In this document: one piece after another, positions 1-64,000 of the stretch
Layout: the number at the start of each line of letters is the position of its first letter
Numbering within the stretch: the first letter of the stretch is position 1
From: Vulcanimicrobiota bacterium
GTDB lineage: Bacteria; Vulcanimicrobiota; Xenobia; Xenobiales; Xenobiaceae
NCBI GenBank assembly: GCA_944322965.1
Contig: CALUQR010000009.1
Location: 8,845 to 72,844, forward strand
Direction of reading: 5' to 3'
DNA length: 64,000 bases
Notes under the pieces: generated by a model
Database searches by the model: none
Seen by the model: only the letters and a program-made list of their open reading frames with translations
Told to the model about the DNA's origin: nothing
Program-made: the position numbers and the translations under genes

Positions 1-235
1 CATATTAACTGAAGGGTCAAAACCCCGCATTGCGTCCATGACTAATCCTCCGATTGTGCTTTTATCTACCTTGGATTCTAGGAGGTTCAGGGCAAAAGTG
101 CATGGCTTTTATGTTAAAAAATCAACAACTGGGCCCAAAACTACCTATAAAAGCCGAAAAAGAAGCCCTCTCCCCTTCTAGAAAGAAGGCCTAAATCTTG
201 CTGACAACTTTAATAAATATCAGCTCTTTTAGCTC

Positions 236-265
236 TTGCTTTCTGCCTAAAGATGATGGTATAAT
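236..265 (+). promoter_or_regulatory. sigma70-like promoter (TTGCTT-N18-TATAAT, extended TGgTATAAT) upstream of tRNA-Gln
   Basis: TTGCTT at 236-241 and TATAAT at 260-265, about 15 nt upstream of the tRNA 5' end. The same TGGTATAATGC -10 context occurs at ~23983 upstream of the RTX-like gene. Confidence 0.5.
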
Positions 266-279
266 GCCAACCGTTCCAT

Positions 280-355
280 TGAGGCGTAGCCAAGCGGTAA
301 GGCAGCGGACTTTGGATCCGCCACTCCCTAGGTTCGAATCCTAGCGCCTCAGCCA
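280..355 (+). tRNA. tRNA-Gln (anticodon UUG)
   Basis: Cloverleaf read by eye: acceptor TGAGGCG/CGCCTCA, anticodon stem GCGGA/TCCGC with loop CTTTGGA (anticodon TTG), T-arm CTAGG-TTCGAAT-CCTAG, encoded CCA. Confidence 0.8.
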
Positions 356-406
356 AAAAGCCCTTTTCCTCTCCAAGCAGGGATGGAAGGGGCTTTTTTT
401 GTATAT
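356..406 (+). terminator. Rho-independent terminator after tRNA-Gln
   Basis: GC-rich imperfect hairpin (gcccttttcc ... ggaaggggc) followed by a T7 run. Confidence 0.55.
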
Positions 407-457
407 ACTGGCGCTTATTTTGGCAGTTAATTTAGACCATTTGGGGAGGTTCTCTCA

Positions 458-2068
458 GTGAATATCTTTTCTAAATTCCTGGCGACTGGAGTCCTGGCTT
501 GCCTCTTGGCCTGCCCCGCTCTGGCCTCTACCCCTGAGGATTTCATCAGCGTCACCTTAGACGGGCGGGTACTCTATCTACCCCAAGCCCCCGTCCTCAA
601 AGATGGCAATACGATGGTCCCCCTCTTGGGTATCTTCGAAGCCATGGGAGCCACCGTGCGCTGGAACGCTGAAACCCGCACCGTCACCGCCAACACCGCC
701 ACGGATGCTGAGCTGATGGCCAACCCCCAAGCTCCCAATACGGTAATTAAAGTTACCATCGACGCCCCCGAGGCCACGGTCAACGACCAGCCCGTCAAGT
801 TGGCTACCCCGGCCCAGATTATAGCCGGCAATACTATGGTCCCCTTGCGCTTTGTAGGCGAGGCCATGGGCGCTAAGTTGAAGTGGTTTGGCGACCAGCG
901 TCTAATCGCCATCGCTACCCCCGGTAACGAGGCCTTCTTAGGGCCGGAAGAGGAGACGACTACCCCCCAAACTTCGGTAGCTATCCCCCCGGCTACGCCC
1001 GCAGCTCCCGCCGCTACTCCCGCGCCCGAGGCTAAGACGGAAGAGGGAACGACCCCCTCTGCGGAGGCTGCTACCGCCGCTACCCAGCCCAGCGCCCCTC
1101 CGCCCCCCGCCAATTTCAATTACGAGCAATTGAAGCGCCTACAGACGGGCGGTCAGGCGGGCTTAGTGCGCGTCTTAACGGAAGACTTACAGCAAGCGGC
1201 CTACACCCGCACCTTAGACGACTATACGACCGCCGCCTATACGACGGAGCAGCGCCTGCAGATCTTGCAACTTTTGGGAGTCTTAACCGACGAGTTAGAC
1301 GCCTTAGCTATCCATCTCATCAATAATTACCAGGAGAATCGCAAGCAGCACTTGCAATTAGTGGCCCTCTTGGGCGTCCTCTGCGGCCAAGACGCCATCT
1401 CCTTAAATTATGAGGCCCGCAACCGCGTCTTCGCCTTCTTAGTCAATAAGCTCCAAAATGGCGATCCCAAGTTGGGCGCCAATGGCAGCAACGTCTTGCG
1501 CCGCCAGTGCCTCTTAGCCCTGGCCCTCTCCCACAACTTGAGCCCCGAGGCCATCGAGGCCGTAGTCAAATTCTACGAGACGGAGACTAACTACTACTGT
1601 CTGAGCCCCATCGCCCTCTTCTTCGGGCAGCAGGTCAATACTATCAACGCCTTACCTAACGGGGCGGAGTTAATGGCTAGAGCTCGGGCCGTCCCCTCTA
1701 TGTATCAGGCCCAAATCGAAAAGTTCGTAGAGAACGCCCTCAAGAATAAGGTCAATATGCCCCCCGCCGGTTATCCGGAAGGGCCTACCCAACCCGTCTG
1801 GGCTACCTCTACCCCGGCGGCCGCTCCGGCTACGACGCTGACTACTCCCGCCGCGACTCCAGCTACCACGGTCACTACCCCCGCGGTCACCCCAGCTGCC
1901 ACAGTCACTACTCCGGCGGTAACCCCAGCCGCTACGGTCACTACTCCGGCGGTAACTCCGGCTACTACGGTTACCACTCCGGCGACGACCCCCGCCGCTC
2001 CGGCTCCTGAGGCCCCGGCGCCCCAGCCCGCTATCCCCGTCCCCAGCCAAATCCCGCTGGGAGAGTAG
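458..2068 (+). CDS. Secreted protein with two copper-amine-oxidase N-terminal-like domains and Pro/Thr/Ala-rich tandem repeats
   Basis: Signal peptide (MNIFSKFLATGVLACLLACPALAS). Two copies of the GNTMVPL(L/R)...EAMGA...W motif typical of Cu-amine-oxidase N-domain (stalk) proteins. Low-complexity TPAATPA linkers. C-terminal TPAVTPAATVTT x4 tandem repeat. Confidence 0.6.
   Translation: MNIFSKFLATGVLACLLACPALASTPEDFISVTLDGRVLYLPQAPVLKDGNTMVPLLGIFEAMGATVRWNAETRTVTANTATDAELMANPQAPNTVIKVTIDAPEATVNDQPVKLATPAQIIAGNTMVPLRFVGEAMGAKLKWFGDQRLIAIATPGNEAFLGPEEETTTPQTSVAIPPATPAAPAATPAPEAKTEEGTTPSAEAATAATQPSAPPPPANFNYEQLKRLQTGGQAGLVRVLTEDLQQAAYTRTLDDYTTAAYTTEQRLQILQLLGVLTDELDALAIHLINNYQENRKQHLQLVALLGVLCGQDAISLNYEARNRVFAFLVNKLQNGDPKLGANGSNVLRRQCLLALALSHNLSPEAIEAVVKFYETETNYYCLSPIALFFGQQVNTINALPNGAELMARARAVPSMYQAQIEKFVENALKNKVNMPPAGYPEGPTQPVWATSTPAAAPATTLTTPAATPATTVTTPAVTPAATVTTPAVTPAATVTTPAVTPATTVTTPATTPAAPAPEAPAPQPAIPVPSQIPLGE
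1800..1990 (+). repeat. In-frame ~33-bp tandem repeat (about 4-5 copies) encoding TTPAVTPAATV units
   Basis: Direct reading of repeated actccggcggtaaccccagccgctacggtcact units. Likely length-variable. Confidence 0.6.
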
Positions 2069-2102
2069 GGCCTCTCCTAAAAAGCCCAAGGAGCCTCGCT
2101 AG

Positions 2103-3170
2103 ATGACTTTTCAAGAGATCGAAACTATTCTCCAAGGCTTGACCTTCCCTCAAAGTACGGCCAACTTAAAGGAGTTGCGCCTCTTAGAGAGCTTTGAGCC
2201 TACCCCTAAGGGGGGCCGTCTCTTCTTGCTCATCCCCTCCCCTTACGAGGCGGTGGGCGACCAGGTGCAAGAGGAGATCCGCCAGGCCCTGTCCCAGCGT
2301 TGGCCGGAAGGGGAGTTCACCTTCCAAATGGCTTGCCGCATCCCCTTAGCGGCGGCCAGCGCCCAAGCCCAAGTGGACTCTCCCACCCGCCCGGCCATTA
2401 AGAATTATCTGGCTATCGCCTCCGGCAAAGGGGGCGTGGGTAAGAGTACGGTGGCCGTCAACTTGGCCTGCTCTTTAGCTAGGGCGGGGGCCAAGGTGGG
2501 CCTTTTAGACGCCGACATTTATGGACCGAGTCTGCCTACGATGATGGGCGTTCGCCACCCCATAGTCTTAACCGACCCTCAACAGCAGCTCATCCCCTTA
2601 GAGCGCTACGGCTTAAAGATTATGTCTTTAGGCTTCCTCTTAGGCGATCAGCGCAAGTCCGTCCTCTGGCGGGGTCCCATGTTGCACGGCGTCTTGCAGC
2701 AGTTTTTGGAGCAAGTAGCCTGGGGCGAGCTGGACTATCTGCTCTTAGACCTCCCTCCCGGGACGGGCGACGTGCAGATGTCTCTGTGCCAATTGGCCCC
2801 TTTGAGCGGAGCGATCATCGTCTCCACCCCTCAGGATTTGGCTCTCAACGTGGCCTTAAAGGCGGTCGACCTCTTCCAGACCCTCAAGACCCCCATCGCG
2901 GGCTTCATTGAGAATATGAGCTACTTCCAGTGCCCCCACTGCGGCCAGCGCCAAGAGCTCTTTGGCAGCCACGGCGCCCAAAACGCCGCGCAAGAGTTGG
3001 GCGTGCCCTGTCTGGGAAATATCCCCTTAGAAGTCTCCATCCGCCAGGCGGGCGATAAGGGAACCCCCGTAGTCTTAGCCGACCCCGAAAGCGCTAGCGC
3101 CCAAGCCTTCGAAAAGAGCGCCCAAGCCCTAGCCGCCCGCATAGCCCAATTAGACTGCCAAGAGGGCTAG
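2103..3170 (+). CDS. apbC: Mrp/ApbC/NBP35-family Fe-S cluster carrier ATPase with N-terminal DUF59-like domain
   Basis: Deviant Walker A motif (AIASGKGGVGKST). CPHCGQ metal-binding motif. Typical ParA/MinD-fold length and order. Confidence 0.85.
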   Translation: MTFQEIETILQGLTFPQSTANLKELRLLESFEPTPKGGRLFLLIPSPYEAVGDQVQEEIRQALSQRWPEGEFTFQMACRIPLAAASAQAQVDSPTRPAIKNYLAIASGKGGVGKSTVAVNLACSLARAGAKVGLLDADIYGPSLPTMMGVRHPIVLTDPQQQLIPLERYGLKIMSLGFLLGDQRKSVLWRGPMLHGVLQQFLEQVAWGELDYLLLDLPPGTGDVQMSLCQLAPLSGAIIVSTPQDLALNVALKAVDLFQTLKTPIAGFIENMSYFQCPHCGQRQELFGSHGAQNAAQELGVPCLGNIPLEVSIRQAGDKGTPVVLADPESASAQAFEKSAQALAARIAQLDCQEG

Positions 3171-3185
3171 ACCAAAATCCAATAA

Positions 3186-3226
3186 AAAACTCCCCGGCCT
3201 CTCCTCAGAGAGGCCGGGGAGTTTCT
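3186..3226. terminator. Bidirectional rho-independent terminator between convergent apbC and ackA
   Basis: Perfect 14-bp stem CTCCCCGGCCTCTC / GAGAGGCCGGGGAG with an A-run on one side and a T-run on the other. Confidence 0.7.
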
Positions 3227-3230
3227 ATAA

Positions 3231-4520
3231 TTACGCATTCCGCATTACGAATTCCGAATTACGCATTCCGCATTCCGCATTCCGAATTATCGTAAAAGTG
3301 TCGCGAGCGATCATCACCTCTTCATTGGTGGGGATGACCCAGATCTTGACCCGCGAGTCGGCCCGAGCGATGTCGCCCGCCGTACCCCGCTTCAGGGAGT
3401 CGTTGAGCGCTAGATCGATATCGATACCCATACACTCTAAGCCCTCGCAGGCCTGGGCGCGCACGATGGGCGAGTTCTGGCCGATGCCGCCCGTAAAGAC
3501 GATAGCCTGGGCGCCGTGCATCTCCGCAAAGTAAGAGCCGATATACTTGGTGAGGCGCAAGCAGAACATATCTAAGGCCAACTTAGCCCGCTCGTGACCG
3601 GAGACGGCCGCTTCCTCGATGTCGCGCATATCGGAAGAGAGGCCGGAGATCCCCAAAAGGCCGGACTTTTTATTCATCAAGTCGTCTAAGCCCTTGCCGT
3701 CTAACTGGGCGTGTTCCATCAAGAAGGGCAGGATAGAGGCGTCTAAGTCGCCGCAGCGCGTACCCATCACCAAGCCCTCCAAGGGGGTGAAGCCCATGGA
3801 AGTATCTAAGCACTTACCCTCTTTAACCGCACAGACGGAGCTGCCGTTCCCTAAGTGCAAGATAATAATATTGACCTTATCTATGGGGGTATTGGTCAAA
3901 GCGGCGTATTTCTGGGTCACGTAACGGTAAGAGGTACCGTGGAAACCGTAACGGCGAATCTGGTAGCGCTCGTAATACTCGTAGGGCAGGGCGTAGAGGT
4001 AATTTATGGGGCGCATCGTCGTATGGAAGGAGGGATCGAAGACCGCCACCTGGGGAATATCATGGCCCATAAACTCCCGACAGGCCTGGATACCCATCAC
4101 TTGGGGGCGCTGGTGTAAGGGGCCCAGCGGGATGAGATCGCTAATCCCTTGTAAGACCTGGTCGTCGATTAAGGTCGACTTGGTAAAGCGCTCGCCGCCG
4201 TGCAGGATGCGGTGGCCGACCGCCTGGATGTCCTTCAAACTGGAGACGCCTTCGATGCCCGCCTGGCCCGAATTGATCCAATCGAAGATGGCGCAGATGG
4301 CCTCGCGATGGTCGCGCAGAGGGCGGACCCCCTTGATCCCCTCGCTGCCAGTAGCCCTCATCCCGTAGAGGGCCTGCTCAGAGCCGATCTTTTCACAATT
4401 ACCGGACGCCAGACACCGCTCACTGTCATTCTTCATCATCTCCAAATCAGTCTGGATAATTTGGAATTTGACCGTCGAAGAACCGCAATTTAAAACGAGA
4501 ATATTCATGATGGGGCCCAA
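3231..4520 (-). CDS. ackA: Acetate (or propionate) kinase
   Basis: N-terminus MNILVLNCGSSTVKFQII and C-terminal VIPTNEEVMIARDT are hallmark acetokinase motifs. The product is ~20 aa longer than usual because of a heptamer-repeat-encoded tail. Confidence 0.85.
   Translation of the reverse strand: MGPIMNILVLNCGSSTVKFQIIQTDLEMMKNDSERCLASGNCEKIGSEQALYGMRATGSEGIKGVRPLRDHREAICAIFDWINSGQAGIEGVSSLKDIQAVGHRILHGGERFTKSTLIDDQVLQGISDLIPLGPLHQRPQVMGIQACREFMGHDIPQVAVFDPSFHTTMRPINYLYALPYEYYERYQIRRYGFHGTSYRYVTQKYAALTNTPIDKVNIIILHLGNGSSVCAVKEGKCLDTSMGFTPLEGLVMGTRCGDLDASILPFLMEHAQLDGKGLDDLMNKKSGLLGISGLSSDMRDIEEAAVSGHERAKLALDMFCLRLTKYIGSYFAEMHGAQAIVFTGGIGQNSPIVRAQACEGLECMGIDIDLALNDSLKRGTAGDIARADSRVKIWVIPTNEEVMIARDTFTIIRNAECGMRNSEFVMRNA
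3232..3294. repeat. Tandem 7-bp microsatellite (TWCGMAT, ~9 copies) forming the 3' end of ackA
   Basis: tacgcat tccgcat tacgaat tccgaat tacgcat tccgcat tccgcat tccgaat read directly. The array encodes the C-terminal tail ...RNAECGMRNSEFVMRNA. Confidence 0.8.
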
Positions 4521-4589
4521 TTTCTAGCCCTTTTGGCCTAACTCCTACTCCCCTACTTATCCCGCTAACTGTGCTATAATACCCCGGTT

Positions 4590-5654
4590 ATGAGCTCCTA
4601 TCTCATCATCCATACGGGGGGAGGACTGGGAGATCTCCTCCTCTCGACTATCGTCATCGAAGCCCTCCATAGAGCCGATCCCCAAGCGGAGATCGACTTT
4701 TTAGTGCGCGCCTCTAACAAGCCGGCCCTCAGCGCCAACCCCCACCTGCGCCAGATCTTAACTTGCGACGCCCCCCGCCCCGCCTGGAGCCAGCTCCCCC
4801 GGTGGATGGCCCGCCTGCGCGCCCAACGCTACCAGACGGCCCTCCTCTTATGGAGCAATACCCCCTGGGCCTACGCCCTCTGGGGAGCGGGGATCCCCCG
4901 CCGGGTGGGCCAAGACTCGCGCTTTAGTTACTCCTGGACCTTCACCCACCCCGTCCCTATCCGCTCTGAACATGGCGATACCCACAGCCACTGGACGGAG
5001 ATCCTCTTAGATTTCGTGCGGGCCTTAGATCTGCCCGTAGCTAGCGATCTGCGCCCTTACTTCGCCATCTCCCCCGCCGCCCACAGCCGGGCCCTAGAAC
5101 TCTTAAAGCGCCTGCCCCCCGGGGAGGGCCCCATTATTGGCTTCCATCCCAGCAAGGGGGTAGCCCACTTAGAGCGCGTCTGGCCCTGGGAACGCCTGGG
5201 CCAATACGTAGAGGCCCTAGAGAAGGAATTGGGGGCTCGCCTCTACCTGAGCGGCGGCCCCGCCGAGCGCCCCTTAATTGACGAGCTCCTCCGCTCCAAG
5301 TCGCTGCGGGCCCTCAATCTAGCGGGAGAGACGGATATTGAGACTCTGGCCGCCCTAGCCGCCCACTCCCAACTCTTCGTCTGCCCCGACTCCGGCCCCG
5401 CCCACTTAGCCTCCATTGTGGGGACCCCGGTAGTCGACCTCTTCGCCCTCAAGGAGGAGTTCCCCCAACGTTGGGCCCCCCGCTGGGCCCCCTACCGCTC
5501 TCTGCGCCCCAGCAGCTGGAGTTGTCAGAGGGAGCCCTGCCGCAAAAATCTCTGCCCCTATATCGACTGTTACCGGGAGATAAGTCCCCAGCAGGTAGTG
5601 GGGGCCGCTCGCGAGCTCCTAGAAGAGGTTAGCTCCCGATCTATCTCTAAATAA
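4590..5654 (+). CDS. Glycosyltransferase family 9 (ADP-heptose:LPS heptosyltransferase-like)
   Basis: N-terminal GGGLGDLL motif. C-terminal VCPDSGPAHLASIVGTPVVDLF matches the GT9 nucleotide-sugar binding motif. Confidence 0.7.
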   Translation: MSSYLIIHTGGGLGDLLLSTIVIEALHRADPQAEIDFLVRASNKPALSANPHLRQILTCDAPRPAWSQLPRWMARLRAQRYQTALLLWSNTPWAYALWGAGIPRRVGQDSRFSYSWTFTHPVPIRSEHGDTHSHWTEILLDFVRALDLPVASDLRPYFAISPAAHSRALELLKRLPPGEGPIIGFHPSKGVAHLERVWPWERLGQYVEALEKELGARLYLSGGPAERPLIDELLRSKSLRALNLAGETDIETLAALAAHSQLFVCPDSGPAHLASIVGTPVVDLFALKEEFPQRWAPRWAPYRSLRPSSWSCQREPCRKNLCPYIDCYREISPQQVVGAARELLEEVSSRSISK

Positions 5655-5712
5655 GAGATTAATATGAGCGCCCTCCCCGGAGTGCGGCCACCTTTATAAG
5701 AGGAGAAAGAAC

Positions 5713-6987
5713 GTGGGTAAACAATCGCCCTCCCCCGTCGAAAAGGGAGAATTCTTTATAGATACTAGCCTCTTGGAGCTCTCCCATAGCGATCTCAAAG
5801 CCTACCGCCCCCGCACCCCCGCCGACCAATTAAAAGAGAAGATGGAGCGCCTGCGCGAGAGTAAGGTGGGAGTAGGCGAATTCTTAGAGGCTCTGCCCAT
5901 CCCGGCCGTCATCTTGGAGGGCAATCGCCAGATCGTAGCCTCCAATCGAGCCTTGGCCGACTTATTGAGTCAACTGAATATCCCCCTCAACCTGGGCCTG
6001 CGCCCGGGCGAGACCTTGCGCTGTCTCTACTCCCAGGAGTGCTCTACCGGCTGCGGCACGGGGGAAAAGTGTCGCCTCTGTCCGGCCTTTAAAGCTATCC
6101 TCAGCGCCCAGGCGGGGCAGCCCTCCTTCAATCGCTGCGACCTGACTATTAAGACCCGCCAGGGCTCAAAGCAAATTAACGTCATGGTCTCTACCGCCCC
6201 CCTGCCCTCCCTCCAGCCTGCGGAGTATATCCTCATGACCTTCCAGGATATAACCCCTCAAGTGCGCCGCCACAACCTGGACCGCATCTTCTTCCACGAT
6301 CTCCTCAATACGAATTGGCTCATTAGCGGCTACGTCAACTTGATGATGCTCAATCCCCACAAGAGCGAACCGCTCTACGTGGAGCGCCTCCACCAAGCCT
6401 CCCAAAGGCTAGTAGACGAGATCGAGGCCCAGCGCGACCTGGCCAACGTCCAGGCCCATGAACTCCCCTTCAATTTCCAATCTAGCGATTTGGGCCAACT
6501 TATAGAAGAGGTCCTCAATAAATACCATAACGATCCTAATAATACTAAGCTCAATATCCTCACTCGGGCCAATCTGCCACGAGTGACCATCTTCACCCTC
6601 CCCCAACTGCTGCGCCGCCTCCTGCGCGGCCTCTTTAAGTCTATCTCCTACCTCTGTACTAGTCAGACTATCTTGGAGATAAGCTACCTGCGCGAAGGGG
6701 AACGGGCGGTCATCGTCATCCACGAGCGCCACCTCTACCTCTCCCCTAAAGATTGCGCCAATTTCCAACAGCTGCTCGCCTTGCGCAATAATAGCCAACT
6801 AGAGGCTTACGCCTTCGACATCCTCTTAGGCCCCTGCTTACAGGGTCGATTCAAGGTGAGCTCCTCCCCAGGCACGGGAACAAACTTTATTATCTCCCTG
6901 CCCTTAGTACCCACCCCGCCCCCAACCCCCAGCCTGCCCTACGAGCTCCAAGTAGAGGTGGCCCCTTTGCCTCTAGAGGAGAAATAA
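5713..6987 (+). CDS. Cytoplasmic PAS-domain sensor histidine kinase with Cys-rich insert
   Basis: GTG start with AGGAGA RBS. PAS-like segment (IPAVILEGNRQIVASNRALADLL). CxxxCxxxxCxxC cluster. H-box-like FFHDLLNT. G2-like SSPGTGTNFIISLP at the C-terminus. Confidence 0.55.
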   Translation: MGKQSPSPVEKGEFFIDTSLLELSHSDLKAYRPRTPADQLKEKMERLRESKVGVGEFLEALPIPAVILEGNRQIVASNRALADLLSQLNIPLNLGLRPGETLRCLYSQECSTGCGTGEKCRLCPAFKAILSAQAGQPSFNRCDLTIKTRQGSKQINVMVSTAPLPSLQPAEYILMTFQDITPQVRRHNLDRIFFHDLLNTNWLISGYVNLMMLNPHKSEPLYVERLHQASQRLVDEIEAQRDLANVQAHELPFNFQSSDLGQLIEEVLNKYHNDPNNTKLNILTRANLPRVTIFTLPQLLRRLLRGLFKSISYLCTSQTILEISYLREGERAVIVIHERHLYLSPKDCANFQQLLALRNNSQLEAYAFDILLGPCLQGRFKVSSSPGTGTNFIISLPLVPTPPPTPSLPYELQVEVAPLPLEEK

Positions 6988-6990
6988 GTT

Positions 6991-7284
6991 ATGAGCGACA
7001 ACTGGGTCCTGCCGCGCTCCCTCAAAGCCCGCGAGCGCACGGAGGCACGCTACGATCTCTTGCTGGCCGGAGCGGGCGCCTTGGCCTTTTTGGCCCTCTC
7101 CATTTGGGGCGGCAATATCTTAGTGCTCTTCCTTATCGGCCTAGTCGTCTACCTGGCCTGGACGGTCAAGAACCAAGCGGCCTCCACAGAGAGTATGGGG
7201 GAAGCGATCGTAGGCTCTTTGGCTAAGATCCTCATTTGGCTCCTCTTCCTCTGGCGGGCCCTGAGCTTATTTTGGGCCCTCTAA
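6991..7284 (+). CDS. Small two-TM membrane protein, hypothetical
   Basis: Two hydrophobic helices. Start overlaps the upstream stop (ATGA-type coupling). Confidence 0.35.
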   Translation: MSDNWVLPRSLKARERTEARYDLLLAGAGALAFLALSIWGGNILVLFLIGLVVYLAWTVKNQAASTESMGEAIVGSLAKILIWLLFLWRALSLFWAL

Positions 7285-7301
7285 AAAAGGGTGGTAAAAA
7301 A

Positions 7302-7332
7302 GTAGAGGGTAGGTTTAGCGCCTACCCTCTAC
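7302..7332. terminator. Bidirectional terminator (12-bp perfect stem GTAGAGGGTAGG/CCTACCCTCTAC)
   Basis: Lies between convergent genes. Flanked by an A-run upstream and a T-rich stretch downstream. Confidence 0.65.
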
Positions 7333-7355
7333 CCTTAGGGTTTAACCCTCTCTAC

Positions 7356-8636
7356 TTAGCGGATCCAGCCCCGCATACGGCAGGCCTTGACCACCCGATC
7401 GATAGCGATCATGTAAGCGGCGTCGCGCAGGCAGACCTTGCGCTCGGCGGCCATCTGCAGTACGCCCTTAGTGGCGGAGACCATGCTGGCCTCTAACTTC
7501 TGCAGAGCCTCTTCCCGGGTCCAGTAGTAATTCATATTGCACTGGACCTGCTCAAAGTAAGAGCAAGTTACGCCGCCGGCGTTGGCTAAGAAGTCGGGAA
7601 CGATGGTCACGCCCCGGGCTAAGAGGTTTTTCTCAGCCTCGGGAGTGGTGGGACCGTTGGCGCCTTCCACGATAATCTTCACCGTAGAGGCTACCTGCTC
7701 CCAATTTTCCTCGGTGATAGCCCGGTCTAAAGCGGCGGGGATCAAGACCTCTACCGGCAACTTCATCCACTCGTCGCCCGCTAAGCGCTCGTAACCTAAC
7801 TCTTTAGCCCGAGCCCAATCGACGGTGCCGTACTTGTCGGTCACCGACTTCAGCTCTTCGAAGCAGACGCCGGCCTCTTTCTTATAGGTGTAAGAGCACT
7901 TGTCGGCCTTGTCCCAACAGGAGACGGCTAAGACCTTAGCCCCAATCTCATTTAAGAGCTGGACGGCGTACTGAGCTACGTTGCCAAAGCCCTGGACGGC
8001 CACGGTCATATCTTTAAGCTCTATCCCTTGAGCCTTCAAGACCTCGCGCAGAGTGTAGACTACGCCATAACCGGTGGCCTCGGTGCGCCCCTTAGAGCCG
8101 CCCATCCCTACCGGCTTACCGGTAATAAAGCCGGGCTCGTGGCCGCCGTGGATAGTCTCCAACTCGTCCATCATCCATACCATATGCTGGCCGTTAGTCA
8201 TGACGTCGGGAGCGGGGATATCCTGTACATTGCCCACCGTCCGAGCGATAGCCCGTATCCAGCCGCGGCAGATCCCTTCCTGCTCGCGCTCACTCAGTTC
8301 GCGCGGGTCGCAGACGACGCCGCCCTTAGCTCCGCCTAAAGGCAGATCGGCTACCGCGCATTTCCAGGTCATCCAGGTGGAGAGGGCGCGCACGGTGTCG
8401 GCCGTCTCTTCGGGATGGAAGCGGATGCCGCCCTTACCGGGGCCGCGGCTGTCGTTGTGCAACATCCGGAAACCGCGGAAGACGCGGGTGGTACCGTCGT
8501 CCATCCGCACCGGGATGGAGAAGTGGTACTCGCGCATAGGGTTGCGCAGGAGCTGACGAGCGTCCTGGGGCAGATCTAAAAGGTCGGCTACGTGATCGAA
8601 TTGGGCCTGAGCCATGGCAAAGGGAGATTGGGACAT
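7356..8636 (-). CDS. gdhA: NAD(P)-dependent glutamate dehydrogenase
   Basis: GGAKGGV active-site motif. GFGNVAQYA Rossmann motif. Full-length Glu/Leu/Phe/Val dehydrogenase architecture. Confidence 0.9.
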   Translation of the reverse strand: MSQSPFAMAQAQFDHVADLLDLPQDARQLLRNPMREYHFSIPVRMDDGTTRVFRGFRMLHNDSRGPGKGGIRFHPEETADTVRALSTWMTWKCAVADLPLGGAKGGVVCDPRELSEREQEGICRGWIRAIARTVGNVQDIPAPDVMTNGQHMVWMMDELETIHGGHEPGFITGKPVGMGGSKGRTEATGYGVVYTLREVLKAQGIELKDMTVAVQGFGNVAQYAVQLLNEIGAKVLAVSCWDKADKCSYTYKKEAGVCFEELKSVTDKYGTVDWARAKELGYERLAGDEWMKLPVEVLIPAALDRAITEENWEQVASTVKIIVEGANGPTTPEAEKNLLARGVTIVPDFLANAGGVTCSYFEQVQCNMNYYWTREEALQKLEASMVSATKGVLQMAAERKVCLRDAAYMIAIDRVVKACRMRGWIR

Positions 8637-8764
8637 TAACTAAGCCTCCGCATATTTCCAGTTTTCCGGGATATGAAAGCCGTCAGGTCGAGGGAACCCA
8701 GTAAGCTAGAATTAGAGAACGGGACGACTAAACCGCCCTGCCAATCCTACCTACCTCACACAAA

Positions 8765-8830
8765 AAAGACCTCCGTGCCCCTCCGCGCCGCCCTGGAAGT
8801 CAGAGGGGCGCAGAGAGGGGACGTGAGCGC
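8765..8830 (-). terminator. Probable terminator downstream of the M20 peptidase gene
   Basis: GC-rich imperfect inverted repeat followed, on the minus strand, by a T6 run (plus-strand aaaaaaga at ~8762). Confidence 0.35.
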
Positions 8831-8837
8831 GAAAAGA

Positions 8838-10055
8838 TTACTTGCCTTCAGGAATGAGGCTGGGCAGGATAGCGTAGAACTCGGTAGCCTTAACCGCCTC
8901 GTCCAGAGGCACGCTGTCGCGTACGGTGTGGGCCGTCACTTCGTCGCCAGGGCCAAAGCCGATGGCCGGGATATTGGCCTTACCCATCCAGTAGATACCG
9001 TTAGTAGAGAAAGCCCACTTGCTAGAGGGGACGTCCTTTAAGCCGATGGCTACGCGCGCCTTCTGGCCGGCCTCCACCAAGGGATGATGCTCATCTAAGG
9101 CCCAAGCCGGGAAGTACTTGTCTACTTTGAAGACGAAGCCGGTATAAGAGGGCTCGTCGTAGGTCATCATATTGACGGTGATGTCCTTCTTATCTTTTTC
9201 AGGGATCAAGTTGCGAATCTGCTCCAAAGCGCCCTCAGCCGTCTCGCCGAAGGTCATGCGGCGGTCGACGTAGACCCGGCACTCGTCGGGAACGGCGTTG
9301 ATGGAGGGGGTCTGAACCTTGACGTCGGAGACGGTGATCTTGCCATGGCCTAAGAAGGGATCGTCGCCCAGCTCGGGCTCTAACTTAGAGATACCCTCGA
9401 TGACGGGCAGCATCTTGTAGACCGCGTTATCGCCCACTTGGTTGGAGGCGGCGTGAGCGCTGCGCCCTTTGGCGATAATCTCCACCTCTACCCGGCCCTT
9501 GTGACCGCGATAGACCTGCATCTTAGTAGGCTCGCCGATAACGACGAAGTCGGGCTTAATACCCTCGTGCTCCACTAAGGCGTTGGGGGCGATACCGTCG
9601 CACCACTCTTCCATATTGCCGAAGTAGTAAGCCTTCCAACCCTTGAGTAAGCCCAACTTCTTGGCGATGGCCAAACCGTAGACCATACCCGGGGTGCTGC
9701 CCTTCTCGTCGCAGGCGCCGCGAGCGTAGAGGACGCCGTCTTCAATCTTGCCCTGGAAGGGATCCCATTTCCACTCGTGGGGATCGCCCACGCCGACAGT
9801 ATCGATATGGCTGTCGAAGAGGATGGTGCGCGGCCCGTCGCCGATCTCGCCTACAATATTACCCATGCTGTCAAACCAGGTCTTGTCGAAGCCCAGCTTG
9901 TCCATCTCCGCCTTAATGCGCTCCCCCACCTCTTTAATCTGGGAATTCATGGACGGAATAGCGCAAATATCACGCAAGAACTTAATAATATCCTCGCGAT
10001 GTTTAGCTACTTCAGCCTGAATGGCGGCTACGTTACTCTCAGTACTCATTCTCAA
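8838..10055 (-). CDS. M20-family metallopeptidase/deacylase (ArgE/DapE/YgeY-like)
   Basis: SHIDTV metal-binding motif, GACDEKG motif, and the overall M20 dimerisation-domain architecture. Confidence 0.7.
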   Translation of the reverse strand: MRMSTESNVAAIQAEVAKHREDIIKFLRDICAIPSMNSQIKEVGERIKAEMDKLGFDKTWFDSMGNIVGEIGDGPRTILFDSHIDTVGVGDPHEWKWDPFQGKIEDGVLYARGACDEKGSTPGMVYGLAIAKKLGLLKGWKAYYFGNMEEWCDGIAPNALVEHEGIKPDFVVIGEPTKMQVYRGHKGRVEVEIIAKGRSAHAASNQVGDNAVYKMLPVIEGISKLEPELGDDPFLGHGKITVSDVKVQTPSINAVPDECRVYVDRRMTFGETAEGALEQIRNLIPEKDKKDITVNMMTYDEPSYTGFVFKVDKYFPAWALDEHHPLVEAGQKARVAIGLKDVPSSKWAFSTNGIYWMGKANIPAIGFGPGDEVTAHTVRDSVPLDEAVKATEFYAILPSLIPEGK

Positions 10056-10205
10056 TAAAACTCCACAAAATACATTCCACTGCAGGTCGACGGCCTTAAA
10101 CCCTCCGACCCCAGTACCAACGACCGCCTTGGAAGTTCCTGGCTTCTAGAAGGGTTTCCTGCAGAATGAGAGCTTTTTTTTAGGCATTTTAAGAAGTGAA
10201 AACTT

Positions 10206-11336
10206 TTAGAAGGCGGGATCTCTAAAGTCCCAATTTTGACTATCTAAAGAGACGGTCTCCTTAATGATAGGGTCTAAAACTTTATAAAACTGGGGTTCTT
10301 CCTCCCCGTGCCAACCCTCGATTAAGATGCGGGAGGTATCCTCCTCAAAGCGCAAGCGCTCTATTAAGCGCAAAGTCTCTTCCGCGGAGAGGGAATGGGG
10401 GCTAGGCTCCGCTCCGGGTAAGGCCAGAGGGTAGTAGAGGCGCGCCTTAGAGCCCTCCTCGCGCCCTTCGTTCCATTCCGCTAAGACTCGGTAGAGGGCG
10501 GGGGAATGTAAGAAGAAGACCAACTCTTGTAAGTTGCGCCCATGTTCACAGATCGCCCGCCAACGCCTGGCGATCCGCTCCACCTGGCCCAGATAGAGGA
10601 TGATATTGGCCTCAAAGAGGTTGCGCTCGCGCAGAGATTTAGTGGCGTCGCCCGAGAGGATCAAGGGGCGCTTAATGAAGCTGCGCAGCTCGCGCATACT
10701 GTAGGCCCCTAAGATCAAGATGCGCCAGACGTGGGAGCCGATATCGATAACTAGGGGCTCCGCCTGAGCCCCCTCTAACTCTACCTCGCTTAGGACTAGG
10801 CCTATCTCGGAATGGAGGCGCTTAGTGAGGAGCTCGGAGACGGGGACCTTCTCCCCTTCCCACTCTACCTGAGGGGGTAAAAAGAGGCCTAAGAGGGGGT
10901 GACCCGCCGCTTGCAAAGCTAAATGGGCCAAGCCGCGCTGGCCGATCCAGACCGATAACTTACTGGCCGGGGGCCAGAGGTGTGGTGACAAGGGGCGACG
11001 GGGCGGGGCCACAAAGACGACTAAATTTAAGAATAGGGATTGGAGTAAATCCTCTAGCTGGGCCCCTTGCAACCGCTCCGGCCACCAGCGCTTGGCCTCC
11101 TCTAAGGTGGAGACGCATAGAGAGAGGCGCCTACTGACCGATAAGCGCTGGCGCAGAGCGTAGAGGGAGGCTACCGCCGCCGGCGACTCGCTGCTAGCCC
11201 AGAGCACGTAACCTAAACGCGTCGTACAGGCCACTAAGCGCCCCCGCTCCAAAGTATCTAAAAAGATCCTCTTCTCCGCCCCTTGGAAGCCACGCTCCCC
11301 GCAGCGCAACCAGCCGCCCCTCTTCTCCTTAGCCAT
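10206..11336 (-). CDS. Hypothetical protein, possibly a divergent YrdC/Sua5-fold domain protein. Co-transcribed with the hybrid kinase.
   Basis: Weak pattern resemblance to the YrdC fold but lacking conserved residues. Its start overlaps the upstream kinase stop by 8 nt. Confidence 0.3.
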   Translation of the reverse strand: MAKEKRGGWLRCGERGFQGAEKRIFLDTLERGRLVACTTRLGYVLWASSESPAAVASLYALRQRLSVSRRLSLCVSTLEEAKRWWPERLQGAQLEDLLQSLFLNLVVFVAPPRRPLSPHLWPPASKLSVWIGQRGLAHLALQAAGHPLLGLFLPPQVEWEGEKVPVSELLTKRLHSEIGLVLSEVELEGAQAEPLVIDIGSHVWRILILGAYSMRELRSFIKRPLILSGDATKSLRERNLFEANIILYLGQVERIARRWRAICEHGRNLQELVFFLHSPALYRVLAEWNEGREEGSKARLYYPLALPGAEPSPHSLSAEETLRLIERLRFEEDTSRILIEGWHGEEEPQFYKVLDPIIKETVSLDSQNWDFRDPAF

Positions 11337-13050
11337 GATGCTCCTCGCTATGCTCTAAACAGGCCTGCACCGCCTCTAAGAGTTCCTTTTTGAAGAGGGG
11401 CTTAAAGAGATACTTGCGTCCGGTAGTCTTGAGCAGGTTGGAGACGTTGTAACCCGTCATAAAGATAAAGCGCTCTTGGAGTTTGGGATCTATTTCCCCC
11501 ACCTTCTGATAGAGCTCTAAACCGTTCATGCGGGGCATATTGTAGTCGCAGAGGATACAATCGAACTGGCGCTTATCTTCCTGCAGGCGCTGCAGACACT
11601 CTTCCCCGCTCCTAGCGAACTCCACGTAGTAGCCGTCGCTCTCCAGGTAGTCGCGCAACATGGAGAAGCTCATAATCTCATCTTCTACGATGAGGACCGC
11701 CGGTTGGGAGGAGATGATCACCCCGCCCGCCTCTTCGACGATCCTTTCCCCGCTATTAGCCTCCTCGTAAGCGGGACTGGGCAAGAACCAACTGACGGTC
11801 AAGCCGCCCTGTTCGTTATTGTGGGCGCTGATGCGACCTTGGCACTCTTGGACGATAGTTTTAGCTACCGCTAACCCCAAGCCGGGCAGCTGCGAGCGCC
11901 CCCAGTGGGAGACCCCGGGCTGGAAGATAGATTGGGGATGTTGGGGATCGAGATAGGCCGAGCCTACCCCCAAGGCGTTGTCGCTCACCTCGCACAAGAT
12001 GCCGTCGGCGCAGGGACCGGCCTCTAAAGTGATCTGACCGCGGTAGCGCTGGGAGCGCTTGGAGGAACTCAGAGTGCGCACCTTAGCGTTGACCGCCCGG
12101 CGCGCGTTATCTAAGGCGATAGTCCACAGTAAGCGCAGGCGCGGCAGAGAGCCCACCACTTCCCGCACCTGGCGGTCGACTAAGATTAAGAATTCGCCCG
12201 GCCATTCCGAACCGCAATAGTAACGCTCTTGGTTGACGATCTCTTCTAAGAGAGAGCGCAGATCGAAGAGCTGAGTGGAGCGCTCGGGGCCGCCCTTAGT
12301 TAACTGGGCGAAGTCGGCGCTGAGAGAGGAGATCTCGCAAGCTTGATGGGTCAATAACTCGGCCTGGTCGGAGAGCTCTCCCCCCTTAGAAGCGGCCAAG
12401 GTCTGGGCGTAGAGTTCTAACTGCTGGGTGCGCTCAGTGAGGAGCTTAGCTAAGACCTGGGCTCGCACCCCCAAGACGGCCCAAGTACCGATAGCCTCCC
12501 AATTGGCGGGCGAGGCCGCCGGCTGAGCGGCTGGAGCGGCGGCCGCCTGGGAGGGGCTAGCTGGGGAGGCGGCAGCGCTCTCCGTGGGGGAGCTGCTCTC
12601 CGGCTCCGCCTCCATATCGGCGGCCGTCAATTTAGCTACTAAGTCGTGGCTCTTAGATTTTAAGAGCCCGGCGCGCAGACTGCCCGACCAGAGGCAGAGC
12701 TCCATCTCGTCTTCTCGCCACAGAGCGTTACGCGTATTCTTCTCAAAATCGCGCTGCTCGCGTCCGCTCAAGTGGGATTCGGCTCCGATGACGACTAAGG
12801 CCCGCAGAGGCTCAATCTTCCCCAAAGCGCAACAGAAGTCGCGCCAGAGCACATCGGGCAAGGGGTACTTGACGATAACTATGAGAGGGGGGCGCTTGAG
12901 CGCCAGTTCCAGGGCGCTATACCCATCCTTAGCCTGGACCAACTCCCAATTCTTCTGTTGGCAGATATGGCCCCAGAGGCTGGATATGGCTTCTGATTCA
13001 CCAATAAATAGGACTAAAGGACGCATTCGGGAGGCAAAGACGGTGGACAT
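11329..13050 (-). CDS. Hybrid sensor histidine kinase/response regulator (degenerate N-terminal REC, HATPase_c, C-terminal REC)
   Basis: HATPase G-boxes (GLGLAVAKTIVQ). C-terminal receiver (LIVEDE...DCILCDYNMP...K). The six-frame ORF extends to 13320 but would overlap cheW by ~200 nt, so an internal Met (MSTVFASRMRP) at 13050 is the likelier start. Confidence 0.6.
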   Translation of the reverse strand: MSTVFASRMRPLVLFIGESEAISSLWGHICQQKNWELVQAKDGYSALELALKRPPLIVIVKYPLPDVLWRDFCCALGKIEPLRALVVIGAESHLSGREQRDFEKNTRNALWREDEMELCLWSGSLRAGLLKSKSHDLVAKLTAADMEAEPESSSPTESAAASPASPSQAAAAPAAQPAASPANWEAIGTWAVLGVRAQVLAKLLTERTQQLELYAQTLAASKGGELSDQAELLTHQACEISSLSADFAQLTKGGPERSTQLFDLRSLLEEIVNQERYYCGSEWPGEFLILVDRQVREVVGSLPRLRLLWTIALDNARRAVNAKVRTLSSSKRSQRYRGQITLEAGPCADGILCEVSDNALGVGSAYLDPQHPQSIFQPGVSHWGRSQLPGLGLAVAKTIVQECQGRISAHNNEQGGLTVSWFLPSPAYEEANSGERIVEEAGGVIISSQPAVLIVEDEIMSFSMLRDYLESDGYYVEFARSGEECLQRLQEDKRQFDCILCDYNMPRMNGLELYQKVGEIDPKLQERFIFMTGYNVSNLLKTTGRKYLFKPLFKKELLEAVQACLEHSEEHHG

Positions 13051-13113
13051 ACTGGCCAAAGTTCGTTTTCCTCTTCCGCCTGCCCTCCCACTTATGCTAG
13101 GATTAGGCGATCC

Positions 13114-13629
13114 ATGAGTCCCACCGCTCACACCCAAGCCAATTTTATCCTCACTTTTAAGTGGGGCGAACAGACCTTCGCCCTCCCCCTCCATTGCGTA
13201 GTACGCGTAGAGCAGGCGGTAGCGCTGACCCCCCTCCCCGGCGCCCCGGAACACGTCTTGGGGCTCCTCAATAATCACGGCCAGCTCCTGCCCGTCCTCG
13301 ATCTGCGCCCCTCTCTCCATCTGCCTGGCGGCAAATTGGCCTTCCGCGACCAGCTCATTATCTGTCGCAACGAAAAGCGCTCCCTGGTCTTAGTCGTAGA
13401 TCGCGTCTTGGGGGTCAGCAGCTACCATTTGGAGGTCAAGACCTCCTCCCTCCTCAAAGCCGCCCTGCGCATCCACAGTCTAGTCCAGCTGGGTCCAGAT
13501 CTCATCCTGCTCACTACCCCTGAGCGCCTCTTAGAGGTAGAGAGCGTCCAAGAGTTAGAGGAATTGCTCACCGTCTGGCAGGGGGCGGCTCCCCAGGCAG
13601 GTCCCCTCCCTCAAGATTCGAAGCTCTAA
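13114..13629 (+). CDS. cheW: CheW-like coupling protein (FrzA-like)
   Basis: Single CheW domain (FALPLHCVVRVEQAVALTPLPGAPEHVLGLLNNHGQLLPVLDL). Confidence 0.75.
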   Translation: MSPTAHTQANFILTFKWGEQTFALPLHCVVRVEQAVALTPLPGAPEHVLGLLNNHGQLLPVLDLRPSLHLPGGKLAFRDQLIICRNEKRSLVLVVDRVLGVSSYHLEVKTSSLLKAALRIHSLVQLGPDLILLTTPERLLEVESVQELEELLTVWQGAAPQAGPLPQDSKL

Positions 13630-13635
13630 GGGCCT

Positions 13636-14961
13636 ATGGATGCCCGCTTACAGCGCCTAGCCGATTTGCTGCAAAATTGGGCCGGTCAATGGTTCCCCCC
13701 CGGCCGGCACGCCGATTTGGCGCGGTCTTTAGAGAAGTTCGCCTCCCAAGTAGACGCCCAGGGCGATTGGGAGAGGGCGCTAGAGATCTTGGAGGCTAAT
13801 CCCTCGGCCGCTATGCGCCAGAGCGTCCTCCAAGAGGTCTTAGTGGGAGAGACCTATTTCTTTCGCGATCCCCAATTGTGGCAGAGCCTGCGCCTAGAGA
13901 TTATCCCGGCCCTCTTAGAGGCTAAAAGTTCTGAAAGTAGCCTCTCCATCTGGAGCCTAGGCTGTTCGAGCGGGGAAGAGCCCTACGGCGTCGCCCTCTA
14001 CTTAGCCCACTACTTCCCCCAGTTAATTAATTGGCGGATCAATATTTGGGCTAGCGATATTTCCTCTGTGGCCCTAGAGCGAGCTAAGGCCGGCCTCTAC
14101 GGGGAGCGCTCTATGCGTTTAGTCCCCCCAGAACTGCGCCGGCGCTGGTTTACAAAGGTCCCCCAAGGTTGGCAGATCGCCGCCCCGCTGCGCCAACGTG
14201 TCCACTGGCAGGAGCAGAACCTCTGCGCCGCCGATCCTCCCCTCCTGGAGGGGCGCCAGTGGGATCTTATCCTCTGCCGCAACGTCTTAATCTACCTCCA
14301 GCCCCACCTCTTAGGGGGTACGGTAGAGAGGTTGGGTTCTAAATTGAATCCCCAGGGTTGGCTCATCTTAGCCCCCATGGAGATCCCCCTCCACTTACCC
14401 GCTAACCTGCGCTTAGAGCAGACTAAGAGCCAACTTTTAGCCCTGCGCCCCTCCCTAAAGCCTAAGCTAGAGCCTAGCGTAGCGCCCCTCTCTCCCCCTC
14501 TAACTCCCGCGCCAGCGCCTAAAGCCCTGGAAGAGCCTAGCGCTCCCTCCCCTTTAGGCCCTCCCACCTTAGAGCGGGCCCAAGCTAGCGCCCAGCGGGC
14601 CCAGCGCTTAGCCGACAGCGGCCAGCTCCAAGAGGCGCTCTGGGAAGCTATCAATAGCGTCGATACCTGCCAAACCTTTATTGGCGGCTGGTTGAGCTTG
14701 GCCTTAGTCCAGGGCGAGTTGGAACTCTACGAAGAGGCCCTCGATTCGCTGCAGAAGGCCCTCTATCTCGATCCCCAGAGCCCCTGCACCTACCTCTACT
14801 TGACGCGCATCTTGCACACTTTGCACGATCCCCAGTACCAGCGCTACCAGACCATCTTTTTCCAATTAGTCCAAACCCTACCCGATAGCGCCCCTCTCCC
14901 TTACGGTTGGGGCCTGCAGGTGGGGGAAGCCAAAGAACTTTTGCGCACCTTGACCTCTTAG
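13636..14961 (+). CDS. cheR: CheR-type MCP methyltransferase with C-terminal TPR domain (FrzF-like)
   Basis: CheR SAM-binding core (SLGCSSGEEPY...ASDIS...ILCRNVLIYL). C-terminal TPR-like helical repeats. Confidence 0.8.
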   Translation: MDARLQRLADLLQNWAGQWFPPGRHADLARSLEKFASQVDAQGDWERALEILEANPSAAMRQSVLQEVLVGETYFFRDPQLWQSLRLEIIPALLEAKSSESSLSIWSLGCSSGEEPYGVALYLAHYFPQLINWRINIWASDISSVALERAKAGLYGERSMRLVPPELRRRWFTKVPQGWQIAAPLRQRVHWQEQNLCAADPPLLEGRQWDLILCRNVLIYLQPHLLGGTVERLGSKLNPQGWLILAPMEIPLHLPANLRLEQTKSQLLALRPSLKPKLEPSVAPLSPPLTPAPAPKALEEPSAPSPLGPPTLERAQASAQRAQRLADSGQLQEALWEAINSVDTCQTFIGGWLSLALVQGELELYEEALDSLQKALYLDPQSPCTYLYLTRILHTLHDPQYQRYQTIFFQLVQTLPDSAPLPYGWGLQVGEAKELLRTLTS

Positions 14962-14979
14962 AGCTTAGAATCGCCGCCT

Positions 14980-15495
14980 ATGAGCCTCTCACCCGCTGAA
15001 GAATCGATCCTGCGCCAGCGCGCCCAGCGTTTAGCCCGACCGCTGCCGGCCCTCGCTCCCCAGACGCCCGCCTTGAGCCTATTGCGCTTCACTTTGGGCT
15101 CGGAGAGTTACGCCCTAGAGAGCAAGTACGTCTTAGAGGTGGTCAGCACCAAACAGCTCTTGCCCCTCCCCGGGGTCCCCAGCTTTGTCAAAGGGATCCT
15201 CTCCGTTCAGGGGCAGATCTGGTCGATCATCGATATTCGCGATTTCTTCGCCATCGCCAAAGATGGGCCCAACCACCATTCGCGCGCCATCTTAGTCTCT
15301 ACCCCCTACTTGCGCTGGGGCCTTTTAGCCGACGCCCACTTAGAGATCCTCTACCCCAAAAACCTCGATCCCCCGCCCGGAGTTAACGAGCATATCCCCC
15401 GCAACTTCATTAAGGGGACCCTGGAGCAGACGGTAGTGGTCCTCGATATCGTAAATTTTTCCGCCGATCCGCGCCTTCTGGTGCGTGAAACCTGA
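14980..15495 (+). CDS. cheW: Second CheW-like protein (FrzB-like)
   Basis: CheW-domain pattern LLRFTLGSESYALESKYVLEVV...LPGVPSFVKGILSVQGQIWSIIDIRDFF. Confidence 0.7.
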   Translation: MSLSPAEESILRQRAQRLARPLPALAPQTPALSLLRFTLGSESYALESKYVLEVVSTKQLLPLPGVPSFVKGILSVQGQIWSIIDIRDFFAIAKDGPNHHSRAILVSTPYLRWGLLADAHLEILYPKNLDPPPGVNEHIPRNFIKGTLEQTVVVLDIVNFSADPRLLVRET

Positions 15496-15513
15496 GAATC
15501 TCGAGGTATTGTC

Positions 15514-17157
15514 ATGTCCCATCCCCTCCCTGCTTTCGCCCCTCGGCGCTCCACCTCCCAGATGCTCAATTACGTGGTCTCCATCCTCTTAATCTTGACC
15601 TTGGGAGCCATCGCCTTTCTCACTCTGCGCACCACCCCCCAGATCGAAGAGGCCAACGAGCTATGCCAAATGACGGCCAATGCGGAGAGCAAGTTGTGGA
15701 AGATCTCGGCCTTGAGCGGGCGCCTTTTGGGAAGTAACCCCCACGATCTAACCTCGGAGATGCGCCTCGATCTGAGCCAAGAGCAGGAGCAACTCGACGT
15801 CGAGTTCCGCCGCCTCAGCCACGCCTTAGAGAGTTCGCCTGCCTTAGTGCGCGAACAGCTGGCTAACGCCATCCGCCTCTGGCATCAGAGTAAAGTCGTC
15901 TTAGAGCGCCAGCTGGAGAGCGATACCCCGCTCCAACTCCACGAGCGCCTGGCCTTTGAGCGCAATATCAATAGTATTATGATCGCTCTGGGCGTCATCT
16001 CCGATCTCCTCTTAGACAGCACCGAGCAGATCGTCAATTACGCCAATACGGTGACTACCGGCGTCTATACCGCCATCCTCATCTTGATCCTCTGGATCTT
16101 GCTCTTATCGCGCTCCGTCTCCAACCGCGTCGCCCACTTACAGACCTGCGCCTTGCGCATTTCCGCGGGCGACCTGAGCGCTAGAGCCACCCTCATCGGC
16201 CACGACGAATTGACGGCTATGGCCAGTTCCTTTAACGAGATGGCCCGCCAGATAGAGCATAAGATAGCCTCCGAGCAGGAGGCCCGCCGCCGTTTAGAGG
16301 GCCTCATTCAGACCTTGCGCGAAGCCTCTATCCAGATCGCCGAATCGGCCAGCGGCATCTTAGAGGCCACCACTAAGCAAGCGGTAGCCATGTCCGAAGA
16401 GTCCTCGGCCGTCTCCGAGACTTCCGTGATCGTAGGCCAGCTCAAGCAAGTGACCCTCCTCTCCACCCAGAAGGCCGAGGAGGTAGCCCACTTAGCCCGC
16501 ACCTCCGAGCAGGTGAGCTTACAAGGTAAAGAGGCGGTAGAACGCAGCGTGCAGGGGATGACGACTCTGCGCCAAGAGGTCCAAGCCATAGCCGCCGATA
16601 TGCAACATCTCTCCGAGCAGACCCAAGCTATAGGGGAGATCATCTCCACCGTCCAAGAGCTGGCCGAACAATCGAATATGTTGGCGGTCAACGCGGCTAT
16701 CGAGGCGGCCCGAGCGGGCGAACACGGTTACGGCTTCTCCGTAGTAGCTAACGAAGTGCGCTCTTTGGCCGAACAGTCGCGCCAAGCTACGGTCCAGGTA
16801 CGCTCCATCTTGGGAGAGGTCCAAAAGTCGGTCCAGACGGCGCTCAATAATACGGCTACCGGTACCCGGGCCGCCGAGACGGGGATGGAGTTGGTCAATC
16901 AGGCCGGTCAGGCCATTCGCTCCTTAGCCGATACTATCTCCCTCTCCAGCAACTCGGCTAGCCAGATCCGCGCCTCCTCAGAGCAGCAGGCGGCCGGCGT
17001 AGAGCAGATCGCCCAAGCGATCGCCTCCATCCAGATCGCCAGTCAACAGACCTTAGAGAATACCCAACAGTCGGAAGAGCAGGCCAAGATCATGAAGAAG
17101 CTCTCCCTCTCGCTGCGCAATCTCTTACAGACTAACCAGGAGACCGAGCAGGAATAA
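15514..17157 (+). CDS. Methyl-accepting chemotaxis protein (2 TM, HAMP, MCP signalling domain)
   Basis: HAMP segment. Highly conserved signalling-domain core EQSNMLAVNAAIEAARAGEHGYGFSVVANEVRSLAEQS. Confidence 0.85.
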   Translation: MSHPLPAFAPRRSTSQMLNYVVSILLILTLGAIAFLTLRTTPQIEEANELCQMTANAESKLWKISALSGRLLGSNPHDLTSEMRLDLSQEQEQLDVEFRRLSHALESSPALVREQLANAIRLWHQSKVVLERQLESDTPLQLHERLAFERNINSIMIALGVISDLLLDSTEQIVNYANTVTTGVYTAILILILWILLLSRSVSNRVAHLQTCALRISAGDLSARATLIGHDELTAMASSFNEMARQIEHKIASEQEARRRLEGLIQTLREASIQIAESASGILEATTKQAVAMSEESSAVSETSVIVGQLKQVTLLSTQKAEEVAHLARTSEQVSLQGKEAVERSVQGMTTLRQEVQAIAADMQHLSEQTQAIGEIISTVQELAEQSNMLAVNAAIEAARAGEHGYGFSVVANEVRSLAEQSRQATVQVRSILGEVQKSVQTALNNTATGTRAAETGMELVNQAGQAIRSLADTISLSSNSASQIRASSEQQAAGVEQIAQAIASIQIASQQTLENTQQSEEQAKIMKKLSLSLRNLLQTNQETEQE

Positions 17158-17163
17158 GCGACT

Positions 17164-26056: not shown

Positions 26057-26085
26057 GAGGGCGCCCCCTAAAGGGGGCGCCCTGC
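26057..26085. terminator. Perfect hairpin GGGCGCCCCCT-AAA-GGGGGCGCCC downstream of the minus-strand NlpC/P60 gene
   Basis: 11-bp perfect stem. Likely terminator for the convergent minus-strand gene. Confidence 0.5.
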
Positions 26086-26111
26086 GCTTTCTAGAGCCTT
26101 AGCGAGAGGGT

Positions 26112-26876
26112 CTAGAGGGCCTCTTTAAATACTCGCCGCGCTCCTAGGTAGCGAGCCGCGTAGTAAGGCTGGCTGAGGCGACTCACCGTCACCCCTTTGC
26201 TAGAAGAGGCGTGGATAAATTTGCCGTCGCCAATGTAGATGCCCACGTGGGACGGACCGGGAAGGTAAGTCTCAAAGAAGACTAAGTCGCCCGGCATCTC
26301 CTCGCCGAAGGGGACCTTGACCCCCGCTCCATACTGGATGTCGGCCGTACGCGGCAAGCTGACCCCGTACATCTGGAACATGCGCATCGTAAAGCCCGAA
26401 CAGTCGAAAGAGCCGTTGCCCGTGCCGCCCATGGCGTAGGGGGTGCCTAAATACTTGTGGGCGCTATCTATCAAGCGTCCATTGACCCCCATGCCGCCGC
26501 GGTAAGCTAATTGCTTGTGGCGATGGCGATCGCCCGCGCGGTTCAAATCGAGCTGCACCAAGTTGGGTTGGGGCAAATTCTGGGAGAGCTGAGCCCACAA
26601 CTCTTCCTCTTCCTGAGCCGAGAGCAATACATCCCCCTCTATAGCCTCCGGCACTACGATCACCATCCCCGCCTGGAGCGAGGCATTCTTTAACTTAGGA
26701 TTGACTTCTAAAATCCGCTCTACCGAAACCATATGCTTGGCGGCGATCCGCTCTAGGGTGTCGTTATTGCGCACCGAGTAGATCGTATCCGCGCTGGCGG
26801 GGGCGCCCGTCAGCAGGGTCCAAGCGATGGAGGCTAGAGCTAAAAATTTAACTACACGCACCGATAATTCCACCAC
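26112..26876 (-). CDS. LysM domain + NlpC/P60 (C40) peptidoglycan endopeptidase
   Basis: Signal peptide. LysM motif (YSVRNNDTLERIAAKH). NlpC/P60 catalytic Cys in DCSGF and His in HVGIYIGDGKFIHAS. Confidence 0.8.
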   Translation of the reverse strand: MVELSVRVVKFLALASIAWTLLTGAPASADTIYSVRNNDTLERIAAKHMVSVERILEVNPKLKNASLQAGMVIVVPEAIEGDVLLSAQEEEELWAQLSQNLPQPNLVQLDLNRAGDRHRHKQLAYRGGMGVNGRLIDSAHKYLGTPYAMGGTGNGSFDCSGFTMRMFQMYGVSLPRTADIQYGAGVKVPFGEEMPGDLVFFETYLPGPSHVGIYIGDGKFIHASSSKGVTVSRLSQPYYAARYLGARRVFKEAL

Positions 26877-27095
26877 CTAAAGTCAAAATCACAAAGTTAT
26901 GGGTGACAATCTCACAAAAAAAAGCGGGTCGAGACCCATCTCGCGCCCCGGGGTTCGTTTCTCCCCCCCTACCCTCCTGCCTATTTAACTGGTCAATCTA
27001 GGCGCTCAAAAAAAATGGGACCAAGTCCTTGACAAACTTAGAGGCATCTAGTATATTCTCCGTGCGCAAGGCGAGGGTCGAGCGCAGAGCTAAAC

Positions 27096-27170
<75 letters not shown>

Positions 27171-27178
27171 AGCGAGTT

Positions 27179-27254
27179 GCTAACAAGCGCTGAGGTAGCT
27201 CAGTAGGTAGAGCACGTCCTTGGTAAGGACGAGGTCGACAGTTCAAGCCTGTTC
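27179..27254 (+). tRNA. tRNA-Thr (anticodon GGU)
   Basis: Acceptor GCTGAGG/CCTCAGC. Anticodon stem CGTCC/GGACG with loop TTGGTAA. CCA encoded. Confidence 0.8.
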
Positions 27255-27331
27255 CTCAGCTCCAATTGGTTTTCGATACGGCCGGAGCCGTCGCAAGACA
27301 GCTCAGAGTACGAATACTAACAGCCAAAGAG

Positions 27332-27361
27332 AAGAACGACCCCCTGGTTGTTCTTTTTTTT
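27332..27361 (+). terminator. Rho-independent terminator after the tRNA-Gly/Thr pair
   Basis: agaacgaccccctggttgttct hairpin followed by T8. Confidence 0.6.
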
Positions 27362-27483
27362 GGCGGGTAAGACCTCTAGCGGAAAGGGTTCTGGAGTGAT
27401 CCGAAGAGCCAGTATATGGCGGGATTGCTGACAGAACTCTTTTTTAGGTTTTACCTCCCAAATCGCTAATAAGGAGAGTCAAG

Positions 27484-27648
27484 ATGGCCAAGAAGGAAGT
27501 ACGGGTGATCATCAACTTGGCGTGCCAGAGTTGCAAGCGTCGCAATTATGCTACCAAGAAGAACAAGCAAAATGATCCCGACCGTTTAGAAGTCAAGAAG
27601 TACTGCCGTTTTTGCAAGAAGCACACGCTTCACAAGGAGACTAAGTAA
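27484..27648 (+). CDS. rpmG: 50S ribosomal protein L33
   Basis: Below the ORF-track cutoff. [54 protein letters not shown]. Strong SD AAGGAGAG. Position immediately upstream of secE. Confidence 0.85.
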
Positions 27649-27650
27649 CC

Positions 27651-28004
27651 GTGGCTAAATCCGGCAGCGCAGCGCGCAGCAAAGCTCGCCGCAGCGGAGC
27701 CAAAAAGGCCGCCCCCGTCGCCTTAGCTAAGAGCGAAGCGAAGACCCCGGCTAGCGGTGCGCCCCCCAAAAAGCAAGCCGCTTTGCACGAGACTACGGGG
27801 ATTAAGGGTTGGTACGATCGCGTCGTTAAATTCCTCACCTCCGTAAGAGATGAGATGGAGCGAGTCAACTGGCCCAGTGGCAAAGAGCTGCGAGTGGCGA
27901 CTATCGTCGTAATGGTGACCTTAGTGATGGTCTCCGCTTATATGGGAGTAGTCAACTACGTATTTTCAGCGATCTTCGGTACTCCAGAATCGACTGGTCT
28001 ATAA
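27651..28004 (+). CDS. secE: Preprotein translocase subunit SecE (with Lys/Ala-rich N-terminal extension)
   Basis: C-terminal single TM with the conserved ...RVNWPSGKEL...VV motif. Synteny rpmG-secE-nusG. Confidence 0.8.
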   Translation: MAKSGSAARSKARRSGAKKAAPVALAKSEAKTPASGAPPKKQAALHETTGIKGWYDRVVKFLTSVRDEMERVNWPSGKELRVATIVVMVTLVMVSAYMGVVNYVFSAIFGTPESTGL

Positions 28005-28059
28005 AGAAGAGCTAGTACGCTCCACGCCATAACTTGCATTGCTAAAAGGTGTCTAAAAG

Positions 28060-28707
28060 ATGACAGAAGAGAAGCTTACTCAGACTGCAGAGAGCCAGCT
28101 CCCGGAGGAGCCCCAAGAGGCGCGCTCCGCCGAGACGGCCCAAGGCATGGAAGAGGGGCCCGACGATTCCGAATGGTACGTGGTCCACACTTATTCCGGC
28201 TATGAGAATAAGGTTTGTGAGAATCTGAATAAACGCATTCTGACCCAGAATATGCGCGATCAGATCTTCCAGGTCTTGGTTCCAGTGGAGGAAGAGATCA
28301 GCTTTGCCACCGATAGCAATAGTGGCAAGCAGAAGCGGCGGACTGTCAAGCGCAAGATCTATCCGGGTTACGTGCTCATCAATATGAAGATGAACGACCG
28401 CTCCTGGTACGTCGTGCGCAATACTCCCGGCGTGACCGGCTTCGTGAGCCCCGGTTTGAAACCCGTTCCCCTCCCCCGCGAAGAGGTGGAGAAGATCAAG
28501 CAACTGATGGGCCTCTCCGCTCCCCAGAAGGTCAAGATCGAGTTAGAGGTCGGCCAGACGGTGCGCGTGACGAGCGGAGCCTTGCAAGATCACTGCGGAA
28601 CCGTAGTTGAAGTTAACCCCGAGAGCGAGAAGGTCAGAATTCTCGTCACTATGTTCGGTCGGGAGACCCCGGCCACCGTTGAATTCGGTCAAGTAGAAAA
28701 AATCTAG
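28060..28707 (+). CDS. nusG: Transcription termination/antitermination factor NusG (acidic N-terminal extension)
   Basis: NGN domain (WYVVHTYSGYENKV). KOW motif region. Synteny. Confidence 0.9.
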   Translation: MTEEKLTQTAESQLPEEPQEARSAETAQGMEEGPDDSEWYVVHTYSGYENKVCENLNKRILTQNMRDQIFQVLVPVEEEISFATDSNSGKQKRRTVKRKIYPGYVLINMKMNDRSWYVVRNTPGVTGFVSPGLKPVPLPREEVEKIKQLMGLSAPQKVKIELEVGQTVRVTSGALQDHCGTVVEVNPESEKVRILVTMFGRETPATVEFGQVEKI

Positions 28708-28786
28708 CAGTTAGGTTCGGCAGAGGGCGGACCTAAAGATAGAGTCCTCTGTCCAGAATTTGGCTTTAGCTACCGAGGTGTAAAAA

Positions 28787-29212
28787 ATGGCAAAGAAAGT
28801 AAAAGCCATCGTAAAGTTGCAAATCCCCGCGGGTAAAGCTAATCCCGCGCCCCCCGTCGGCCCCGCTCTGGGTCAGCACGGTCTCAATATCATGGAGTTC
28901 GTTAAGCAGTATAACGAGCGCACCGCCAAAGACGTAGGGATGATCATCCCCGTCGAAATCACCGTTTATGAAGATAAGACCTTCTCCTTCATAACCAAGA
29001 CCCCCCCGGCGAAAACCCTCCTGCTCAAAGAGGCGGGCATTCAGCGCGGTTCCGCTGAGCCCAACAAGACCAAGGTGGGCAGCGTCACTAAAGAGCAAGT
29101 GCGCAAGATCGCCGAGATCAAGATGAAAGACCTGAACGCCAACGACATCGAAGCGGCCATGAAGATTATCGCCGGTACCGCTCGCAGCGCTGGCATCGTC
29201 GTCGTAGACTAA
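28787..29212 (+). CDS. rplK: 50S ribosomal protein L11
   Basis: [32 protein letters not shown] is the canonical L11 N-terminus. Confidence 0.95.
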
Positions 29213-29308
29213 TTTATTCGAGCGTGCGCCCTCTAGCGGAGCTAGTAGGAAATAGCGCACGGTGGAAGGGCTGGCAAGACAGCCTGTTAGACCACACTGG
29301 AGGTTAAT

Positions 29309-30022
29309 GTGGCGAAGAAGAGTAAAAAATTTGCAGAGGCTTTAAAACAGATCGACCGCAGCAAGGCCTATCCCTTAAATGAGGCCGTAGACTTAGTAAA
29401 AAAACTCTCCTATGCTAAGTTTGACGAGACCGTAGAGGCTCACTTCCACTTAGGTATTGATTGCAAGAAGTCGGACCAGAATATCCGTGGCACCATCGTA
29501 CTTCCCCACGGTACCGGTAAGACTCTGCGCATCTGCGTCATTACCAAAGAGGACAAGATCGACGCCGCCGAGCGCGCTGGCGCCGACGTAGCCGGTTTTG
29601 AAGATCTCATCGCCAAGATCAAGGGCGGTTGGTCCGATTTCGATCTCTGCATCGCTACTCCCGACGTGATGGGCGTCATCGGTAAGGAGTTAGGTCGCGT
29701 CTTAGGTCCGCGCATGCCTAACCCCAAATCTGGCACCGTCACCCCCGACCTGCCCAAGACTATCGCCGAGTTCAAACGGGGCAAGTTGGAGTATCGCAAC
29801 GATAAGCACAACTGCGTGCACACCATCTTGGGTAAGGTGAGCTTCGACTCCGAGAAGATCGAGCAGAACTTCCGCACCCTCTTCGACGCTATCCTGAAGG
29901 CCCGTCCCGCGGCGGTCAAAGGAACCTACGTCCGTTCCATCCACTTGACCACCTCCCAAGGCCCCAGCATCACCGTCGACGTGTTGAACGCCACCCAAGC
30001 GGCGGCAGCGGCCAACCGCTAA
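29309..30022 (+). CDS. rplA: 50S ribosomal protein L1
   Basis: GTG start. L1 signature regions (KFDETVE, IRGTIVLPHG, VGK). Synteny. Confidence 0.9.
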   Translation: MAKKSKKFAEALKQIDRSKAYPLNEAVDLVKKLSYAKFDETVEAHFHLGIDCKKSDQNIRGTIVLPHGTGKTLRICVITKEDKIDAAERAGADVAGFEDLIAKIKGGWSDFDLCIATPDVMGVIGKELGRVLGPRMPNPKSGTVTPDLPKTIAEFKRGKLEYRNDKHNCVHTILGKVSFDSEKIEQNFRTLFDAILKARPAAVKGTYVRSIHLTTSQGPSITVDVLNATQAAAAANR

Positions 30023-30048
30023 GATCGTTCTTTAGACCGTAACTAATT

Positions 30049-30091
30049 GAGCCCGGCTCCCTTCCCAGGGAGCCGGGCTCAATTAGTTTGG
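30049..30091. terminator. Bidirectional terminator after rplA (13-bp perfect stem GAGCCCGGCTCCC/GGGAGCCGGGCTC)
   Basis: Perfect hairpin between convergent genes. It ends the ribosomal cluster here; rplJ/rplL/rpoB do not follow. Confidence 0.7.
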
Positions 30092-30119
30092 CGGGGGTCT
30101 CTTTACCCTCGCCTTCCGC

Positions 30120-31022
30120 CTAATTCCAATAGCCCAACTCTATATCGGGTAAATGGGGATCGCACGGCTTATCGAGCTCGGTGGGGAAGAAACGCCGGGA
30201 TGGCTTAAACTCCGCCTCCCCGCGCCGCAAGTAGGTTACTTCTAAGACCTCCGGCATCTCTACGCCCGCTACCCGCCCCACTAGAGAATTACAATTATTG
30301 GCGTGGATATGGATAGGCTGGTGGCTCTTTAATAACTTCTGTAAGCAGCCCACAATAGCTTCCGAGCGGCGATAGTCGGTTAAGGAGTGCAACTCTAAGG
30401 CGATTTGCGAAAATTGCTCTAAGACGGAGCTGGGACAGGCGGCAAAGGTTGCATACTCCGCCCCCTCTACGTCCATCTTTAAAATTAGATCTCTCTTATC
30501 CTGATGGCCGTTCTCGGCCACTAGCTGGGCTAAGGGGCGACAATCTGGCTGGGGCTCCGTTCCGCAGACCCCTACCTTAAAGAAGTGGAACTGGGGATGA
30601 TCTTGGACTAAACGCTCAATCGTATGGTCGTAAAGGTAGACCTCATAACCCATTTGGGCCATATCGAGATCCCAGCTGACGTCGTCATTGACCCCAAAGC
30701 TATAAGCGATCCGCTCTTCCTCTGGAGGCGCCTCCCCTTGCCAGAAGATATAGCCCCCATCCCCTTCTTGAGAACCTAAGCGCACATATTTCCCACTCGC
30801 TACCTCGGCTACGGGCAGAGCGGCCTTAACTTGGAGCAGATGCTCATAGAGGGCCCGCCGCTTAGCCTTATCTTCTAAGACGTTCCACAACTCTTCCGTA
30901 GAGCGCATATCGCTAATAATGCGCTGATAAGCGTAGCTCTGACTGCCCCGCGAGAAACGCAGATCGCGATGGATACGCGCCATTTTACCCACAAACTTAG
31001 CCCAAGTAGCCTCTAAGCCCAT
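30120..31022 (-). CDS. FkbM-family SAM-dependent methyltransferase-like protein
   Basis: ILKMDVEGAEYATFAA matches the FkbM llKiDvEGaE motif. YSFGVNDDV resembles the G-loop region. Flanked by AT-rich intergenic DNA. Confidence 0.55.
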   Translation of the reverse strand: MGLEATWAKFVGKMARIHRDLRFSRGSQSYAYQRIISDMRSTEELWNVLEDKAKRRALYEHLLQVKAALPVAEVASGKYVRLGSQEGDGGYIFWQGEAPPEEERIAYSFGVNDDVSWDLDMAQMGYEVYLYDHTIERLVQDHPQFHFFKVGVCGTEPQPDCRPLAQLVAENGHQDKRDLILKMDVEGAEYATFAACPSSVLEQFSQIALELHSLTDYRRSEAIVGCLQKLLKSHQPIHIHANNCNSLVGRVAGVEMPEVLEVTYLRRGEAEFKPSRRFFPTELDKPCDPHLPDIELGYWN

Positions 31023-31192
31023 ACGTTTAAACGTCTCCAGATCTAGTAAAACTGTAATAATCTTTAAAAACGATCAATCTCTTATATAGAGCATTCTTTT
31101 TTTTGTCAATAGATCAAAAACGGTACATTTAAACTAGAACATAAAAAAATAAGACCCTCACCGCAACGGTGAAGATCTTACCTTTGGTCGTT

Positions 31193-31268
31193 TGGTGGAG
31201 ATAAAGGGACTTGAACCCTTGACCCCTTGCATGCCATGCAAGTGCTCTCCCAACTGAGCTATATCCCC
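31193..31268 (-). tRNA. tRNA-Ala (anticodon GGC)
   Basis: Reverse complement gives GGGGATA...TATCTCC-A-CCA with the diagnostic G3:U70 pair. Anticodon stem CTTGC/GCAAG with loop ATGGCAT. Confidence 0.8.
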
Positions 31269-31553
31269 GCGAACGTGAGTATTATACCGCATCATTTTTA
31301 GAAGTCAAGGGGGTAGAGGGCGACGCTCAGCCTAGATTCTCTAACTAATTAGCTTCCCAGGGCAAAGGAAGTTGCCTAGCTCAGTGCGAAGCTTGAAGGC
31401 GGTATTGTTTATTACTCCGGGCCTAGTTTTGAGACTCGGTCTAGAATCTACTCACCTTCCTGGAGGAGGTAGAGGCTCAACATAAAGTTACCTACTGGAG
31501 CGGGAGCTGACTCCCCGGCGCGGTGGGCAACCAGACATTCAGGAGACGTATAT

Positions 31554-31847
31554 ATGGCATACCGGCCTTGTAGATTTCGTAGCTCAGTATTGGGCATCTT
31601 CCAGTGCGAGAAACATATGTTCCAGCACTCCAGCCCAGAGATCTACAGTGAGCTCTATGAGTTCTGTTACGATAACGTACCCGATCGTTTTTGCGGTTAC
31701 GTCGATTTTGGCTTCAGCCTAGAGGGTGAGACCCCGCGCATCTTTATCAACTGCACCCACCCCTACCAGTCCCGTCCCCTACGCAGCTTCCGCGATTGCC
31801 TAGAAGAGTGTGACTACCACGATAAGGAAGGCGAATCTCTCGGCTAA
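31554..31847 (+). CDS. Small Cys-rich protein (7 Cys, 97 aa), candidate precursor/partner for the downstream radical SAM-SPASM enzyme
   Basis: Good SD (CAGGAGAcgtatatATG). Lower GC than neighbours. Followed by a weak terminator-like hairpin + T6 and then the rSAM gene. Confidence 0.45.
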   Translation: MAYRPCRFRSSVLGIFQCEKHMFQHSSPEIYSELYEFCYDNVPDRFCGYVDFGFSLEGETPRIFINCTHPYQSRPLRSFRDCLEECDYHDKEGESLG

Positions 31848-32001
31848 AAGCTCTACCTAGAGTAAGAGCGCTCGCCTGGGCTCGACCTAGGCGCTTTTTT
31901 ATCGAAGAGGGAGACCGCTCTCTACTTTTTGACAGTTGGAGAGCGGTTGCAATTAAGTTTAGGGGTCGCAGATTAGGGTATTCCCGGCTGCTAGGATTTG
32001 G

Positions 32002-33318
32002 ATGAGTTTTCAAGCCGAGACAAGTAAGATTGCTCAAGCTCCCTGTGTTCTGCGGCGCGAGTCGTTTGGGTGCGTCATCTATCGTAGAGCGGGCAACGAC
32101 TATATACCCTGCGACAATGAGGCCTTGGCCATCCTCCTGGCTTGTAAAGACCGACCCGTAGAGGAAGCCTACCAGGAGCTGGCCCCCACCGTCAGTAAGG
32201 TCTCCTTCGACCAATTTGTGCAACTCTGCCAAGCGGTGGGCATTATCCACGAGGGGCGCTTCGACGGCTATATCCTCGATAATAGCTTCGTCAACGTCAA
32301 AAACCACCTCAGCGCCCCCACTAAGGTCCATCTCCAGCTCACCCGCTACTGTAATCTCAAGTGCCCCTACTGTTGGGCGGAAGCCGGTCAACCCCAAGAT
32401 CGCGAGTTGACCTTGCGCGAGCTAGACGAGCTCTTCGCCCAGTTCTGCCAGATGGGGGTTTTCAATTTAGAGATTGGCGGCGGCGAGCCCTTAGGGCGCA
32501 AAGATTTCCCAGACGTAGTAGCCCTAGCTAATAGTTATGGGATAGTCGTCAACGTGGCTACCAACGCCACCTTAGCTACCAAAGCTCTAGAGGAGAAGCT
32601 AGAGCCCTTAAAGATCGATACTTTTCGCATTAGTCTGGAGGCGGGCAGCGAAAAGATCTACGACAATGTGCGCGGAGTGCGCTCTTACCGCAAGGCGATG
32701 CGCGGTTTAGCCCACTTGCGCCGCGCCTGTCCCCAAGCCAAATTTATCTTCCACTGTACCCTTTACAAAGACAACTACTCGGAGATCCCCTCCATCGTCA
32801 AAAAAGCGGAGGAGCTCAAAGTCGACAAGCTCCTCTTCAGTACCGCCCTGCCCGTAGGGCGCGGGGCCCTCAATCCGCGCCTCTTATTGAGCGCTGAGGA
32901 GACGCGCAAGAGTTGCGAAATTATCCAGAGCATCTCCCAAAGCAACCCCCTCAAGATTGAAGTGGCCAATCTGACCCCTCCCAAGCGCCCTCTGCGCCGG
33001 GCTTTCGAAGGCTTTGGCTGCGAGTGCGGGCGCACTTCGATCCATATCTCCTCCAATGGTGGAGTCTATCCCAGCGGCTTAATGAGCTGCTTCCCCGCCT
33101 GGAAGGCCGGGGACGTACGCCAGAGCAAGTTTTTTGAGATCTGGAATAACTCCCCCGTACTCAAAAAATGGCGCTCCGTCGCCAGCAACCGACGCTGCAA
33201 GAACTGCTCTAAATTTAATTTCTGCCGCGGCGGCTGCCGAACCCGAGCCTTTATCCTGACCAAAGATCTCCAAGAGCGCGACCCCTTCTGCTTATTACCC
33301 CCCGAAGAGGGAGTGTAG
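32002..33318 (+). CDS. Radical SAM peptide-maturase-type enzyme with N-terminal PqqD/RRE-like domain and C-terminal SPASM domain
   Basis: N-terminal LRRESFGCVIYRRAGNDYIPCDNEALAIL (PqqD-like RRE pattern). CNLKCPYC rSAM CxxxCxxC motif. C-terminal Cys clusters (CECGRTS...C..C....CRGGCR) typical of SPASM. Confidence 0.75.
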   Translation: MSFQAETSKIAQAPCVLRRESFGCVIYRRAGNDYIPCDNEALAILLACKDRPVEEAYQELAPTVSKVSFDQFVQLCQAVGIIHEGRFDGYILDNSFVNVKNHLSAPTKVHLQLTRYCNLKCPYCWAEAGQPQDRELTLRELDELFAQFCQMGVFNLEIGGGEPLGRKDFPDVVALANSYGIVVNVATNATLATKALEEKLEPLKIDTFRISLEAGSEKIYDNVRGVRSYRKAMRGLAHLRRACPQAKFIFHCTLYKDNYSEIPSIVKKAEELKVDKLLFSTALPVGRGALNPRLLLSAEETRKSCEIIQSISQSNPLKIEVANLTPPKRPLRRAFEGFGCECGRTSIHISSNGGVYPSGLMSCFPAWKAGDVRQSKFFEIWNNSPVLKKWRSVASNRRCKNCSKFNFCRGGCRTRAFILTKDLQERDPFCLLPPEEGV

Positions 33319-33357
33319 AGCGGAATACCCCTCGAGCACCTAGAGAAAGTTGAGTCT

Positions 33358-35028
33358 TTGCCTTTGCTGGAACCGGGCTTCCTACCACCCTTAGGTCTAA
33401 CCTTAGCCGACCTCCAAGCCAGCCCCTATCTCTTGCAGATCATGTGGGTGGTGCTCATCCTCTCCGTCAGCGGCGCTATCCTCTGCTGGTGGAGATCGGA
33501 GGCCAATAAATGGTGGTATACGAGCGCCTTTCTCGTCTGCCTGAGCAGCTTATCTATCGTCTTTTTGACGGGGGGATTCACTAGCAATTACTATCTGCTG
33601 CTCTACTTGGCCCTCATCGTCACCTCATTTAAAGGGACGGTCTGGGTCTGCTTGGGATTCTGTATCCTCTCTAGCTGCCTCATGTACTTCGATTATGGCA
33701 GCGGACTGGGATTACTCAATAATATCGCCGCCCTCACTAAGCTCCTCTTACTGCCCTTCTTCGCCATCATCGCCTTCTTCGTCAATACCGCCCTCAATAA
33801 ACCGGCTACCGATTACGAGAAGTTACAGAGCGAGAGATTAGAGCAGGCCTACTCCATCACCCGCCACCAGATAGCGGAAAAGGAAGAGAGCGAGCTCCAA
33901 CTTTACGACCGCCAGCGCAAATTATATAGTCTCTTGCAGCTCTTCCAAAAGCTGGCCCAACAGCGCTCCGAGGACGTCATCAAAGATAATGTGGTAGATT
34001 ACGCCCGAGCGGAGGTTAAATCCCAGGTGGCCTTCGTAGCCTTCAATGAAGATGGGCGCTGGGATACCTCCCGCTTCCGAGGGATCAACGAGATTATGGC
34101 CCGCACTATCAGCCAGAAGATAGAGGCCGGAATCTTCGCCAAAGTTATTAAGAATGGCGAGTATATCAATTACACCCACAATACCCACCATTTCGAGCAT
34201 AATAATTACCGCCGCCCCTTCGACGCCCCCGGGATGTCCGGTTTAGCCCTGCGCAACCTCTTAGTAATGCCTATGCAAGACGCTACGGGCGCTAAGCCCT
34301 TCGGCGTCTTAGCGGTAGCCAATAAGCTGATGGGGGACGCTTACGATCAGCACGACGAGGACTTCCTCAACCTCCTGGCTACGGAAGCGGCGATTACCAT
34401 CTCCAATATGCGCCTCTACCGCAAATTGGAGCGCTCTTACTACGAGACTATCTTAGGTTTAGCCCAAGCTATCGAAGCTAAAGATCCCTATACCCACGGC
34501 CACGTCTCCCGGGTCGAACAGCTCTCCGTCTTCCTCTGCCAAGCTATGGGGGTCGATACGGCCACCACCGAGATTATCGCCAAAGCGGCCATCCTCCACG
34601 ATGTGGGTAAGATCTCTATCCCCGACCAGATCCTCTTAAAGCCCGGCCCCCTCACCCCGGAAGAGTTTGAGGTTATGAAGACCCACACCATTAACGCCCA
34701 ACCTATCTTGAGCAATATTACCTCCCTCCCGCCCCAAGTGACGGAGATCGTCGTCCACCACCACGAACGTTACGACGGTAGCGGCTATCCCCACCACCTG
34801 AAGGGGCGGGCCATCCCCCTGGGGGCCCAGATTATTAGCGTCGCCGACTCCTTCGACGCCATGATCACCGACCGCCCCTATAGGCGCGGCCTCTCCTTTG
34901 AAGAAGCCTTAAAGCGTCTGGAAGACTGCCGCGAGACCCAATTCTCGCCCTACATCTTAGATAAATTCTTGCAAAATATCGTCAAAGTCAAAGATTTAAG
35001 TGCCCTCCCCCACTACTTTGACTGTTAG
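33358..35028 (+). CDS. Membrane-anchored GAF-domain HD-GYP phosphodiesterase (c-di-GMP hydrolase-like)
   Basis: 4 N-terminal TM helices. GAF-like middle domain. HDVGK and HHHERYDGSGYP HD-GYP signature. Confidence 0.75.
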   Translation: MPLLEPGFLPPLGLTLADLQASPYLLQIMWVVLILSVSGAILCWWRSEANKWWYTSAFLVCLSSLSIVFLTGGFTSNYYLLLYLALIVTSFKGTVWVCLGFCILSSCLMYFDYGSGLGLLNNIAALTKLLLLPFFAIIAFFVNTALNKPATDYEKLQSERLEQAYSITRHQIAEKEESELQLYDRQRKLYSLLQLFQKLAQQRSEDVIKDNVVDYARAEVKSQVAFVAFNEDGRWDTSRFRGINEIMARTISQKIEAGIFAKVIKNGEYINYTHNTHHFEHNNYRRPFDAPGMSGLALRNLLVMPMQDATGAKPFGVLAVANKLMGDAYDQHDEDFLNLLATEAAITISNMRLYRKLERSYYETILGLAQAIEAKDPYTHGHVSRVEQLSVFLCQAMGVDTATTEIIAKAAILHDVGKISIPDQILLKPGPLTPEEFEVMKTHTINAQPILSNITSLPPQVTEIVVHHHERYDGSGYPHHLKGRAIPLGAQIISVADSFDAMITDRPYRRGLSFEEALKRLEDCRETQFSPYILDKFLQNIVKVKDLSALPHYFDC

Positions 35029-35049
35029 GGGAAGAAGGACCGCTCTCTT

Positions 35050-35790
35050 ATGGATAGCCATATCAATTTTTATAGACCCTTACCCCTCTTGCCCGTCGGC
35101 AACCTTATCTGTCCCCCGGGCCGCTCCCTGACCTGCAAATTGCCGACCCAGCCCTACTTTAAAGAGCTAGTCGCCTACGTCGAGCGTCATACGGCCAACC
35201 ACTTAGCTATCGCCTACCTCAAAGAGGGGGAGGGAGAAGAGGCCTCAGGCGAGCTCTACCCCGTAACTACGGTAGTGAGCTTAGACCGCGCCCAACCCTT
35301 AGATAAGAATGCCAACTCCCCCTACTGGGAGTGGCAAGTCTCTAACGGAGTGCGGGCCCGCCTCCTCTACGAGCTGCCTAACCCCTCCACCCCCTTCCGC
35401 TTAGCCCGGCTCATGCCCTACGACGAAGAGGAGCAGCGTTTGAGTCTCACCCAAACCTTCTTCCTCATCCTCCCCATTTGGGCCCAGTTCCGCCGCCTGA
35501 GCGCCGGGATCGACTGTTACGAAAGTACCGTGCCCTCTTGCGGCAATCGCTACTTTAGCGGCTACATGCAAAATGTCAGCAAATTCCTAGAGGACGTCTA
35601 CCGCCATCTCCCTCTGAGCTACGCCCAAAAGATCGACTACTTAGCCGCCCACACCGTAGCCGATAAGGGGCGCTTCCTCATCCGGGCCTTAGCCGAGATG
35701 GCCGACTCCAAATACTACTTTAAAACGGAGCGGGCCGACTACGCTCGCCTCTGCCGCATCAATAGTAACGCCTTCACTAAATCTAACTGA
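35050..35790 (+). CDS. Hypothetical protein, last gene of the rSAM/HD-GYP operon
   Basis: Gap of 21 nt from the upstream gene. No recognisable motifs. Confidence 0.4.
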   Translation: MDSHINFYRPLPLLPVGNLICPPGRSLTCKLPTQPYFKELVAYVERHTANHLAIAYLKEGEGEEASGELYPVTTVVSLDRAQPLDKNANSPYWEWQVSNGVRARLLYELPNPSTPFRLARLMPYDEEEQRLSLTQTFFLILPIWAQFRRLSAGIDCYESTVPSCGNRYFSGYMQNVSKFLEDVYRHLPLSYAQKIDYLAAHTVADKGRFLIRALAEMADSKYYFKTERADYARLCRINSNAFTKSN

Positions 35791-35855
35791 GGCCCGCATA
35801 AGGGGCTTTAGGCGGACTACCCCCCGCAGGGATCCTCCCTTAGAGAGGCCTCCCC

Positions 35856-36881
35856 CTATAAGACGGTGATGCTGCGGTGGCGCAGGTTGGCCCCGCCCTC
35901 CCCTAAGATCCACTCCCGCAAGCGGCGCACCCCCTCCTGGGCGCTGACTTGGGGCTTAAATTCTAAGTCGCGCTCCGCCTTGGCCTTATTAAAATAATTA
36001 GAGAGGGCCAACTGGTCGGCTACAAAGCGGGTCATCTTGGGCTCTTCGGCGATCCGCAAGCTGCGGTAGATCCCCTCTAAGAGGGCCCCTAAAGCGCGCG
36101 TCAAGCGGTAGGAAACTTTGATCTTTATAGGCGGAGCCCCCACTTGGGCCAAGAGCTCCTTAATCCAGCCCCAGAGATTGACCGCCGCCCCGTCGCCAAT
36201 AAAGTAGGCCTGACCGGCGCAGCGCTCTAAATGGGTGTAAGCCGCGATATGGGCCTGGGCGGCATTATCGACGTAAGTCAGATCGACTAAGTTGCGCCCC
36301 TCCCCCACCTGGAAGAGTTGGCCCGCATAAGCCCGCTCTACGACGCGGGGCACTAAATGGGGATCGTCGGGACCGTAAATGAGATGGGGGCGCAAGGCCA
36401 CGGTCCGCACTTGGGGGGAGTTGGCCGCCAAGACCTCCTGCTCCGCCAAGGCCTTAGTCTGGGCGTAGGCGCAATCGTAGAAGCTAGGATAGGGGGTAGT
36501 CTCATCGACGTAGGCAAAGTCGGTCGCGGGCCGATAGATGACGCTGGGGGTACTCGTATAGATAAAAGCCCCCACGCCCAAACGCCGACAGGCCTCTAAG
36601 AGGTGGCGCACGGCCCAAATATTGATGGGCTCGTAATCGGCGTAGCTACCCCAGATCCCCGCCTTAGAGGCCGTATGGTAGATGACTTCCATCCCCTGGG
36701 CGGCGCTAAAGACGACGTCTTTTTGGGTGAGGTCCCCGTAGATACAGCGTACCCCCAGCTTTTCCAACTGGGGTTGAGGGCGGCGGGTGATACTAGTCAC
36801 CTCGTCGCCGCGCGCCAAGAGCTGAGCTACTAAGGCCTTGCCCAGAAAGCCCCCCCCGCCCGTCACCAGCACCTTGGCCAT
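35856..36881 (-). CDS. oleD: NAD(P)-dependent 3-beta-HSD/extended-SDR family reductase, OleD-like
   Basis: TGGGGFLG Rossmann motif. YxxxK. Fourth gene of an OleA-B-C-D ordered cluster. Confidence 0.6.
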   Translation of the reverse strand: MAKVLVTGGGGFLGKALVAQLLARGDEVTSITRRPQPQLEKLGVRCIYGDLTQKDVVFSAAQGMEVIYHTASKAGIWGSYADYEPINIWAVRHLLEACRRLGVGAFIYTSTPSVIYRPATDFAYVDETTPYPSFYDCAYAQTKALAEQEVLAANSPQVRTVALRPHLIYGPDDPHLVPRVVERAYAGQLFQVGEGRNLVDLTYVDNAAQAHIAAYTHLERCAGQAYFIGDGAAVNLWGWIKELLAQVGAPPIKIKVSYRLTRALGALLEGIYRSLRIAEEPKMTRFVADQLALSNYFNKAKAERDLEFKPQVSAQEGVRRLREWILGEGGANLRHRSITVL

Positions 36882-36891
36882 AACTTGCCCT

Positions 36892-38577
36892 CTACTTTCT
36901 CTGCAACTCTTCCGTAGCCCAACGAGCCAATTCTTGGCGGTCGATCTTCACGTTGTGGCGCGGATCGACGGGGAAGGACTCTAAGAAGAGGACCTCTTCG
37001 ATCTGCTTATAGAGCTCGTTTTCGTCGTAACGCCCCAAGATCTGGCGCTTCAACTGCTCTTGGCCCTTCTCATCTTCGGGCAGAGAACCCGGCTTAGTCT
37101 CCACAATCAAGACGGGTTGCTGTTGGCCCCGCTCGCCCACCCCCACCAGGGCGCTGCGGAAGACGCGGGGATGGTTATTAGCCATACCCTCCACCATGAC
37201 GGGGAAGATGGTCCCCTTGGGGGTCTCCACCCGGTGGTCTTTGCGCCCACAGAACCAGAGATCGCGATTATTGTCGAAGTAACCCGTATCCCCCATGCGA
37301 TGCCACTTTCCGCCCCGCTCGTCGGCTATCTTAGCTAAGCGGTTGGCCTCCTCTTCTCGGTAATACTCCTGGGTGACGACCGGACCGTAGGCTACGATCT
37401 CCCCTACCTCCCCATCGGGTAAGACTAAGTCTTCGCTAAATTTCTCGATCGGTTGGTCGGTAATCTTAATGATGCGCACTTCCATACCGGGCACGGGCTT
37501 ACCCACACAGGTACCCGCCCCCTCGATAGTCCTTTTAGCCGCATGATCTAAGACAAAAGAACCGCTCACTAAAGCTACGGGCAGACTCTCCGTAGCCCCA
37601 TAGGGGGTGTAGACTTCGCCCCCTTCGCCCAAGACGGAGCGCAGATTCTCCAAAAGGTCTAAGCCGACGGGGGCTCCGAAGGTAATAACTCGCTCAATGG
37701 GCTCTAAGGAGAGCTCCTCATCCTGGCAGTACTGGGCCACCTTGCGCCAGATGGCGGGAGAGCCTTGACCGTTAGTAATATCAAACTCTTCGATACTGCC
37801 CACCAAGAGCGCCGGATCGCAGGCCGCCGGTTTGGAGGGATCGAGGCGGGGCAAGACCACGGTCATCCCCAAAGCTAAATCGAAGAGGCCAAAGAGGGGA
37901 TAGCCGGGCAGATCGAGTTCGCCCGGTTTAAAGTGGAAGAGGTCGCGCAAGTACTTGATCTGCTCTTGGAAGATGCGATGCTGGTAGACTACCCCTTTCG
38001 CCTTACCCGTGCTGCCTGAAGTAAAGAGGATGGCGGCCATATCGGTGGGGCGCACCGCAGCCACCGGCACGCTGCCCTGGTGGGAGGCGGCCTCCTTAGA
38101 GATATTGATACAGCCCGGGAACCACTCGGTGGCCGTGAAGTTATGCAAAACGCTCTTAAAGGGGGCCCGATGGAAGAGGCGATAGAGATGGAGGGCCCGC
38201 ATCCCGATAAAGGCTTGGGGCTCGACATGCTCGATACAGCGCAACAAGTTCTCCCGCCCCATGCCGGGATCGAGCAGGACGGGTACCGCTCCCAACTTAA
38301 AGAGAGCGAAGACGCAAGCGATGAGATCGGGGCCATTCTTTAAGCCCAAGAGGACGCGTTGACCGGCCTCTACCCCTCCCTCTTGGAGGACCTGGGCGTA
38401 ACTATCGATCGTCTGGCCCAGCTGCTTATAAGTCCAAGAGGCGTAACCTTTCTTGAGGGGGAAGATGATGGCCGCCTGATCGGGGCGCTCCTTAATGACC
38501 GGTCCCAGGCAAGAAGCGATATTAGCCTGGGCGCTAGCTCCCTGCCCTTCCGTGCGGGTACTTTTCGCTTTACTCAT
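36892..38577 (-). CDS. oleC: AMP-dependent synthetase/ligase (acyl-AMP ligase), OleC-like
   Basis: AMP-binding motif ILFTSGSTGKAKGV. C-terminal adenylation-domain conservation. Confidence 0.65.
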   Translation of the reverse strand: MSKAKSTRTEGQGASAQANIASCLGPVIKERPDQAAIIFPLKKGYASWTYKQLGQTIDSYAQVLQEGGVEAGQRVLLGLKNGPDLIACVFALFKLGAVPVLLDPGMGRENLLRCIEHVEPQAFIGMRALHLYRLFHRAPFKSVLHNFTATEWFPGCINISKEAASHQGSVPVAAVRPTDMAAILFTSGSTGKAKGVVYQHRIFQEQIKYLRDLFHFKPGELDLPGYPLFGLFDLALGMTVVLPRLDPSKPAACDPALLVGSIEEFDITNGQGSPAIWRKVAQYCQDEELSLEPIERVITFGAPVGLDLLENLRSVLGEGGEVYTPYGATESLPVALVSGSFVLDHAAKRTIEGAGTCVGKPVPGMEVRIIKITDQPIEKFSEDLVLPDGEVGEIVAYGPVVTQEYYREEEANRLAKIADERGGKWHRMGDTGYFDNNRDLWFCGRKDHRVETPKGTIFPVMVEGMANNHPRVFRSALVGVGERGQQQPVLIVETKPGSLPEDEKGQEQLKRQILGRYDENELYKQIEEVLFLESFPVDPRHNVKIDRQELARWATEELQRK

Positions 38578-38644
38578 AATTATCTAGTCAACTTTTCTTA
38601 AGATCGGTAGGCGGGAGATTCTCCCCGCCCGGCGGCGCTAACTC

Positions 38645-39547
38645 TCAGCGCTCTAAGAGCTCCTCTAAAGCCTGGATAACGACTTGGGGGGCGTCTTCTA
38701 AGAGGTAATGGTTGGCGGTCTCTATGGAGCGCGCCTCGGCGTCGGGATAGATACTCTGCCAGCGGGCCAAAAAGTCCCGCCCAAAGACGTGATCTTGGGC
38801 GCCCCACACTAACATCTTGGGCGCTCTACTGAGCCGCAATAAGCCCTGCTCCACCTCGACTAAGGTCTTATAAGAGGGATGGGAGGGCGAGAGAGGGACG
38901 TCGCACACAAAACGCAAGACGGCCACCCGGTGGGCCCAGGAGTCGTAGGGTGCTAAGTAACCGGCCCGCACCGCCGGGGAGAGGGGGTTAGAGGCGCAGA
39001 CCCGCAAAGCCCCGCGCACAAAGGCGTTAAAGCCCCGCACCAAGAGGGCGCCCAAGAAGGGCACGCGCGCTAAACGGATCGTCCAGGGCATACGCTTAGA
39101 GCGGAAGGCGGCGGTATTCATAATCATCACCCTCTTAATGCGCTCCGGGTGGCGCACCGCGTAACCTAAGCCGATAGGGCCGCCCCAATCGTGGACGACT
39201 AAGGTAAAGGGCGGCAAGCCCAACTTATCTACCAAAGTCTCTAAATTGAAGATGTGATTTTCCAGAGTGTAGTCGTAATCTTGGGGCTTGTCGGAGAGGC
39301 CCATCCCCAAATGGTCGGGCACTACTACCCGATGCTTATCCTTAAAATGCTGGACCAAAGCCCGGTAAAAGAAGGACCAGGTGGGATTACCATGGACGCA
39401 GAGGATAGGCTCCCCTTGGGGTGCGCCGGGCGCCGGCCCCTCGTCTACGTAGTGCAAGCGCTGCCCCTCGGCGGGCAGATAGAGATAATTAGATTTAAAG
39501 GGGTAGAGACCCCGCCAACTCTCAGCACCAGTTTGCTTCATTACCAT
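38645..39547 (-). CDS. oleB: Alpha/beta hydrolase of haloalkane-dehalogenase-like subfamily, OleB-like
   Basis: HGNPTWSFFYR and VVHDWGGPIGLGYA motifs (HLD-type). Confidence 0.65.
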   Translation of the reverse strand: MVMKQTGAESWRGLYPFKSNYLYLPAEGQRLHYVDEGPAPGAPQGEPILCVHGNPTWSFFYRALVQHFKDKHRVVVPDHLGMGLSDKPQDYDYTLENHIFNLETLVDKLGLPPFTLVVHDWGGPIGLGYAVRHPERIKRVMIMNTAAFRSKRMPWTIRLARVPFLGALLVRGFNAFVRGALRVCASNPLSPAVRAGYLAPYDSWAHRVAVLRFVCDVPLSPSHPSYKTLVEVEQGLLRLSRAPKMLVWGAQDHVFGRDFLARWQSIYPDAEARSIETANHYLLEDAPQVVIQALEELLER

Positions 39548-40557
39548 GCGATCTCCATCATCGAACAGTTTATACCACTACCAATTCCCATGAGACCTAC
39601 GCGATCCCCAGAGGTTATCTCCCCCCGCTCGGAGGCGATAGCCAAGGTAATGGGCGCCGAAGCGGGCCCGATATTACCTAAGAAGGGGAAAGTTAGAAAA
39701 GCTTTCTCTAAACCGATACCCAGACGCTCAAAGAGTAAGCGCTGATGGCGATCCCCCACCTGATGGCAGATAAAGCGCTTAATGCGCTCCGGACTCCAAG
39801 CCAAGGTCTTCTCCGCCATCTTCCAGGTGCGACTGGCCAGATCGATACCCGCCTTGAGCAGGCCCGTCTGGTTGGTGGCGATATCGGAGATCGTCCCCAC
39901 ACAGTAGCGGCAAAAGCGCGTATCGGCTAAGGAGACGTGGCCCACTACCTTATGACCTTGGGGAGCCAACTGACGGTTAGTAATTAAAGCCGCCACCGCC
40001 CCCGAGCCCAAAGTTAAGCCCGCAAAGCACTTCGAGAAGGTAGCCAAGTCGATGCGCGGATCTTCTAATTGGCGCACCGTATTCTCAATAACTTGGCGCG
40101 AATTTTCTACATCTACGATCAGCGCGGCCTCGATCGCCCCCTGATCGATAAGCTGGCCCATCTGAGAGATGCCGTTGAGGAAGGCCAGACAGGCGTTAGA
40201 AATATCGTAACTGGAAGTCGTCTCCGGCAGACCTAAGGCGCTATGGACCATACAGGCCATAGAGGGCTCAATAAACTCTTTAGAGACGGAAGTGCAAACT
40301 ACGCAGCCGATGCGCTCTAAGGGGATCCCTGAATCTTCCACTACCTTGCGGGCGATACGGGCCGCAATATCCGCCAGAGACTCCCCCTCCCCCCAAACTC
40401 GCCGCTCATTGACTCCGGAGAGGGCGCAGACCCAAGAGCTGGGGATGCCCAGACGTTGGAAGGTGGGAGTCAAGCGCTCGCAGATGGAGTTAGTCGTCAC
40501 CACCTGGGAGGGCAGTTCGTAAGCTAGCGATTGTAAATATACGTTCTTATGTAACAT
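39541..40557 (-). CDS. oleA: FabH-like thiolase (KAS III superfamily), OleA-like head-to-head condensing enzyme
   Basis: KAS-III-type N- and C-terminal domains (GIGSGINCSMMEIAW C-terminus). First in the oleABCD gene order with 7-nt overlap to oleB. Confidence 0.6.
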   Translation of the reverse strand: MLHKNVYLQSLAYELPSQVVTTNSICERLTPTFQRLGIPSSWVCALSGVNERRVWGEGESLADIAARIARKVVEDSGIPLERIGCVVCTSVSKEFIEPSMACMVHSALGLPETTSSYDISNACLAFLNGISQMGQLIDQGAIEAALIVDVENSRQVIENTVRQLEDPRIDLATFSKCFAGLTLGSGAVAALITNRQLAPQGHKVVGHVSLADTRFCRYCVGTISDIATNQTGLLKAGIDLASRTWKMAEKTLAWSPERIKRFICHQVGDRHQRLLFERLGIGLEKAFLTFPFLGNIGPASAPITLAIASERGEITSGDRVGLMGIGSGINCSMMEIAW

Positions 40558-40594
40558 CAGTCTTCTATAGAAAAAGGGAAGACCCCCCAGGCCC

Positions 40595-40987
40595 CTACTT
40601 TAAATGTTCTCTAATACGAGCCGCCACTTGGGCCAACTCCTCGGCGCTGGCCGGACGGGCGTTGGCAAAATCGAGATCGGCCTCGCTCTCAATGGGAACC
40701 AGATGTAAGTGGGCGTGCGGAATCTCCAGACCGGCGATCATTAAACCCACCTTGCGCGGTTGGAAAGTCTCTTGTAAGACCCGCCCCAAGCGCTGAGCGA
40801 CGGCGAAGAGATGGGCCGCTTCCTCAGCCTCTAAATCTAACCAGTGGTCTACCTCCCGCCGGGGAACGACTAAGAGATGGCCCGGACGCAAGGGAGCGAT
40901 CGATAAAAAGGCCCCGCACTTATCGTCCTCATAGACAAAATGGCCCGGCAACTGATGCTCTAAGATCTTGGTAAAAAGCGTAGCCAT
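40595..40987 (-). CDS. HIT-family (histidine triad) nucleotide hydrolase
   Basis: HAHLHLVP histidine-triad motif. Confidence 0.85.
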   Translation of the reverse strand: MATLFTKILEHQLPGHFVYEDDKCGAFLSIAPLRPGHLLVVPRREVDHWLDLEAEEAAHLFAVAQRLGRVLQETFQPRKVGLMIAGLEIPHAHLHLVPIESEADLDFANARPASAEELAQVAARIREHLK

Positions 40988-41135
40988 TAAAACCCTTTCC
41001 TCTGCGCCCCCTTCCAGGGAAGGGAGGAGACGCCAAATAGCAAACAGACCCCCGCTCTAGCCCTTAGTGTTAAATGCTGAGGGCGTAAATCCTACCCTTT
41101 AACCCCACAGTTAAGAGCCAAGAGAGGTAAAAAGT

Positions 41136-41606
41136 TTGCCCTCCCTCCCTACTGAAGTAACTATTTATACTGACGGAGCCTGCTCGGGGAATCCCGGCCC
41201 CGGAGGCTGGGGAGCTATCCTGCTCCACCCCTCTTCGGGTAAGGAATTGCGCCTCTCCGGAGGGGCCGAACATACGACTAATAACCGCATGGAATTGTGC
41301 GCCGCCCTAGAGGCTCTACGCCGCCTCAAGCGGGCTACGAGCGTCACCCTCTATTCCGACTCTAAATACTTAGTCCAAGCCTTTCGCGAAGGGTGGCTAG
41401 CTAAATGGCAGCGCAACGGTTGGCTTACCTCCCAGAAAAAGCCGGTGGAGAATGTCGATCTCTGGCGCCAATTAGTAGAGCTGACTAAACTCCATAAGGT
41501 CCATTGGGAGTACGTACCGGGCCACAGCAATTACCTCTATAACGAATTGTGCGACCAATTGGCGCGGGCCGAGGTCCAAAAGATTAAAGAGGGAAAAGGG
41601 TCCTAG
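41136..41606 (+). CDS. rnhA: Ribonuclease HI
   Basis: IYTDGACSGNPGPGGWGAIL, TNNRMEL and YSDSKY catalytic motifs. Confidence 0.9.
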   Translation: MPSLPTEVTIYTDGACSGNPGPGGWGAILLHPSSGKELRLSGGAEHTTNNRMELCAALEALRRLKRATSVTLYSDSKYLVQAFREGWLAKWQRNGWLTSQKKPVENVDLWRQLVELTKLHKVHWEYVPGHSNYLYNELCDQLARAEVQKIKEGKGS

Positions 41607-41609
41607 CCC

Positions 41610-41639
41610 TTGACAAGCGACCGGCAAAAAGTTTAGAAT
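41610..41639 (+). promoter_or_regulatory. sigma70-like promoter TTGACA-N18-TAGAAT upstream of tRNA-Leu
   Basis: TTGACA at 41610-41615 and TAGAAT at 41634-41639. A GGCGC-CCTAGA-GCGCC hairpin + T5 lies between the promoter and the tRNA. Confidence 0.5.
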
Positions 41640-41681
41640 CACCCACGCAGCGGCGCCCTAGAGCGCCACGTTTTTGAGTCT

Positions 41682-41768
41682 GCGGAAGTGGCGGAATCGG
41701 TAGACGCGCAGGACTCAGGATTCTGTGGGGTAAAACCTGTAAGAGTTCGAATCTCTTCTTCCGCACCA
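41682..41768 (+). tRNA. tRNA-Leu (anticodon CAG), long variable arm
   Basis: GTGGCGGAATCGGTAGACGCGC is near-identical to canonical bacterial tRNA-Leu D-arm. Anticodon loop CTCAGGA. CCA encoded. Confidence 0.85.
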
Positions 41769-41824
41769 AAGACCACCGATAATAGAGAAGGCTCGCCTCC
41801 CTGGGGCGGGCCTTTTTATAGCGG

Positions 41825-42847
41825 GTGGGAAAAGATTTTTTTACTGCCCGTCGAAAGCAGCGCACCATGTTGTTGCAGAGAGAGTCTGACGAGTCCCGCA
41901 AACGCCCCAACAGATTGGGAGCCAAATTGAGGAACCTCTTCCGGCGCCGCCGCCCCAAAGGGGAGGCTAACGGCGAGCTCGCCGAGGGCGCTGGGGTAGC
42001 TCCCGCCAAAAAGAATGAGCTCCTCTTAAAAGCTTCGCAGATGTGGGGGAAGACGGTCGATAACCTCTGTTTTTCTATGGCCTTTGGCACCGCCGCGGTA
42101 GGCTCCATCCTCCTCTTTCGCATGCTCAATAAGACTAAGGTCTACGGCTTAAAGAACGTGCCCATCGAGCACGAAAATGTGCTCTATTGCATCAATCATA
42201 ACTCCCTGCTCGATAACTTTATCTTTGAAGCCGCCGCCTACGTCCCCAAGATCTTCTTCCAGCGCCAATATCTACCCATCAACTTGGCCGACCGGCGCAA
42301 TTTCTTCGGCGACCCCTCCTCGCGCAAATTGCGGGACCGGGTCATGCGCTTTTTGGGACGCCATTTCTTCCGCCACCTCAAAGCCTACCCCGTCGACCGC
42401 CGCACCGGCGATATGGGTCAGGTAGAGGAGTGGCGCAAGCTGCTTAAAGATAATATCGTCATCGTCTACCCCGAAGGCACGCGCTCCCGCACCGGCCAAG
42501 TGGGCCACGGCAAACCCGGAGTAGGGAAGTTGATCCACGAGGCCCGCCCCATCGTCATGCCCGTCTATATGGACGGCACGGCTAAAGTCCTGGGGGTAGG
42601 TATGAAATTCCCTACCATCTTCAAAACGATTAAGGTCTATATCGGCCAACCTATGGATCTGAGCGCCATCTTACAAGACGATCCCCCTAGCGATCGCCGC
42701 GGTCAGATGCTCTATTATATGCGCATCTCAGAAGCCGTCATGGATGAGATCCGCCACTTAAATCCCAACTATCGCCCCCCGACTAATGAAGAAGAGGGTA
42801 GAGATGTCCCGGTCGCCTCTCCCTCCCAGCCAGGAGACCCTAGCTGA
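41825..42847 (+). CDS. plsC: 1-acyl-sn-glycerol-3-phosphate acyltransferase (LPLAT family) with basic N-terminal extension
   Basis: NHNSLLD (HX4D) and VYPEGTRS motifs. The start may be one of several in-frame Met. Confidence 0.7.
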   Translation: MGKDFFTARRKQRTMLLQRESDESRKRPNRLGAKLRNLFRRRRPKGEANGELAEGAGVAPAKKNELLLKASQMWGKTVDNLCFSMAFGTAAVGSILLFRMLNKTKVYGLKNVPIEHENVLYCINHNSLLDNFIFEAAAYVPKIFFQRQYLPINLADRRNFFGDPSSRKLRDRVMRFLGRHFFRHLKAYPVDRRTGDMGQVEEWRKLLKDNIVIVYPEGTRSRTGQVGHGKPGVGKLIHEARPIVMPVYMDGTAKVLGVGMKFPTIFKTIKVYIGQPMDLSAILQDDPPSDRRGQMLYYMRISEAVMDEIRHLNPNYRPPTNEEEGRDVPVASPSQPGDPS

Positions 42848-44018
42848 GGAGTTAGAGACCCCCAAAATAGCCAAGATCAGTTTAGAGGAGTGTCAGCGCG
42901 TCCAGACCTTCTGTCTGCTCATCCTGACCTTCTTAATCTGCTGCGGCGCGGCTTACTGGCTCAAGACCGTGCTCTTGCCCTTCGTGCTGGCGCTCTTTCT
43001 GACTCTGACCTTGCGCCCTATCGTCTTCTATCTGACCCGCCGCTTCCACGCTCCCCGCCTCTTAGCTATCGGTCTCACCCTCTGTCTGGGGGTGGCCCTC
43101 TTAGTTACCCTGACGGCGGTGGTCTCTAGCTCTATCGTAGAGCTGGGGGAGGATATCGACCTCTACGAACGGCGCTTTATGATCCTCTTAGACGAGGTCT
43201 GTCGCCACCCTTGGTTAGAGCGCTTCAACTTTACTAGCGCCTCGCTCCTCACTAGTATCGGCGCCCAAGCGGCCAATAGCGTAGGCGACGCGGTAGCGGC
43301 CACCTTCAACGCCCTCTTGGCCTTAGTCTCCAATATCGTCTTAGTGGCTATCTATCTGGTCTTCTTGATGTTTGGCAGTTCCCTCAACGACTCTGCCCAG
43401 CGCTCTAACCTCTTCCAAGATATTTGTCAGAGTATTGAGAATTACGTCCTAGTTAAGGTCTTACTCTCCATTATCGTGGGGGCTACCACCTGGCTCATCC
43501 TCTCCCTCTGGGAGGTTCCCATGGCCTCCGTAATGGGCCTTTTGGCCTTCGCCCTCAACTTTATCCCCAACGTGGGCCCCATCGTGGCCGTCATCCTCCC
43601 CCTGCCCCTAGTCCTCCTCGCCCCGGGCGGCGCCTCCCTCTCATCCCTGGGAGCGATTATCGTCCTCCCCACTATCGTCCATATGGTCATCGGCCACTTA
43701 ATTGAGCCTAGCGTGATGGGCGACTCCTTAGAGTTAGATCCTATCGTCATCCTCTTGAGCCTCATGTTGGCGGGGGTCATTTGGGGGCCGGTGGGGATGC
43801 TCTTAGCTACCCCCATGACCGTAGCCGGGAAGATTATGATCGATAGGGTAGACTGGGCCAAACCTATAGCCAGCCTCCTCTCCGGACGGCGCCCCGGCCA
43901 CCAAGCCCGCAAGGCCCGCCGCCTGACCCAGGAACCGCCCCCTACTCCCCCCTTACAACCTGCCCCCGCCCTGGTAGAGGTTAAAGCGGAGGTCGAATCC
44001 CTGGAAGTTGAGAGTTAG
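42786..44018 (+). CDS. AI-2E family transporter (PerM/YhhT-like permease)
   Basis: 8-TM topology with FIPNVGPIVAVILPLPLVLL signature region. The start probably lies downstream (MSRSP...) of the annotated overlap with plsC. Confidence 0.7.
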   Translation: MKKRVEMSRSPLPPSQETLAEELETPKIAKISLEECQRVQTFCLLILTFLICCGAAYWLKTVLLPFVLALFLTLTLRPIVFYLTRRFHAPRLLAIGLTLCLGVALLVTLTAVVSSSIVELGEDIDLYERRFMILLDEVCRHPWLERFNFTSASLLTSIGAQAANSVGDAVAATFNALLALVSNIVLVAIYLVFLMFGSSLNDSAQRSNLFQDICQSIENYVLVKVLLSIIVGATTWLILSLWEVPMASVMGLLAFALNFIPNVGPIVAVILPLPLVLLAPGGASLSSLGAIIVLPTIVHMVIGHLIEPSVMGDSLELDPIVILLSLMLAGVIWGPVGMLLATPMTVAGKIMIDRVDWAKPIASLLSGRRPGHQARKARRLTQEPPPTPPLQPAPALVEVKAEVESLEVES

Positions 44019-44799
44019 CGGCGACTATCTCCTCTAAGCCCACTTGGGGATGGCGGTAGCGGACCCCGCTATTGACCTCCCCCCCCTTTAGAGAGAGGCC
44101 GCCCCAGGGACAATTGTGGATACAGGCTAGACAATACTCGCACTCTCCCCCTAAGCCCATCTTCTGGTCCTGAAAGGTAAAATTACCTCGCGGACAGAGC
44201 CTCTGACAGAGGCGGCAAGCTCTACAGCGCTCATTGAAAGTTAAGATCTCTTCCGCTCTTAAAGGGTAGAGCCCCTTCCCTTTAGGACCGCCCTTAGGGG
44301 GGCGCGCCCCCTCCTGGCGATACTCTAGCCGCTCCCTTAAGCGCTGACCGTGGTAGGCTAAGTCCCGCTCTACGGACCTCGGTAGGTTGCGCTCTACCTC
44401 CATATCGAAGCGGGGTAAGAAATTATCGACCATCTCCACCGTAGCTAGATAATGCCACGGCTGCCCTTGGGCCTGGCCGCGCCGCCAGAGGCGTTGCACT
44501 ACCGCCCCGGGCCGATGGCCGCAAGTTAAGACGGCCCAACGGTAAGGGGCCTGGAGCCTATGCCTTTCTAAGAAGCTCTGAACTAAAGGGGGAAGGTCCC
44601 AGCGGTAGACGGGGGCCACTAGGCCAATCTCCTCCGCCTGCCAGAGAGTCCGCTCCCCCTTTAGGACCTGGGGGATACTGAGTAAGAGGGGTTCCGCTCC
44701 TAAGGGGGCGAGCGCGGCGTCCAAAGTGCGAGCGGCGTAGAGCGAATTGCCCGTAGCCGTAAAGTAGAAGATGATCCTGGGGGCTAAATTAGGATCCAT
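43981..44799 (-). CDS. EFR1-family ferredoxin (flavodoxin-like N-domain + 2x[4Fe-4S] cluster motifs)
   Basis: Flavodoxin-like IFYFTATGNS. CRACRLCQRLCP and CEYCLACIHNCP ferredoxin motifs. Confidence 0.6.
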   Translation of the reverse strand: MDPNLAPRIIFYFTATGNSLYAARTLDAALAPLGAEPLLLSIPQVLKGERTLWQAEEIGLVAPVYRWDLPPLVQSFLERHRLQAPYRWAVLTCGHRPGAVVQRLWRRGQAQGQPWHYLATVEMVDNFLPRFDMEVERNLPRSVERDLAYHGQRLRERLEYRQEGARPPKGGPKGKGLYPLRAEEILTFNERCRACRLCQRLCPRGNFTFQDQKMGLGGECEYCLACIHNCPWGGLSLKGGEVNSGVRYRHPQVGLEEIVAANSQLPGIRPPL

Positions 44800-45718
44800 G
44801 GACTTCCTCGCGCTGCGTACCCGGGAAGGTACCTTGCGAACGGCGCTCCAGATACTGTCGCTCTTCTTCGGTCAGCGTTTTGGCCCCCTGGACGGTCAAT
44901 TTAGTTAAGATGAGCTCTAAACGCTTATCGACCGGGGGCCGAGAGGGCTTAAGATCGCCCCCTAAGGCCCGCAATTTAGGGCCGGGGCTCTGAGCGGCAG
45001 CGCCCTCCCCTTTCGGTTCGGGACCGCCCTCGACGCAGCGCAAGTGGCGCCGCCGCCAGCGGCGGCGCCACAACTGGAGGCTCAAAACTGCGCGCCGCCA
45101 CTGGGCGGCGAGCGGCCATTGGGCCCAGGCCTTAGCGACTAAACTGCCCCCTAAGAGGGCCCCCAATTGGGTAGCCGCTACCCCCAAAGCTAGGTAACCG
45201 CTGCTAGCCCCCAATAAAAGTCCAAAGAGAGCCGCCCACCAGAGGTAGAGGGCCCTAATGGGAAGCAAGATCCCTAACCACAGCTGGAGGATACTCTGCG
45301 GCGCTAAGACCACCCACACCGCCAATAAGGTTAAACAGCCCGCCCCTCCCCCCACGACGCTCCCCAGCCAGGGTCGCCAAGGCGGATAGAGGTAAAAGGC
45401 GCTATAGAGCATCCCCCCTAGAGCGGTACCCCCCCAATAGAGGCACCACAATTTGGGGGCTCCATAGCGCTCCTCTAGGGGAGAGCCCAAAAAGAGCAAG
45501 GCTAAAAGGGTAAAGAAGAGCCCCCAGAGGCCGGAGCTGAGCCAACCGTAAGTAAACCAACGCCAAAGTTGCCAGGAGGGGCCCTCCCCTAGGGCCAAGG
45601 CGCCACTCCAACTGAAGAGGGGCCACTGGGACTCCGTAGCGGGCAGGAGAGCCCCCAGAGCCAAAAAGAGAGCTAACCCCGCCGTACCCGCCCCTATGCG
45701 TAGCGCTCCCACTTCCAT
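44789..45718 (-). CDS. Rhomboid-like polytopic membrane protein, apparently lacking the catalytic Ser/His (pseudo-rhomboid)
   Basis: WRWFTYGW...E..G loop-1-like region and GxxxG-rich helices in rhomboid order, but the GxSG Ser and TM6 His are not found. Confidence 0.3.
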   Translation of the reverse strand: MEVGALRIGAGTAGLALFLALGALLPATESQWPLFSWSGALALGEGPSWQLWRWFTYGWLSSGLWGLFFTLLALLFLGSPLEERYGAPKLWCLYWGGTALGGMLYSAFYLYPPWRPWLGSVVGGGAGCLTLLAVWVVLAPQSILQLWLGILLPIRALYLWWAALFGLLLGASSGYLALGVAATQLGALLGGSLVAKAWAQWPLAAQWRRAVLSLQLWRRRWRRRHLRCVEGGPEPKGEGAAAQSPGPKLRALGGDLKPSRPPVDKRLELILTKLTVQGAKTLTEEERQYLERRSQGTFPGTQREEVHGS

Positions 45719-45734
45719 GGCTCTCCTCCCTAAC

Positions 45735-48455
45735 TCAGCGGGCGACCTCTCCCACCACTAAGGCCACCGCCTCTTCGGCCCGCTCCACTAGGTGGAAGGT
45801 CAAAGCCTGACGGATAGGCTCGGGGATCTCTTCCAGGTAGCGCTCATTCTCCGCAGGCAAGATCACCTCGCGAATAGAGGCGTTATAAGCGGCCAGGACC
45901 TTCTCTTTCACCCCTCCGATAGCCATAACCTTGCCCACCAAGGTGATCTCGCCCGTCATAGCGATATCTTGGCGCGCCGGGCGGCCTAAGATGGCGGAAA
46001 TGAGGGAACAGGCCAGAGCTACGCCCGCCGAAGGTCCATCCTTAGGGGTGGCACCCTCTGGAACGTGGATATGGATGTCGCTCTTATAGTAATCCCACTC
46101 TACCCCGCGATCGCGCAAGAAGGCCCGCACCCAAGTGAGAGCGGCTCGGGCCGACTCCTTCATCACTTGGCCTAAGGAGCCGGTGAGTACCACCTTACCT
46201 TTGCCCGGGATAACGTTAGCTTCGATAGTTAAGATCTCGCCCCCCACCTGGGTCCAGGAGAGACCCTGGACTGAGCCCGGAGAGGGGTGGGGGTCAATCT
46301 TATCGCGCTCTGGATAGCGAACTACCCCCAAAAGTTGGCGCACCTGCTCCGCCCCTAAGGTAGGTAACTTGCGCTTAGGCCGCTTACTCTCCGCCACCTT
46401 GCGGGCCACTTTGCGCCCTAAGCTGGCGATCTCGCGCTCTAAACCGCGCACCCCCGCTTCGCGCGTATACTGGCGGATGACGGTGCGCAACCCCTCGTCA
46501 TTGACGTTAAAGAGGGCGGGGGTCAGCCCATTCTCCTCCTGCTGGCGCGGCAGTAAGAATTGGCGGGCGATGGCTAACTTCTCTTCCGTGGTATAGCCGG
46601 AGAGGCGGATAATCTCCATCCGATCGCGCAAAGCGGGAGGGATAGTATCTAAGACGTTAGCCGTCATAATAAACATCGCTTCCGAGAGGTCGACCGGAAT
46701 GCCGAAGTAGTTATCCTTAAATTCGCAATTCTGTTCGGGATCTAAGGCCTCCAGGAGGGCGTCGGAGGGATCGCCGCGGTAGTCGCGCCCCACCTTATCG
46801 ATCTCGTCGAGCATAATCACCGGATTGCGCGTGCCGGCATTACAGAAGGCTTGGATGATGCGCCCCGGCATAGCTCCCACGTAGGTGCGCCGGTGGCCGC
46901 GGATCTCCGCCTCATCGCGCACCCCGCCTAAGGAGGTGCGATTAAACTTGCGCCCCATAGTACTGGCAATAGAGCGCCCTAAAGAGGTCTTCCCCACCCC
47001 GGGCGGCCCCACAAAGCAGAGGATAGAGCCCCTATGGTGGGGTTGCAATTTGCGCACCGCCAAAAATTCTAAGATGCGCTCCTTGACCTCTTTGAGGCCG
47101 TAATGTTCCCGATCCAAAATCTCCTGGGCCCGGCGCAGGTCGAGATTATCCTCGGTGCGCTCTTGCCAGGGGAATTGTAAGAGGCGCTCTAGGTAGGTGT
47201 AGACGACATTATAGTCGGGGGAGGCGGAGGAGAGGCGGCGCAGACGCTGGACTTCGTGCAAGGCGTGCTGAGCGGCGCTCTCGGGCATACCGCTCTGGGC
47301 GATCCCCTCTTTAAACTTGCGGATATCCTCATCCTCGTTGATATCCTCCCCCAACTCCTCTTGGATAGCCTTCAAGTGTTGGCGCAAGAAATACTCTCGA
47401 TGGCCGCGGGCCATCTCCATCTCGGCCTTACTCTGGATCTTATTCTCAATCTTTAAGATTTCGATCTCTCGGGAGAGCAGGAGCGAGACCTTCTGCAAGC
47501 GCCTGCTGACGTCGATCATATCTAAGATGGACTGTTTCTCGCGGAAAGAGATATTGAGGTTAGCGGCTACTAAGTCGGCGATCTGGCCCGGATTGTGGAC
47601 GCTCGACATAGCCATTACTAATTCCGGAGAGATCTGGGCGTTGAGAGCGGCCATCTGGCGGAATTGGTGGGTGACGACCTGCAGAGCCGACTCCGTCTCC
47701 TCATCCTGGAGGCCGCGATCCTCTAAGATACTCACCCGCACTTTGGCAATAGGCTGACGGGCGGTAATCTTCTCGATGCGAGCGCGCACGATCCCGTGCA
47801 CGACTAAGCGGAAAGAACCGTTGGGGAGGCGCATAGCCTGCACGGGGGCGCAAATGCAGCCCGTCTTATAGAGGACCGTCTTGGCTAAACTGACGCTATC
47901 CGCTTTGCGCTTAGCCACGATAAAGAGGGGCATATCCTTCTCTAAAGCGTATTCTACCGCCTTACAGGCCGCTTCCGTCTCTACCGAGAGGGGCGCGATG
48001 ACGCTGGGAAAGACTAAGAGGTCGGGGGTGGGCAGCATCACCAACTCTTGGGACTCTAAAAGCGATAGACGCCTTTTGCGCCTCTCCTCTGGGGTGAGCG
48101 GCGGCTTAGGGGCGGGTTCAGCTTCCTCGTCCTCGGCGGAAACCTCTAAGACCCCTACCGAGCGCCCCTGAATGTCGACTATCTCTACCTTCTTCTCCCA
48201 CTTCCCCTGACTCTGGCGCTCTTTCAGCCCTTGGCGCTCCTGCCAATCGTCTAAGAGCGAATCCGTCAAGCGCTCCAAAGCGCTGGGGGCCTCGGGCGTA
48301 TCGCTATCGACTAGCAAAAACTCCTCATCCTCGCCCCCCGCGAGCGCCTCCTCCTGAACCGGCGGCGTCAACTTATCTTCTGCGGGCGCCCGCTCCCCCT
48401 CGGTTCCAATTTGCGACTCCTCCAGAGGAGGATTTTTCTTATTAGACTCACACAT
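45735..48455 (-). CDS. lon: ATP-dependent Lon protease (LonA) with acidic N-terminal extension
   Basis: Walker A GPPGVGKTS. Protease motif PKDGPSAGVA with catalytic Ser. LON N-domain. Confidence 0.95.
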   Translation of the reverse strand: MCESNKKNPPLEESQIGTEGERAPAEDKLTPPVQEEALAGGEDEEFLLVDSDTPEAPSALERLTDSLLDDWQERQGLKERQSQGKWEKKVEIVDIQGRSVGVLEVSAEDEEAEPAPKPPLTPEERRKRRLSLLESQELVMLPTPDLLVFPSVIAPLSVETEAACKAVEYALEKDMPLFIVAKRKADSVSLAKTVLYKTGCICAPVQAMRLPNGSFRLVVHGIVRARIEKITARQPIAKVRVSILEDRGLQDEETESALQVVTHQFRQMAALNAQISPELVMAMSSVHNPGQIADLVAANLNISFREKQSILDMIDVSRRLQKVSLLLSREIEILKIENKIQSKAEMEMARGHREYFLRQHLKAIQEELGEDINEDEDIRKFKEGIAQSGMPESAAQHALHEVQRLRRLSSASPDYNVVYTYLERLLQFPWQERTEDNLDLRRAQEILDREHYGLKEVKERILEFLAVRKLQPHHRGSILCFVGPPGVGKTSLGRSIASTMGRKFNRTSLGGVRDEAEIRGHRRTYVGAMPGRIIQAFCNAGTRNPVIMLDEIDKVGRDYRGDPSDALLEALDPEQNCEFKDNYFGIPVDLSEAMFIMTANVLDTIPPALRDRMEIIRLSGYTTEEKLAIARQFLLPRQQEENGLTPALFNVNDEGLRTVIRQYTREAGVRGLEREIASLGRKVARKVAESKRPKRKLPTLGAEQVRQLLGVVRYPERDKIDPHPSPGSVQGLSWTQVGGEILTIEANVIPGKGKVVLTGSLGQVMKESARAALTWVRAFLRDRGVEWDYYKSDIHIHVPEGATPKDGPSAGVALACSLISAILGRPARQDIAMTGEITLVGKVMAIGGVKEKVLAAYNASIREVILPAENERYLEEIPEPIRQALTFHLVERAEEAVALVVGEVAR

Positions 48456-48653
48456 AGCCCGCCCCCATTCTATAGACCGCCTGCCCTTCCTGTTCTAGCG
48501 CTCAAAGCCCCCTTTTAACTAGCCGTTCGGCCCCCAATATTAATTTTTTTGTAATAAATGAATCCTGCTCTCGCTCTGGAAATAGGCTACAATACGACTA
48601 TACGATGGCGGATTTTTCTTTAAATTTGGCAATGTAGCTCAGGAGGATGGTCT

Positions 48654-49412
48654 ATGCTCAATAACATTCAGCAAGCGATGAATCGTATAGAGCAAATCGA
48701 GAAGCGCCTGGACAAAGAGCCCGAGGTCAACTCGAATGCTTTCAATCAGCTTTTTGAAAAGGCCAGCCAGCCGCCCATTCCCAAGGCTCTAGCCCAACCT
48801 CAGGCCGCTAGTAGCGTGAGCTTTGGGGATATTCAAGGGGTCAATCCCCAACTCTGGAGTCTGATGAACAACCAGAAGGCTGGCGTCTTCGATCCTTCTA
48901 ACTTCGGCGCTAGCCGTCTGGGCGAGATGAACCTCCAGCCCTTGGCTCAAAATAATTCCGTCTCTTGCGGCCAGACGAGCGTGGCGATGGCCGTCAACTC
49001 CCTGACGGGCCAAAACTTGAGCGACTACGACATTAACAATAAGTACGGCTTCGAACTCCTCAACGCCCTCAACGCCGAGTGCGCCGGGGCCGGTTACAAC
49101 TGGAAGGATGGCGGCGATCTCAACGCCAACTCCTGGGAGCTCATCGACCACAAGGTCAATCAAGAGAAGACCCCGGTCATCGTAGCTCTCAACGGTCCGG
49201 AATTCTCGCCCTCGGGTCGCGGCCATATCGTGACCATCGTCAAGACGGAAGGGGAGACGGTGACCTTCGCCGACCCGGCTACCGGAGCTCTGCGCACTAC
49301 CACCAAGACGGCCATGAACCAGGCCCCTCAGCATCCCGATGGCAACTTCGTCTTCTACGCCAATCGCCAACAGCCGCTCCAGGATCCCGTCTATTTAGCC
49401 TCCGCCCAGTAG
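48654..49412 (+). CDS. Standalone papain-like C39-type cysteine peptidase domain protein
   Basis: SCGQTSVAMAVNSL (Cys motif) and RGHIVTIV...DPATG (His motif). Codon usage differs from neighbours (few TTA/CTA). Own terminator. Confidence 0.55.
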   Translation: MLNNIQQAMNRIEQIEKRLDKEPEVNSNAFNQLFEKASQPPIPKALAQPQAASSVSFGDIQGVNPQLWSLMNNQKAGVFDPSNFGASRLGEMNLQPLAQNNSVSCGQTSVAMAVNSLTGQNLSDYDINNKYGFELLNALNAECAGAGYNWKDGGDLNANSWELIDHKVNQEKTPVIVALNGPEFSPSGRGHIVTIVKTEGETVTFADPATGALRTTTKTAMNQAPQHPDGNFVFYANRQQPLQDPVYLASAQ

Positions 49413-49460
49413 CGGTCTTCCATCTAGAGAGGCTAGGAGGGACCTCCTAGCCCCCGTTTT

Positions 49461-49497
49461 CCCGCCCCTTCCTGCGGAAGGGGCGGGATTTTTTATT
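49461..49497 (+). terminator. Rho-independent terminator after the C39-like gene
   Basis: CCCGCCCCTTCC-TGC-GGAAGGGGCGGG followed by ATTTTTTATT. Confidence 0.75.
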
Positions 49498-49583
49498 CCT
49501 CTTTAGCTGGTTTAGAGAGCTCTAAGGCTCTCTTTTTAAGTTCCAACCATTGCTCGCTCTCAGGCTTTAAAGTCCGCATATCC

Positions 49584-51815
49584 CTAATAAAAGCTTGCGC
49601 TTGGCGCTGTGTCGCTCTTCTTCTCTTGGCCCGCCTCCCGCGCCCGTTGCGCCTCTCGGAGCCACTTAACTACCGTACGCCAACTGGAGTTTTCCGCCCC
49701 GCGGTCGATAGCCAGGATACGCTCTAAATAGCGCTCTCCCCCTGACTCGCCCTCTTCGAGGACCCAGCTATAGCGCAACCAGAGGAGCTGTAAGAGGCCG
49801 CGAGCTAAAGCGTTGCCCCTAAAGTAGACGATCCCTCCCCGCTGCCAAAAGCCTTGCCAATAGAGATCGATAGCTCGCTCTACCAGTTGCCGGGCGCGAT
49901 ACTTGTCCCCCCTACTCCAATAGAGCTGGCCCAATTCGCTATAAACCGTCGGTTGGTTGAGAGGATCGAGGCGCAAAGCCCGCTGATAGGAGGTTATAGC
50001 CTCCTGGAAATAACCAAACTTCTCGGCTAGGCGCCCTTGGACGATCCAATTAGGAGCGCCTAGGGGGTCTAAATGGATCGCTCTCCTACTTAGCTCTAAG
50101 ATCTCGCGCGCCTCAGAGGGCGAGGGGTTAAAGGCGGTTGCCCCCGCCAAAGCGGCCCACTCGCGCCAATAGCTACCGATTGCGGGCGCCACCTGAGCCG
50201 CCTGGGCGTAAGCCTGACGAGATTTAACCCATTCCCGTTCTTGTTGCCACGAGCGCCCCCAGCTGGCGTAGTAGGCCCCCTGCCAAAATGGATAGAGAGA
50301 GAATAAACCTCCTAGAGCGATTACCCCTACCGCTATCTTTACAGTGGCAAGACCTAAGGGGGGCCACTCCATCTCCGCCGCGGGACGCAAGCCCCAGGCG
50401 CAACCCGCCAAAGAGAAACCCCAGAGGGGTAAGGTCAAAAAGTTGCTCTCTAAATCGAGTTGGGCGTGTAGGAGGAGGAGTAAAGCTCCCAACCCCCATG
50501 CCCAAGCTAAACGTCCCTCCTCCCCCAGAGGTTTAATCCCTAAGCTAGCTACCCCCCACAGCCAGTAGAAGGAGGCGGCCACGGCTACTATCAGCGCGGG
50601 CCAGCCCGCTTCGCATAAAATATCTAACCCCAAGGCGTGGGGGCGCTGACTGTACCAGCGCAGATCGCGCTGATAGAGGGCGTAAAAGCGTTGGTAATTA
50701 TCGGCTCCCACCCCTTGGAGAGGATGATCGGTAATAATCCCTCTAGCCACCCGATAGAATTCGCGCCGCGCTAAGAGCGACTCGCTCTGACCGCTCACCT
50801 CCCCTTGGCGCTGGCCCTGCCACAGGATTTGGCGCCCCACCTCTAGCCCCCCTAAAGCTAGGAGACCTAAGAGAAAGATCCCTCCCACAACGCCTAAAAA
50901 GCGGCGCGCTGAGGGGCGGGGGTAGAGATTCCACGCTCCCAAAAGGAGGGCTCCCAACCAAGCGGGAGCGAGGTAAACTAGATTATTTATAACAAAGACG
51001 CCCCAGGTAAAGAGCGCTCCCGCCATCTCGTAGCGCCACCACTCTCCAGCCCCTATAGGCCGCTCCCCAGGCTGCCGACTATAATAGATAGCCACCGCCA
51101 ATACGGCCCATCCCCCTAAAAGCCAGGCGCTGCGTCCGTAAGTAAAGAAGAGGGAGAAGGCCGTAGCTATAGCGAGAAGGTTATCGCCAATTCTCAGCCC
51201 CAGCGACTCGCTCTGAGCGCCCTGCCATAGGCGCCCTAAGGTCAAAGGCCAAGTAGCTAGGAGAAAGGCGGCCAACATATTGGGCTGGTAGAAGGTCCCG
51301 CCCAACTCAAAGTTATCCCCCAATTCGCCCCACTGTTCACTGACCGTCCAGGAGGCCGCTAAGACTAGGGCTACTAAAACTTGCAGCGCTCGCCCAAAGC
51401 TCTCCAACTCCCCGCGCTGCCAACGGCGCGCCCCCCAGGCGCTCACCCAAAAGAGGAGGATCCCCGTCGCTAAGGGCCAGGCTCTAGCTAAGCTCTCGAG
51501 CCCATTGGCCGCCCGCCCACTGGCCCCCAAGAAGAGGCCCCCACCTAGGAAGCTTAAAATTAGTAGAGGGAGATCGCCCCGCCTCCTAGGGACCGCCAAG
51601 ACTAACCCCCAACAACTTAGGAGACAGACTGAGAGGGCTAAGCCCCACTGGGCTAAGTCGGAGCTACCCCCAGCATCGGAACTAAAGAGCGTAGCTAAGC
51701 CGATCTCCCCTAGGCCAACCCACCCTCCGGCAGGGGGGAGAGCCAGCGCTCCCCTCCCAGCAGCTGAGCTAGGGAGGTTAAGGCGGGAAAGGCTAAGATA
51801 GAAAGCAGCCCCCAA
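49584..51815 (-). CDS. O-antigen ligase/Wzy-like polytopic membrane protein fused to C-terminal TPR repeats
   Basis: YGRSAWL and QRPHALGLDILCEAGWPAL match O-antigen ligase motifs. C-terminal TPR-like repeats. Confidence 0.65.
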   Translation of the reverse strand: MGAAFYLSLSRLNLPSSAAGRGALALPPAGGWVGLGEIGLATLFSSDAGGSSDLAQWGLALSVCLLSCWGLVLAVPRRRGDLPLLILSFLGGGLFLGASGRAANGLESLARAWPLATGILLFWVSAWGARRWQRGELESFGRALQVLVALVLAASWTVSEQWGELGDNFELGGTFYQPNMLAAFLLATWPLTLGRLWQGAQSESLGLRIGDNLLAIATAFSLFFTYGRSAWLLGGWAVLAVAIYYSRQPGERPIGAGEWWRYEMAGALFTWGVFVINNLVYLAPAWLGALLLGAWNLYPRPSARRFLGVVGGIFLLGLLALGGLEVGRQILWQGQRQGEVSGQSESLLARREFYRVARGIITDHPLQGVGADNYQRFYALYQRDLRWYSQRPHALGLDILCEAGWPALIVAVAASFYWLWGVASLGIKPLGEEGRLAWAWGLGALLLLLHAQLDLESNFLTLPLWGFSLAGCAWGLRPAAEMEWPPLGLATVKIAVGVIALGGLFSLYPFWQGAYYASWGRSWQQEREWVKSRQAYAQAAQVAPAIGSYWREWAALAGATAFNPSPSEAREILELSRRAIHLDPLGAPNWIVQGRLAEKFGYFQEAITSYQRALRLDPLNQPTVYSELGQLYWSRGDKYRARQLVERAIDLYWQGFWQRGGIVYFRGNALARGLLQLLWLRYSWVLEEGESGGERYLERILAIDRGAENSSWRTVVKWLREAQRAREAGQEKKSDTAPSASFY

Positions 51816-51883
51816 CGAGCTACCCGCTCTAGGCTGACAGCCCTCGTGCGCCCGGAAGTAGCTGGGGCTCCCATAGGTTCCCC

Positions 51884-54280
51884 CTAAAGCTTTATAGCTT
51901 GTAGCTCAGCTGAGCGCTGGGCCCAGAGCTTGCGCTGCGGTTCTAGCCGAGCTAATTCCCGCGCTAAGTTTAAAGAGCGCTCTCGCCACTCTCTGGCAGC
52001 CTCTAAATCGCCGCTCCGGCGCGCTAGCTCTAATTGGTGGCGCCAATCGTCTAGATGGCCCTCCATAAGCTGCGGCCAGGAAGGATCGAGGCGCAGCCCA
52101 TACTCTAAATAACGGCCCGCCCCCTCCTCTCCAGCCTCCAGAGCTAAAGAGTAGCGCAACCATAAGATAGAGGCTAGATCCTGGCGCATAGTCTGCCCTC
52201 TAATGGCCCAATAAGCCTCAGGGGAATTTAAAAAGTTGCGCAGATTCACTTCCAAGGCGCGATCGCAAGTCTGGCGAGCCAAATCTTCTCGCCCGCTATG
52301 CCAGTAGAGGCGGGCCAAATACTCATAAAAGACGGGGCTATTTTGGCCGTCTAGCTCTATAGCCTTCCGGAAAGCCTCCTCCGCTCCGGCCAGGTCGCCA
52401 GCCAACTCTAAAGCCTGACCTAAAGTAAAGTAATTACTGGCAGTCTGGGGATCGTTAGCTATAGCGAGTCGAGACCAAAAAGTCAAAGCGGCCGAGAGGC
52501 GCCTAGCTTGGTCTAAACTCTGACAACTATTGAGACTATTGACCGCCAACTGGCGCCAATACTCCCCCACTCCAGGGTCGGCCTCCGTGGCCCAGGAAAA
52601 GGCTTGGGCCGCCTCCGCCTGGCGTCCACTGCGCGCCAACTCCTGACCTAAATAAGAATAATAACGCCCTTCCCACCCTTTAGAGAGGAAGAGCAATAGG
52701 AGCGCCCCCACAGTAATGAGCGCTAAATTGAGCCCCATAGGGGCGCGCTCGCTCTCACTCTTTCCACTTAGCCCCCAAGCCATCCCAGCCCAGGCCATCC
52801 CCCAAAAGACTAAACTTAGACAACTGATATCGAGATCGGTCTGCGCCCGCAAGAACAAAACTAAGGCGCTTATAGCGGCGCTCCAACGCAGGAGCTCCCT
52901 TATATTTAAGCTTCCCGGCGGTTCTTGGCGCCAAAGATTGAACCCCCACCAAAGTAAGGCTAAAGACCAAAACGCTAAAGCGGGCAAGCCCGCTCCCACC
53001 CAGATATCTAAAGTTAAAGAATGGGGATAGTGGGAGAACCAACGCGCATCTTGCTGATAACGCGGATAGAGGCGACCAAAGTTATTAGGGCCTACCCCCA
53101 GCCAGGGATTATCTAACCCCATCTTGAGAGCTGCTCTAGCAAATTCATAACGCGCTCCCAAAGAATTATCGTCGGTAGCCTCTACCTCCGAGCGCGCCGT
53201 CTGACCTAAGGCGAATTGGCTTTGGGCCTCCTCCCGGAATAGAGATACGCTCCACCCGGAGATGAGAATTAAGAGAGCCAAGGTCCCCCATAACCATAGG
53301 CTCCCCTTGATCTCCCTAATTACCCACCACCAGAGGCCTAAAGCCGCTAGATAGGCTAAACTACTAACCGCCCCCCCACCCAGACCGCTTAAAGCCAAGA
53401 CTAAGGCCGCTCCTCCCCCTAGAAGAGCCGAGCAACGCTGGAGGGTAAAGCCCAACTGGGCCGCTTGGACCCACCATAAGAGAGCGAGAAAGATACCCAA
53501 CCCCCAGGCCAACCAACCACTTAAGGAGAAGGTCATAGCTAAAGTTATCCCTAAGCCCAAGAGGAGGCCCCCCGCTCCCCAAACCTCCCGCTTAGCCCCT
53601 AGCTGGCCCCAGTAGAGTAAGGAACTGACTACTAGCGGCAAAAATCCCACCAGGAAGGCCGCTAAGATATTTCCCTGGAAGAAAGTCCCACCCAAGGCCA
53701 CGAAACCCTCCGGCCCCACATACCCTCCCCCTGCGGGGGTGATCCAGGCGCAGAGCGCTACCGCCAGCGCTATCCCGGGTAGCACCCACAGGAGCCATTT
53801 AATCCTCCCCTCCCCTTTCTCTCCCGCCTCCGGCCCTAAAAATTCACGGCTAGCGCTGGCTACCCACCAAAAGAGGGCCAGTCCAGAAGTATAGACCGCC
53901 GCTACCATCCGACTCTCATGGCTATTGGGAGCGTGACCGGCGGCGATCCATAGCCAGCCCCCCAAAGCCAGGCTGAGCCCTAAAAGGACCTTATCACCCC
54001 GCTGCCATTTCCTGGGAATAACTAACCAGATAATAAAGCCTAGCCAAACGCCCATAGCCAAAGAGCTCTGCGCTAAGTCGCGCATAGTTCCAGAATCGGT
54101 ATGGAAGCTAGCCCATAAGTAGTCTAAAACCCCCACTTGAGCGCGCAAAGGTAAGAGCGCCTCTACCCCTCCATCTCCCAGCTGGCCCAAGGCCGCCCCT
54201 AAAGGGAACAAGAGGACTAAGCCCAGGCATATTAGACCCAGCCCATTGCTGAAGGCGGAGAGAAAGCGCTCAATCTTCAC
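51884..54280 (-). CDS. Paralogous O-antigen ligase/Wzy-like membrane protein with C-terminal TPR repeats
   Basis: Same motif set (SGWLAWGLG, HYPHSLTLDIWVGAGLPAL). Paralog of the downstream gene. Confidence 0.65.
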   Translation of the reverse strand: MKIERFLSAFSNGLGLICLGLVLLFPLGAALGQLGDGGVEALLPLRAQVGVLDYLWASFHTDSGTMRDLAQSSLAMGVWLGFIIWLVIPRKWQRGDKVLLGLSLALGGWLWIAAGHAPNSHESRMVAAVYTSGLALFWWVASASREFLGPEAGEKGEGRIKWLLWVLPGIALAVALCAWITPAGGGYVGPEGFVALGGTFFQGNILAAFLVGFLPLVVSSLLYWGQLGAKREVWGAGGLLLGLGITLAMTFSLSGWLAWGLGIFLALLWWVQAAQLGFTLQRCSALLGGGAALVLALSGLGGGAVSSLAYLAALGLWWWVIREIKGSLWLWGTLALLILISGWSVSLFREEAQSQFALGQTARSEVEATDDNSLGARYEFARAALKMGLDNPWLGVGPNNFGRLYPRYQQDARWFSHYPHSLTLDIWVGAGLPALAFWSLALLWWGFNLWRQEPPGSLNIRELLRWSAAISALVLFLRAQTDLDISCLSLVFWGMAWAGMAWGLSGKSESERAPMGLNLALITVGALLLLFLSKGWEGRYYSYLGQELARSGRQAEAAQAFSWATEADPGVGEYWRQLAVNSLNSCQSLDQARRLSAALTFWSRLAIANDPQTASNYFTLGQALELAGDLAGAEEAFRKAIELDGQNSPVFYEYLARLYWHSGREDLARQTCDRALEVNLRNFLNSPEAYWAIRGQTMRQDLASILWLRYSLALEAGEEGAGRYLEYGLRLDPSWPQLMEGHLDDWRHQLELARRSGDLEAAREWRERSLNLARELARLEPQRKLWAQRSAELQAIKL

Positions 54281-54281
54281 G

Positions 54282-55619
54282 TCAGCAGAGGATACTCAAC
54301 TCGCTCTTACAGCGTTCAATGCGCTGGCGCAAGATGCCCAGAGTCACCGAGCGGCCTTCCACCACTAAGTAGTACTTATCGCTCAGGCGCATAATGACCA
54401 AGGAACTGCTCTTGCCCTCGCAAACCCAATTGTGAAGCACGGTCTGCCAACGCTGGACGGTAGCCAGGCAGAGCAACAGATTATCGGCCAAAGCTTGCCT
54501 ATTGCTGAGCTGACCCTCGCCGGCCGCCAAGCGCCCATCCTCAGTGACGATTACCGCTCGGACATCGCCCTTAACCTTACAGAGGGTACTGAGAGGTTCT
54601 ATAAACTTAGCCTCGCGCTCTAAGTCTTCAGGAGTAGGCTCCGCCCGTACCTCCTCTACCTGGGAGGCGCTAACCTCTACCTCTTCGGACGGGAGCTCCT
54701 CCCGTTCCTCAACCGCCGGCCCTTCCGCGGGCTCAACCGGCTGGATAGGCTCTTCCTTAACCTCGCTCTCTAACTCAACCGCAGAGGTAGAATCTACTGC
54801 GGGTTGGGCCTCCAGCTCCTCAGCCTCTACCGTAGGCTCTGGCAACGGCTCCTCTAGGACCTCGCTTAAAGCCGGGCTGGGCTCTTCTACTGCCGCCACT
54901 TCCTCTAATACCTGCGCCTGCGGCTCAGAGACTACCTCTTCCGCCACAGCCTCTACCCCCTCCAGAGCGGGAGCGGACTCCTCAACTTGGGGCTGGAGTA
55001 AGGACTGGGCCTCAGCGGGAGCCATCTCTTCCCCACGGAAGCCGGGGATATCCACGGCCAGAGGCTCCCAACTATTGAGGACCCCCAAGACCCGATTGAT
55101 GCGCTCCACCCGCTGGCGCGCTTCCCGCTCGCAGTAGATGAGAATAGGCTCCGGCTCGCCTTCCGTCGAGACTATAACTTGCTCGTACTCCTGGAGCTCT
55201 CTACGCAAGAGATCGCGCTCATTTTGACAGCGAATGAGAGCCTCGCTGAGATCGGAACGCGCCGGCACGAACATTAGGCGCGGCTTGAGGTCTTCGGGAG
55301 TGGGCTCCAACTCCTGGAGTAACTGTAACCAGACGTGGCCCATAATATTGATGGGATCGCTCTTAAAGAGCTGGCGCAACTCCTCGTACGCCTCCCCGTA
55401 GACCGCCTGGAGCGTAAAGATCTGCACTAAAGCGACGCGCGCCTCGCTAAACTCGCGCACGGCCAGAGCCTTTTGGAAATTGACTAGGGCCTCAAAACGC
55501 AGATCCCGACGCAAGCAATCGTAAGCGTAAGCCAACATCAAATCTACGTTGGAAGGATCGCCCTCCAATAGGCGGCGATTGCGCTGAATTTGACGTTCCA
55601 GAGTGGTCATTACTTCCAT
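54282..55619 (-). CDS. TPR-like N-domain + acidic Glu/Val/Pro-rich linker + C-terminal Roadblock/LC7 (MglB-like) domain protein
   Basis: C-terminal GDVRAVIVTEDGRLAAGEG...SLVIMRLSDKYYLVVEG pattern of Roadblock/LC7. Stop 1 nt before the next gene. Confidence 0.45.
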   Translation of the reverse strand: MEVMTTLERQIQRNRRLLEGDPSNVDLMLAYAYDCLRRDLRFEALVNFQKALAVREFSEARVALVQIFTLQAVYGEAYEELRQLFKSDPINIMGHVWLQLLQELEPTPEDLKPRLMFVPARSDLSEALIRCQNERDLLRRELQEYEQVIVSTEGEPEPILIYCEREARQRVERINRVLGVLNSWEPLAVDIPGFRGEEMAPAEAQSLLQPQVEESAPALEGVEAVAEEVVSEPQAQVLEEVAAVEEPSPALSEVLEEPLPEPTVEAEELEAQPAVDSTSAVELESEVKEEPIQPVEPAEGPAVEEREELPSEEVEVSASQVEEVRAEPTPEDLEREAKFIEPLSTLCKVKGDVRAVIVTEDGRLAAGEGQLSNRQALADNLLLCLATVQRWQTVLHNWVCEGKSSSLVIMRLSDKYYLVVEGRSVTLGILRQRIERCKSELSILC

Positions 55620-55650
55620 CTCAGTCTCTAGCCCTCACTATTCTCCAAGC

Positions 55651-56010
55651 TTAACCCAAAGCGGCTTCAATATTCGGTTTGGCTTTGCGAATCTCTAAGC
55701 GAATGCGCCCCAAATTACTGCACTCCGAGGTGGCCCAGACTACCAGAGCCGCCCCTTTAGCTAAACTCTCCACAATAAATTGGCGCTCTCCCAAAAAGAC
55801 GTGCTGACGCTCAATGGGGAAAGATTCTAAGCTATCGAGCAACCCCTTCACTTGGGGCAGAAGCTCTCTCAAAGCCCCAATGGTCGACTCACCCTCAGCC
55901 CCGTCCCCCTCACTTTCAGCCGCGATCCGCCCTTGGGCGTCTAAGACCAAGGCCCCCAAGACCCCATCTATGCGACAAAAATTCTGTAAGAGCGCGCTCA
56001 GCTCGGCCAT
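55651..56010 (-). CDS. Roadblock/LC7 domain protein (MglB-like)
   Basis: GVLGALVLDAQGRIAA...ALVVWATSECSNLGRIRLEIRKA fits Roadblock/LC7 fold pattern. Confidence 0.5.
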   Translation of the reverse strand: MAELSALLQNFCRIDGVLGALVLDAQGRIAAESEGDGAEGESTIGALRELLPQVKGLLDSLESFPIERQHVFLGERQFIVESLAKGAALVVWATSECSNLGRIRLEIRKAKPNIEAALG

Positions 56011-56050
56011 TCCTATCCTTCCTCCTCTACCTTATTCCCACATCCTCAGC

Positions 56051-56947
56051 TCAGTTCAAGGGGCGGATGGAGATCGTATCGCCCTCCACCAGACCCATCT
56101 TCTTCATCATGGCCGGAGTCAAACCGGCTCTATCGGCGAATTTGGCCCCCGCCTGACACTTATACTCGTAGAGAGAGCCGTCTTGGGTCTCAATCTCCAC
56201 CGGGAAGGTCGACTTCACATCGGCAATATTCCATTCGCGCACGATATAGTTATCGACGCGCACCACGTCGTTGGCTCGCAAGAAGCCGCCGTCCGTCTTG
56301 ACTACGAAGGTCTTGATCTTCTCTAACTCTTCTTCCTTAGCTCTGCGCTTAGAGTCGATCTCTTCTGAGCGCTCCGCCAAGACGCTCACCGTAGCCCCCG
56401 TGCCCCCAAACTCAAAGTTGAGGAGGCGATCGATAGCTTCCGAACCGCTCAAAATGTCGCCATAATGGCTACAGAAGCGATCGCGCACCACCTCTCCATT
56501 GTCGACTAAGATATAATTCATACCCTCGGGGGTGACGAATTTAATGATGCCACTGTAGCGGCCGTCTTGCAATTTTTCCAAGACGCGCGGCATATCGCGC
56601 TTGCGCGCCTCATAATCTACGTAGAGAGGCTGGAAGGCGAAGATCCCCGTCAAGACCCCCGCTACGCGCTTAGAGGTCACATAGGTAGAACAGCGGATCT
56701 CATTGATGCGAATGTGATTCAAAAGGCGTTGTTCCAATTGCAAGGAGACCGCGCCCGTGGCATTCTCCACCTCTAAGATCTGTTCCAGCTCCCCCTCGAC
56801 ATAAAAGATGTAAGCTTGGAAACTCTCCAGGTCGAGCTTCAAATAGCCCGTAAAGCTATCGGCGGCTAGGTTAGCCTGCATCTCGCGCATATCATCGTAG
56901 GAGAGCGCTATATCTTCGATTAAAACGTTGCCTTTAGGAATATACAA
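56051..56947 (-). CDS. Hypothetical protein (possibly DUF4388-like N-terminus, ubiquitin-like C-terminus)
   Basis: No confident motif. Operon position only. Confidence 0.3.
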   Translation of the reverse strand: MYIPKGNVLIEDIALSYDDMREMQANLAADSFTGYLKLDLESFQAYIFYVEGELEQILEVENATGAVSLQLEQRLLNHIRINEIRCSTYVTSKRVAGVLTGIFAFQPLYVDYEARKRDMPRVLEKLQDGRYSGIIKFVTPEGMNYILVDNGEVVRDRFCSHYGDILSGSEAIDRLLNFEFGGTGATVSVLAERSEEIDSKRRAKEEELEKIKTFVVKTDGGFLRANDVVRVDNYIVREWNIADVKSTFPVEIETQDGSLYEYKCQAGAKFADRAGLTPAMMKKMGLVEGDTISIRPLN

Positions 56948-56971
56948 CTGAGGCTTCCTCCGTCAAACTGC

Positions 56972-58222
56972 CTACTCACGTCCGGCGGAAGAGACGCTAC
57001 CGCCGCGCTTAATATCGAGGGCCAATCCCTCGCGCTGCTCAATACCTTGAGCTAAAGCTTTCCACGAATCCTCACTATTGCGGCCTGGGGCGGCGGGGAA
57101 AGTAGCCGCCGGTCCCACGCGCTGGGGATTGACCGCGCCGGGGCGCGGAGGGGTGTTGGCCCGCCCCGGGGGTAAGAAGGCCGCGCCCCCACCCTTGGGA
57201 GGCGCGAATCCGGGCGCTTTGGGGGGAGCGAAGCCGCCGCTGGGAGCCTTGGGGGGCGTAAAACCGACCGCCGTCCCGCTGCCAAAGGCGGCGCCAGGCG
57301 CCTTAGGAGGAGCAAAGCCGGACGCCTTGGGGGGAGTAAACCCGCCGCCCGGAGCTTTGGGGGGCGCGAATCCGCCCGCCGCCTGTTTAGGCGCAGGCGC
57401 AAAACCGGAGGTCGTACTCCCTAAGGGGAGCGTCGTCGCGCTAGAACTCTTAGGGGGAGCGAAGCCGCCCCCGCTTTTAGGCAAGGCGATACCCCCGCCC
57501 GGAGCTACAGAGGGCGCCGCCGGAGAGGTAGGCGCCTTGGGGGGGGCGAAGGGATTAGGAGCGGGAGCGGCCGCTCCACCGAAACCGATAGGAGCGTTGG
57601 CGGGCTTAGTAGCAAAACCGCTGGTAGTCGCCCCAAAGCCCATCGTCTTGGAACCGAATCCCGGCGCCGGAGCAGAGGGAGAGGTTGGGGACGCAGCCTT
57701 ATTAGGATCGCGCCTAGTCACGACGTCGCCCGTGCGCACCGGATCAATATTGCGATAGGGGACCGGTCCCGACGGCTCGGGAGCGGTCGGAGCCGGAGTG
57801 GGGGCGGGAGCGGCCTTCTCTTTGGCTTTCTCCTTCTGGCGGCGCTCGTCGCTCTCACGGGCCTTATTGAGTAGAGCCTTAAAGGGCTCTTCCTCCTCAT
57901 CTAAGACGGGAGGGACGTAGCTAGGCAAACTGCTGGCGGCCGGGGCGCTCTCTACCGCCGGCTCGGGCGGCTCGGGCAAGACCCCTCCATTAGCCTTCAA
58001 TTGGATGGCTACCGACACTTCCCAGATGAGACAGATCACAAAGAGAGCGGCACAAGTATATAAGGCGATCCACAGATAGGGTAGATGGGGGATTAAGGTC
58101 TGAAAAAAGCTAGCCTCTCTTCCTCCAGCTACCTCCAGCGAAGCCTCCTGAGCCCAAGCGGCCTGGCTGGACCAGGCCAGCCAGACAGCCCCCGTTATCA
58201 AGGAAGTTGACCACCGCCTCAT
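56972..58222 (-). CDS. Secreted/membrane-anchored Pro/Gly/Ala-rich protein with GFAPPKAP tandem repeats
   Basis: Signal peptide plus a TM helix. At least 8 copies of G(F/G)(A/T)PPKAP(G). Confidence 0.55.
   Translation of the reverse strand: MRRWSTSLITGAVWLAWSSQAAWAQEASLEVAGGREASFFQTLIPHLPYLWIALYTCAALFVICLIWEVSVAIQLKANGGVLPEPPEPAVESAPAASSLPSYVPPVLDEEEEPFKALLNKARESDERRQKEKAKEKAAPAPTPAPTAPEPSGPVPYRNIDPVRTGDVVTRRDPNKAASPTSPSAPAPGFGSKTMGFGATTSGFATKPANAPIGFGGAAAPAPNPFAPPKAPTSPAAPSVAPGGGIALPKSGGGFAPPKSSSATTLPLGSTTSGFAPAPKQAAGGFAPPKAPGGGFTPPKASGFAPPKAPGAAFGSGTAVGFTPPKAPSGGFAPPKAPGFAPPKGGGAAFLPPGRANTPPRPGAVNPQRVGPAATFPAAPGRNSEDSWKALAQGIEQREGLALDIKRGGSVSSAGRE
57170..57480. repeat. In-frame 24-27-bp tandem repeats encoding GFAPPKAP units
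   Basis: Repeated cttggggggagcgaagccgcc-type units on the plus strand. Confidence 0.6.
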
Positions 58223-58228
58223 CTGGCA

Positions 58229-61200
58229 CTACGCCTCCTCCCTCTCATAGTAGTAATAGTCCTCGCTACCTCCATTATTGCCTCCCCCCTCTCCTACCTT
58301 CTCAAATAGCTCATCTAAGCGCTCAGCCACGTCTCTAAACTTAATATCTACGGCGTAACACTCCTGATAAGCCTGAATGGCGTCCTCATAGCGCCCTTCC
58401 GCTTGCAAGATGGAGGCCAGATTGTAGCGCAGATCGAGCAACTCATCGTCGCTGAAGCCCGGCTGCTCCATAATCTTTTGCAACTGCTTGATAGCCAGAT
58501 CCCGATAGCCCTTCTCCTGGAAGGTCAGAGCCAGAGAGTTGACCGCCTCTAAGACCTTGGCCGGATCGCTGACCGCTTTGTAGAACTCGCCGATGGCCTC
58601 CTCTAAGAAGCCCAACTGACGGTAGAACTCACCCATCTTGATATGGTAAGAGACGTCGGTAGGCGAGAAGTTGAGCGCTTGGCTATACTCTTCCGTAATC
58701 TTGCCCAAGAGACCCTTGGCCAAGATCTGACGCGCTAAGCCCGCCGCTTCCTCTAACTTGCCCTCTAAGGCGTAGATAATGGAGACTCTAGAGAGGGATT
58801 GAGGACGGCTGGGCTCGCGCTCCAAGACCTCCTTATAGATAGGACACGACTCGTCGCGATAACCGCGCTCAAAGAGCAGATCGGCCACCCGCTCTAAGGT
58901 GGCGGGATCTTCCTGGCTATAATGGCGGATCTCCTCAAAGACCGGACGCGCCGCCTCTAAACTGCGGTAATCTAAGAGCAAGCTGGCCAAAGTGAAGGCC
59001 AACTCCAACCCTCTCTGGCGCATATCGTGGTTGATAGCCAGATCGATAGCCCGCCGATAGTAGGCGATCCCCTGATCGGCCTCCCCTAAGGAGATATCCG
59101 TCTCCGCAATGTAGACGATAATATCTAAGGCCTGCTGCCACTCTTCCAAGCGCTCCATAATGGAGGCTAAGCGGTCTTTGATGACTAAGGCCAAGTCTAA
59201 ACGATTCTCTTCCACAAAGCGCCGCTCGAGAGTATTGAGCAGCTCTACGCCCTCATGGACGTTCTTATGGCGGAAGAAACCGTCGATGAGCTTGACGAAG
59301 AGAGTCTCCGTATACTCCCGACGCCCGCGCTTTAAGTACTCCTCCAGGGCTTGTAGGTAATTATTTTGAGCCTCTTTCCACTCGTCGGCCTCTACTTGCT
59401 CGTCCCCTACGCGCTCTAAGTACTCTAAAGCCGCCTCCCACTGCTGATTGGCATTAAAAGCTTCGGAGAGGGTGCGGAAGACTTTGACCACATTCTTATG
59501 GTCGCTGCGCCCCTTGTAGGCGGGGATCAACTCCTCTAAGAGTTGCTGCCCTTCCTCTAAGTAGCCGGCCTTGAGGAACATCACCCCTAAGCGCTGGCTG
59601 AGCTCTAAGTTCAAAGGCTGCAGAGATTTAACTTCGCGCACGCAAGTCAGGGCCTCTTCCAGCTCGCCCCTATCGAGATGGATCCCCAACAAGACGCGGT
59701 AATTCTCCGTCGCCTCCTCTAGACGCATATTGCGGGCCAAGAGGTTGATCAACTGGCGCCGGTGGACGATATCCTTGCTATCTAAATCTAAGATCCGGTG
59801 CAGGACCTTTTGGGCCATCTCATTGAGGTTATGGCGCAAGTACTCCCGCGCTAAGAAGGAGAAATGCTCCAAGGCCTGAGCGCTCTGGCCGTGCTGAGCC
59901 CAAATCTCACCCAACCGATAGCGGGCGTTGAGATTTTCCGGGTCGATCTCCAAAATGCGCATGAAGACGTCGGCCGCCGAAGTGGCGTTGCCCTCTTTGC
60001 GGAAACGCCCCGCTAATACTAAGAGACCCTCTCTGGCCCGCTCTAATTTCCCTTGGGCCGCCACCTCCTGACAGAGGCGCATGCGAATCTCTACATCTAC
60101 GGGATGGTAAGCTAAGAGCTCGCCGTACAGGCGCTCCGCCTCTAAATGGTTGCCCGCTGCGGCCACCGACTCCGCCATATTGTAAATCTCCCGCCGCGCT
60201 TCAGCCATATTACCCGTACTCAAGAAGGAGTGGACGATACCGTCTAAATACTGCTGTTTCTCCGGCATTCCATCCGGCAATTTGAGAACTACTTCGCGCA
60301 AATTATCCATTAAACCGTTGATCTCATACTTTTGCAAAAGGATACGCAAAAAGGAGAGTTTCTCCGGATCATCCTCTTCTAAAAGGAAGATATCCTTCTC
60401 CGCCTCGGCAAAGCGATTGGCATTGAGATAGGCCTGAATGATGCGCCGCATGTAGCGCGAGCTGATCTCCGTCTTAGCGGGCAGACTGGCCACTTCCCGG
60501 GCCGCTTGGTCTAATTCTCCATCCTGGAGATAGGCCTCGATCAACTGGCCCATAAAGGAGTTGCGCGCCGGATCGCTCTCGTTGAGGCTCTTAATACAGC
60601 GCATCGCGTCGTTGAGGCGGTTAGCCTGCATGAGCCCCGAGATCTGGCGCATCGTAAAGTCGCGATAAGACTCGTCGCCCGGCGGCAATTTAGCCATCTC
60701 CGCCGCAGCGTCCTCAAAGCGGCCCGCCTCTTGGTACGAATTGATCAGGCGGCGCTGGAAGGAGAGGCGCAAGGAATCGTCGGCCGGCAAGCGGTCGATG
60801 AGAGAGACCGCGCTATCCATATTGGCGGCGTTGAGATAGAGCTCCATTAAGCGCGTAATTAACTTGTTGCGCTCCTTATCTGAGCGCGGAATGAGGGTGA
60901 CTATGGAGTCGGCCTGGGCCAGATCGCCCAGATCGAGGTAACGCTTAAAGAGCTCCTTGCGGAAGGAGACTAAGCGATCGTCGTCCTCGGGCAGAGCGTC
61001 GATATAGGTCCGCGCCTCGACGGTATGATTCTCCTCTAAGCAGCGCTCAATAATCTTATAAGTGAAAGCGCCCCGTTCAAAATCGCCCTCCGGTAAGGCC
61101 CTAATCTCGGCCATGGCTTGCTCGTAAAGGCCGTGCTCTAAGTAGTATTTGACTAACCGCTTGCGCACGTCGTAGCGGGTGGGCTCCATCTTTAAGATGG

Positions 61201-62668
61201 AGCGATAGGCGGCTACCGCCTGGTTCCAATCTTCTAAGGCGGCGTACTCTTCAGCCAAATAGTTTAAGGCGATTAAGTCCTCGGGATTATTATGGACCAG
61301 GCGCTGTAATTCCGCTACCGCCGCCTGGTGGTTGCCCTGGGAGCGCAGGGACAAGGCCACTTGATAGCGCAGGTCGGAGGTCTCCGGGAACATCTCTACC
61401 AACTGGTGTTGGAAATCTATAGCCTCGTCGTTACGTCCCTGCTCATGGTAGAGGCGCACCACCTCTTGGTATTCGGCTAAAGCTTCGCTGCCCATCTCCT
61501 TACGCATGTAGAGGTCGCCCAACATGCGCCTAGCCTCTATATTGGCGGGCTCAATCTCTAACATGCGGCGCAGAGTCTCGATCGCCTCATCGACCGCTCC
61601 CCGCTCTAAGTATAACTTAGCTAAGTAGAGCTGATGTTCAGCCGCCTCGTTGAACATCCCCTTTTTGAGGAGACTATTGATCAAACGCACCCGCAAGCCG
61701 ACGTTATTATTGTCGCGCGAGAGAGCCTCTTCGTAGATGGCGATCAGCTGGCTGCGCGCCCCCTCGTCGTCGGGATTGAGCTCGATAATCTTCTCCAAGT
61801 AGGCCATAACCTTCTCAGGGAAGCCCTCTTCGCCCGCGATCTGGGCCAAGGTGGCGTAAGTAGAGCAGGCCCGATCGAGGTAACCCTCGTCAGTATAGAT
61901 GTCGGCCAAGCGCACTAAGATGTCCTTATTGCGGGGCTCAAACTCCAAGATGCGCTCATAGGCGCGGATGGCATCCGTAAACTCGTTGCGCTGCACGAAG
62001 AGCTCGCCCGCATTGCGGAACCAGACGACCGTATTTTGAGGGGAACGGCCGATGCGTAAGAAGACCTCGCCTAAGAGCTCGTAGGCGCTAGCCGCCTCGC
62101 CGCTGGCCAGGCGCACCACCTCTTGGAACTCTGAGATCGCCTCCTTATTCTTATTATCTAACATCAAGGCCCGACCCATAGCCATGTGGGTCTCCCAGCG
62201 GCTGGGATCGAGATCTAAGCTGGGACGCAGCCACTTAATGGCCTCTACGTAGCGCCCCTCATTGAGATAGATAACCCCCGTCTTAGCGAAGATCTCCGGC
62301 TTGACCTGAGCTACTAGGTTTTGGATGTCGCTCAGCTGACTGCCGTGGATGCCGCTATTCTGCGCGAACTTCTCCAGGTTGAGGATATCCTTGTAACTGT
62401 CTATAGCTTTATCCGCCTCATCGCCAGCTACAAAGAGTTCCGCCAAAGCCATATCTTGACCGATAATGACTTGGAAATCGAGAGCCTGTTTGGCCGCCTC
62501 CAAGACGCGCTCGCGGATCGCGATATCATTGGGCTCTAGGCCTACCGCTTGACGATAGAGCTCGCGGGCGCCTTCCCAATCACCGCCGGCCAGCAGGTTA
62601 TCGGCTTCTTGAAGTAAGGACTCTATGCTATTGTGCTCTGTCATTTCTACTCCGATTTCCACTCCCAA
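58229..62668 (-). CDS. Giant (1479 aa) TPR-repeat scaffold protein
   Basis: Continuous arrays of 34-residue A/L/Y/E-rich TPR-like repeats with no catalytic motif. Confidence 0.6.
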   Translation of the reverse strand: MGVEIGVEMTEHNSIESLLQEADNLLAGGDWEGARELYRQAVGLEPNDIAIRERVLEAAKQALDFQVIIGQDMALAELFVAGDEADKAIDSYKDILNLEKFAQNSGIHGSQLSDIQNLVAQVKPEIFAKTGVIYLNEGRYVEAIKWLRPSLDLDPSRWETHMAMGRALMLDNKNKEAISEFQEVVRLASGEAASAYELLGEVFLRIGRSPQNTVVWFRNAGELFVQRNEFTDAIRAYERILEFEPRNKDILVRLADIYTDEGYLDRACSTYATLAQIAGEEGFPEKVMAYLEKIIELNPDDEGARSQLIAIYEEALSRDNNNVGLRVRLINSLLKKGMFNEAAEHQLYLAKLYLERGAVDEAIETLRRMLEIEPANIEARRMLGDLYMRKEMGSEALAEYQEVVRLYHEQGRNDEAIDFQHQLVEMFPETSDLRYQVALSLRSQGNHQAAVAELQRLVHNNPEDLIALNYLAEEYAALEDWNQAVAAYRSILKMEPTRYDVRKRLVKYYLEHGLYEQAMAEIRALPEGDFERGAFTYKIIERCLEENHTVEARTYIDALPEDDDRLVSFRKELFKRYLDLGDLAQADSIVTLIPRSDKERNKLITRLMELYLNAANMDSAVSLIDRLPADDSLRLSFQRRLINSYQEAGRFEDAAAEMAKLPPGDESYRDFTMRQISGLMQANRLNDAMRCIKSLNESDPARNSFMGQLIEAYLQDGELDQAAREVASLPAKTEISSRYMRRIIQAYLNANRFAEAEKDIFLLEEDDPEKLSFLRILLQKYEINGLMDNLREVVLKLPDGMPEKQQYLDGIVHSFLSTGNMAEARREIYNMAESVAAAGNHLEAERLYGELLAYHPVDVEIRMRLCQEVAAQGKLERAREGLLVLAGRFRKEGNATSAADVFMRILEIDPENLNARYRLGEIWAQHGQSAQALEHFSFLAREYLRHNLNEMAQKVLHRILDLDSKDIVHRRQLINLLARNMRLEEATENYRVLLGIHLDRGELEEALTCVREVKSLQPLNLELSQRLGVMFLKAGYLEEGQQLLEELIPAYKGRSDHKNVVKVFRTLSEAFNANQQWEAALEYLERVGDEQVEADEWKEAQNNYLQALEEYLKRGRREYTETLFVKLIDGFFRHKNVHEGVELLNTLERRFVEENRLDLALVIKDRLASIMERLEEWQQALDIIVYIAETDISLGEADQGIAYYRRAIDLAINHDMRQRGLELAFTLASLLLDYRSLEAARPVFEEIRHYSQEDPATLERVADLLFERGYRDESCPIYKEVLEREPSRPQSLSRVSIIYALEGKLEEAAGLARQILAKGLLGKITEEYSQALNFSPTDVSYHIKMGEFYRQLGFLEEAIGEFYKAVSDPAKVLEAVNSLALTFQEKGYRDLAIKQLQKIMEQPGFSDDELLDLRYNLASILQAEGRYEDAIQAYQECYAVDIKFRDVAERLDELFEKVGEGGGNNGGSEDYYYYEREEA

Positions 62669-62689
62669 GACTCTAACTAGCGCGGGGGA

Positions 62690-64000: not shown

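Follow-up and report, generated by a model that had tools for sequence, protein, structure and literature searches.

An ancient operon of uncultured Eremiobacterota pairs a slowly evolving cysteine-rich protein with an RRE-radical SAM-SPASM enzyme

A cysteine- and histidine-rich protein of 97 residues (encoded by orf97) and the radical SAM (rSAM) enzyme encoded directly downstream of it form an ancient operon of uncultured Eremiobacterota, and not a mobile cluster for an antibiotic-type peptide. Neither protein has been described before. We favour, with a probability of roughly 0.45 and thus tentatively, the view that the two are a dedicated maturation pair along the lines of QhpD/QhpC or SCIFF, which would make an intracellular metal-binding or cross-linked protein. 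Mining for rSAM/SPASM genes with an adjacent small gene usually yields secreted peptides or peptide-derived cofactors. As a client, orf97 differs in that it is an entire protein of 97 residues, slower in its evolution than ribosomal protein L11, and in that its family has no Pfam, NCBIfam or PDB relative; its hosts belong to phyla nearly devoid of cultured members.

The locus and its inheritance

Within the window (the whole stretch of 64,000 nucleotides analysed here), the locus holds four open reading frames on the forward strand, separated by 154, 39 and 21 nt (Table 1). These frames, the neighbouring tRNA-Ala gene and the hairpin followed by a T6 run had all been pointed out in an earlier note on this DNA, and they were borne out by the ORF coordinates, ARAGORN and Rfam, and a hairpin scan. 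The same is true of the good Shine-Dalgarno sequence of the small gene, and the motif TCAGGAGACGTAnATATG is kept across the gut-clade loci.

Table 1. Features of the locus and its surroundings, in positions of the window; parts of genes are approximate.
Feature	Position	Strand	Details
FkbM gene	30120-31022		
tRNA-Ala(GGC)	31193-31268	-	ARAGORN; Rfam tRNA 66.6 bits
Shine-Dalgarno AGGAG of orf97	31541-31545	+	8 nt 5' of ATG; read from sequence
orf97	31554-31847	+	97 aa, 7 Cys, His4, acidic pI 5.1
Two tandem terminator-like hairpins with T-runs	31873-31930	+	between orf97 and rSAM gene
First hairpin	31873-31893		8 bp, 6 GC, then CTTTTTT (T6)
Second hairpin	31906-31923		then ACTTTTT
RRE-radical SAM-SPASM enzyme	32002-33318	+	438 aa; Pfam, AF2 and Foldseek
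RRE-like part	32044-32235	+	
rSAM core	32335-32805	+	
SPASM part	33019-33297	+	
TM-GAF-HD-GYP protein	33358-35028	+	556 aa; Pfam and signature motif
TM part	33412-33801	+	
GAF part	33964-34401	+	
HD-GYP part	34462-34947	+	
Lon N-terminal-like protein	35050-35790	+	246 aa; orthologue and family-profile matches

The order rplA, tRNA-Ala, orf97, rSAM is ancestral across the Xenobia (Vulcanimicrobiota/Eremiobacterota) lineage, and the locus is therefore not the acquired island that its tRNA and AT-rich surroundings had seemed to indicate: the same site is occupied in all relatives, GC3 is ordinary, and a look for mobility genes found no integrase at the locus. The atypical codon composition once attributed to orf97 disappears on comparison with the adjoining genes (GC3 of 0.63 against 0.61-0.75). 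In 15 out of 15 related loci tested, a tRNA gene with a GGC anticodon lies on the forward strand just 5' of orf97; the inversion of tRNA-Ala to the reverse strand is particular to the window genome, and besides this inverted tRNA only the FkbM gene is specific to the window. The tRNA-Ala gene is thus a marker of ancestral synteny and no integration site. For the tRNA copy of one relative (L021), ARAGORN returned tRNA-??? with a four-base anticodon, ggca.

The operon has been passed down vertically within the Xenobia lineage, and the orf97-rSAM pair is its conserved core. The two remaining genes are not conserved as one unit with this pair. The HD-GYP gene lies 3' of the rSAM gene in most orthologous loci and is missing from some lineages (loci L013-L017). 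Its 556-aa product matches HD_5 (3e-39, 135 bits, cut-off 27.2) and GAF_2 (1e-8) in Pfam, contains HHERYDGSGYP, which fits the HD-GYP signature HHExxDGxGYP, as well as HDVGK, and begins with four to five hydrophobic segments (residues 19-148). This agrees with the membrane GAF-HD-GYP protein recognised earlier, and the protein is predicted to be a membrane-anchored cyclic-dinucleotide phosphodiesterase. The 246-aa protein, formerly listed as unknown, can now be placed tentatively: the window copy alone has no Pfam match; five of its eight orthologues match PF02190 (LON_substr_bdg; best E 3.5e-8), and the family profile reaches Lon N-domain structures (3ljc at 7e-4, another at 0.019). It appears to be a stand-alone Lon N-terminal substrate-binding domain, and a late accessory confined to gut-clade loci (L001-L009, L031 and L090, with 30-45% identity). 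PADLOC gave only generic matches to the proteins of the locus (rSAM to viperin, HD to Cas3), and none for orf97 or the 246-aa protein.

The small protein and its enzyme

orf97 was found in about 45 Vulcanimicrobiota/Eremiobacterota (Xenobia) loci, always with a length of 97 aa and with 88-98% identity, whereas the rSAM enzymes of the same loci are only 42-70% identical. Its differences from orthologues fall mostly at third codon positions (6, 1 and 44 over the three positions in one example), pN is 0.02-0.075 against 0.03-0.165 for rplK, and pS is saturated; this combination of third-position bias and low pN with saturated pS identifies orf97 as a real gene. At non-synonymous sites it has diverged less than half as much as rplK. 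orf97 is thus under extreme purifying selection and changes more slowly than L11, the ribosomal protein encoded by rplK. Conservation runs from end to end, and a leader/core split and a variable core are both absent. Seven Cys and two His are invariant across the family, and a third His is nearly so; in orf97 numbering, the set reads C6, C18, H21, H25, C38, C47, C67, H69, C82 and C86, where H21 gives way to Ser in a single locus (L119). The family is an orphan, with no match in Pfam, NCBIfam, PADLOC or PDB; Rfam has no family over the orf97 stretch, and the AF2 model of the protein reaches a pLDDT of only 49, with no usable fold. The likeliest identity of orf97 is that of a small cytoplasmic protein which binds a metal or an Fe-S cluster.

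In every orthologous locus with upstream sequence (about 31 from genomes and about 14 from metagenomes), orf97 lies directly 5' of the rSAM gene, both on one strand with 14-240 nt between them, and the genes flanking the pair vary between lineages. Homologues with 51-88% identity and the same seven Cys and two His also occur with no rSAM neighbour, some of them as a second copy within the same MAG; examples are p330-linked paralogues and divergent copies beside CT398-like and purA genes. The earlier description of an rSAM-linked small ORF thus holds throughout the orthologous loci, but not for these homologues elsewhere. The constancy of the arrangement supports a functional tie between orf97 and the enzyme. 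As the spacer is down to 14-60 nt in some lineages, and as conservation was not found in the regions 5' of orf97 in the orthologous loci, there is no room for another precursor. The fold z-score of the hairpin region in the spacer is only -1.0. The terminator-like hairpin after the small gene recurs: of 25 orthologous loci, at least 10 have a GC-rich hairpin, differing in sequence, directly after the orf97 stop codon. The hairpins, with their T-runs, are a candidate attenuator, which probably holds the expression of orf97 above that of the rSAM gene.

The enzyme is a member of the radical SAM superfamily (PF04055, 4e-24, 86 bits, cut-off 29.5), with C117, C121 and C124 in the motif CNLKCPYC at residues 117-124, the CxxxCxxC expected to hold the SAM-binding [4Fe-4S] cluster, and matches the SPASM profile (PF13186, 2e-8, 34.6 bits, cut-off 21.5). 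In the AF2 model of the 438-aa protein (pLDDT 89), the N-terminal segment quoted in the earlier note as PqqD-like falls within a predicted β1β2β3-α1α2α3 domain (strands 15-20, 23-28 and 33-38; helices 39-50, 53-60 and 66-78; pLDDT >90), which is the winged-helix fold of an RRE (β3α3) placed N-terminal to the barrel. The top Foldseek match is SuiB, over the full length including the RRE (E 1e-22, TM 0.75, 447 columns), followed by SkfB, PqqE and CteB; the fold is also anSME-like. A sequence profile run against PDB found PqqE (8e-29), SkfB (5e-24) and SuiB (3e-17), and the SkfB and SuiB alignments begin at query residues 19 and 12, covering the N-terminal region. Pfam gave no match to PF05402 (PqqD) in the 438-aa protein at E ≤ 0.1, and the N-terminal domain, run as a profile by itself, had no significant match to RRE structures. 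Thus the PqqD/RRE-rSAM-SPASM assignment stands as an architecture, on the strength of Pfam, AF2 and Foldseek, but not as a Pfam PqqD match, and the best structural matches (SuiB, SkfB, PqqE and CteB) are those expected for an enzyme of the peptide-maturase type. The enzyme reaches no NCBIfam equivalog cut-off and falls far short of all of them (WgkB, MftC, PqqE, StsB, PapB, KxxxW, GeoRSP, ScmE/F, AhbD and NirJ included), the best scores being 152 of 650 bits for WgkB, 145 of 265 for MftC, 133 of 381 for PqqE and 135 of 500 for AhbD. The enzyme corresponds to no described equivalog, and its family is sharply set apart from other rSAM proteins by a fall in bit score from 350 to 122.

SPASM domains follow the motif CX9-15GX4C ... 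CX2CX5CX3C ... C, in which seven Cys hold two auxiliary clusters. The corresponding region here contains C399-x2-C402-x5-C408-x3-C412 and C430, plus C340 and C342. The family has no Cys at the place that the motif assigns to one, four residues past the conserved Gly. Only three conserved candidates for Aux I are left by this absence, which suggests an open coordination site. Auxiliary-cluster Cys are lost in 29 of 55 distinct rSAM orthologues, 20 of which lack the presumed Aux I Cys only and a further 9 of which lack CxxxCxxC as well. All cluster Cys are kept in 26 of the 55, including the window copy, in which every cluster Cys conserved among the full-motif members of the family is present. 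Among themselves, the Cys-depleted orthologues retain 68-87% identity, the loss is nested (Aux I, then the radical-SAM Cys), and purifying selection persists on all three domains. The relative evolutionary rate of orf97 is the same with or without the Aux I Cys of its partner (0.37 vs 0.33). With Fe-S motifs eroded in about half of the orthologues, catalysis is not universally needed.

Possible roles of the pair

In the maturation pair that we propose, the N-terminal RRE domain of the enzyme would dock the orf97 protein, and, in lineages that retain the full set of three Fe-S motifs, the window's included, the enzyme would modify it post-translationally. The likeliest change would be an intramolecular cross-link at an orf97 Cys, namely a thioether as made by QhpD, PapB and the SCIFF maturases. 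Mature orf97 would then stay within the cell, which would make this a case of protein maturation, not of a secreted peptide. In most lineages, the co-transcribed TM-GAF-HD-GYP protein may connect the module with cyclic-di-GMP signalling. In favour of the pair stand the constant adjacency of the two genes, the SuiB-like fold of the enzyme with its RRE, the distinctness of the enzyme family, the want of space for a different precursor, the recurring hairpin, and the precedents compared below. Several points speak against such a pair: the rSAM-less homologues, the eroded enzymes, the unchanged rate of orf97, the weak sequence support for the RRE, and the lack of an orf97 fold.

Several of these observations would be accommodated if orf97 were a stable partner (a small Fe-S/Zn electron carrier, sensor or regulator) in a lasting RRE-mediated complex, with the radical chemistry directed at another molecule, or with none at all in the eroded lineages. 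The invariant Cys/His are kept in rSAM-less lineages, the Aux I and then the radical-SAM Cys are lost under continuing purifying selection, the constraint on orf97 is independent of the cluster status of its partner, and conservation over the full length is characteristic of folded proteins that interact with several others. We nonetheless hold this to be unlikely, since RRE domains are known to bind peptide substrates, each of the nearest structural matches modifies a peptide whose gene lies alongside, 26 of the 55 orthologues retain all cluster Cys, and a hairpin that raises orf97 over the rSAM enzyme fits a substrate:enzyme ratio better than a 1:1 complex.

One might go further, and quite speculatively regard the whole family of 94-100 aa with Cys7/His2-3 as an unrecognised near-essential small metalloprotein, or precursor of a protein-derived cofactor, present in several uncultivated phyla (Eremiobacterota and Calescibacterota among them) and served by lineage-specific maturation partners (rSAM in Xenobia, the orphan p330 elsewhere). 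The nested cluster loss would then trace the conversion of a radical enzyme to a chaperone without catalysis, still serving the same client.

It is improbable that orf97 and the rSAM gene are neighbours merely by inherited order, the enzyme perhaps acting on a cofactor or tetrapyrrole. The NCBIfam scores for AhbD, NirJ and AhbC do nearly match those for peptide maturases, and orf97 does occur elsewhere without rSAM; however, the adjacency persists over distances at which rplA identity is down to 55-60% and other genes flank the pair, the two genes come as close as 14 nt, and the modelled rSAM protein has an RRE domain, which to our knowledge tetrapyrrole rSAM enzymes lack. Lastly, the RRE-rSAM-SPASM architecture, a small Cys-rich ORF directly 5' of the enzyme and followed by a hairpin, and the tRNA and AT-rich spacer alongside had suggested a classical RiPP cluster on an acquired island, with orf97 as a leader-plus-core precursor to be processed and released, but this is very improbable: locus and tRNA-Ala are syntenic in all relatives with ordinary GC3, the operon has no protease or transporter/exporter of the kind usual in RiPP clusters, the undivided precursor would exceed rplK in conservation over its whole length, homologues with all invariant Cys/His exist without the enzyme, and apparently catalytically dead orthologues of the enzyme are kept.

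If the enzyme does modify orf97, as in the maturation pair that we favour, this would be the second well-defined SPASM maturation of a functional protein, after QhpD/QhpC, and would open a way into what looks like a core function of Eremiobacterota from the gut and the environment. The series of orthologues, from intact through Aux I lost to radical-SAM cluster lost, is a natural experiment in which catalysis is lost and a role is kept. The locus also carries a warning: a small Cys-rich ORF, an rSAM gene and a tRNA side by side are alone no sign of a mobile natural-product cluster.

Comparison with known systems

In the QhpD/QhpC system, a protein subunit, QhpC (the γ-subunit of quinohemoprotein amine dehydrogenase), is matured via Cys thioethers (PMC10114670, PMC9413430), which join Cys to Asp or Glu (PMC10114670). 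There, and in our proposal also here, a SPASM enzyme acts on a small Cys-rich protein (about 80-110 aa), which goes on to function in the cell or periplasm and is not turned into a free peptide, and orf97 resembles QhpC in size and in being rich in Cys, Asp and Glu. However, orf97 and QhpC are not similar in sequence, orf97 lacks a cleavable leader or signal peptide, members of its family occur free of rSAM, and qhpA, qhpB, qhpE and qhpG are absent here. PapB likewise links Cys to Asp or Glu, and SCIFF, PqqA and MftA are each paired with SPASM enzymes (PMC10114670, PMC9413430). SCIFF with CteB/Tte1186 and PapA with PapB share with our pair a lineage-conserved Cys-rich product encoded directly 5' of an RRE-rSAM-SPASM enzyme; like SCIFF, orf97 looks more housekeeping than antibiotic, and the structural matches of the enzyme include CteB. 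The NCBIfam match to PapB is weak, at 67.8 bits against a family cut-off of 340. orf97 is also twice as long as SCIFF or PapA and conserved throughout, and in place of a repeated CX3D/E pattern it has a single conserved C47-x3-D51.

The closest sequence relatives are found in PqqE/PqqD/PqqA and MftC/MftB/MftA (PqqE in PDB at 8e-29; 145 bits for MftC and 133 for PqqE), in which a highly conserved ribosomal precursor is likewise combined with an RRE-dependent SPASM enzyme, the product being a physiological cofactor and no antibiotic. The window enzyme, by contrast, scores far under their equivalog cut-offs (265 bits for MftC and 381 for PqqE), its RRE is fused to the enzyme where theirs is a separate protein, their downstream tailoring and peptidase genes are absent here, and orf97 has 97 aa against 20-50 aa in their precursors. 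Across the three domains together, no structure matches better than SuiB, which has the same RRE-rSAM-SPASM order. It makes a Lys-Trp cross-link in SuiA, leading to streptide, a small secreted peptide under quorum-sensing control. Identity to SuiB is nonetheless only 19-20%, the score with the KxxxW maturase model of NCBIfam is 68 bits where 500 are required, and orf97 has no KxxxW motif. A precedent for the 9 orthologues devoid of CxxxCxxC is TIGR04347, named 'pseudo-SAM/SPASM' in NCBIfam, presumably for want of the canonical radical-SAM Cys; the match to it is 102 bits against a cut-off of 525 and, unlike in that family, the loss described here took place within one orthologous group that has intact members.

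Synteny and surroundings of the orf97-rSAM pair

The gene for the 97-aa Cys-rich protein (orf97) and that for the radical SAM enzyme (rSAM) form a conserved pair, adjacent in all the loci with upstream sequence (about 31 genome and 14 metagenome loci), on the same strand and 14-240 nt apart. Every feature described at the locus by the earlier note, namely four ORFs and a tRNA-Ala, is present, and so are the Shine-Dalgarno sequence of orf97 (AGGAG, 8 nt 5' of the ATG) and the hairpin that follows this gene, in fact two terminator-like hairpins. A GC-rich hairpin lies immediately 3' of the orf97 stop in at least 10 of 25 lineages, with differing sequences, which is consistent with a higher expression of orf97. 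A conserved 5' leader was rejected, as the regions upstream of orf97 align among close relatives only; a small alternative precursor ORF was rejected as well, the orf97-rSAM spacers being too short in many lineages, and the locus has no room for another conserved small ORF.

Features of the locus and its surroundings in the window, and of homologous loci (L-numbers) in other genomes or metagenomes
Feature	Location	Strand	Remark
orf97	31554-31847	+	97 aa
rSAM	32002-33318	+	438 aa
GAF-HD-GYP gene	33358-35028	+	556 aa
Lon-N-like gene	35050-35790	+	246 aa
tRNA-Ala(GGC)	31193-31268	-
Terminator-like hairpins with T-runs	31873-31893 and 31906-31923		3' of orf97 stop
FkbM-type methyltransferase gene	30120-31022	-
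ole-like four-gene cluster	35856-40557	-	convergent
Full-length Lon protease gene	45735-48455	-	LON_substr_bdg + AAA + Lon_C
RTX-repeat, Wzy_C/TPR and TPR ORFs	24001-25590; 49584-54280; 58229-63904	+; -; -
p330 (examples among others)	L078:7001-7996; L081:6879-7808; L084:3162-4151; L087:3667-4647; L100:4970-5929
rSAM-linked arrangement	L148:5675-7287		GCA_016199555.1
p330-linked arrangement	L084:3162-4502		GCA_016199555.1
tRNA upstream of orf97	L021:9244-9318
orf97 homologue in housekeeping context	L121:5163-9199

The rSAM family has a sharp edge: about 39 proteins are 41-100% identical over their full length, after which bit scores drop from 350 to 122. Its members are labelled Candidatus Bruticola (placed in Vulcanimicrobiota, class Xenobia), Eremiobacterota or "Armatimonadetes". 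A scan using one genome per species yielded 35 orthologous loci (L001-L035), and the gene order secE-nusG-rplK-rplA ... orf97-rSAM is repeated in those whose upstream sequence is available. In 15 of the 15 loci tested, orf97 is immediately preceded on the + strand by a tRNA that has the Ala GGC anticodon, so that the tRNA neighbour is ancestral synteny and no integration site. With this, and with a GC3 for orf97 (0.63) inside the range of its neighbours (0.61-0.75), neither the acquired island nor the atypical codon composition proposed earlier holds. Only the FkbM-type gene, which is missing from every related locus, and the tRNA orientation, inverted relative to all 15 relatives tested, are specific to the window; together (30120-31268) they coincide with a dip to 43-46% GC, and they suggest that DNA between rplA and orf97 was inserted or inverted locally. 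The tRNA is tandemly duplicated in L002, L003 and L008, and ARAGORN assigns no amino acid to that of L021, giving it a four-base anticodon (ggca) that reflects either an indel in the assembly or an unusual tRNA. Some labels (Burkholderiales for L010, L012, L016, L017, L025 and L030, Selenomonadaceae for L026, Riflebacteria for L004) clash with the synteny and the 88-98% orf97 identity common to Xenobia/Eremiobacterota loci, and the MAGs behind them are probably mislabelled bins.

Downstream of rSAM is the gene for a 556-aa GAF-HD-GYP protein anchored in the membrane (Pfam GAF and HD_5, 3e-39; motif HHERYDGSGYP), which has four to five hydrophobic N-terminal segments. The 246-aa protein, previously listed as unknown, evolves fast (30-45% identity); 5 of 8 orthologues match LON_substr_bdg (best E 3.5e-8) and the family profile matches Lon N-domain structures (7e-4). 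The window also encodes a full-length Lon protease, 10 kb from this Lon-N-like gene. The adjoining convergent cluster resembles oleABCD (olefin/β-lactone pathway): besides a thiolase (PRK09258, 403 bits) and an α/β-hydrolase, it encodes a ligase similar to olefin β-lactone synthetase (504 bits against a cut-off of 900) and a reductase similar to OleD (371 bits against 580); gut-clade loci share the synteny of oleD, oleC and oleB. Elsewhere in the window, ORFs encode an RTX-repeat protein that carries an effector-like Peptidase_M91 domain, two membrane proteins resembling O-antigen ligases (Wzy_C/TPR), and TPR proteins of which the larger has 1479 aa.

Selection on orf97 and its homologues without rSAM

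orf97 has exactly 97 codons in every locus and is 88-98% identical, against 42-70% for rSAM, 77-95% for rplK and 55-88% for rplA in the same genome pairs. Third codon positions account for nearly all nucleotide differences (6, 1 and 44 at the three positions in one example), and the Nei-Gojobori pN is 0.02-0.075, compared with 0.03-0.165 for rplK, with saturated synonymous sites. orf97 thus encodes a real protein, under a constraint stronger than that on ribosomal protein L11. An RNA gene, first considered because of this extreme conservation, is dismissed by the substitution pattern and by an Rfam match to the tRNA only. The protein is acidic (pI 5.1), its translation has no evident N-terminal signal sequence, and its AF2 model from an 18-sequence alignment (pLDDT 49) was too poor for a fold search.

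The orf97 family is small: only about 44 clusters were recovered from 5.8 billion proteins, every member being 94-100 aa long. Some relatives carry the label Candidatus Calescibacterium or Armatimonadota, and the contigs span 22% to 70% GC. A 22-sequence alignment gave as family-wide invariants R4, P5, C6, R9, G14, F16, Q17, C18, H21, H25, Y31, C38, P43, C47, F52, G53, C67, H69, C82, C86 and L96; one additional homologue (L119) has Ser in place of H21. Searching 1.84 billion cluster representatives exhaustively by HMM, and the 5.8 billion proteins by profile, returned family members only; the PDB profile search and per-member Pfam scans gave nothing outside the family, and PADLOC and NCBIfam contained no relative. 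A 301-aa repeat protein (P0073) was judged a spurious match.

orf97 lies beside rSAM in all rSAM loci with upstream sequence, and homologues without rSAM also exist. Some (71-88% identity) lie directly downstream of p330, an orphan protein of about 330 aa starting MNPEIRFRV, with no rSAM nearby; in its loci p330 is always directly 5' of the orf97 homologue. The p330 family (about 310-330 aa) has a conserved GSELLxARLxEGFxW motif and its invariant N-terminus looks ribbon-helix-helix-like; it has no significant match in Pfam or the PDB, and no homologue was found in the window or L001-L035. MAG GCA_016199555.1 holds both arrangements, with the rSAM-linked copy upstream of rSAM and the p330-linked copy downstream of p330 (sharing 89% and 82% identity with that of the window), so that the two types can be paralogues within one genome. 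Several metagenomes also contain both types at similar GC content. An HD-GYP gene occurs 1-2.5 kb from the p330-linked copies of one marine clade, and this recurrence near orf97 copies is a weak hint of a link.

More divergent copies (51-73% identical) occupy unrelated housekeeping contexts, such as CT398-like Zn-ribbon protein - orf97 - FAD protein - purA. In L121, L077, L124 and L125 (contigs of 35-53% GC), homologues of 95-98 aa have a CT398-like coiled-coil/Zn-ribbon gene on one side and a gene for an FAD protein, or purA, on the other; others (L134, L137, L142), on contigs of 22-29% GC, match a Candidatus Calescibacterium protein (P0088). The set of seven Cys, H25 and H69 is complete in every homologue without rSAM.

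The rSAM enzyme and erosion of Fe-S motifs in its orthologues

The rSAM protein (motif CNLKCPYC) matches Pfam Radical_SAM (4e-24) and SPASM (2e-8), and the architecture put forward earlier, an RRE-radical SAM-SPASM enzyme, is supported by its predicted fold, although Pfam PqqD is not matched. Its sequence profile retrieved PqqE (8e-29), SkfB (5e-24) and SuiB (3e-17) from the PDB, the last two with alignments that begin at query residues 19 and 12. It approached none of the NCBIfam equivalog cut-offs (WgkB 152 against 650, MftC 145 against 265, PqqE 133 against 381). The AF2 model (pLDDT 89) has an N-terminal β1β2β3-α1α2α3 domain at residues 15-78, and Foldseek ranked SuiB first (E 1e-22, TM 0.75, 447 columns), followed by SkfB, PqqE, CteB and anSME. 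Since the N-terminal profile matched only troponin C and L14 in the PDB, insignificantly, the RRE assignment is based on the topology of the fold and on the alignment with SuiB over the full length.

Three nested classes can be told apart among the 55 distinct rSAM orthologues. Twenty-six retain every cluster cysteine conserved across the full-motif members of the family; 20 lack both C340 and C412, which by the SPASM motif we take to be Aux I ligands; and 9 have lost, in addition to these, C117 and C121 of CxxxCxxC. The eroded proteins are 68-87% identical among themselves over all three domains. The orf97 gene 5' of them is intact, and its divergence relative to rplK is the same in intact and Aux-I-less lineages (ratios of 0.37 and 0.33). 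Together with the homologues lacking rSAM, this indicates that the constraint on orf97 and its Cys/His set are independent of the radical chemistry of its partner.

In L032, L099, L101 and L129, and in proteins P0031 and P0036-P0039, CxxxCxxC is replaced by SxxxQxxC, NxxxQxxC or SxxxHxxC. These orthologues also lack the presumed Aux I cysteines, yet their mutual identity is still 82-87%, suggesting "pseudo-rSAM" proteins that are catalytically dead and under selection.

A candidate protein-maturation pair

The best-supported model, to which we give a probability of about 45%, is a dedicated protein-maturation pair with a cross-linked intracellular product. Conservation of the pair, selection on orf97 and the fold of the enzyme are established observations; the binding, the modification and its chemistry are our inference. 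The RRE would dock the 97-aa Cys/His protein, and enzymes with intact clusters, that of the window included, would introduce a cross-link within it, for which a Cys thioether is the most plausible form; the product would stay an intracellular protein. The main rival, less probable than this model, is a stable partnership in which orf97 is not a substrate. That the adjacency is mere synteny is improbable; the genes flanking the pair are variable, the HD-GYP gene being replaced by housekeeping genes in L013-L017 and the 246-aa gene being confined to the gut clade. The classical RiPP on an island of the earlier note is very improbable: homologues without rSAM keep the same Cys and His, eroded rSAM orthologues are retained, and the constraint on orf97 does not follow the cluster status of its partner.

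The literature search found no paper joining SPASM with HD-GYP, and nothing specific to an orf97-rSAM system in Eremiobacterota. In the libraries and papers searched we found no description of the client family, of its degree of conservation, of paralogues with a different orphan partner, or of stepwise Fe-S motif loss within one orthologous group. The enzyme class itself is already known, and the proposed maturation pair has precedents in QhpD/QhpC, PapB and the SCIFF maturases (PMC10114670, PMC9413430).

Follow-up and report, generated by a model that had tools for sequence, protein, structure and literature searches.

A complete oleABCD gene cluster, predicted to direct head-to-head long-chain olefin synthesis, in an uncultivated Xenobia bacterium

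Described ole systems and the Xenobia cluster

In Xanthomonas campestris, whose OleB, OleC and OleD were reportedly characterised by the Wackett and Wilmot groups, the ole pathway has one gene per enzyme, all on a single strand and ordered A-B-C-D, as in the cluster described here. In Shewanella oneidensis, polyunsaturated acyl chains supplied by Pfa are turned by oleABCD into hentriacontanonaene, a C31 polyene; the same four enzyme families are found here. The ole clusters of Micrococcus luteus and other Micrococcales comprise oleA, a fused oleBC and oleD and serve the same head-to-head alkene chemistry (PMC7158056), whereas OleB and OleC are separate proteins in the present cluster. The oleACD clusters behind beta-lactones such as lipstatin (LstABCD) and nocardiolactone have enzymes of the OleA, OleC and OleD types and the beta-lactone intermediate in common with it (PMC7064751), but oleB is missing from them, and tailoring enzymes or a heterodimeric pair of OleA proteins are often encoded; the present cluster has a single oleA together with an intact oleB. 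OleB also shares its fold and its Asn/Asp-Trp/Asp/His pentad with haloalkane dehalogenases (HLDs) of subfamily III (DhmeA, PDB 8CKP; DrbA; DmbC), from which it differs in sitting inside an ole operon.

The likeness to Xanthomonas campestris extends to the proteins: OleA aligns without gaps and has the identical catalytic Glu-Pro, Cys, His and Asn, OleC and OleD match Xanthomonas-derived NCBIfam models over their full length, and OleB is of the subfamily III type. The proteins are nevertheless distant (OleA at just 250 bits, OleC and OleD under the equivalog cut-offs), and the host is of another phylum (Vulcanimicrobiota, class Xenobia). This phylum, also called Eremiobacterota and uncultivated until 2022 (PMC9758169), is absent from two surveys of ole genes, one spanning Proteobacteria, Actinobacteria, Chloroflexi, Planctomycetes and Verrucomicrobia (PMC7158056) and the other 17 classes (PMC7064751).

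Organization and integrity of the locus

The window, which is the whole 64,000-nucleotide stretch of DNA analysed, had been described in an earlier note as containing four consecutive minus-strand ole reading frames, and all four are present in the ORF listing, full length and with identical coordinates (Table 1). The overlap proposed at 39541-39547 is likewise real, the oleA stop codon sharing its bases with the oleB start (ATGGTAATG; GCA TGG TAA over ATG GTA ATG). The family calls, made by eye, all hold in Pfam (thiolase/ACP_syn_III, Abhydrolase_1, AMP-binding and 3Beta_HSD).

Table 1. Features of the ole locus, in positions of the window
Feature	Positions	Strand	Description
oleA	39541-40557	minus	338 aa; predicted acyl-CoA:acyl-CoA alkyltransferase (EC 2.3.3.20), head-to-head Claisen-condensing thiolase
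oleB	38645-39547	minus	300 aa; predicted beta-lactone decarboxylase (EC 4.1.1.114), haloalkane-dehalogenase subfamily III-like alpha/beta hydrolase
oleC	36892-38577	minus	561 aa; predicted olefin beta-lactone synthetase (EC 6.1.3.1), ANL-superfamily adenylating enzyme
oleD	35856-36881	minus	341 aa; predicted NADPH-dependent 2-alkyl-3-oxoalkanoate reductase (EC 1.1.1.412), extended short-chain dehydrogenase (3-beta-HSD family)
HIT-family (histidine triad) gene	40595-40987	minus	130 aa; Pfam HIT 75.7 bits
oleB-oleC intergenic spacer	38578-38644	minus	67 nt
OleA E97-P98	40264-40269 (codons)	minus	matches Xc E117-P118
OleA C123	40189-40191	minus	matches Xc C143
OleA H265	39763-39765	minus	matches Xc H285
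OleA N295	39673-39675	minus	matches Xc N315
Xc, Xanthomonas campestris OleA.

All four Ole functions are encoded together and co-directionally, with oleB, oleC and oleD directly downstream of oleA on the same strand. In published surveys an OleA neighbourhood is recognised by at least two of oleB, oleC and oleD nearby (PMC7064751; PMC7158056); all three are found here, and no further OleA-like gene and no extra copy of any ole gene occurs in the window. The best profiles are covered over positions 1-338 of 338 (OleA), 14-290 of 298 (OleB), 3-552 of 555 (OleC) and 2-327 of 329 (OleD), and since the four reading frames span them end to end, none is truncated or frameshifted.

Only 10 nt separate oleC from oleD. 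The 67-nt gap between oleB and oleC holds a short G+C-rich inverted repeat (GGCGGGGAGAATCTCCCGCC) that has no T-tract behind it and was not called by a terminator scan; the corresponding spacer is just 5-38 nt in relatives and is therefore not conserved. A weak terminator-like hairpin lies between the HIT-family gene and oleA. A sigma-70 scan gave three promoter-like sites against 2.3 expected, none of them upstream of the operon, and an Rfam scan returned tRNAs only, with no RNA element in or beside the cluster.

Family placement of the four proteins

The thiolase groups with OleA rather than with FabH or chalcone synthases, as the earlier note had proposed. In a PDB sequence search it matched the Xanthomonas campestris OleA structures 3ROW, 3S21 and 4KTI at 250 bits (E 3e-73), without gaps over 338 residues, whereas no FabH exceeded 73 bits. 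The protein scores 403 bits on the profile NF006720 (cut-off 285) and stays under the cut-offs of the FabH model TIGR00747 (107 bits, cut-off 292) and the FabH-type model NF006829 (120 bits, cut-off 249). Calibration with the characterised Xanthomonas OleA gave 478 bits on NF006720 and 114 bits on TIGR00747, so that NF006720 serves as an OleA model. The roles of the catalytic residues (Table 1) are those described for the Xanthomonas enzyme, in which Glu117, followed by Pro, comes from the partner subunit to act as general base and is unique to OleA among thiolases (PMC7064751). Only two OleA proteins were found to lack the Glu-Pro pair (Smith et al. 2020, PMC7064751); here it lies in FIEPSMA, aligned to YLEPSTA of Xanthomonas, and is invariant in 29 homologues. 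Residues 97-124 also match the OleA pattern EPxx[AS]x(14,18)DxxNACL (Surger et al. 2020, PMC7158056).

OleB is predicted to be a beta-lactone decarboxylase from its catalytic pentad, the names of its relatives and its gene context. It carries the subfamily III pentad N54, D120, W121, D252 and H280, with spacings of 66 and 28 residues that are identical to N63-D129 and D258-H286 in the DhmeA pentad N63/D129/W130/D258/H286 (PMC10503415). The pentad is invariant in the 18 homologues aligned, 9 of which were seen beside ole genes. On the HLD equivalog models the protein reaches 174 bits, below their cut-offs, and the position of the catalytic Glu of HLD-II is an invariant Asn144. No solved OleB was found by a PDB sequence search, in which DhaA-type dehalogenases were the best matches and the DhmeA structure 8CKP a good one (E 5e-42). 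Some homologues at 52-54% identity are named 'cis-3-alkyl-4-acyloxetan-2-one decarboxylase' by JGI, and a scan of genome contigs with OleB returned only three distant loci (in Bacteriovoracaceae, a deltaproteobacterium and Lentimonas). The Xanthomonas OleB belongs to the dehalogenase-like subfamily III (PMC10503415). By analogy with it, the present protein would act on beta-lactones and have just residual dehalogenase activity.

The ligase and the reductase were compared with NCBIfam equivalog models for OleC (NF045786 and NF045785) and OleD (NF042422 and NF042423). The ligase groups with olefin beta-lactone synthetases over its full length and not with generic fatty-acyl-CoA ligases (best 186 bits): it reaches 504 bits on OlefBLtnSynXan (E 3e-151, profile positions 2-543 of 544; cut-off 900) and 435 bits on OlefBLtnSynShew (E 2e-130; cut-off 850), below both cut-offs, and 604 bits on the broader model NF006754, above its cut-off of 478. 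Its ANL motifs are intact (TSGSTGKAKG at 186-195, YGATE at 326-330 and GDTG at 429-432), and K544 may be the conserved C-terminal lysine, placed from motif context rather than from an alignment. The reductase call stands on a similar footing, with 371 bits on oxyalk_red_OleD (E 6e-111, positions 2-327 of 329) and 339 bits on oxyalk_red_Shew (E 3e-101), both below cut-offs of 580, against 133 bits for the next-best family, HpnA; Pfam 3Beta_HSD gave 170 bits. It has the nucleotide-binding Gly motif GGGGFLG (8-14) and, with TSTPS (109-113) and YAQTK (139-143), the catalytic Ser and Tyr-x3-Lys. The scores of both proteins are at least 2.7 times those of any family outside the Ole-type models. Deltaproteobacterial proteins in an ABCD cluster also fall under the equivalog cut-offs (619 and 617 bits for OleC, 396 and 398 bits for OleD), and the cut-offs therefore appear to be clade-specific. 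A PDB sequence search with OleC and OleD found no solved representative of either, the best matches being a 4-coumarate-CoA ligase and NSDHL.

Predicted pathway and alternative readings

Gene presence, integrity, order and family placement are directly observed, and every catalytic residue examined is conserved. The cluster is a complete, intact copy of a well-known four-gene pathway, ordinary apart from its host and the HIT-family gene. The olefin-pathway call had been drawn from gene order and co-occurrence, and the family placements of the four proteins now support it, together with the A-B-C-D order on one strand in 27 of 44 OleA loci. These 44 are the fetched OleA loci with at least 4.7 kb downstream, with a few near-duplicates among the matching ones. 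They were fetched independently, and the recurrence of the order is therefore not chance co-location; it includes Bacteriovoracaceae and deltaproteobacterial genomes, and each time places oleB between oleA and oleC. It is very probable, judging from these sequence comparisons, that the four genes work as an oleABCD operon through which long-chain olefins are made head-to-head, with transcription probably starting upstream of the HIT-family gene.

Enzyme activity, the identity and chain length of the product and co-transcription of the ole genes are what we infer for this operon, with the individual steps taken from the characterised Xanthomonas and Shewanella enzymes. One fatty acyl-CoA would acylate Cys123 of OleA, a second would lose a proton from its alpha-carbon to Glu97 of the partner subunit, and a non-decarboxylative Claisen condensation would give a 2-alkyl-3-oxoalkanoic acid. 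OleD would reduce this with NADPH to a 2-alkyl-3-hydroxyalkanoic acid, whose carboxylate OleC would adenylate with ATP before closure to a cis-3-alkyl-4-alkyloxetan-2-one (beta-lactone). In OleB, Asp120, acting with His280 and Asp252, would attack the lactone, and CO2 would leave to yield an internal cis-alkene of 2n-1 carbons; the proposed end product is a neutral membrane hydrocarbon. The protein scores on Shewanella-type models are 435 bits (OleC) and 339 bits (OleD). A polyene product is not suggested, since no polyunsaturated fatty-acid (pfa) synthase was found among the 10 flanking genes scanned, a set that ends short of the large ORFs towards the ends of the window, including one of 1479 aa at 58229-62668.

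A first alternative is that the cluster stops at the beta-lactone, as for lipstatin- or nocardiolactone-type products, and that the hydrolase does something else, such as resistance or hydrolysis. OleA, OleC and OleD are indeed common to the olefin and beta-lactone pathways (PMC7064751), and some fetched loci lack oleB (A-C-D in 2 and A-D in 4 of the 44). This is very unlikely here, as the beta-lactone clusters in the literature are by definition those that have no oleB (PMC7064751), whereas the present oleB overlaps the oleA stop codon and encodes an intact and invariant subfamily III pentad, and no tailoring genes (P450, glycosyltransferase or NRPS) lie nearby.

It is less credible still that the locus is a decaying or silent remnant from which only OleA-derived ketones, or nothing, would be made. 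None of the four reading frames is shortened relative to its profile, each catalytic residue is in place, and the five-gene HIT-oleABCD block persists in several lineages across OleA identities of 58-71%, implying purifying selection; these observations are set against the lack of a promoter consensus and the 'orphan' OleA genes without oleBCD in related genomes, which show that the ole set can be broken up.

The chance that an ordinary FabH, a true haloalkane dehalogenase, a fatty-acyl-CoA ligase and a sterol- or sugar-type SDR are merely adjacent is negligible, being already contradicted by the profile scores (107 bits against 292 for FabH, HLD equivalogs below cut-off with Asn144 in place of the HLD-II Glu, and at most 186 bits for fatty-acyl-CoA ligase models against 504 for OleC) and by a four-gene order kept across phyla, while the homologue names that favour it ('3-oxoacyl-ACP synthase III', 'haloalkane dehalogenase', 'alpha/beta fold hydrolase', and 'fatty acid CoA ligase family protein' for NF006754) are an annotation artefact, the characterised Xanthomonas OleA having the same name and the same model.

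Genomic context and inheritance

The olefin cluster lies in the core chromosome of its host, an uncultivated member of the class Xenobia. The nearest relatives, with 71% identity in OleA, are metagenome-assembled genomes (MAGs) of Candidatus Bruticola, likewise placed in class Xenobia of the Vulcanimicrobiota/Eremiobacterota. With one of them a stretch of about 17 kb is shared in synteny at protein identities of 58-80%; the taxonomic placement of the host is based on this synteny, which also points to vertical inheritance of the cluster. A transferred island was considered and rejected, given that GC content shows no anomaly, that the neighbouring genes are of the housekeeping kind (L1, NusG, Lon and tRNAs) and that the synteny extends to a related MAG.

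The HIT-family gene upstream of oleA

The HIT-family gene precedes oleA by 37 nt in the same orientation and encodes the motif HAHLHLV at residues 91-97; the best PDB matches of its product are the uncharacterised HIT proteins 7MQW and 3P0T (E 4e-34). Of 76 loci, 10 have a HIT gene immediately before oleA; these comprise all the loci whose OleA is at least 58% identical, and no others, and the flanks of the HIT-oleABCD block differ between lineages on both sides. It is probably a lineage-specific first gene of the ole operon. The substrates of HIT/Hint enzymes are phosphoanhydrides and phosphoramidates of the acyl- and aminoacyl-AMP type, and the HIT protein may hydrolyse stalled or off-pathway acyl-adenylates from OleC or, alternatively, regulate flux. 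That it is a working partner in a five-gene Xenobia ole operon is a tentative and rather doubtful proposal, suggested by linkage; if true, HIT-oleABCD would be a lineage-specific variant of the Ole machinery. The ole literature that was found does not mention a HIT-family gene, and a literature search returned no paper pairing 'histidine triad' with an ole term.

Distribution and annotation

The cluster adds the class Xenobia of the Vulcanimicrobiota/Eremiobacterota to the lineages carrying the head-to-head olefin pathway. This is an incremental addition that leaves the understanding of the pathway unchanged. In the literature that was searched, no paper connects the phylum with ole genes: the four papers retrieved on Xenobia and Eremiobacterota had no ole or olefin content in titles or abstracts, and neither Eremiobacter nor WPS-2 was mentioned in the 12 best-ranked of 1,978 matches when these names were combined with ole terms. 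Xenobia bacteria, which include some from gut and skin samples, are predicted to carry neutral long-chain alkenes in their membranes, and such alkenes could be a possible lipid biomarker. The divergent OleA, OleB, OleC and OleD of this locus could in addition be used in screens for new substrate ranges. The NCBIfam model best matched by a characterised OleA bears the name '3-oxoacyl-ACP synthase III', with the result that the labels given to ole clusters are systematically wrong.

Layout and integrity of the ole cluster

The four ole genes of the window form a genuine, if unremarkable, oleABCD cluster. The olefin-pathway interpretation made in the earlier note is now supported by the profile scores, residues and gene order of the four proteins. 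The pathway is a known one, found here in an under-studied phylum with a HIT accessory gene that is possibly lineage-specific. The gene content, integrity and catalytic residues of the cluster are direct observations. The coordinates of the four consecutive minus-strand ORFs in that note agree exactly with the ORF listing, and the families that it had read by eye agree with Pfam (thiolase/ACP_syn_III, Abhydrolase_1, AMP-binding and 3Beta_HSD). Since each protein spans practically the whole of its best NCBIfam profile, none of them is truncated. The overlap of oleA with oleB is likewise the one described. Its sequence is GCA TGG TAA, which contains ATG GTA ATG, and the oleB start overlaps the oleA stop whichever ATG is used, and this is a translational-coupling arrangement. 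The oleC-oleD gap is 10 nt. Within the spacer between oleB and oleC lies a G+C-rich inverted repeat (GGCGGGGAGAATCTCCCGCC) without a T-tract, which is not conserved because the spacer is much shorter in relatives (5-38 nt).

Features of the ole region in the window, with protein identity to the Candidatus Bruticola contig L004
Feature	Position	Strand	Length	Identity to L004 (%)	Remark
Run of four ORFs	31554-35790	+			co-directional, converging on oleD
GAF-HD				65	
oleD	35856-36881	-	341 aa	59	ORF listing
oleC	36892-38577	-	561 aa	65	ORF listing
oleB-oleC spacer	38578-38644	-	67 nt		
oleB	38645-39547	-	300 aa	58	ORF listing
oleA/oleB overlap	39541-39547		7 nt		
oleA	39541-40557	-	338 aa	71	ORF listing
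HIT-family gene	40595-40987	-	130 aa	62	HAHLHLV motif; 37 nt upstream of oleA
RNase HI				58	
tRNA-Leu(CAG)	41682-41768	+			between RNase HI and acyltransferase
PlsC-type acyltransferase	41825-42847	+	340 aa	80	GTG start

Assignment of the four proteins

The thiolase is of the OleA type, and its grouping with FabH or chalcone synthases is contradicted by its scores, its Glu-Pro pair and a published search pattern. Residues 1-338 align without gaps to structures of Xanthomonas campestris OleA (3ROW, 3S21, 4KTI, 5VXD and others), scoring 250 bits (E 3e-73), whereas the top FabH structures reach only 65-73 bits. Among the NCBIfam models, NF006720 gives the protein 403 bits (cut-off 285), and TIGR00747, the FabH model, gives it 107 (cut-off 292). 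NF006720 is named '3-oxoacyl-ACP synthase III', but calibration with the X. campestris sequence, which scores 478 bits there and 114 bits on the FabH model, makes it in effect the OleA family under a misleading name. Across public databases (annotations of P0002, P0004 and others), OleA homologues are labelled FabH because the profile matched by X. campestris OleA bears this name; OleB homologues are labelled 'haloalkane dehalogenase'. Published OleA numbering counts a 20-residue tag, and on that basis E97-P98 of the window protein corresponds to E117-P118, C123 to C143, H265 to H285 and N295 to N315. In OleA alone among thiolases, a Glu117-Pro pair acts across the dimer as the general base, and only two OleA proteins lack it (Smith et al. 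2020, PMC7064751). The window protein also matches EPxx[AS]x(14,18)DxxNACL, the OleA search pattern of Surger et al. 2020 (PMC7158056).

The closest PDB matches of the predicted OleB are variants of the haloalkane dehalogenase (HLD) DhaA (158 bits), and its score on the three NCBIfam dehalogenase models (174 bits vs 241) reaches none of their cut-offs. In the PDB-match alignment, Asn144 is aligned with the catalytic Glu of HLD-II enzymes (DhaA E130); the protein has an Asp after strand beta-7 instead. The resulting pentad (N54, D120, W121, D252, H280) has the same Asn-to-Asp and Asp-to-His spacings, 66 and 28, as that of the subfamily III enzyme DhmeA (N63, D129, W130, D258, H286; PMC10503415). 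OleB of X. campestris has been assigned to this subfamily, in which the pentad is conserved (PMC10503415), and by its residues the window hydrolase appears to reproduce the subfamily III arrangement. An alignment of 18 homologues shows no variation at the five pentad positions or at Asn144; it comprised four named cis-3-alkyl-4-acyloxetan-2-one decarboxylase by JGI, sequences from Planctomycetes, Lentisphaeria, Anaerolineales, Rokubacteria and Eremiobacterota, and oleA-adjoining copies from five fetched loci (L001-L003, L009, L010).

The ligase is a predicted OleC, and its grouping with fatty-acyl-CoA ligases is contradicted by 504 bits on OlefBLtnSynXan (E 3e-151, profile positions 2-543 of 544) and 435 bits on OlefBLtnSynShew, compared with 186 bits on the best generic long-chain fatty-acid-CoA ligase model; on NF006754 it reaches 604 bits (cut-off 478). 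The predicted OleD scores 371 and 339 bits on two 2-alkyl-3-oxoalkanoate reductase models, with HpnA as the next family (133 bits). Both proteins fall under strict equivalog cut-offs (900/850 for OleC, 580 for OleD). These are read as tuned to Xanthomonadaceae and Shewanella, because OleC (619/617 bits) and OleD (396/398 bits) from the A-B-C-D cluster of the deltaproteobacterial locus L002 fail them too. The adenylation motifs of OleC (TSGSTGKAKG, YGATE, GDTG) and the SDR motifs of OleD (GGGGFLG, TSTPS, YAQTK) are intact, and K544 of OleC may be the conserved lysine near the C-terminus.

Gene order in other loci

Besides the window's own contig in Logan (L008), 91 loci were fetched by searching genomes with OleB and metagenomes with an OleA alignment. 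Arrangements were counted in the 44 loci that extend 4.7 kb or more beyond oleA on the downstream side, a few of them near-duplicates. The window's A-B-C-D order on one strand is the majority, canonical type (27/44), followed by oleA alone (9), A-D (4), A-B (2) and A-C-D (2). A beta-lactone as the end product of the window cluster is unlikely, as beta-lactone clusters are defined by lacking oleB, which is present here, and no tailoring genes lie near the cluster. Nor is it likely to be a decaying remnant, given that all its ole ORFs are full length and the block is conserved in relatives with an OleA identity as low as 58%. The profile scores and the conserved order exclude that FabH, dehalogenase, FadD and SDR genes merely lie together by chance.

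Non-canonical metagenomic loci include A-D types with oleD directly after oleA (L034, L038, L042, L043, L049, L051, L052, L062), A-B types (L003, L054) and A-C-D types without oleB within 6 kb (L044, L056, L057), the last being candidate beta-lactone-producing clusters. In a group of 'orphan' loci (L011, L012, L018-L020, L026, L066), whose OleA is 49-54% identical to that of the window, tblastn (E 1e-10) found no oleB, oleC or oleD in the 6-7 kb downstream. L011 OleA, at least, retains every catalytic residue in a 29-sequence alignment. In L011 and L012, the only orphan loci with gene calls, an ATP-grasp gene precedes oleA, a weak TerB-like gene follows it, and radical-SAM/SPASM and GAF-HD genes, both of them types that also flank the cluster in the window, lie 4-5 kb downstream; L018-L020 also have a GAF-HD match downstream. 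This group may represent a different OleA-initiated pathway or ole genes split across the genome. In L010 (OleA 56% identical, without a HIT gene), an acyl-CoA dehydrogenase gene (10499-11659, plus strand) overlaps the end of oleD, which suggests another lineage-specific addition to the operon.

Predicted pathway and product

We infer Ole activity, chain length and transcription, and the steps are assigned by homology with characterised enzymes (PMC7064751, PMC7158056). OleA would join a pair of fatty acyl-CoAs head to head, in a non-decarboxylative condensation, into a 2-alkyl-3-oxoalkanoic acid, which OleD would reduce with NADPH. OleC would then close the beta-hydroxy acid to a cis-beta-lactone at the expense of ATP, and OleB would decarboxylate the lactone to an internal cis-alkene. 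Because no pfa-type polyunsaturated fatty-acid synthase gene occurs among the 10 family-scanned flanking genes, a set without the large ORFs towards the window ends, the product is guessed to be mono-unsaturated or branched alkenes reflecting the host's ordinary acyl pool, unlike the Shewanella-type polyene.

A HIT-family gene upstream of oleA

The HIT protein encoded upstream of oleA has uncharacterised HIT proteins (7MQW, 3P0T) as its top PDB matches. Of the 76 loci with enough upstream sequence, 10 (L004-L007, L009, L013-L017) have such a gene immediately upstream of oleA, separated from it by 60-108 nt. These are exactly the loci with an OleA at least 58% identical to that of the window; in all others the gene is absent even at a tblastn E-value of 0.01. 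The neighbours of the five-gene block vary by lineage, both upstream (RNase HI, PfkB or an unknown gene) and downstream (a 246-aa unknown, Band_7/flotillin or UPF0047). HIT-oleABCD is thus kept while the outer flanks differ, which suggests that HIT travels with the operon, of which it may be a fifth, lineage-specific member. No pairing of 'histidine triad' with ole terms was found in the literature searched. An attractive but purely speculative role for HIT is the handling of the acyl-adenylate of OleC. The HIT and ole transcripts could be separated by a weak hairpin that lies between the two genes HIT and oleA.

Genomic setting

Identical OleA and OleB occur in public metagenome assemblies, in the 13.8 kb contig L008 and an ENA contig. 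The literature searched yielded no link between ole genes and Eremiobacterota or Xenobia. The nearest named relatives are Candidatus Bruticola MAGs (class Xenobia, phylum Vulcanimicrobiota, formerly Eremiobacterota/WPS-2). Their contig L004 shares synteny with the window from Lon, rhomboid, an AI-2E transporter and the acyltransferase through RNase HI, HIT and oleABCD to the 246-aa unknown, GAF-HD and radical-SAM/SPASM. Together with this synteny, the ribosomal protein L1, NusG and five tRNAs also encoded in the window and its even GC content indicate that the cluster is a vertically inherited part of the Xenobia core chromosome.

The acyltransferase is the best-conserved neighbour of the cluster; its GTG start is probably too early, as the protein called on the identical Logan contig has 326 aa. 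The run converging on oleD includes a Cys-rich 97-aa ORF, a 438-aa radical-SAM/SPASM protein (top NCBIfam matches peptide/mycofactocin maturases, all under cut-off), a 556-aa GAF plus HD-GYP-like protein and the 246-aa protein, which has no family match. Parts of this run are kept beside the ole block in L004, L009, L013 and L014, and its genes could form a module for peptide maturation or signalling.
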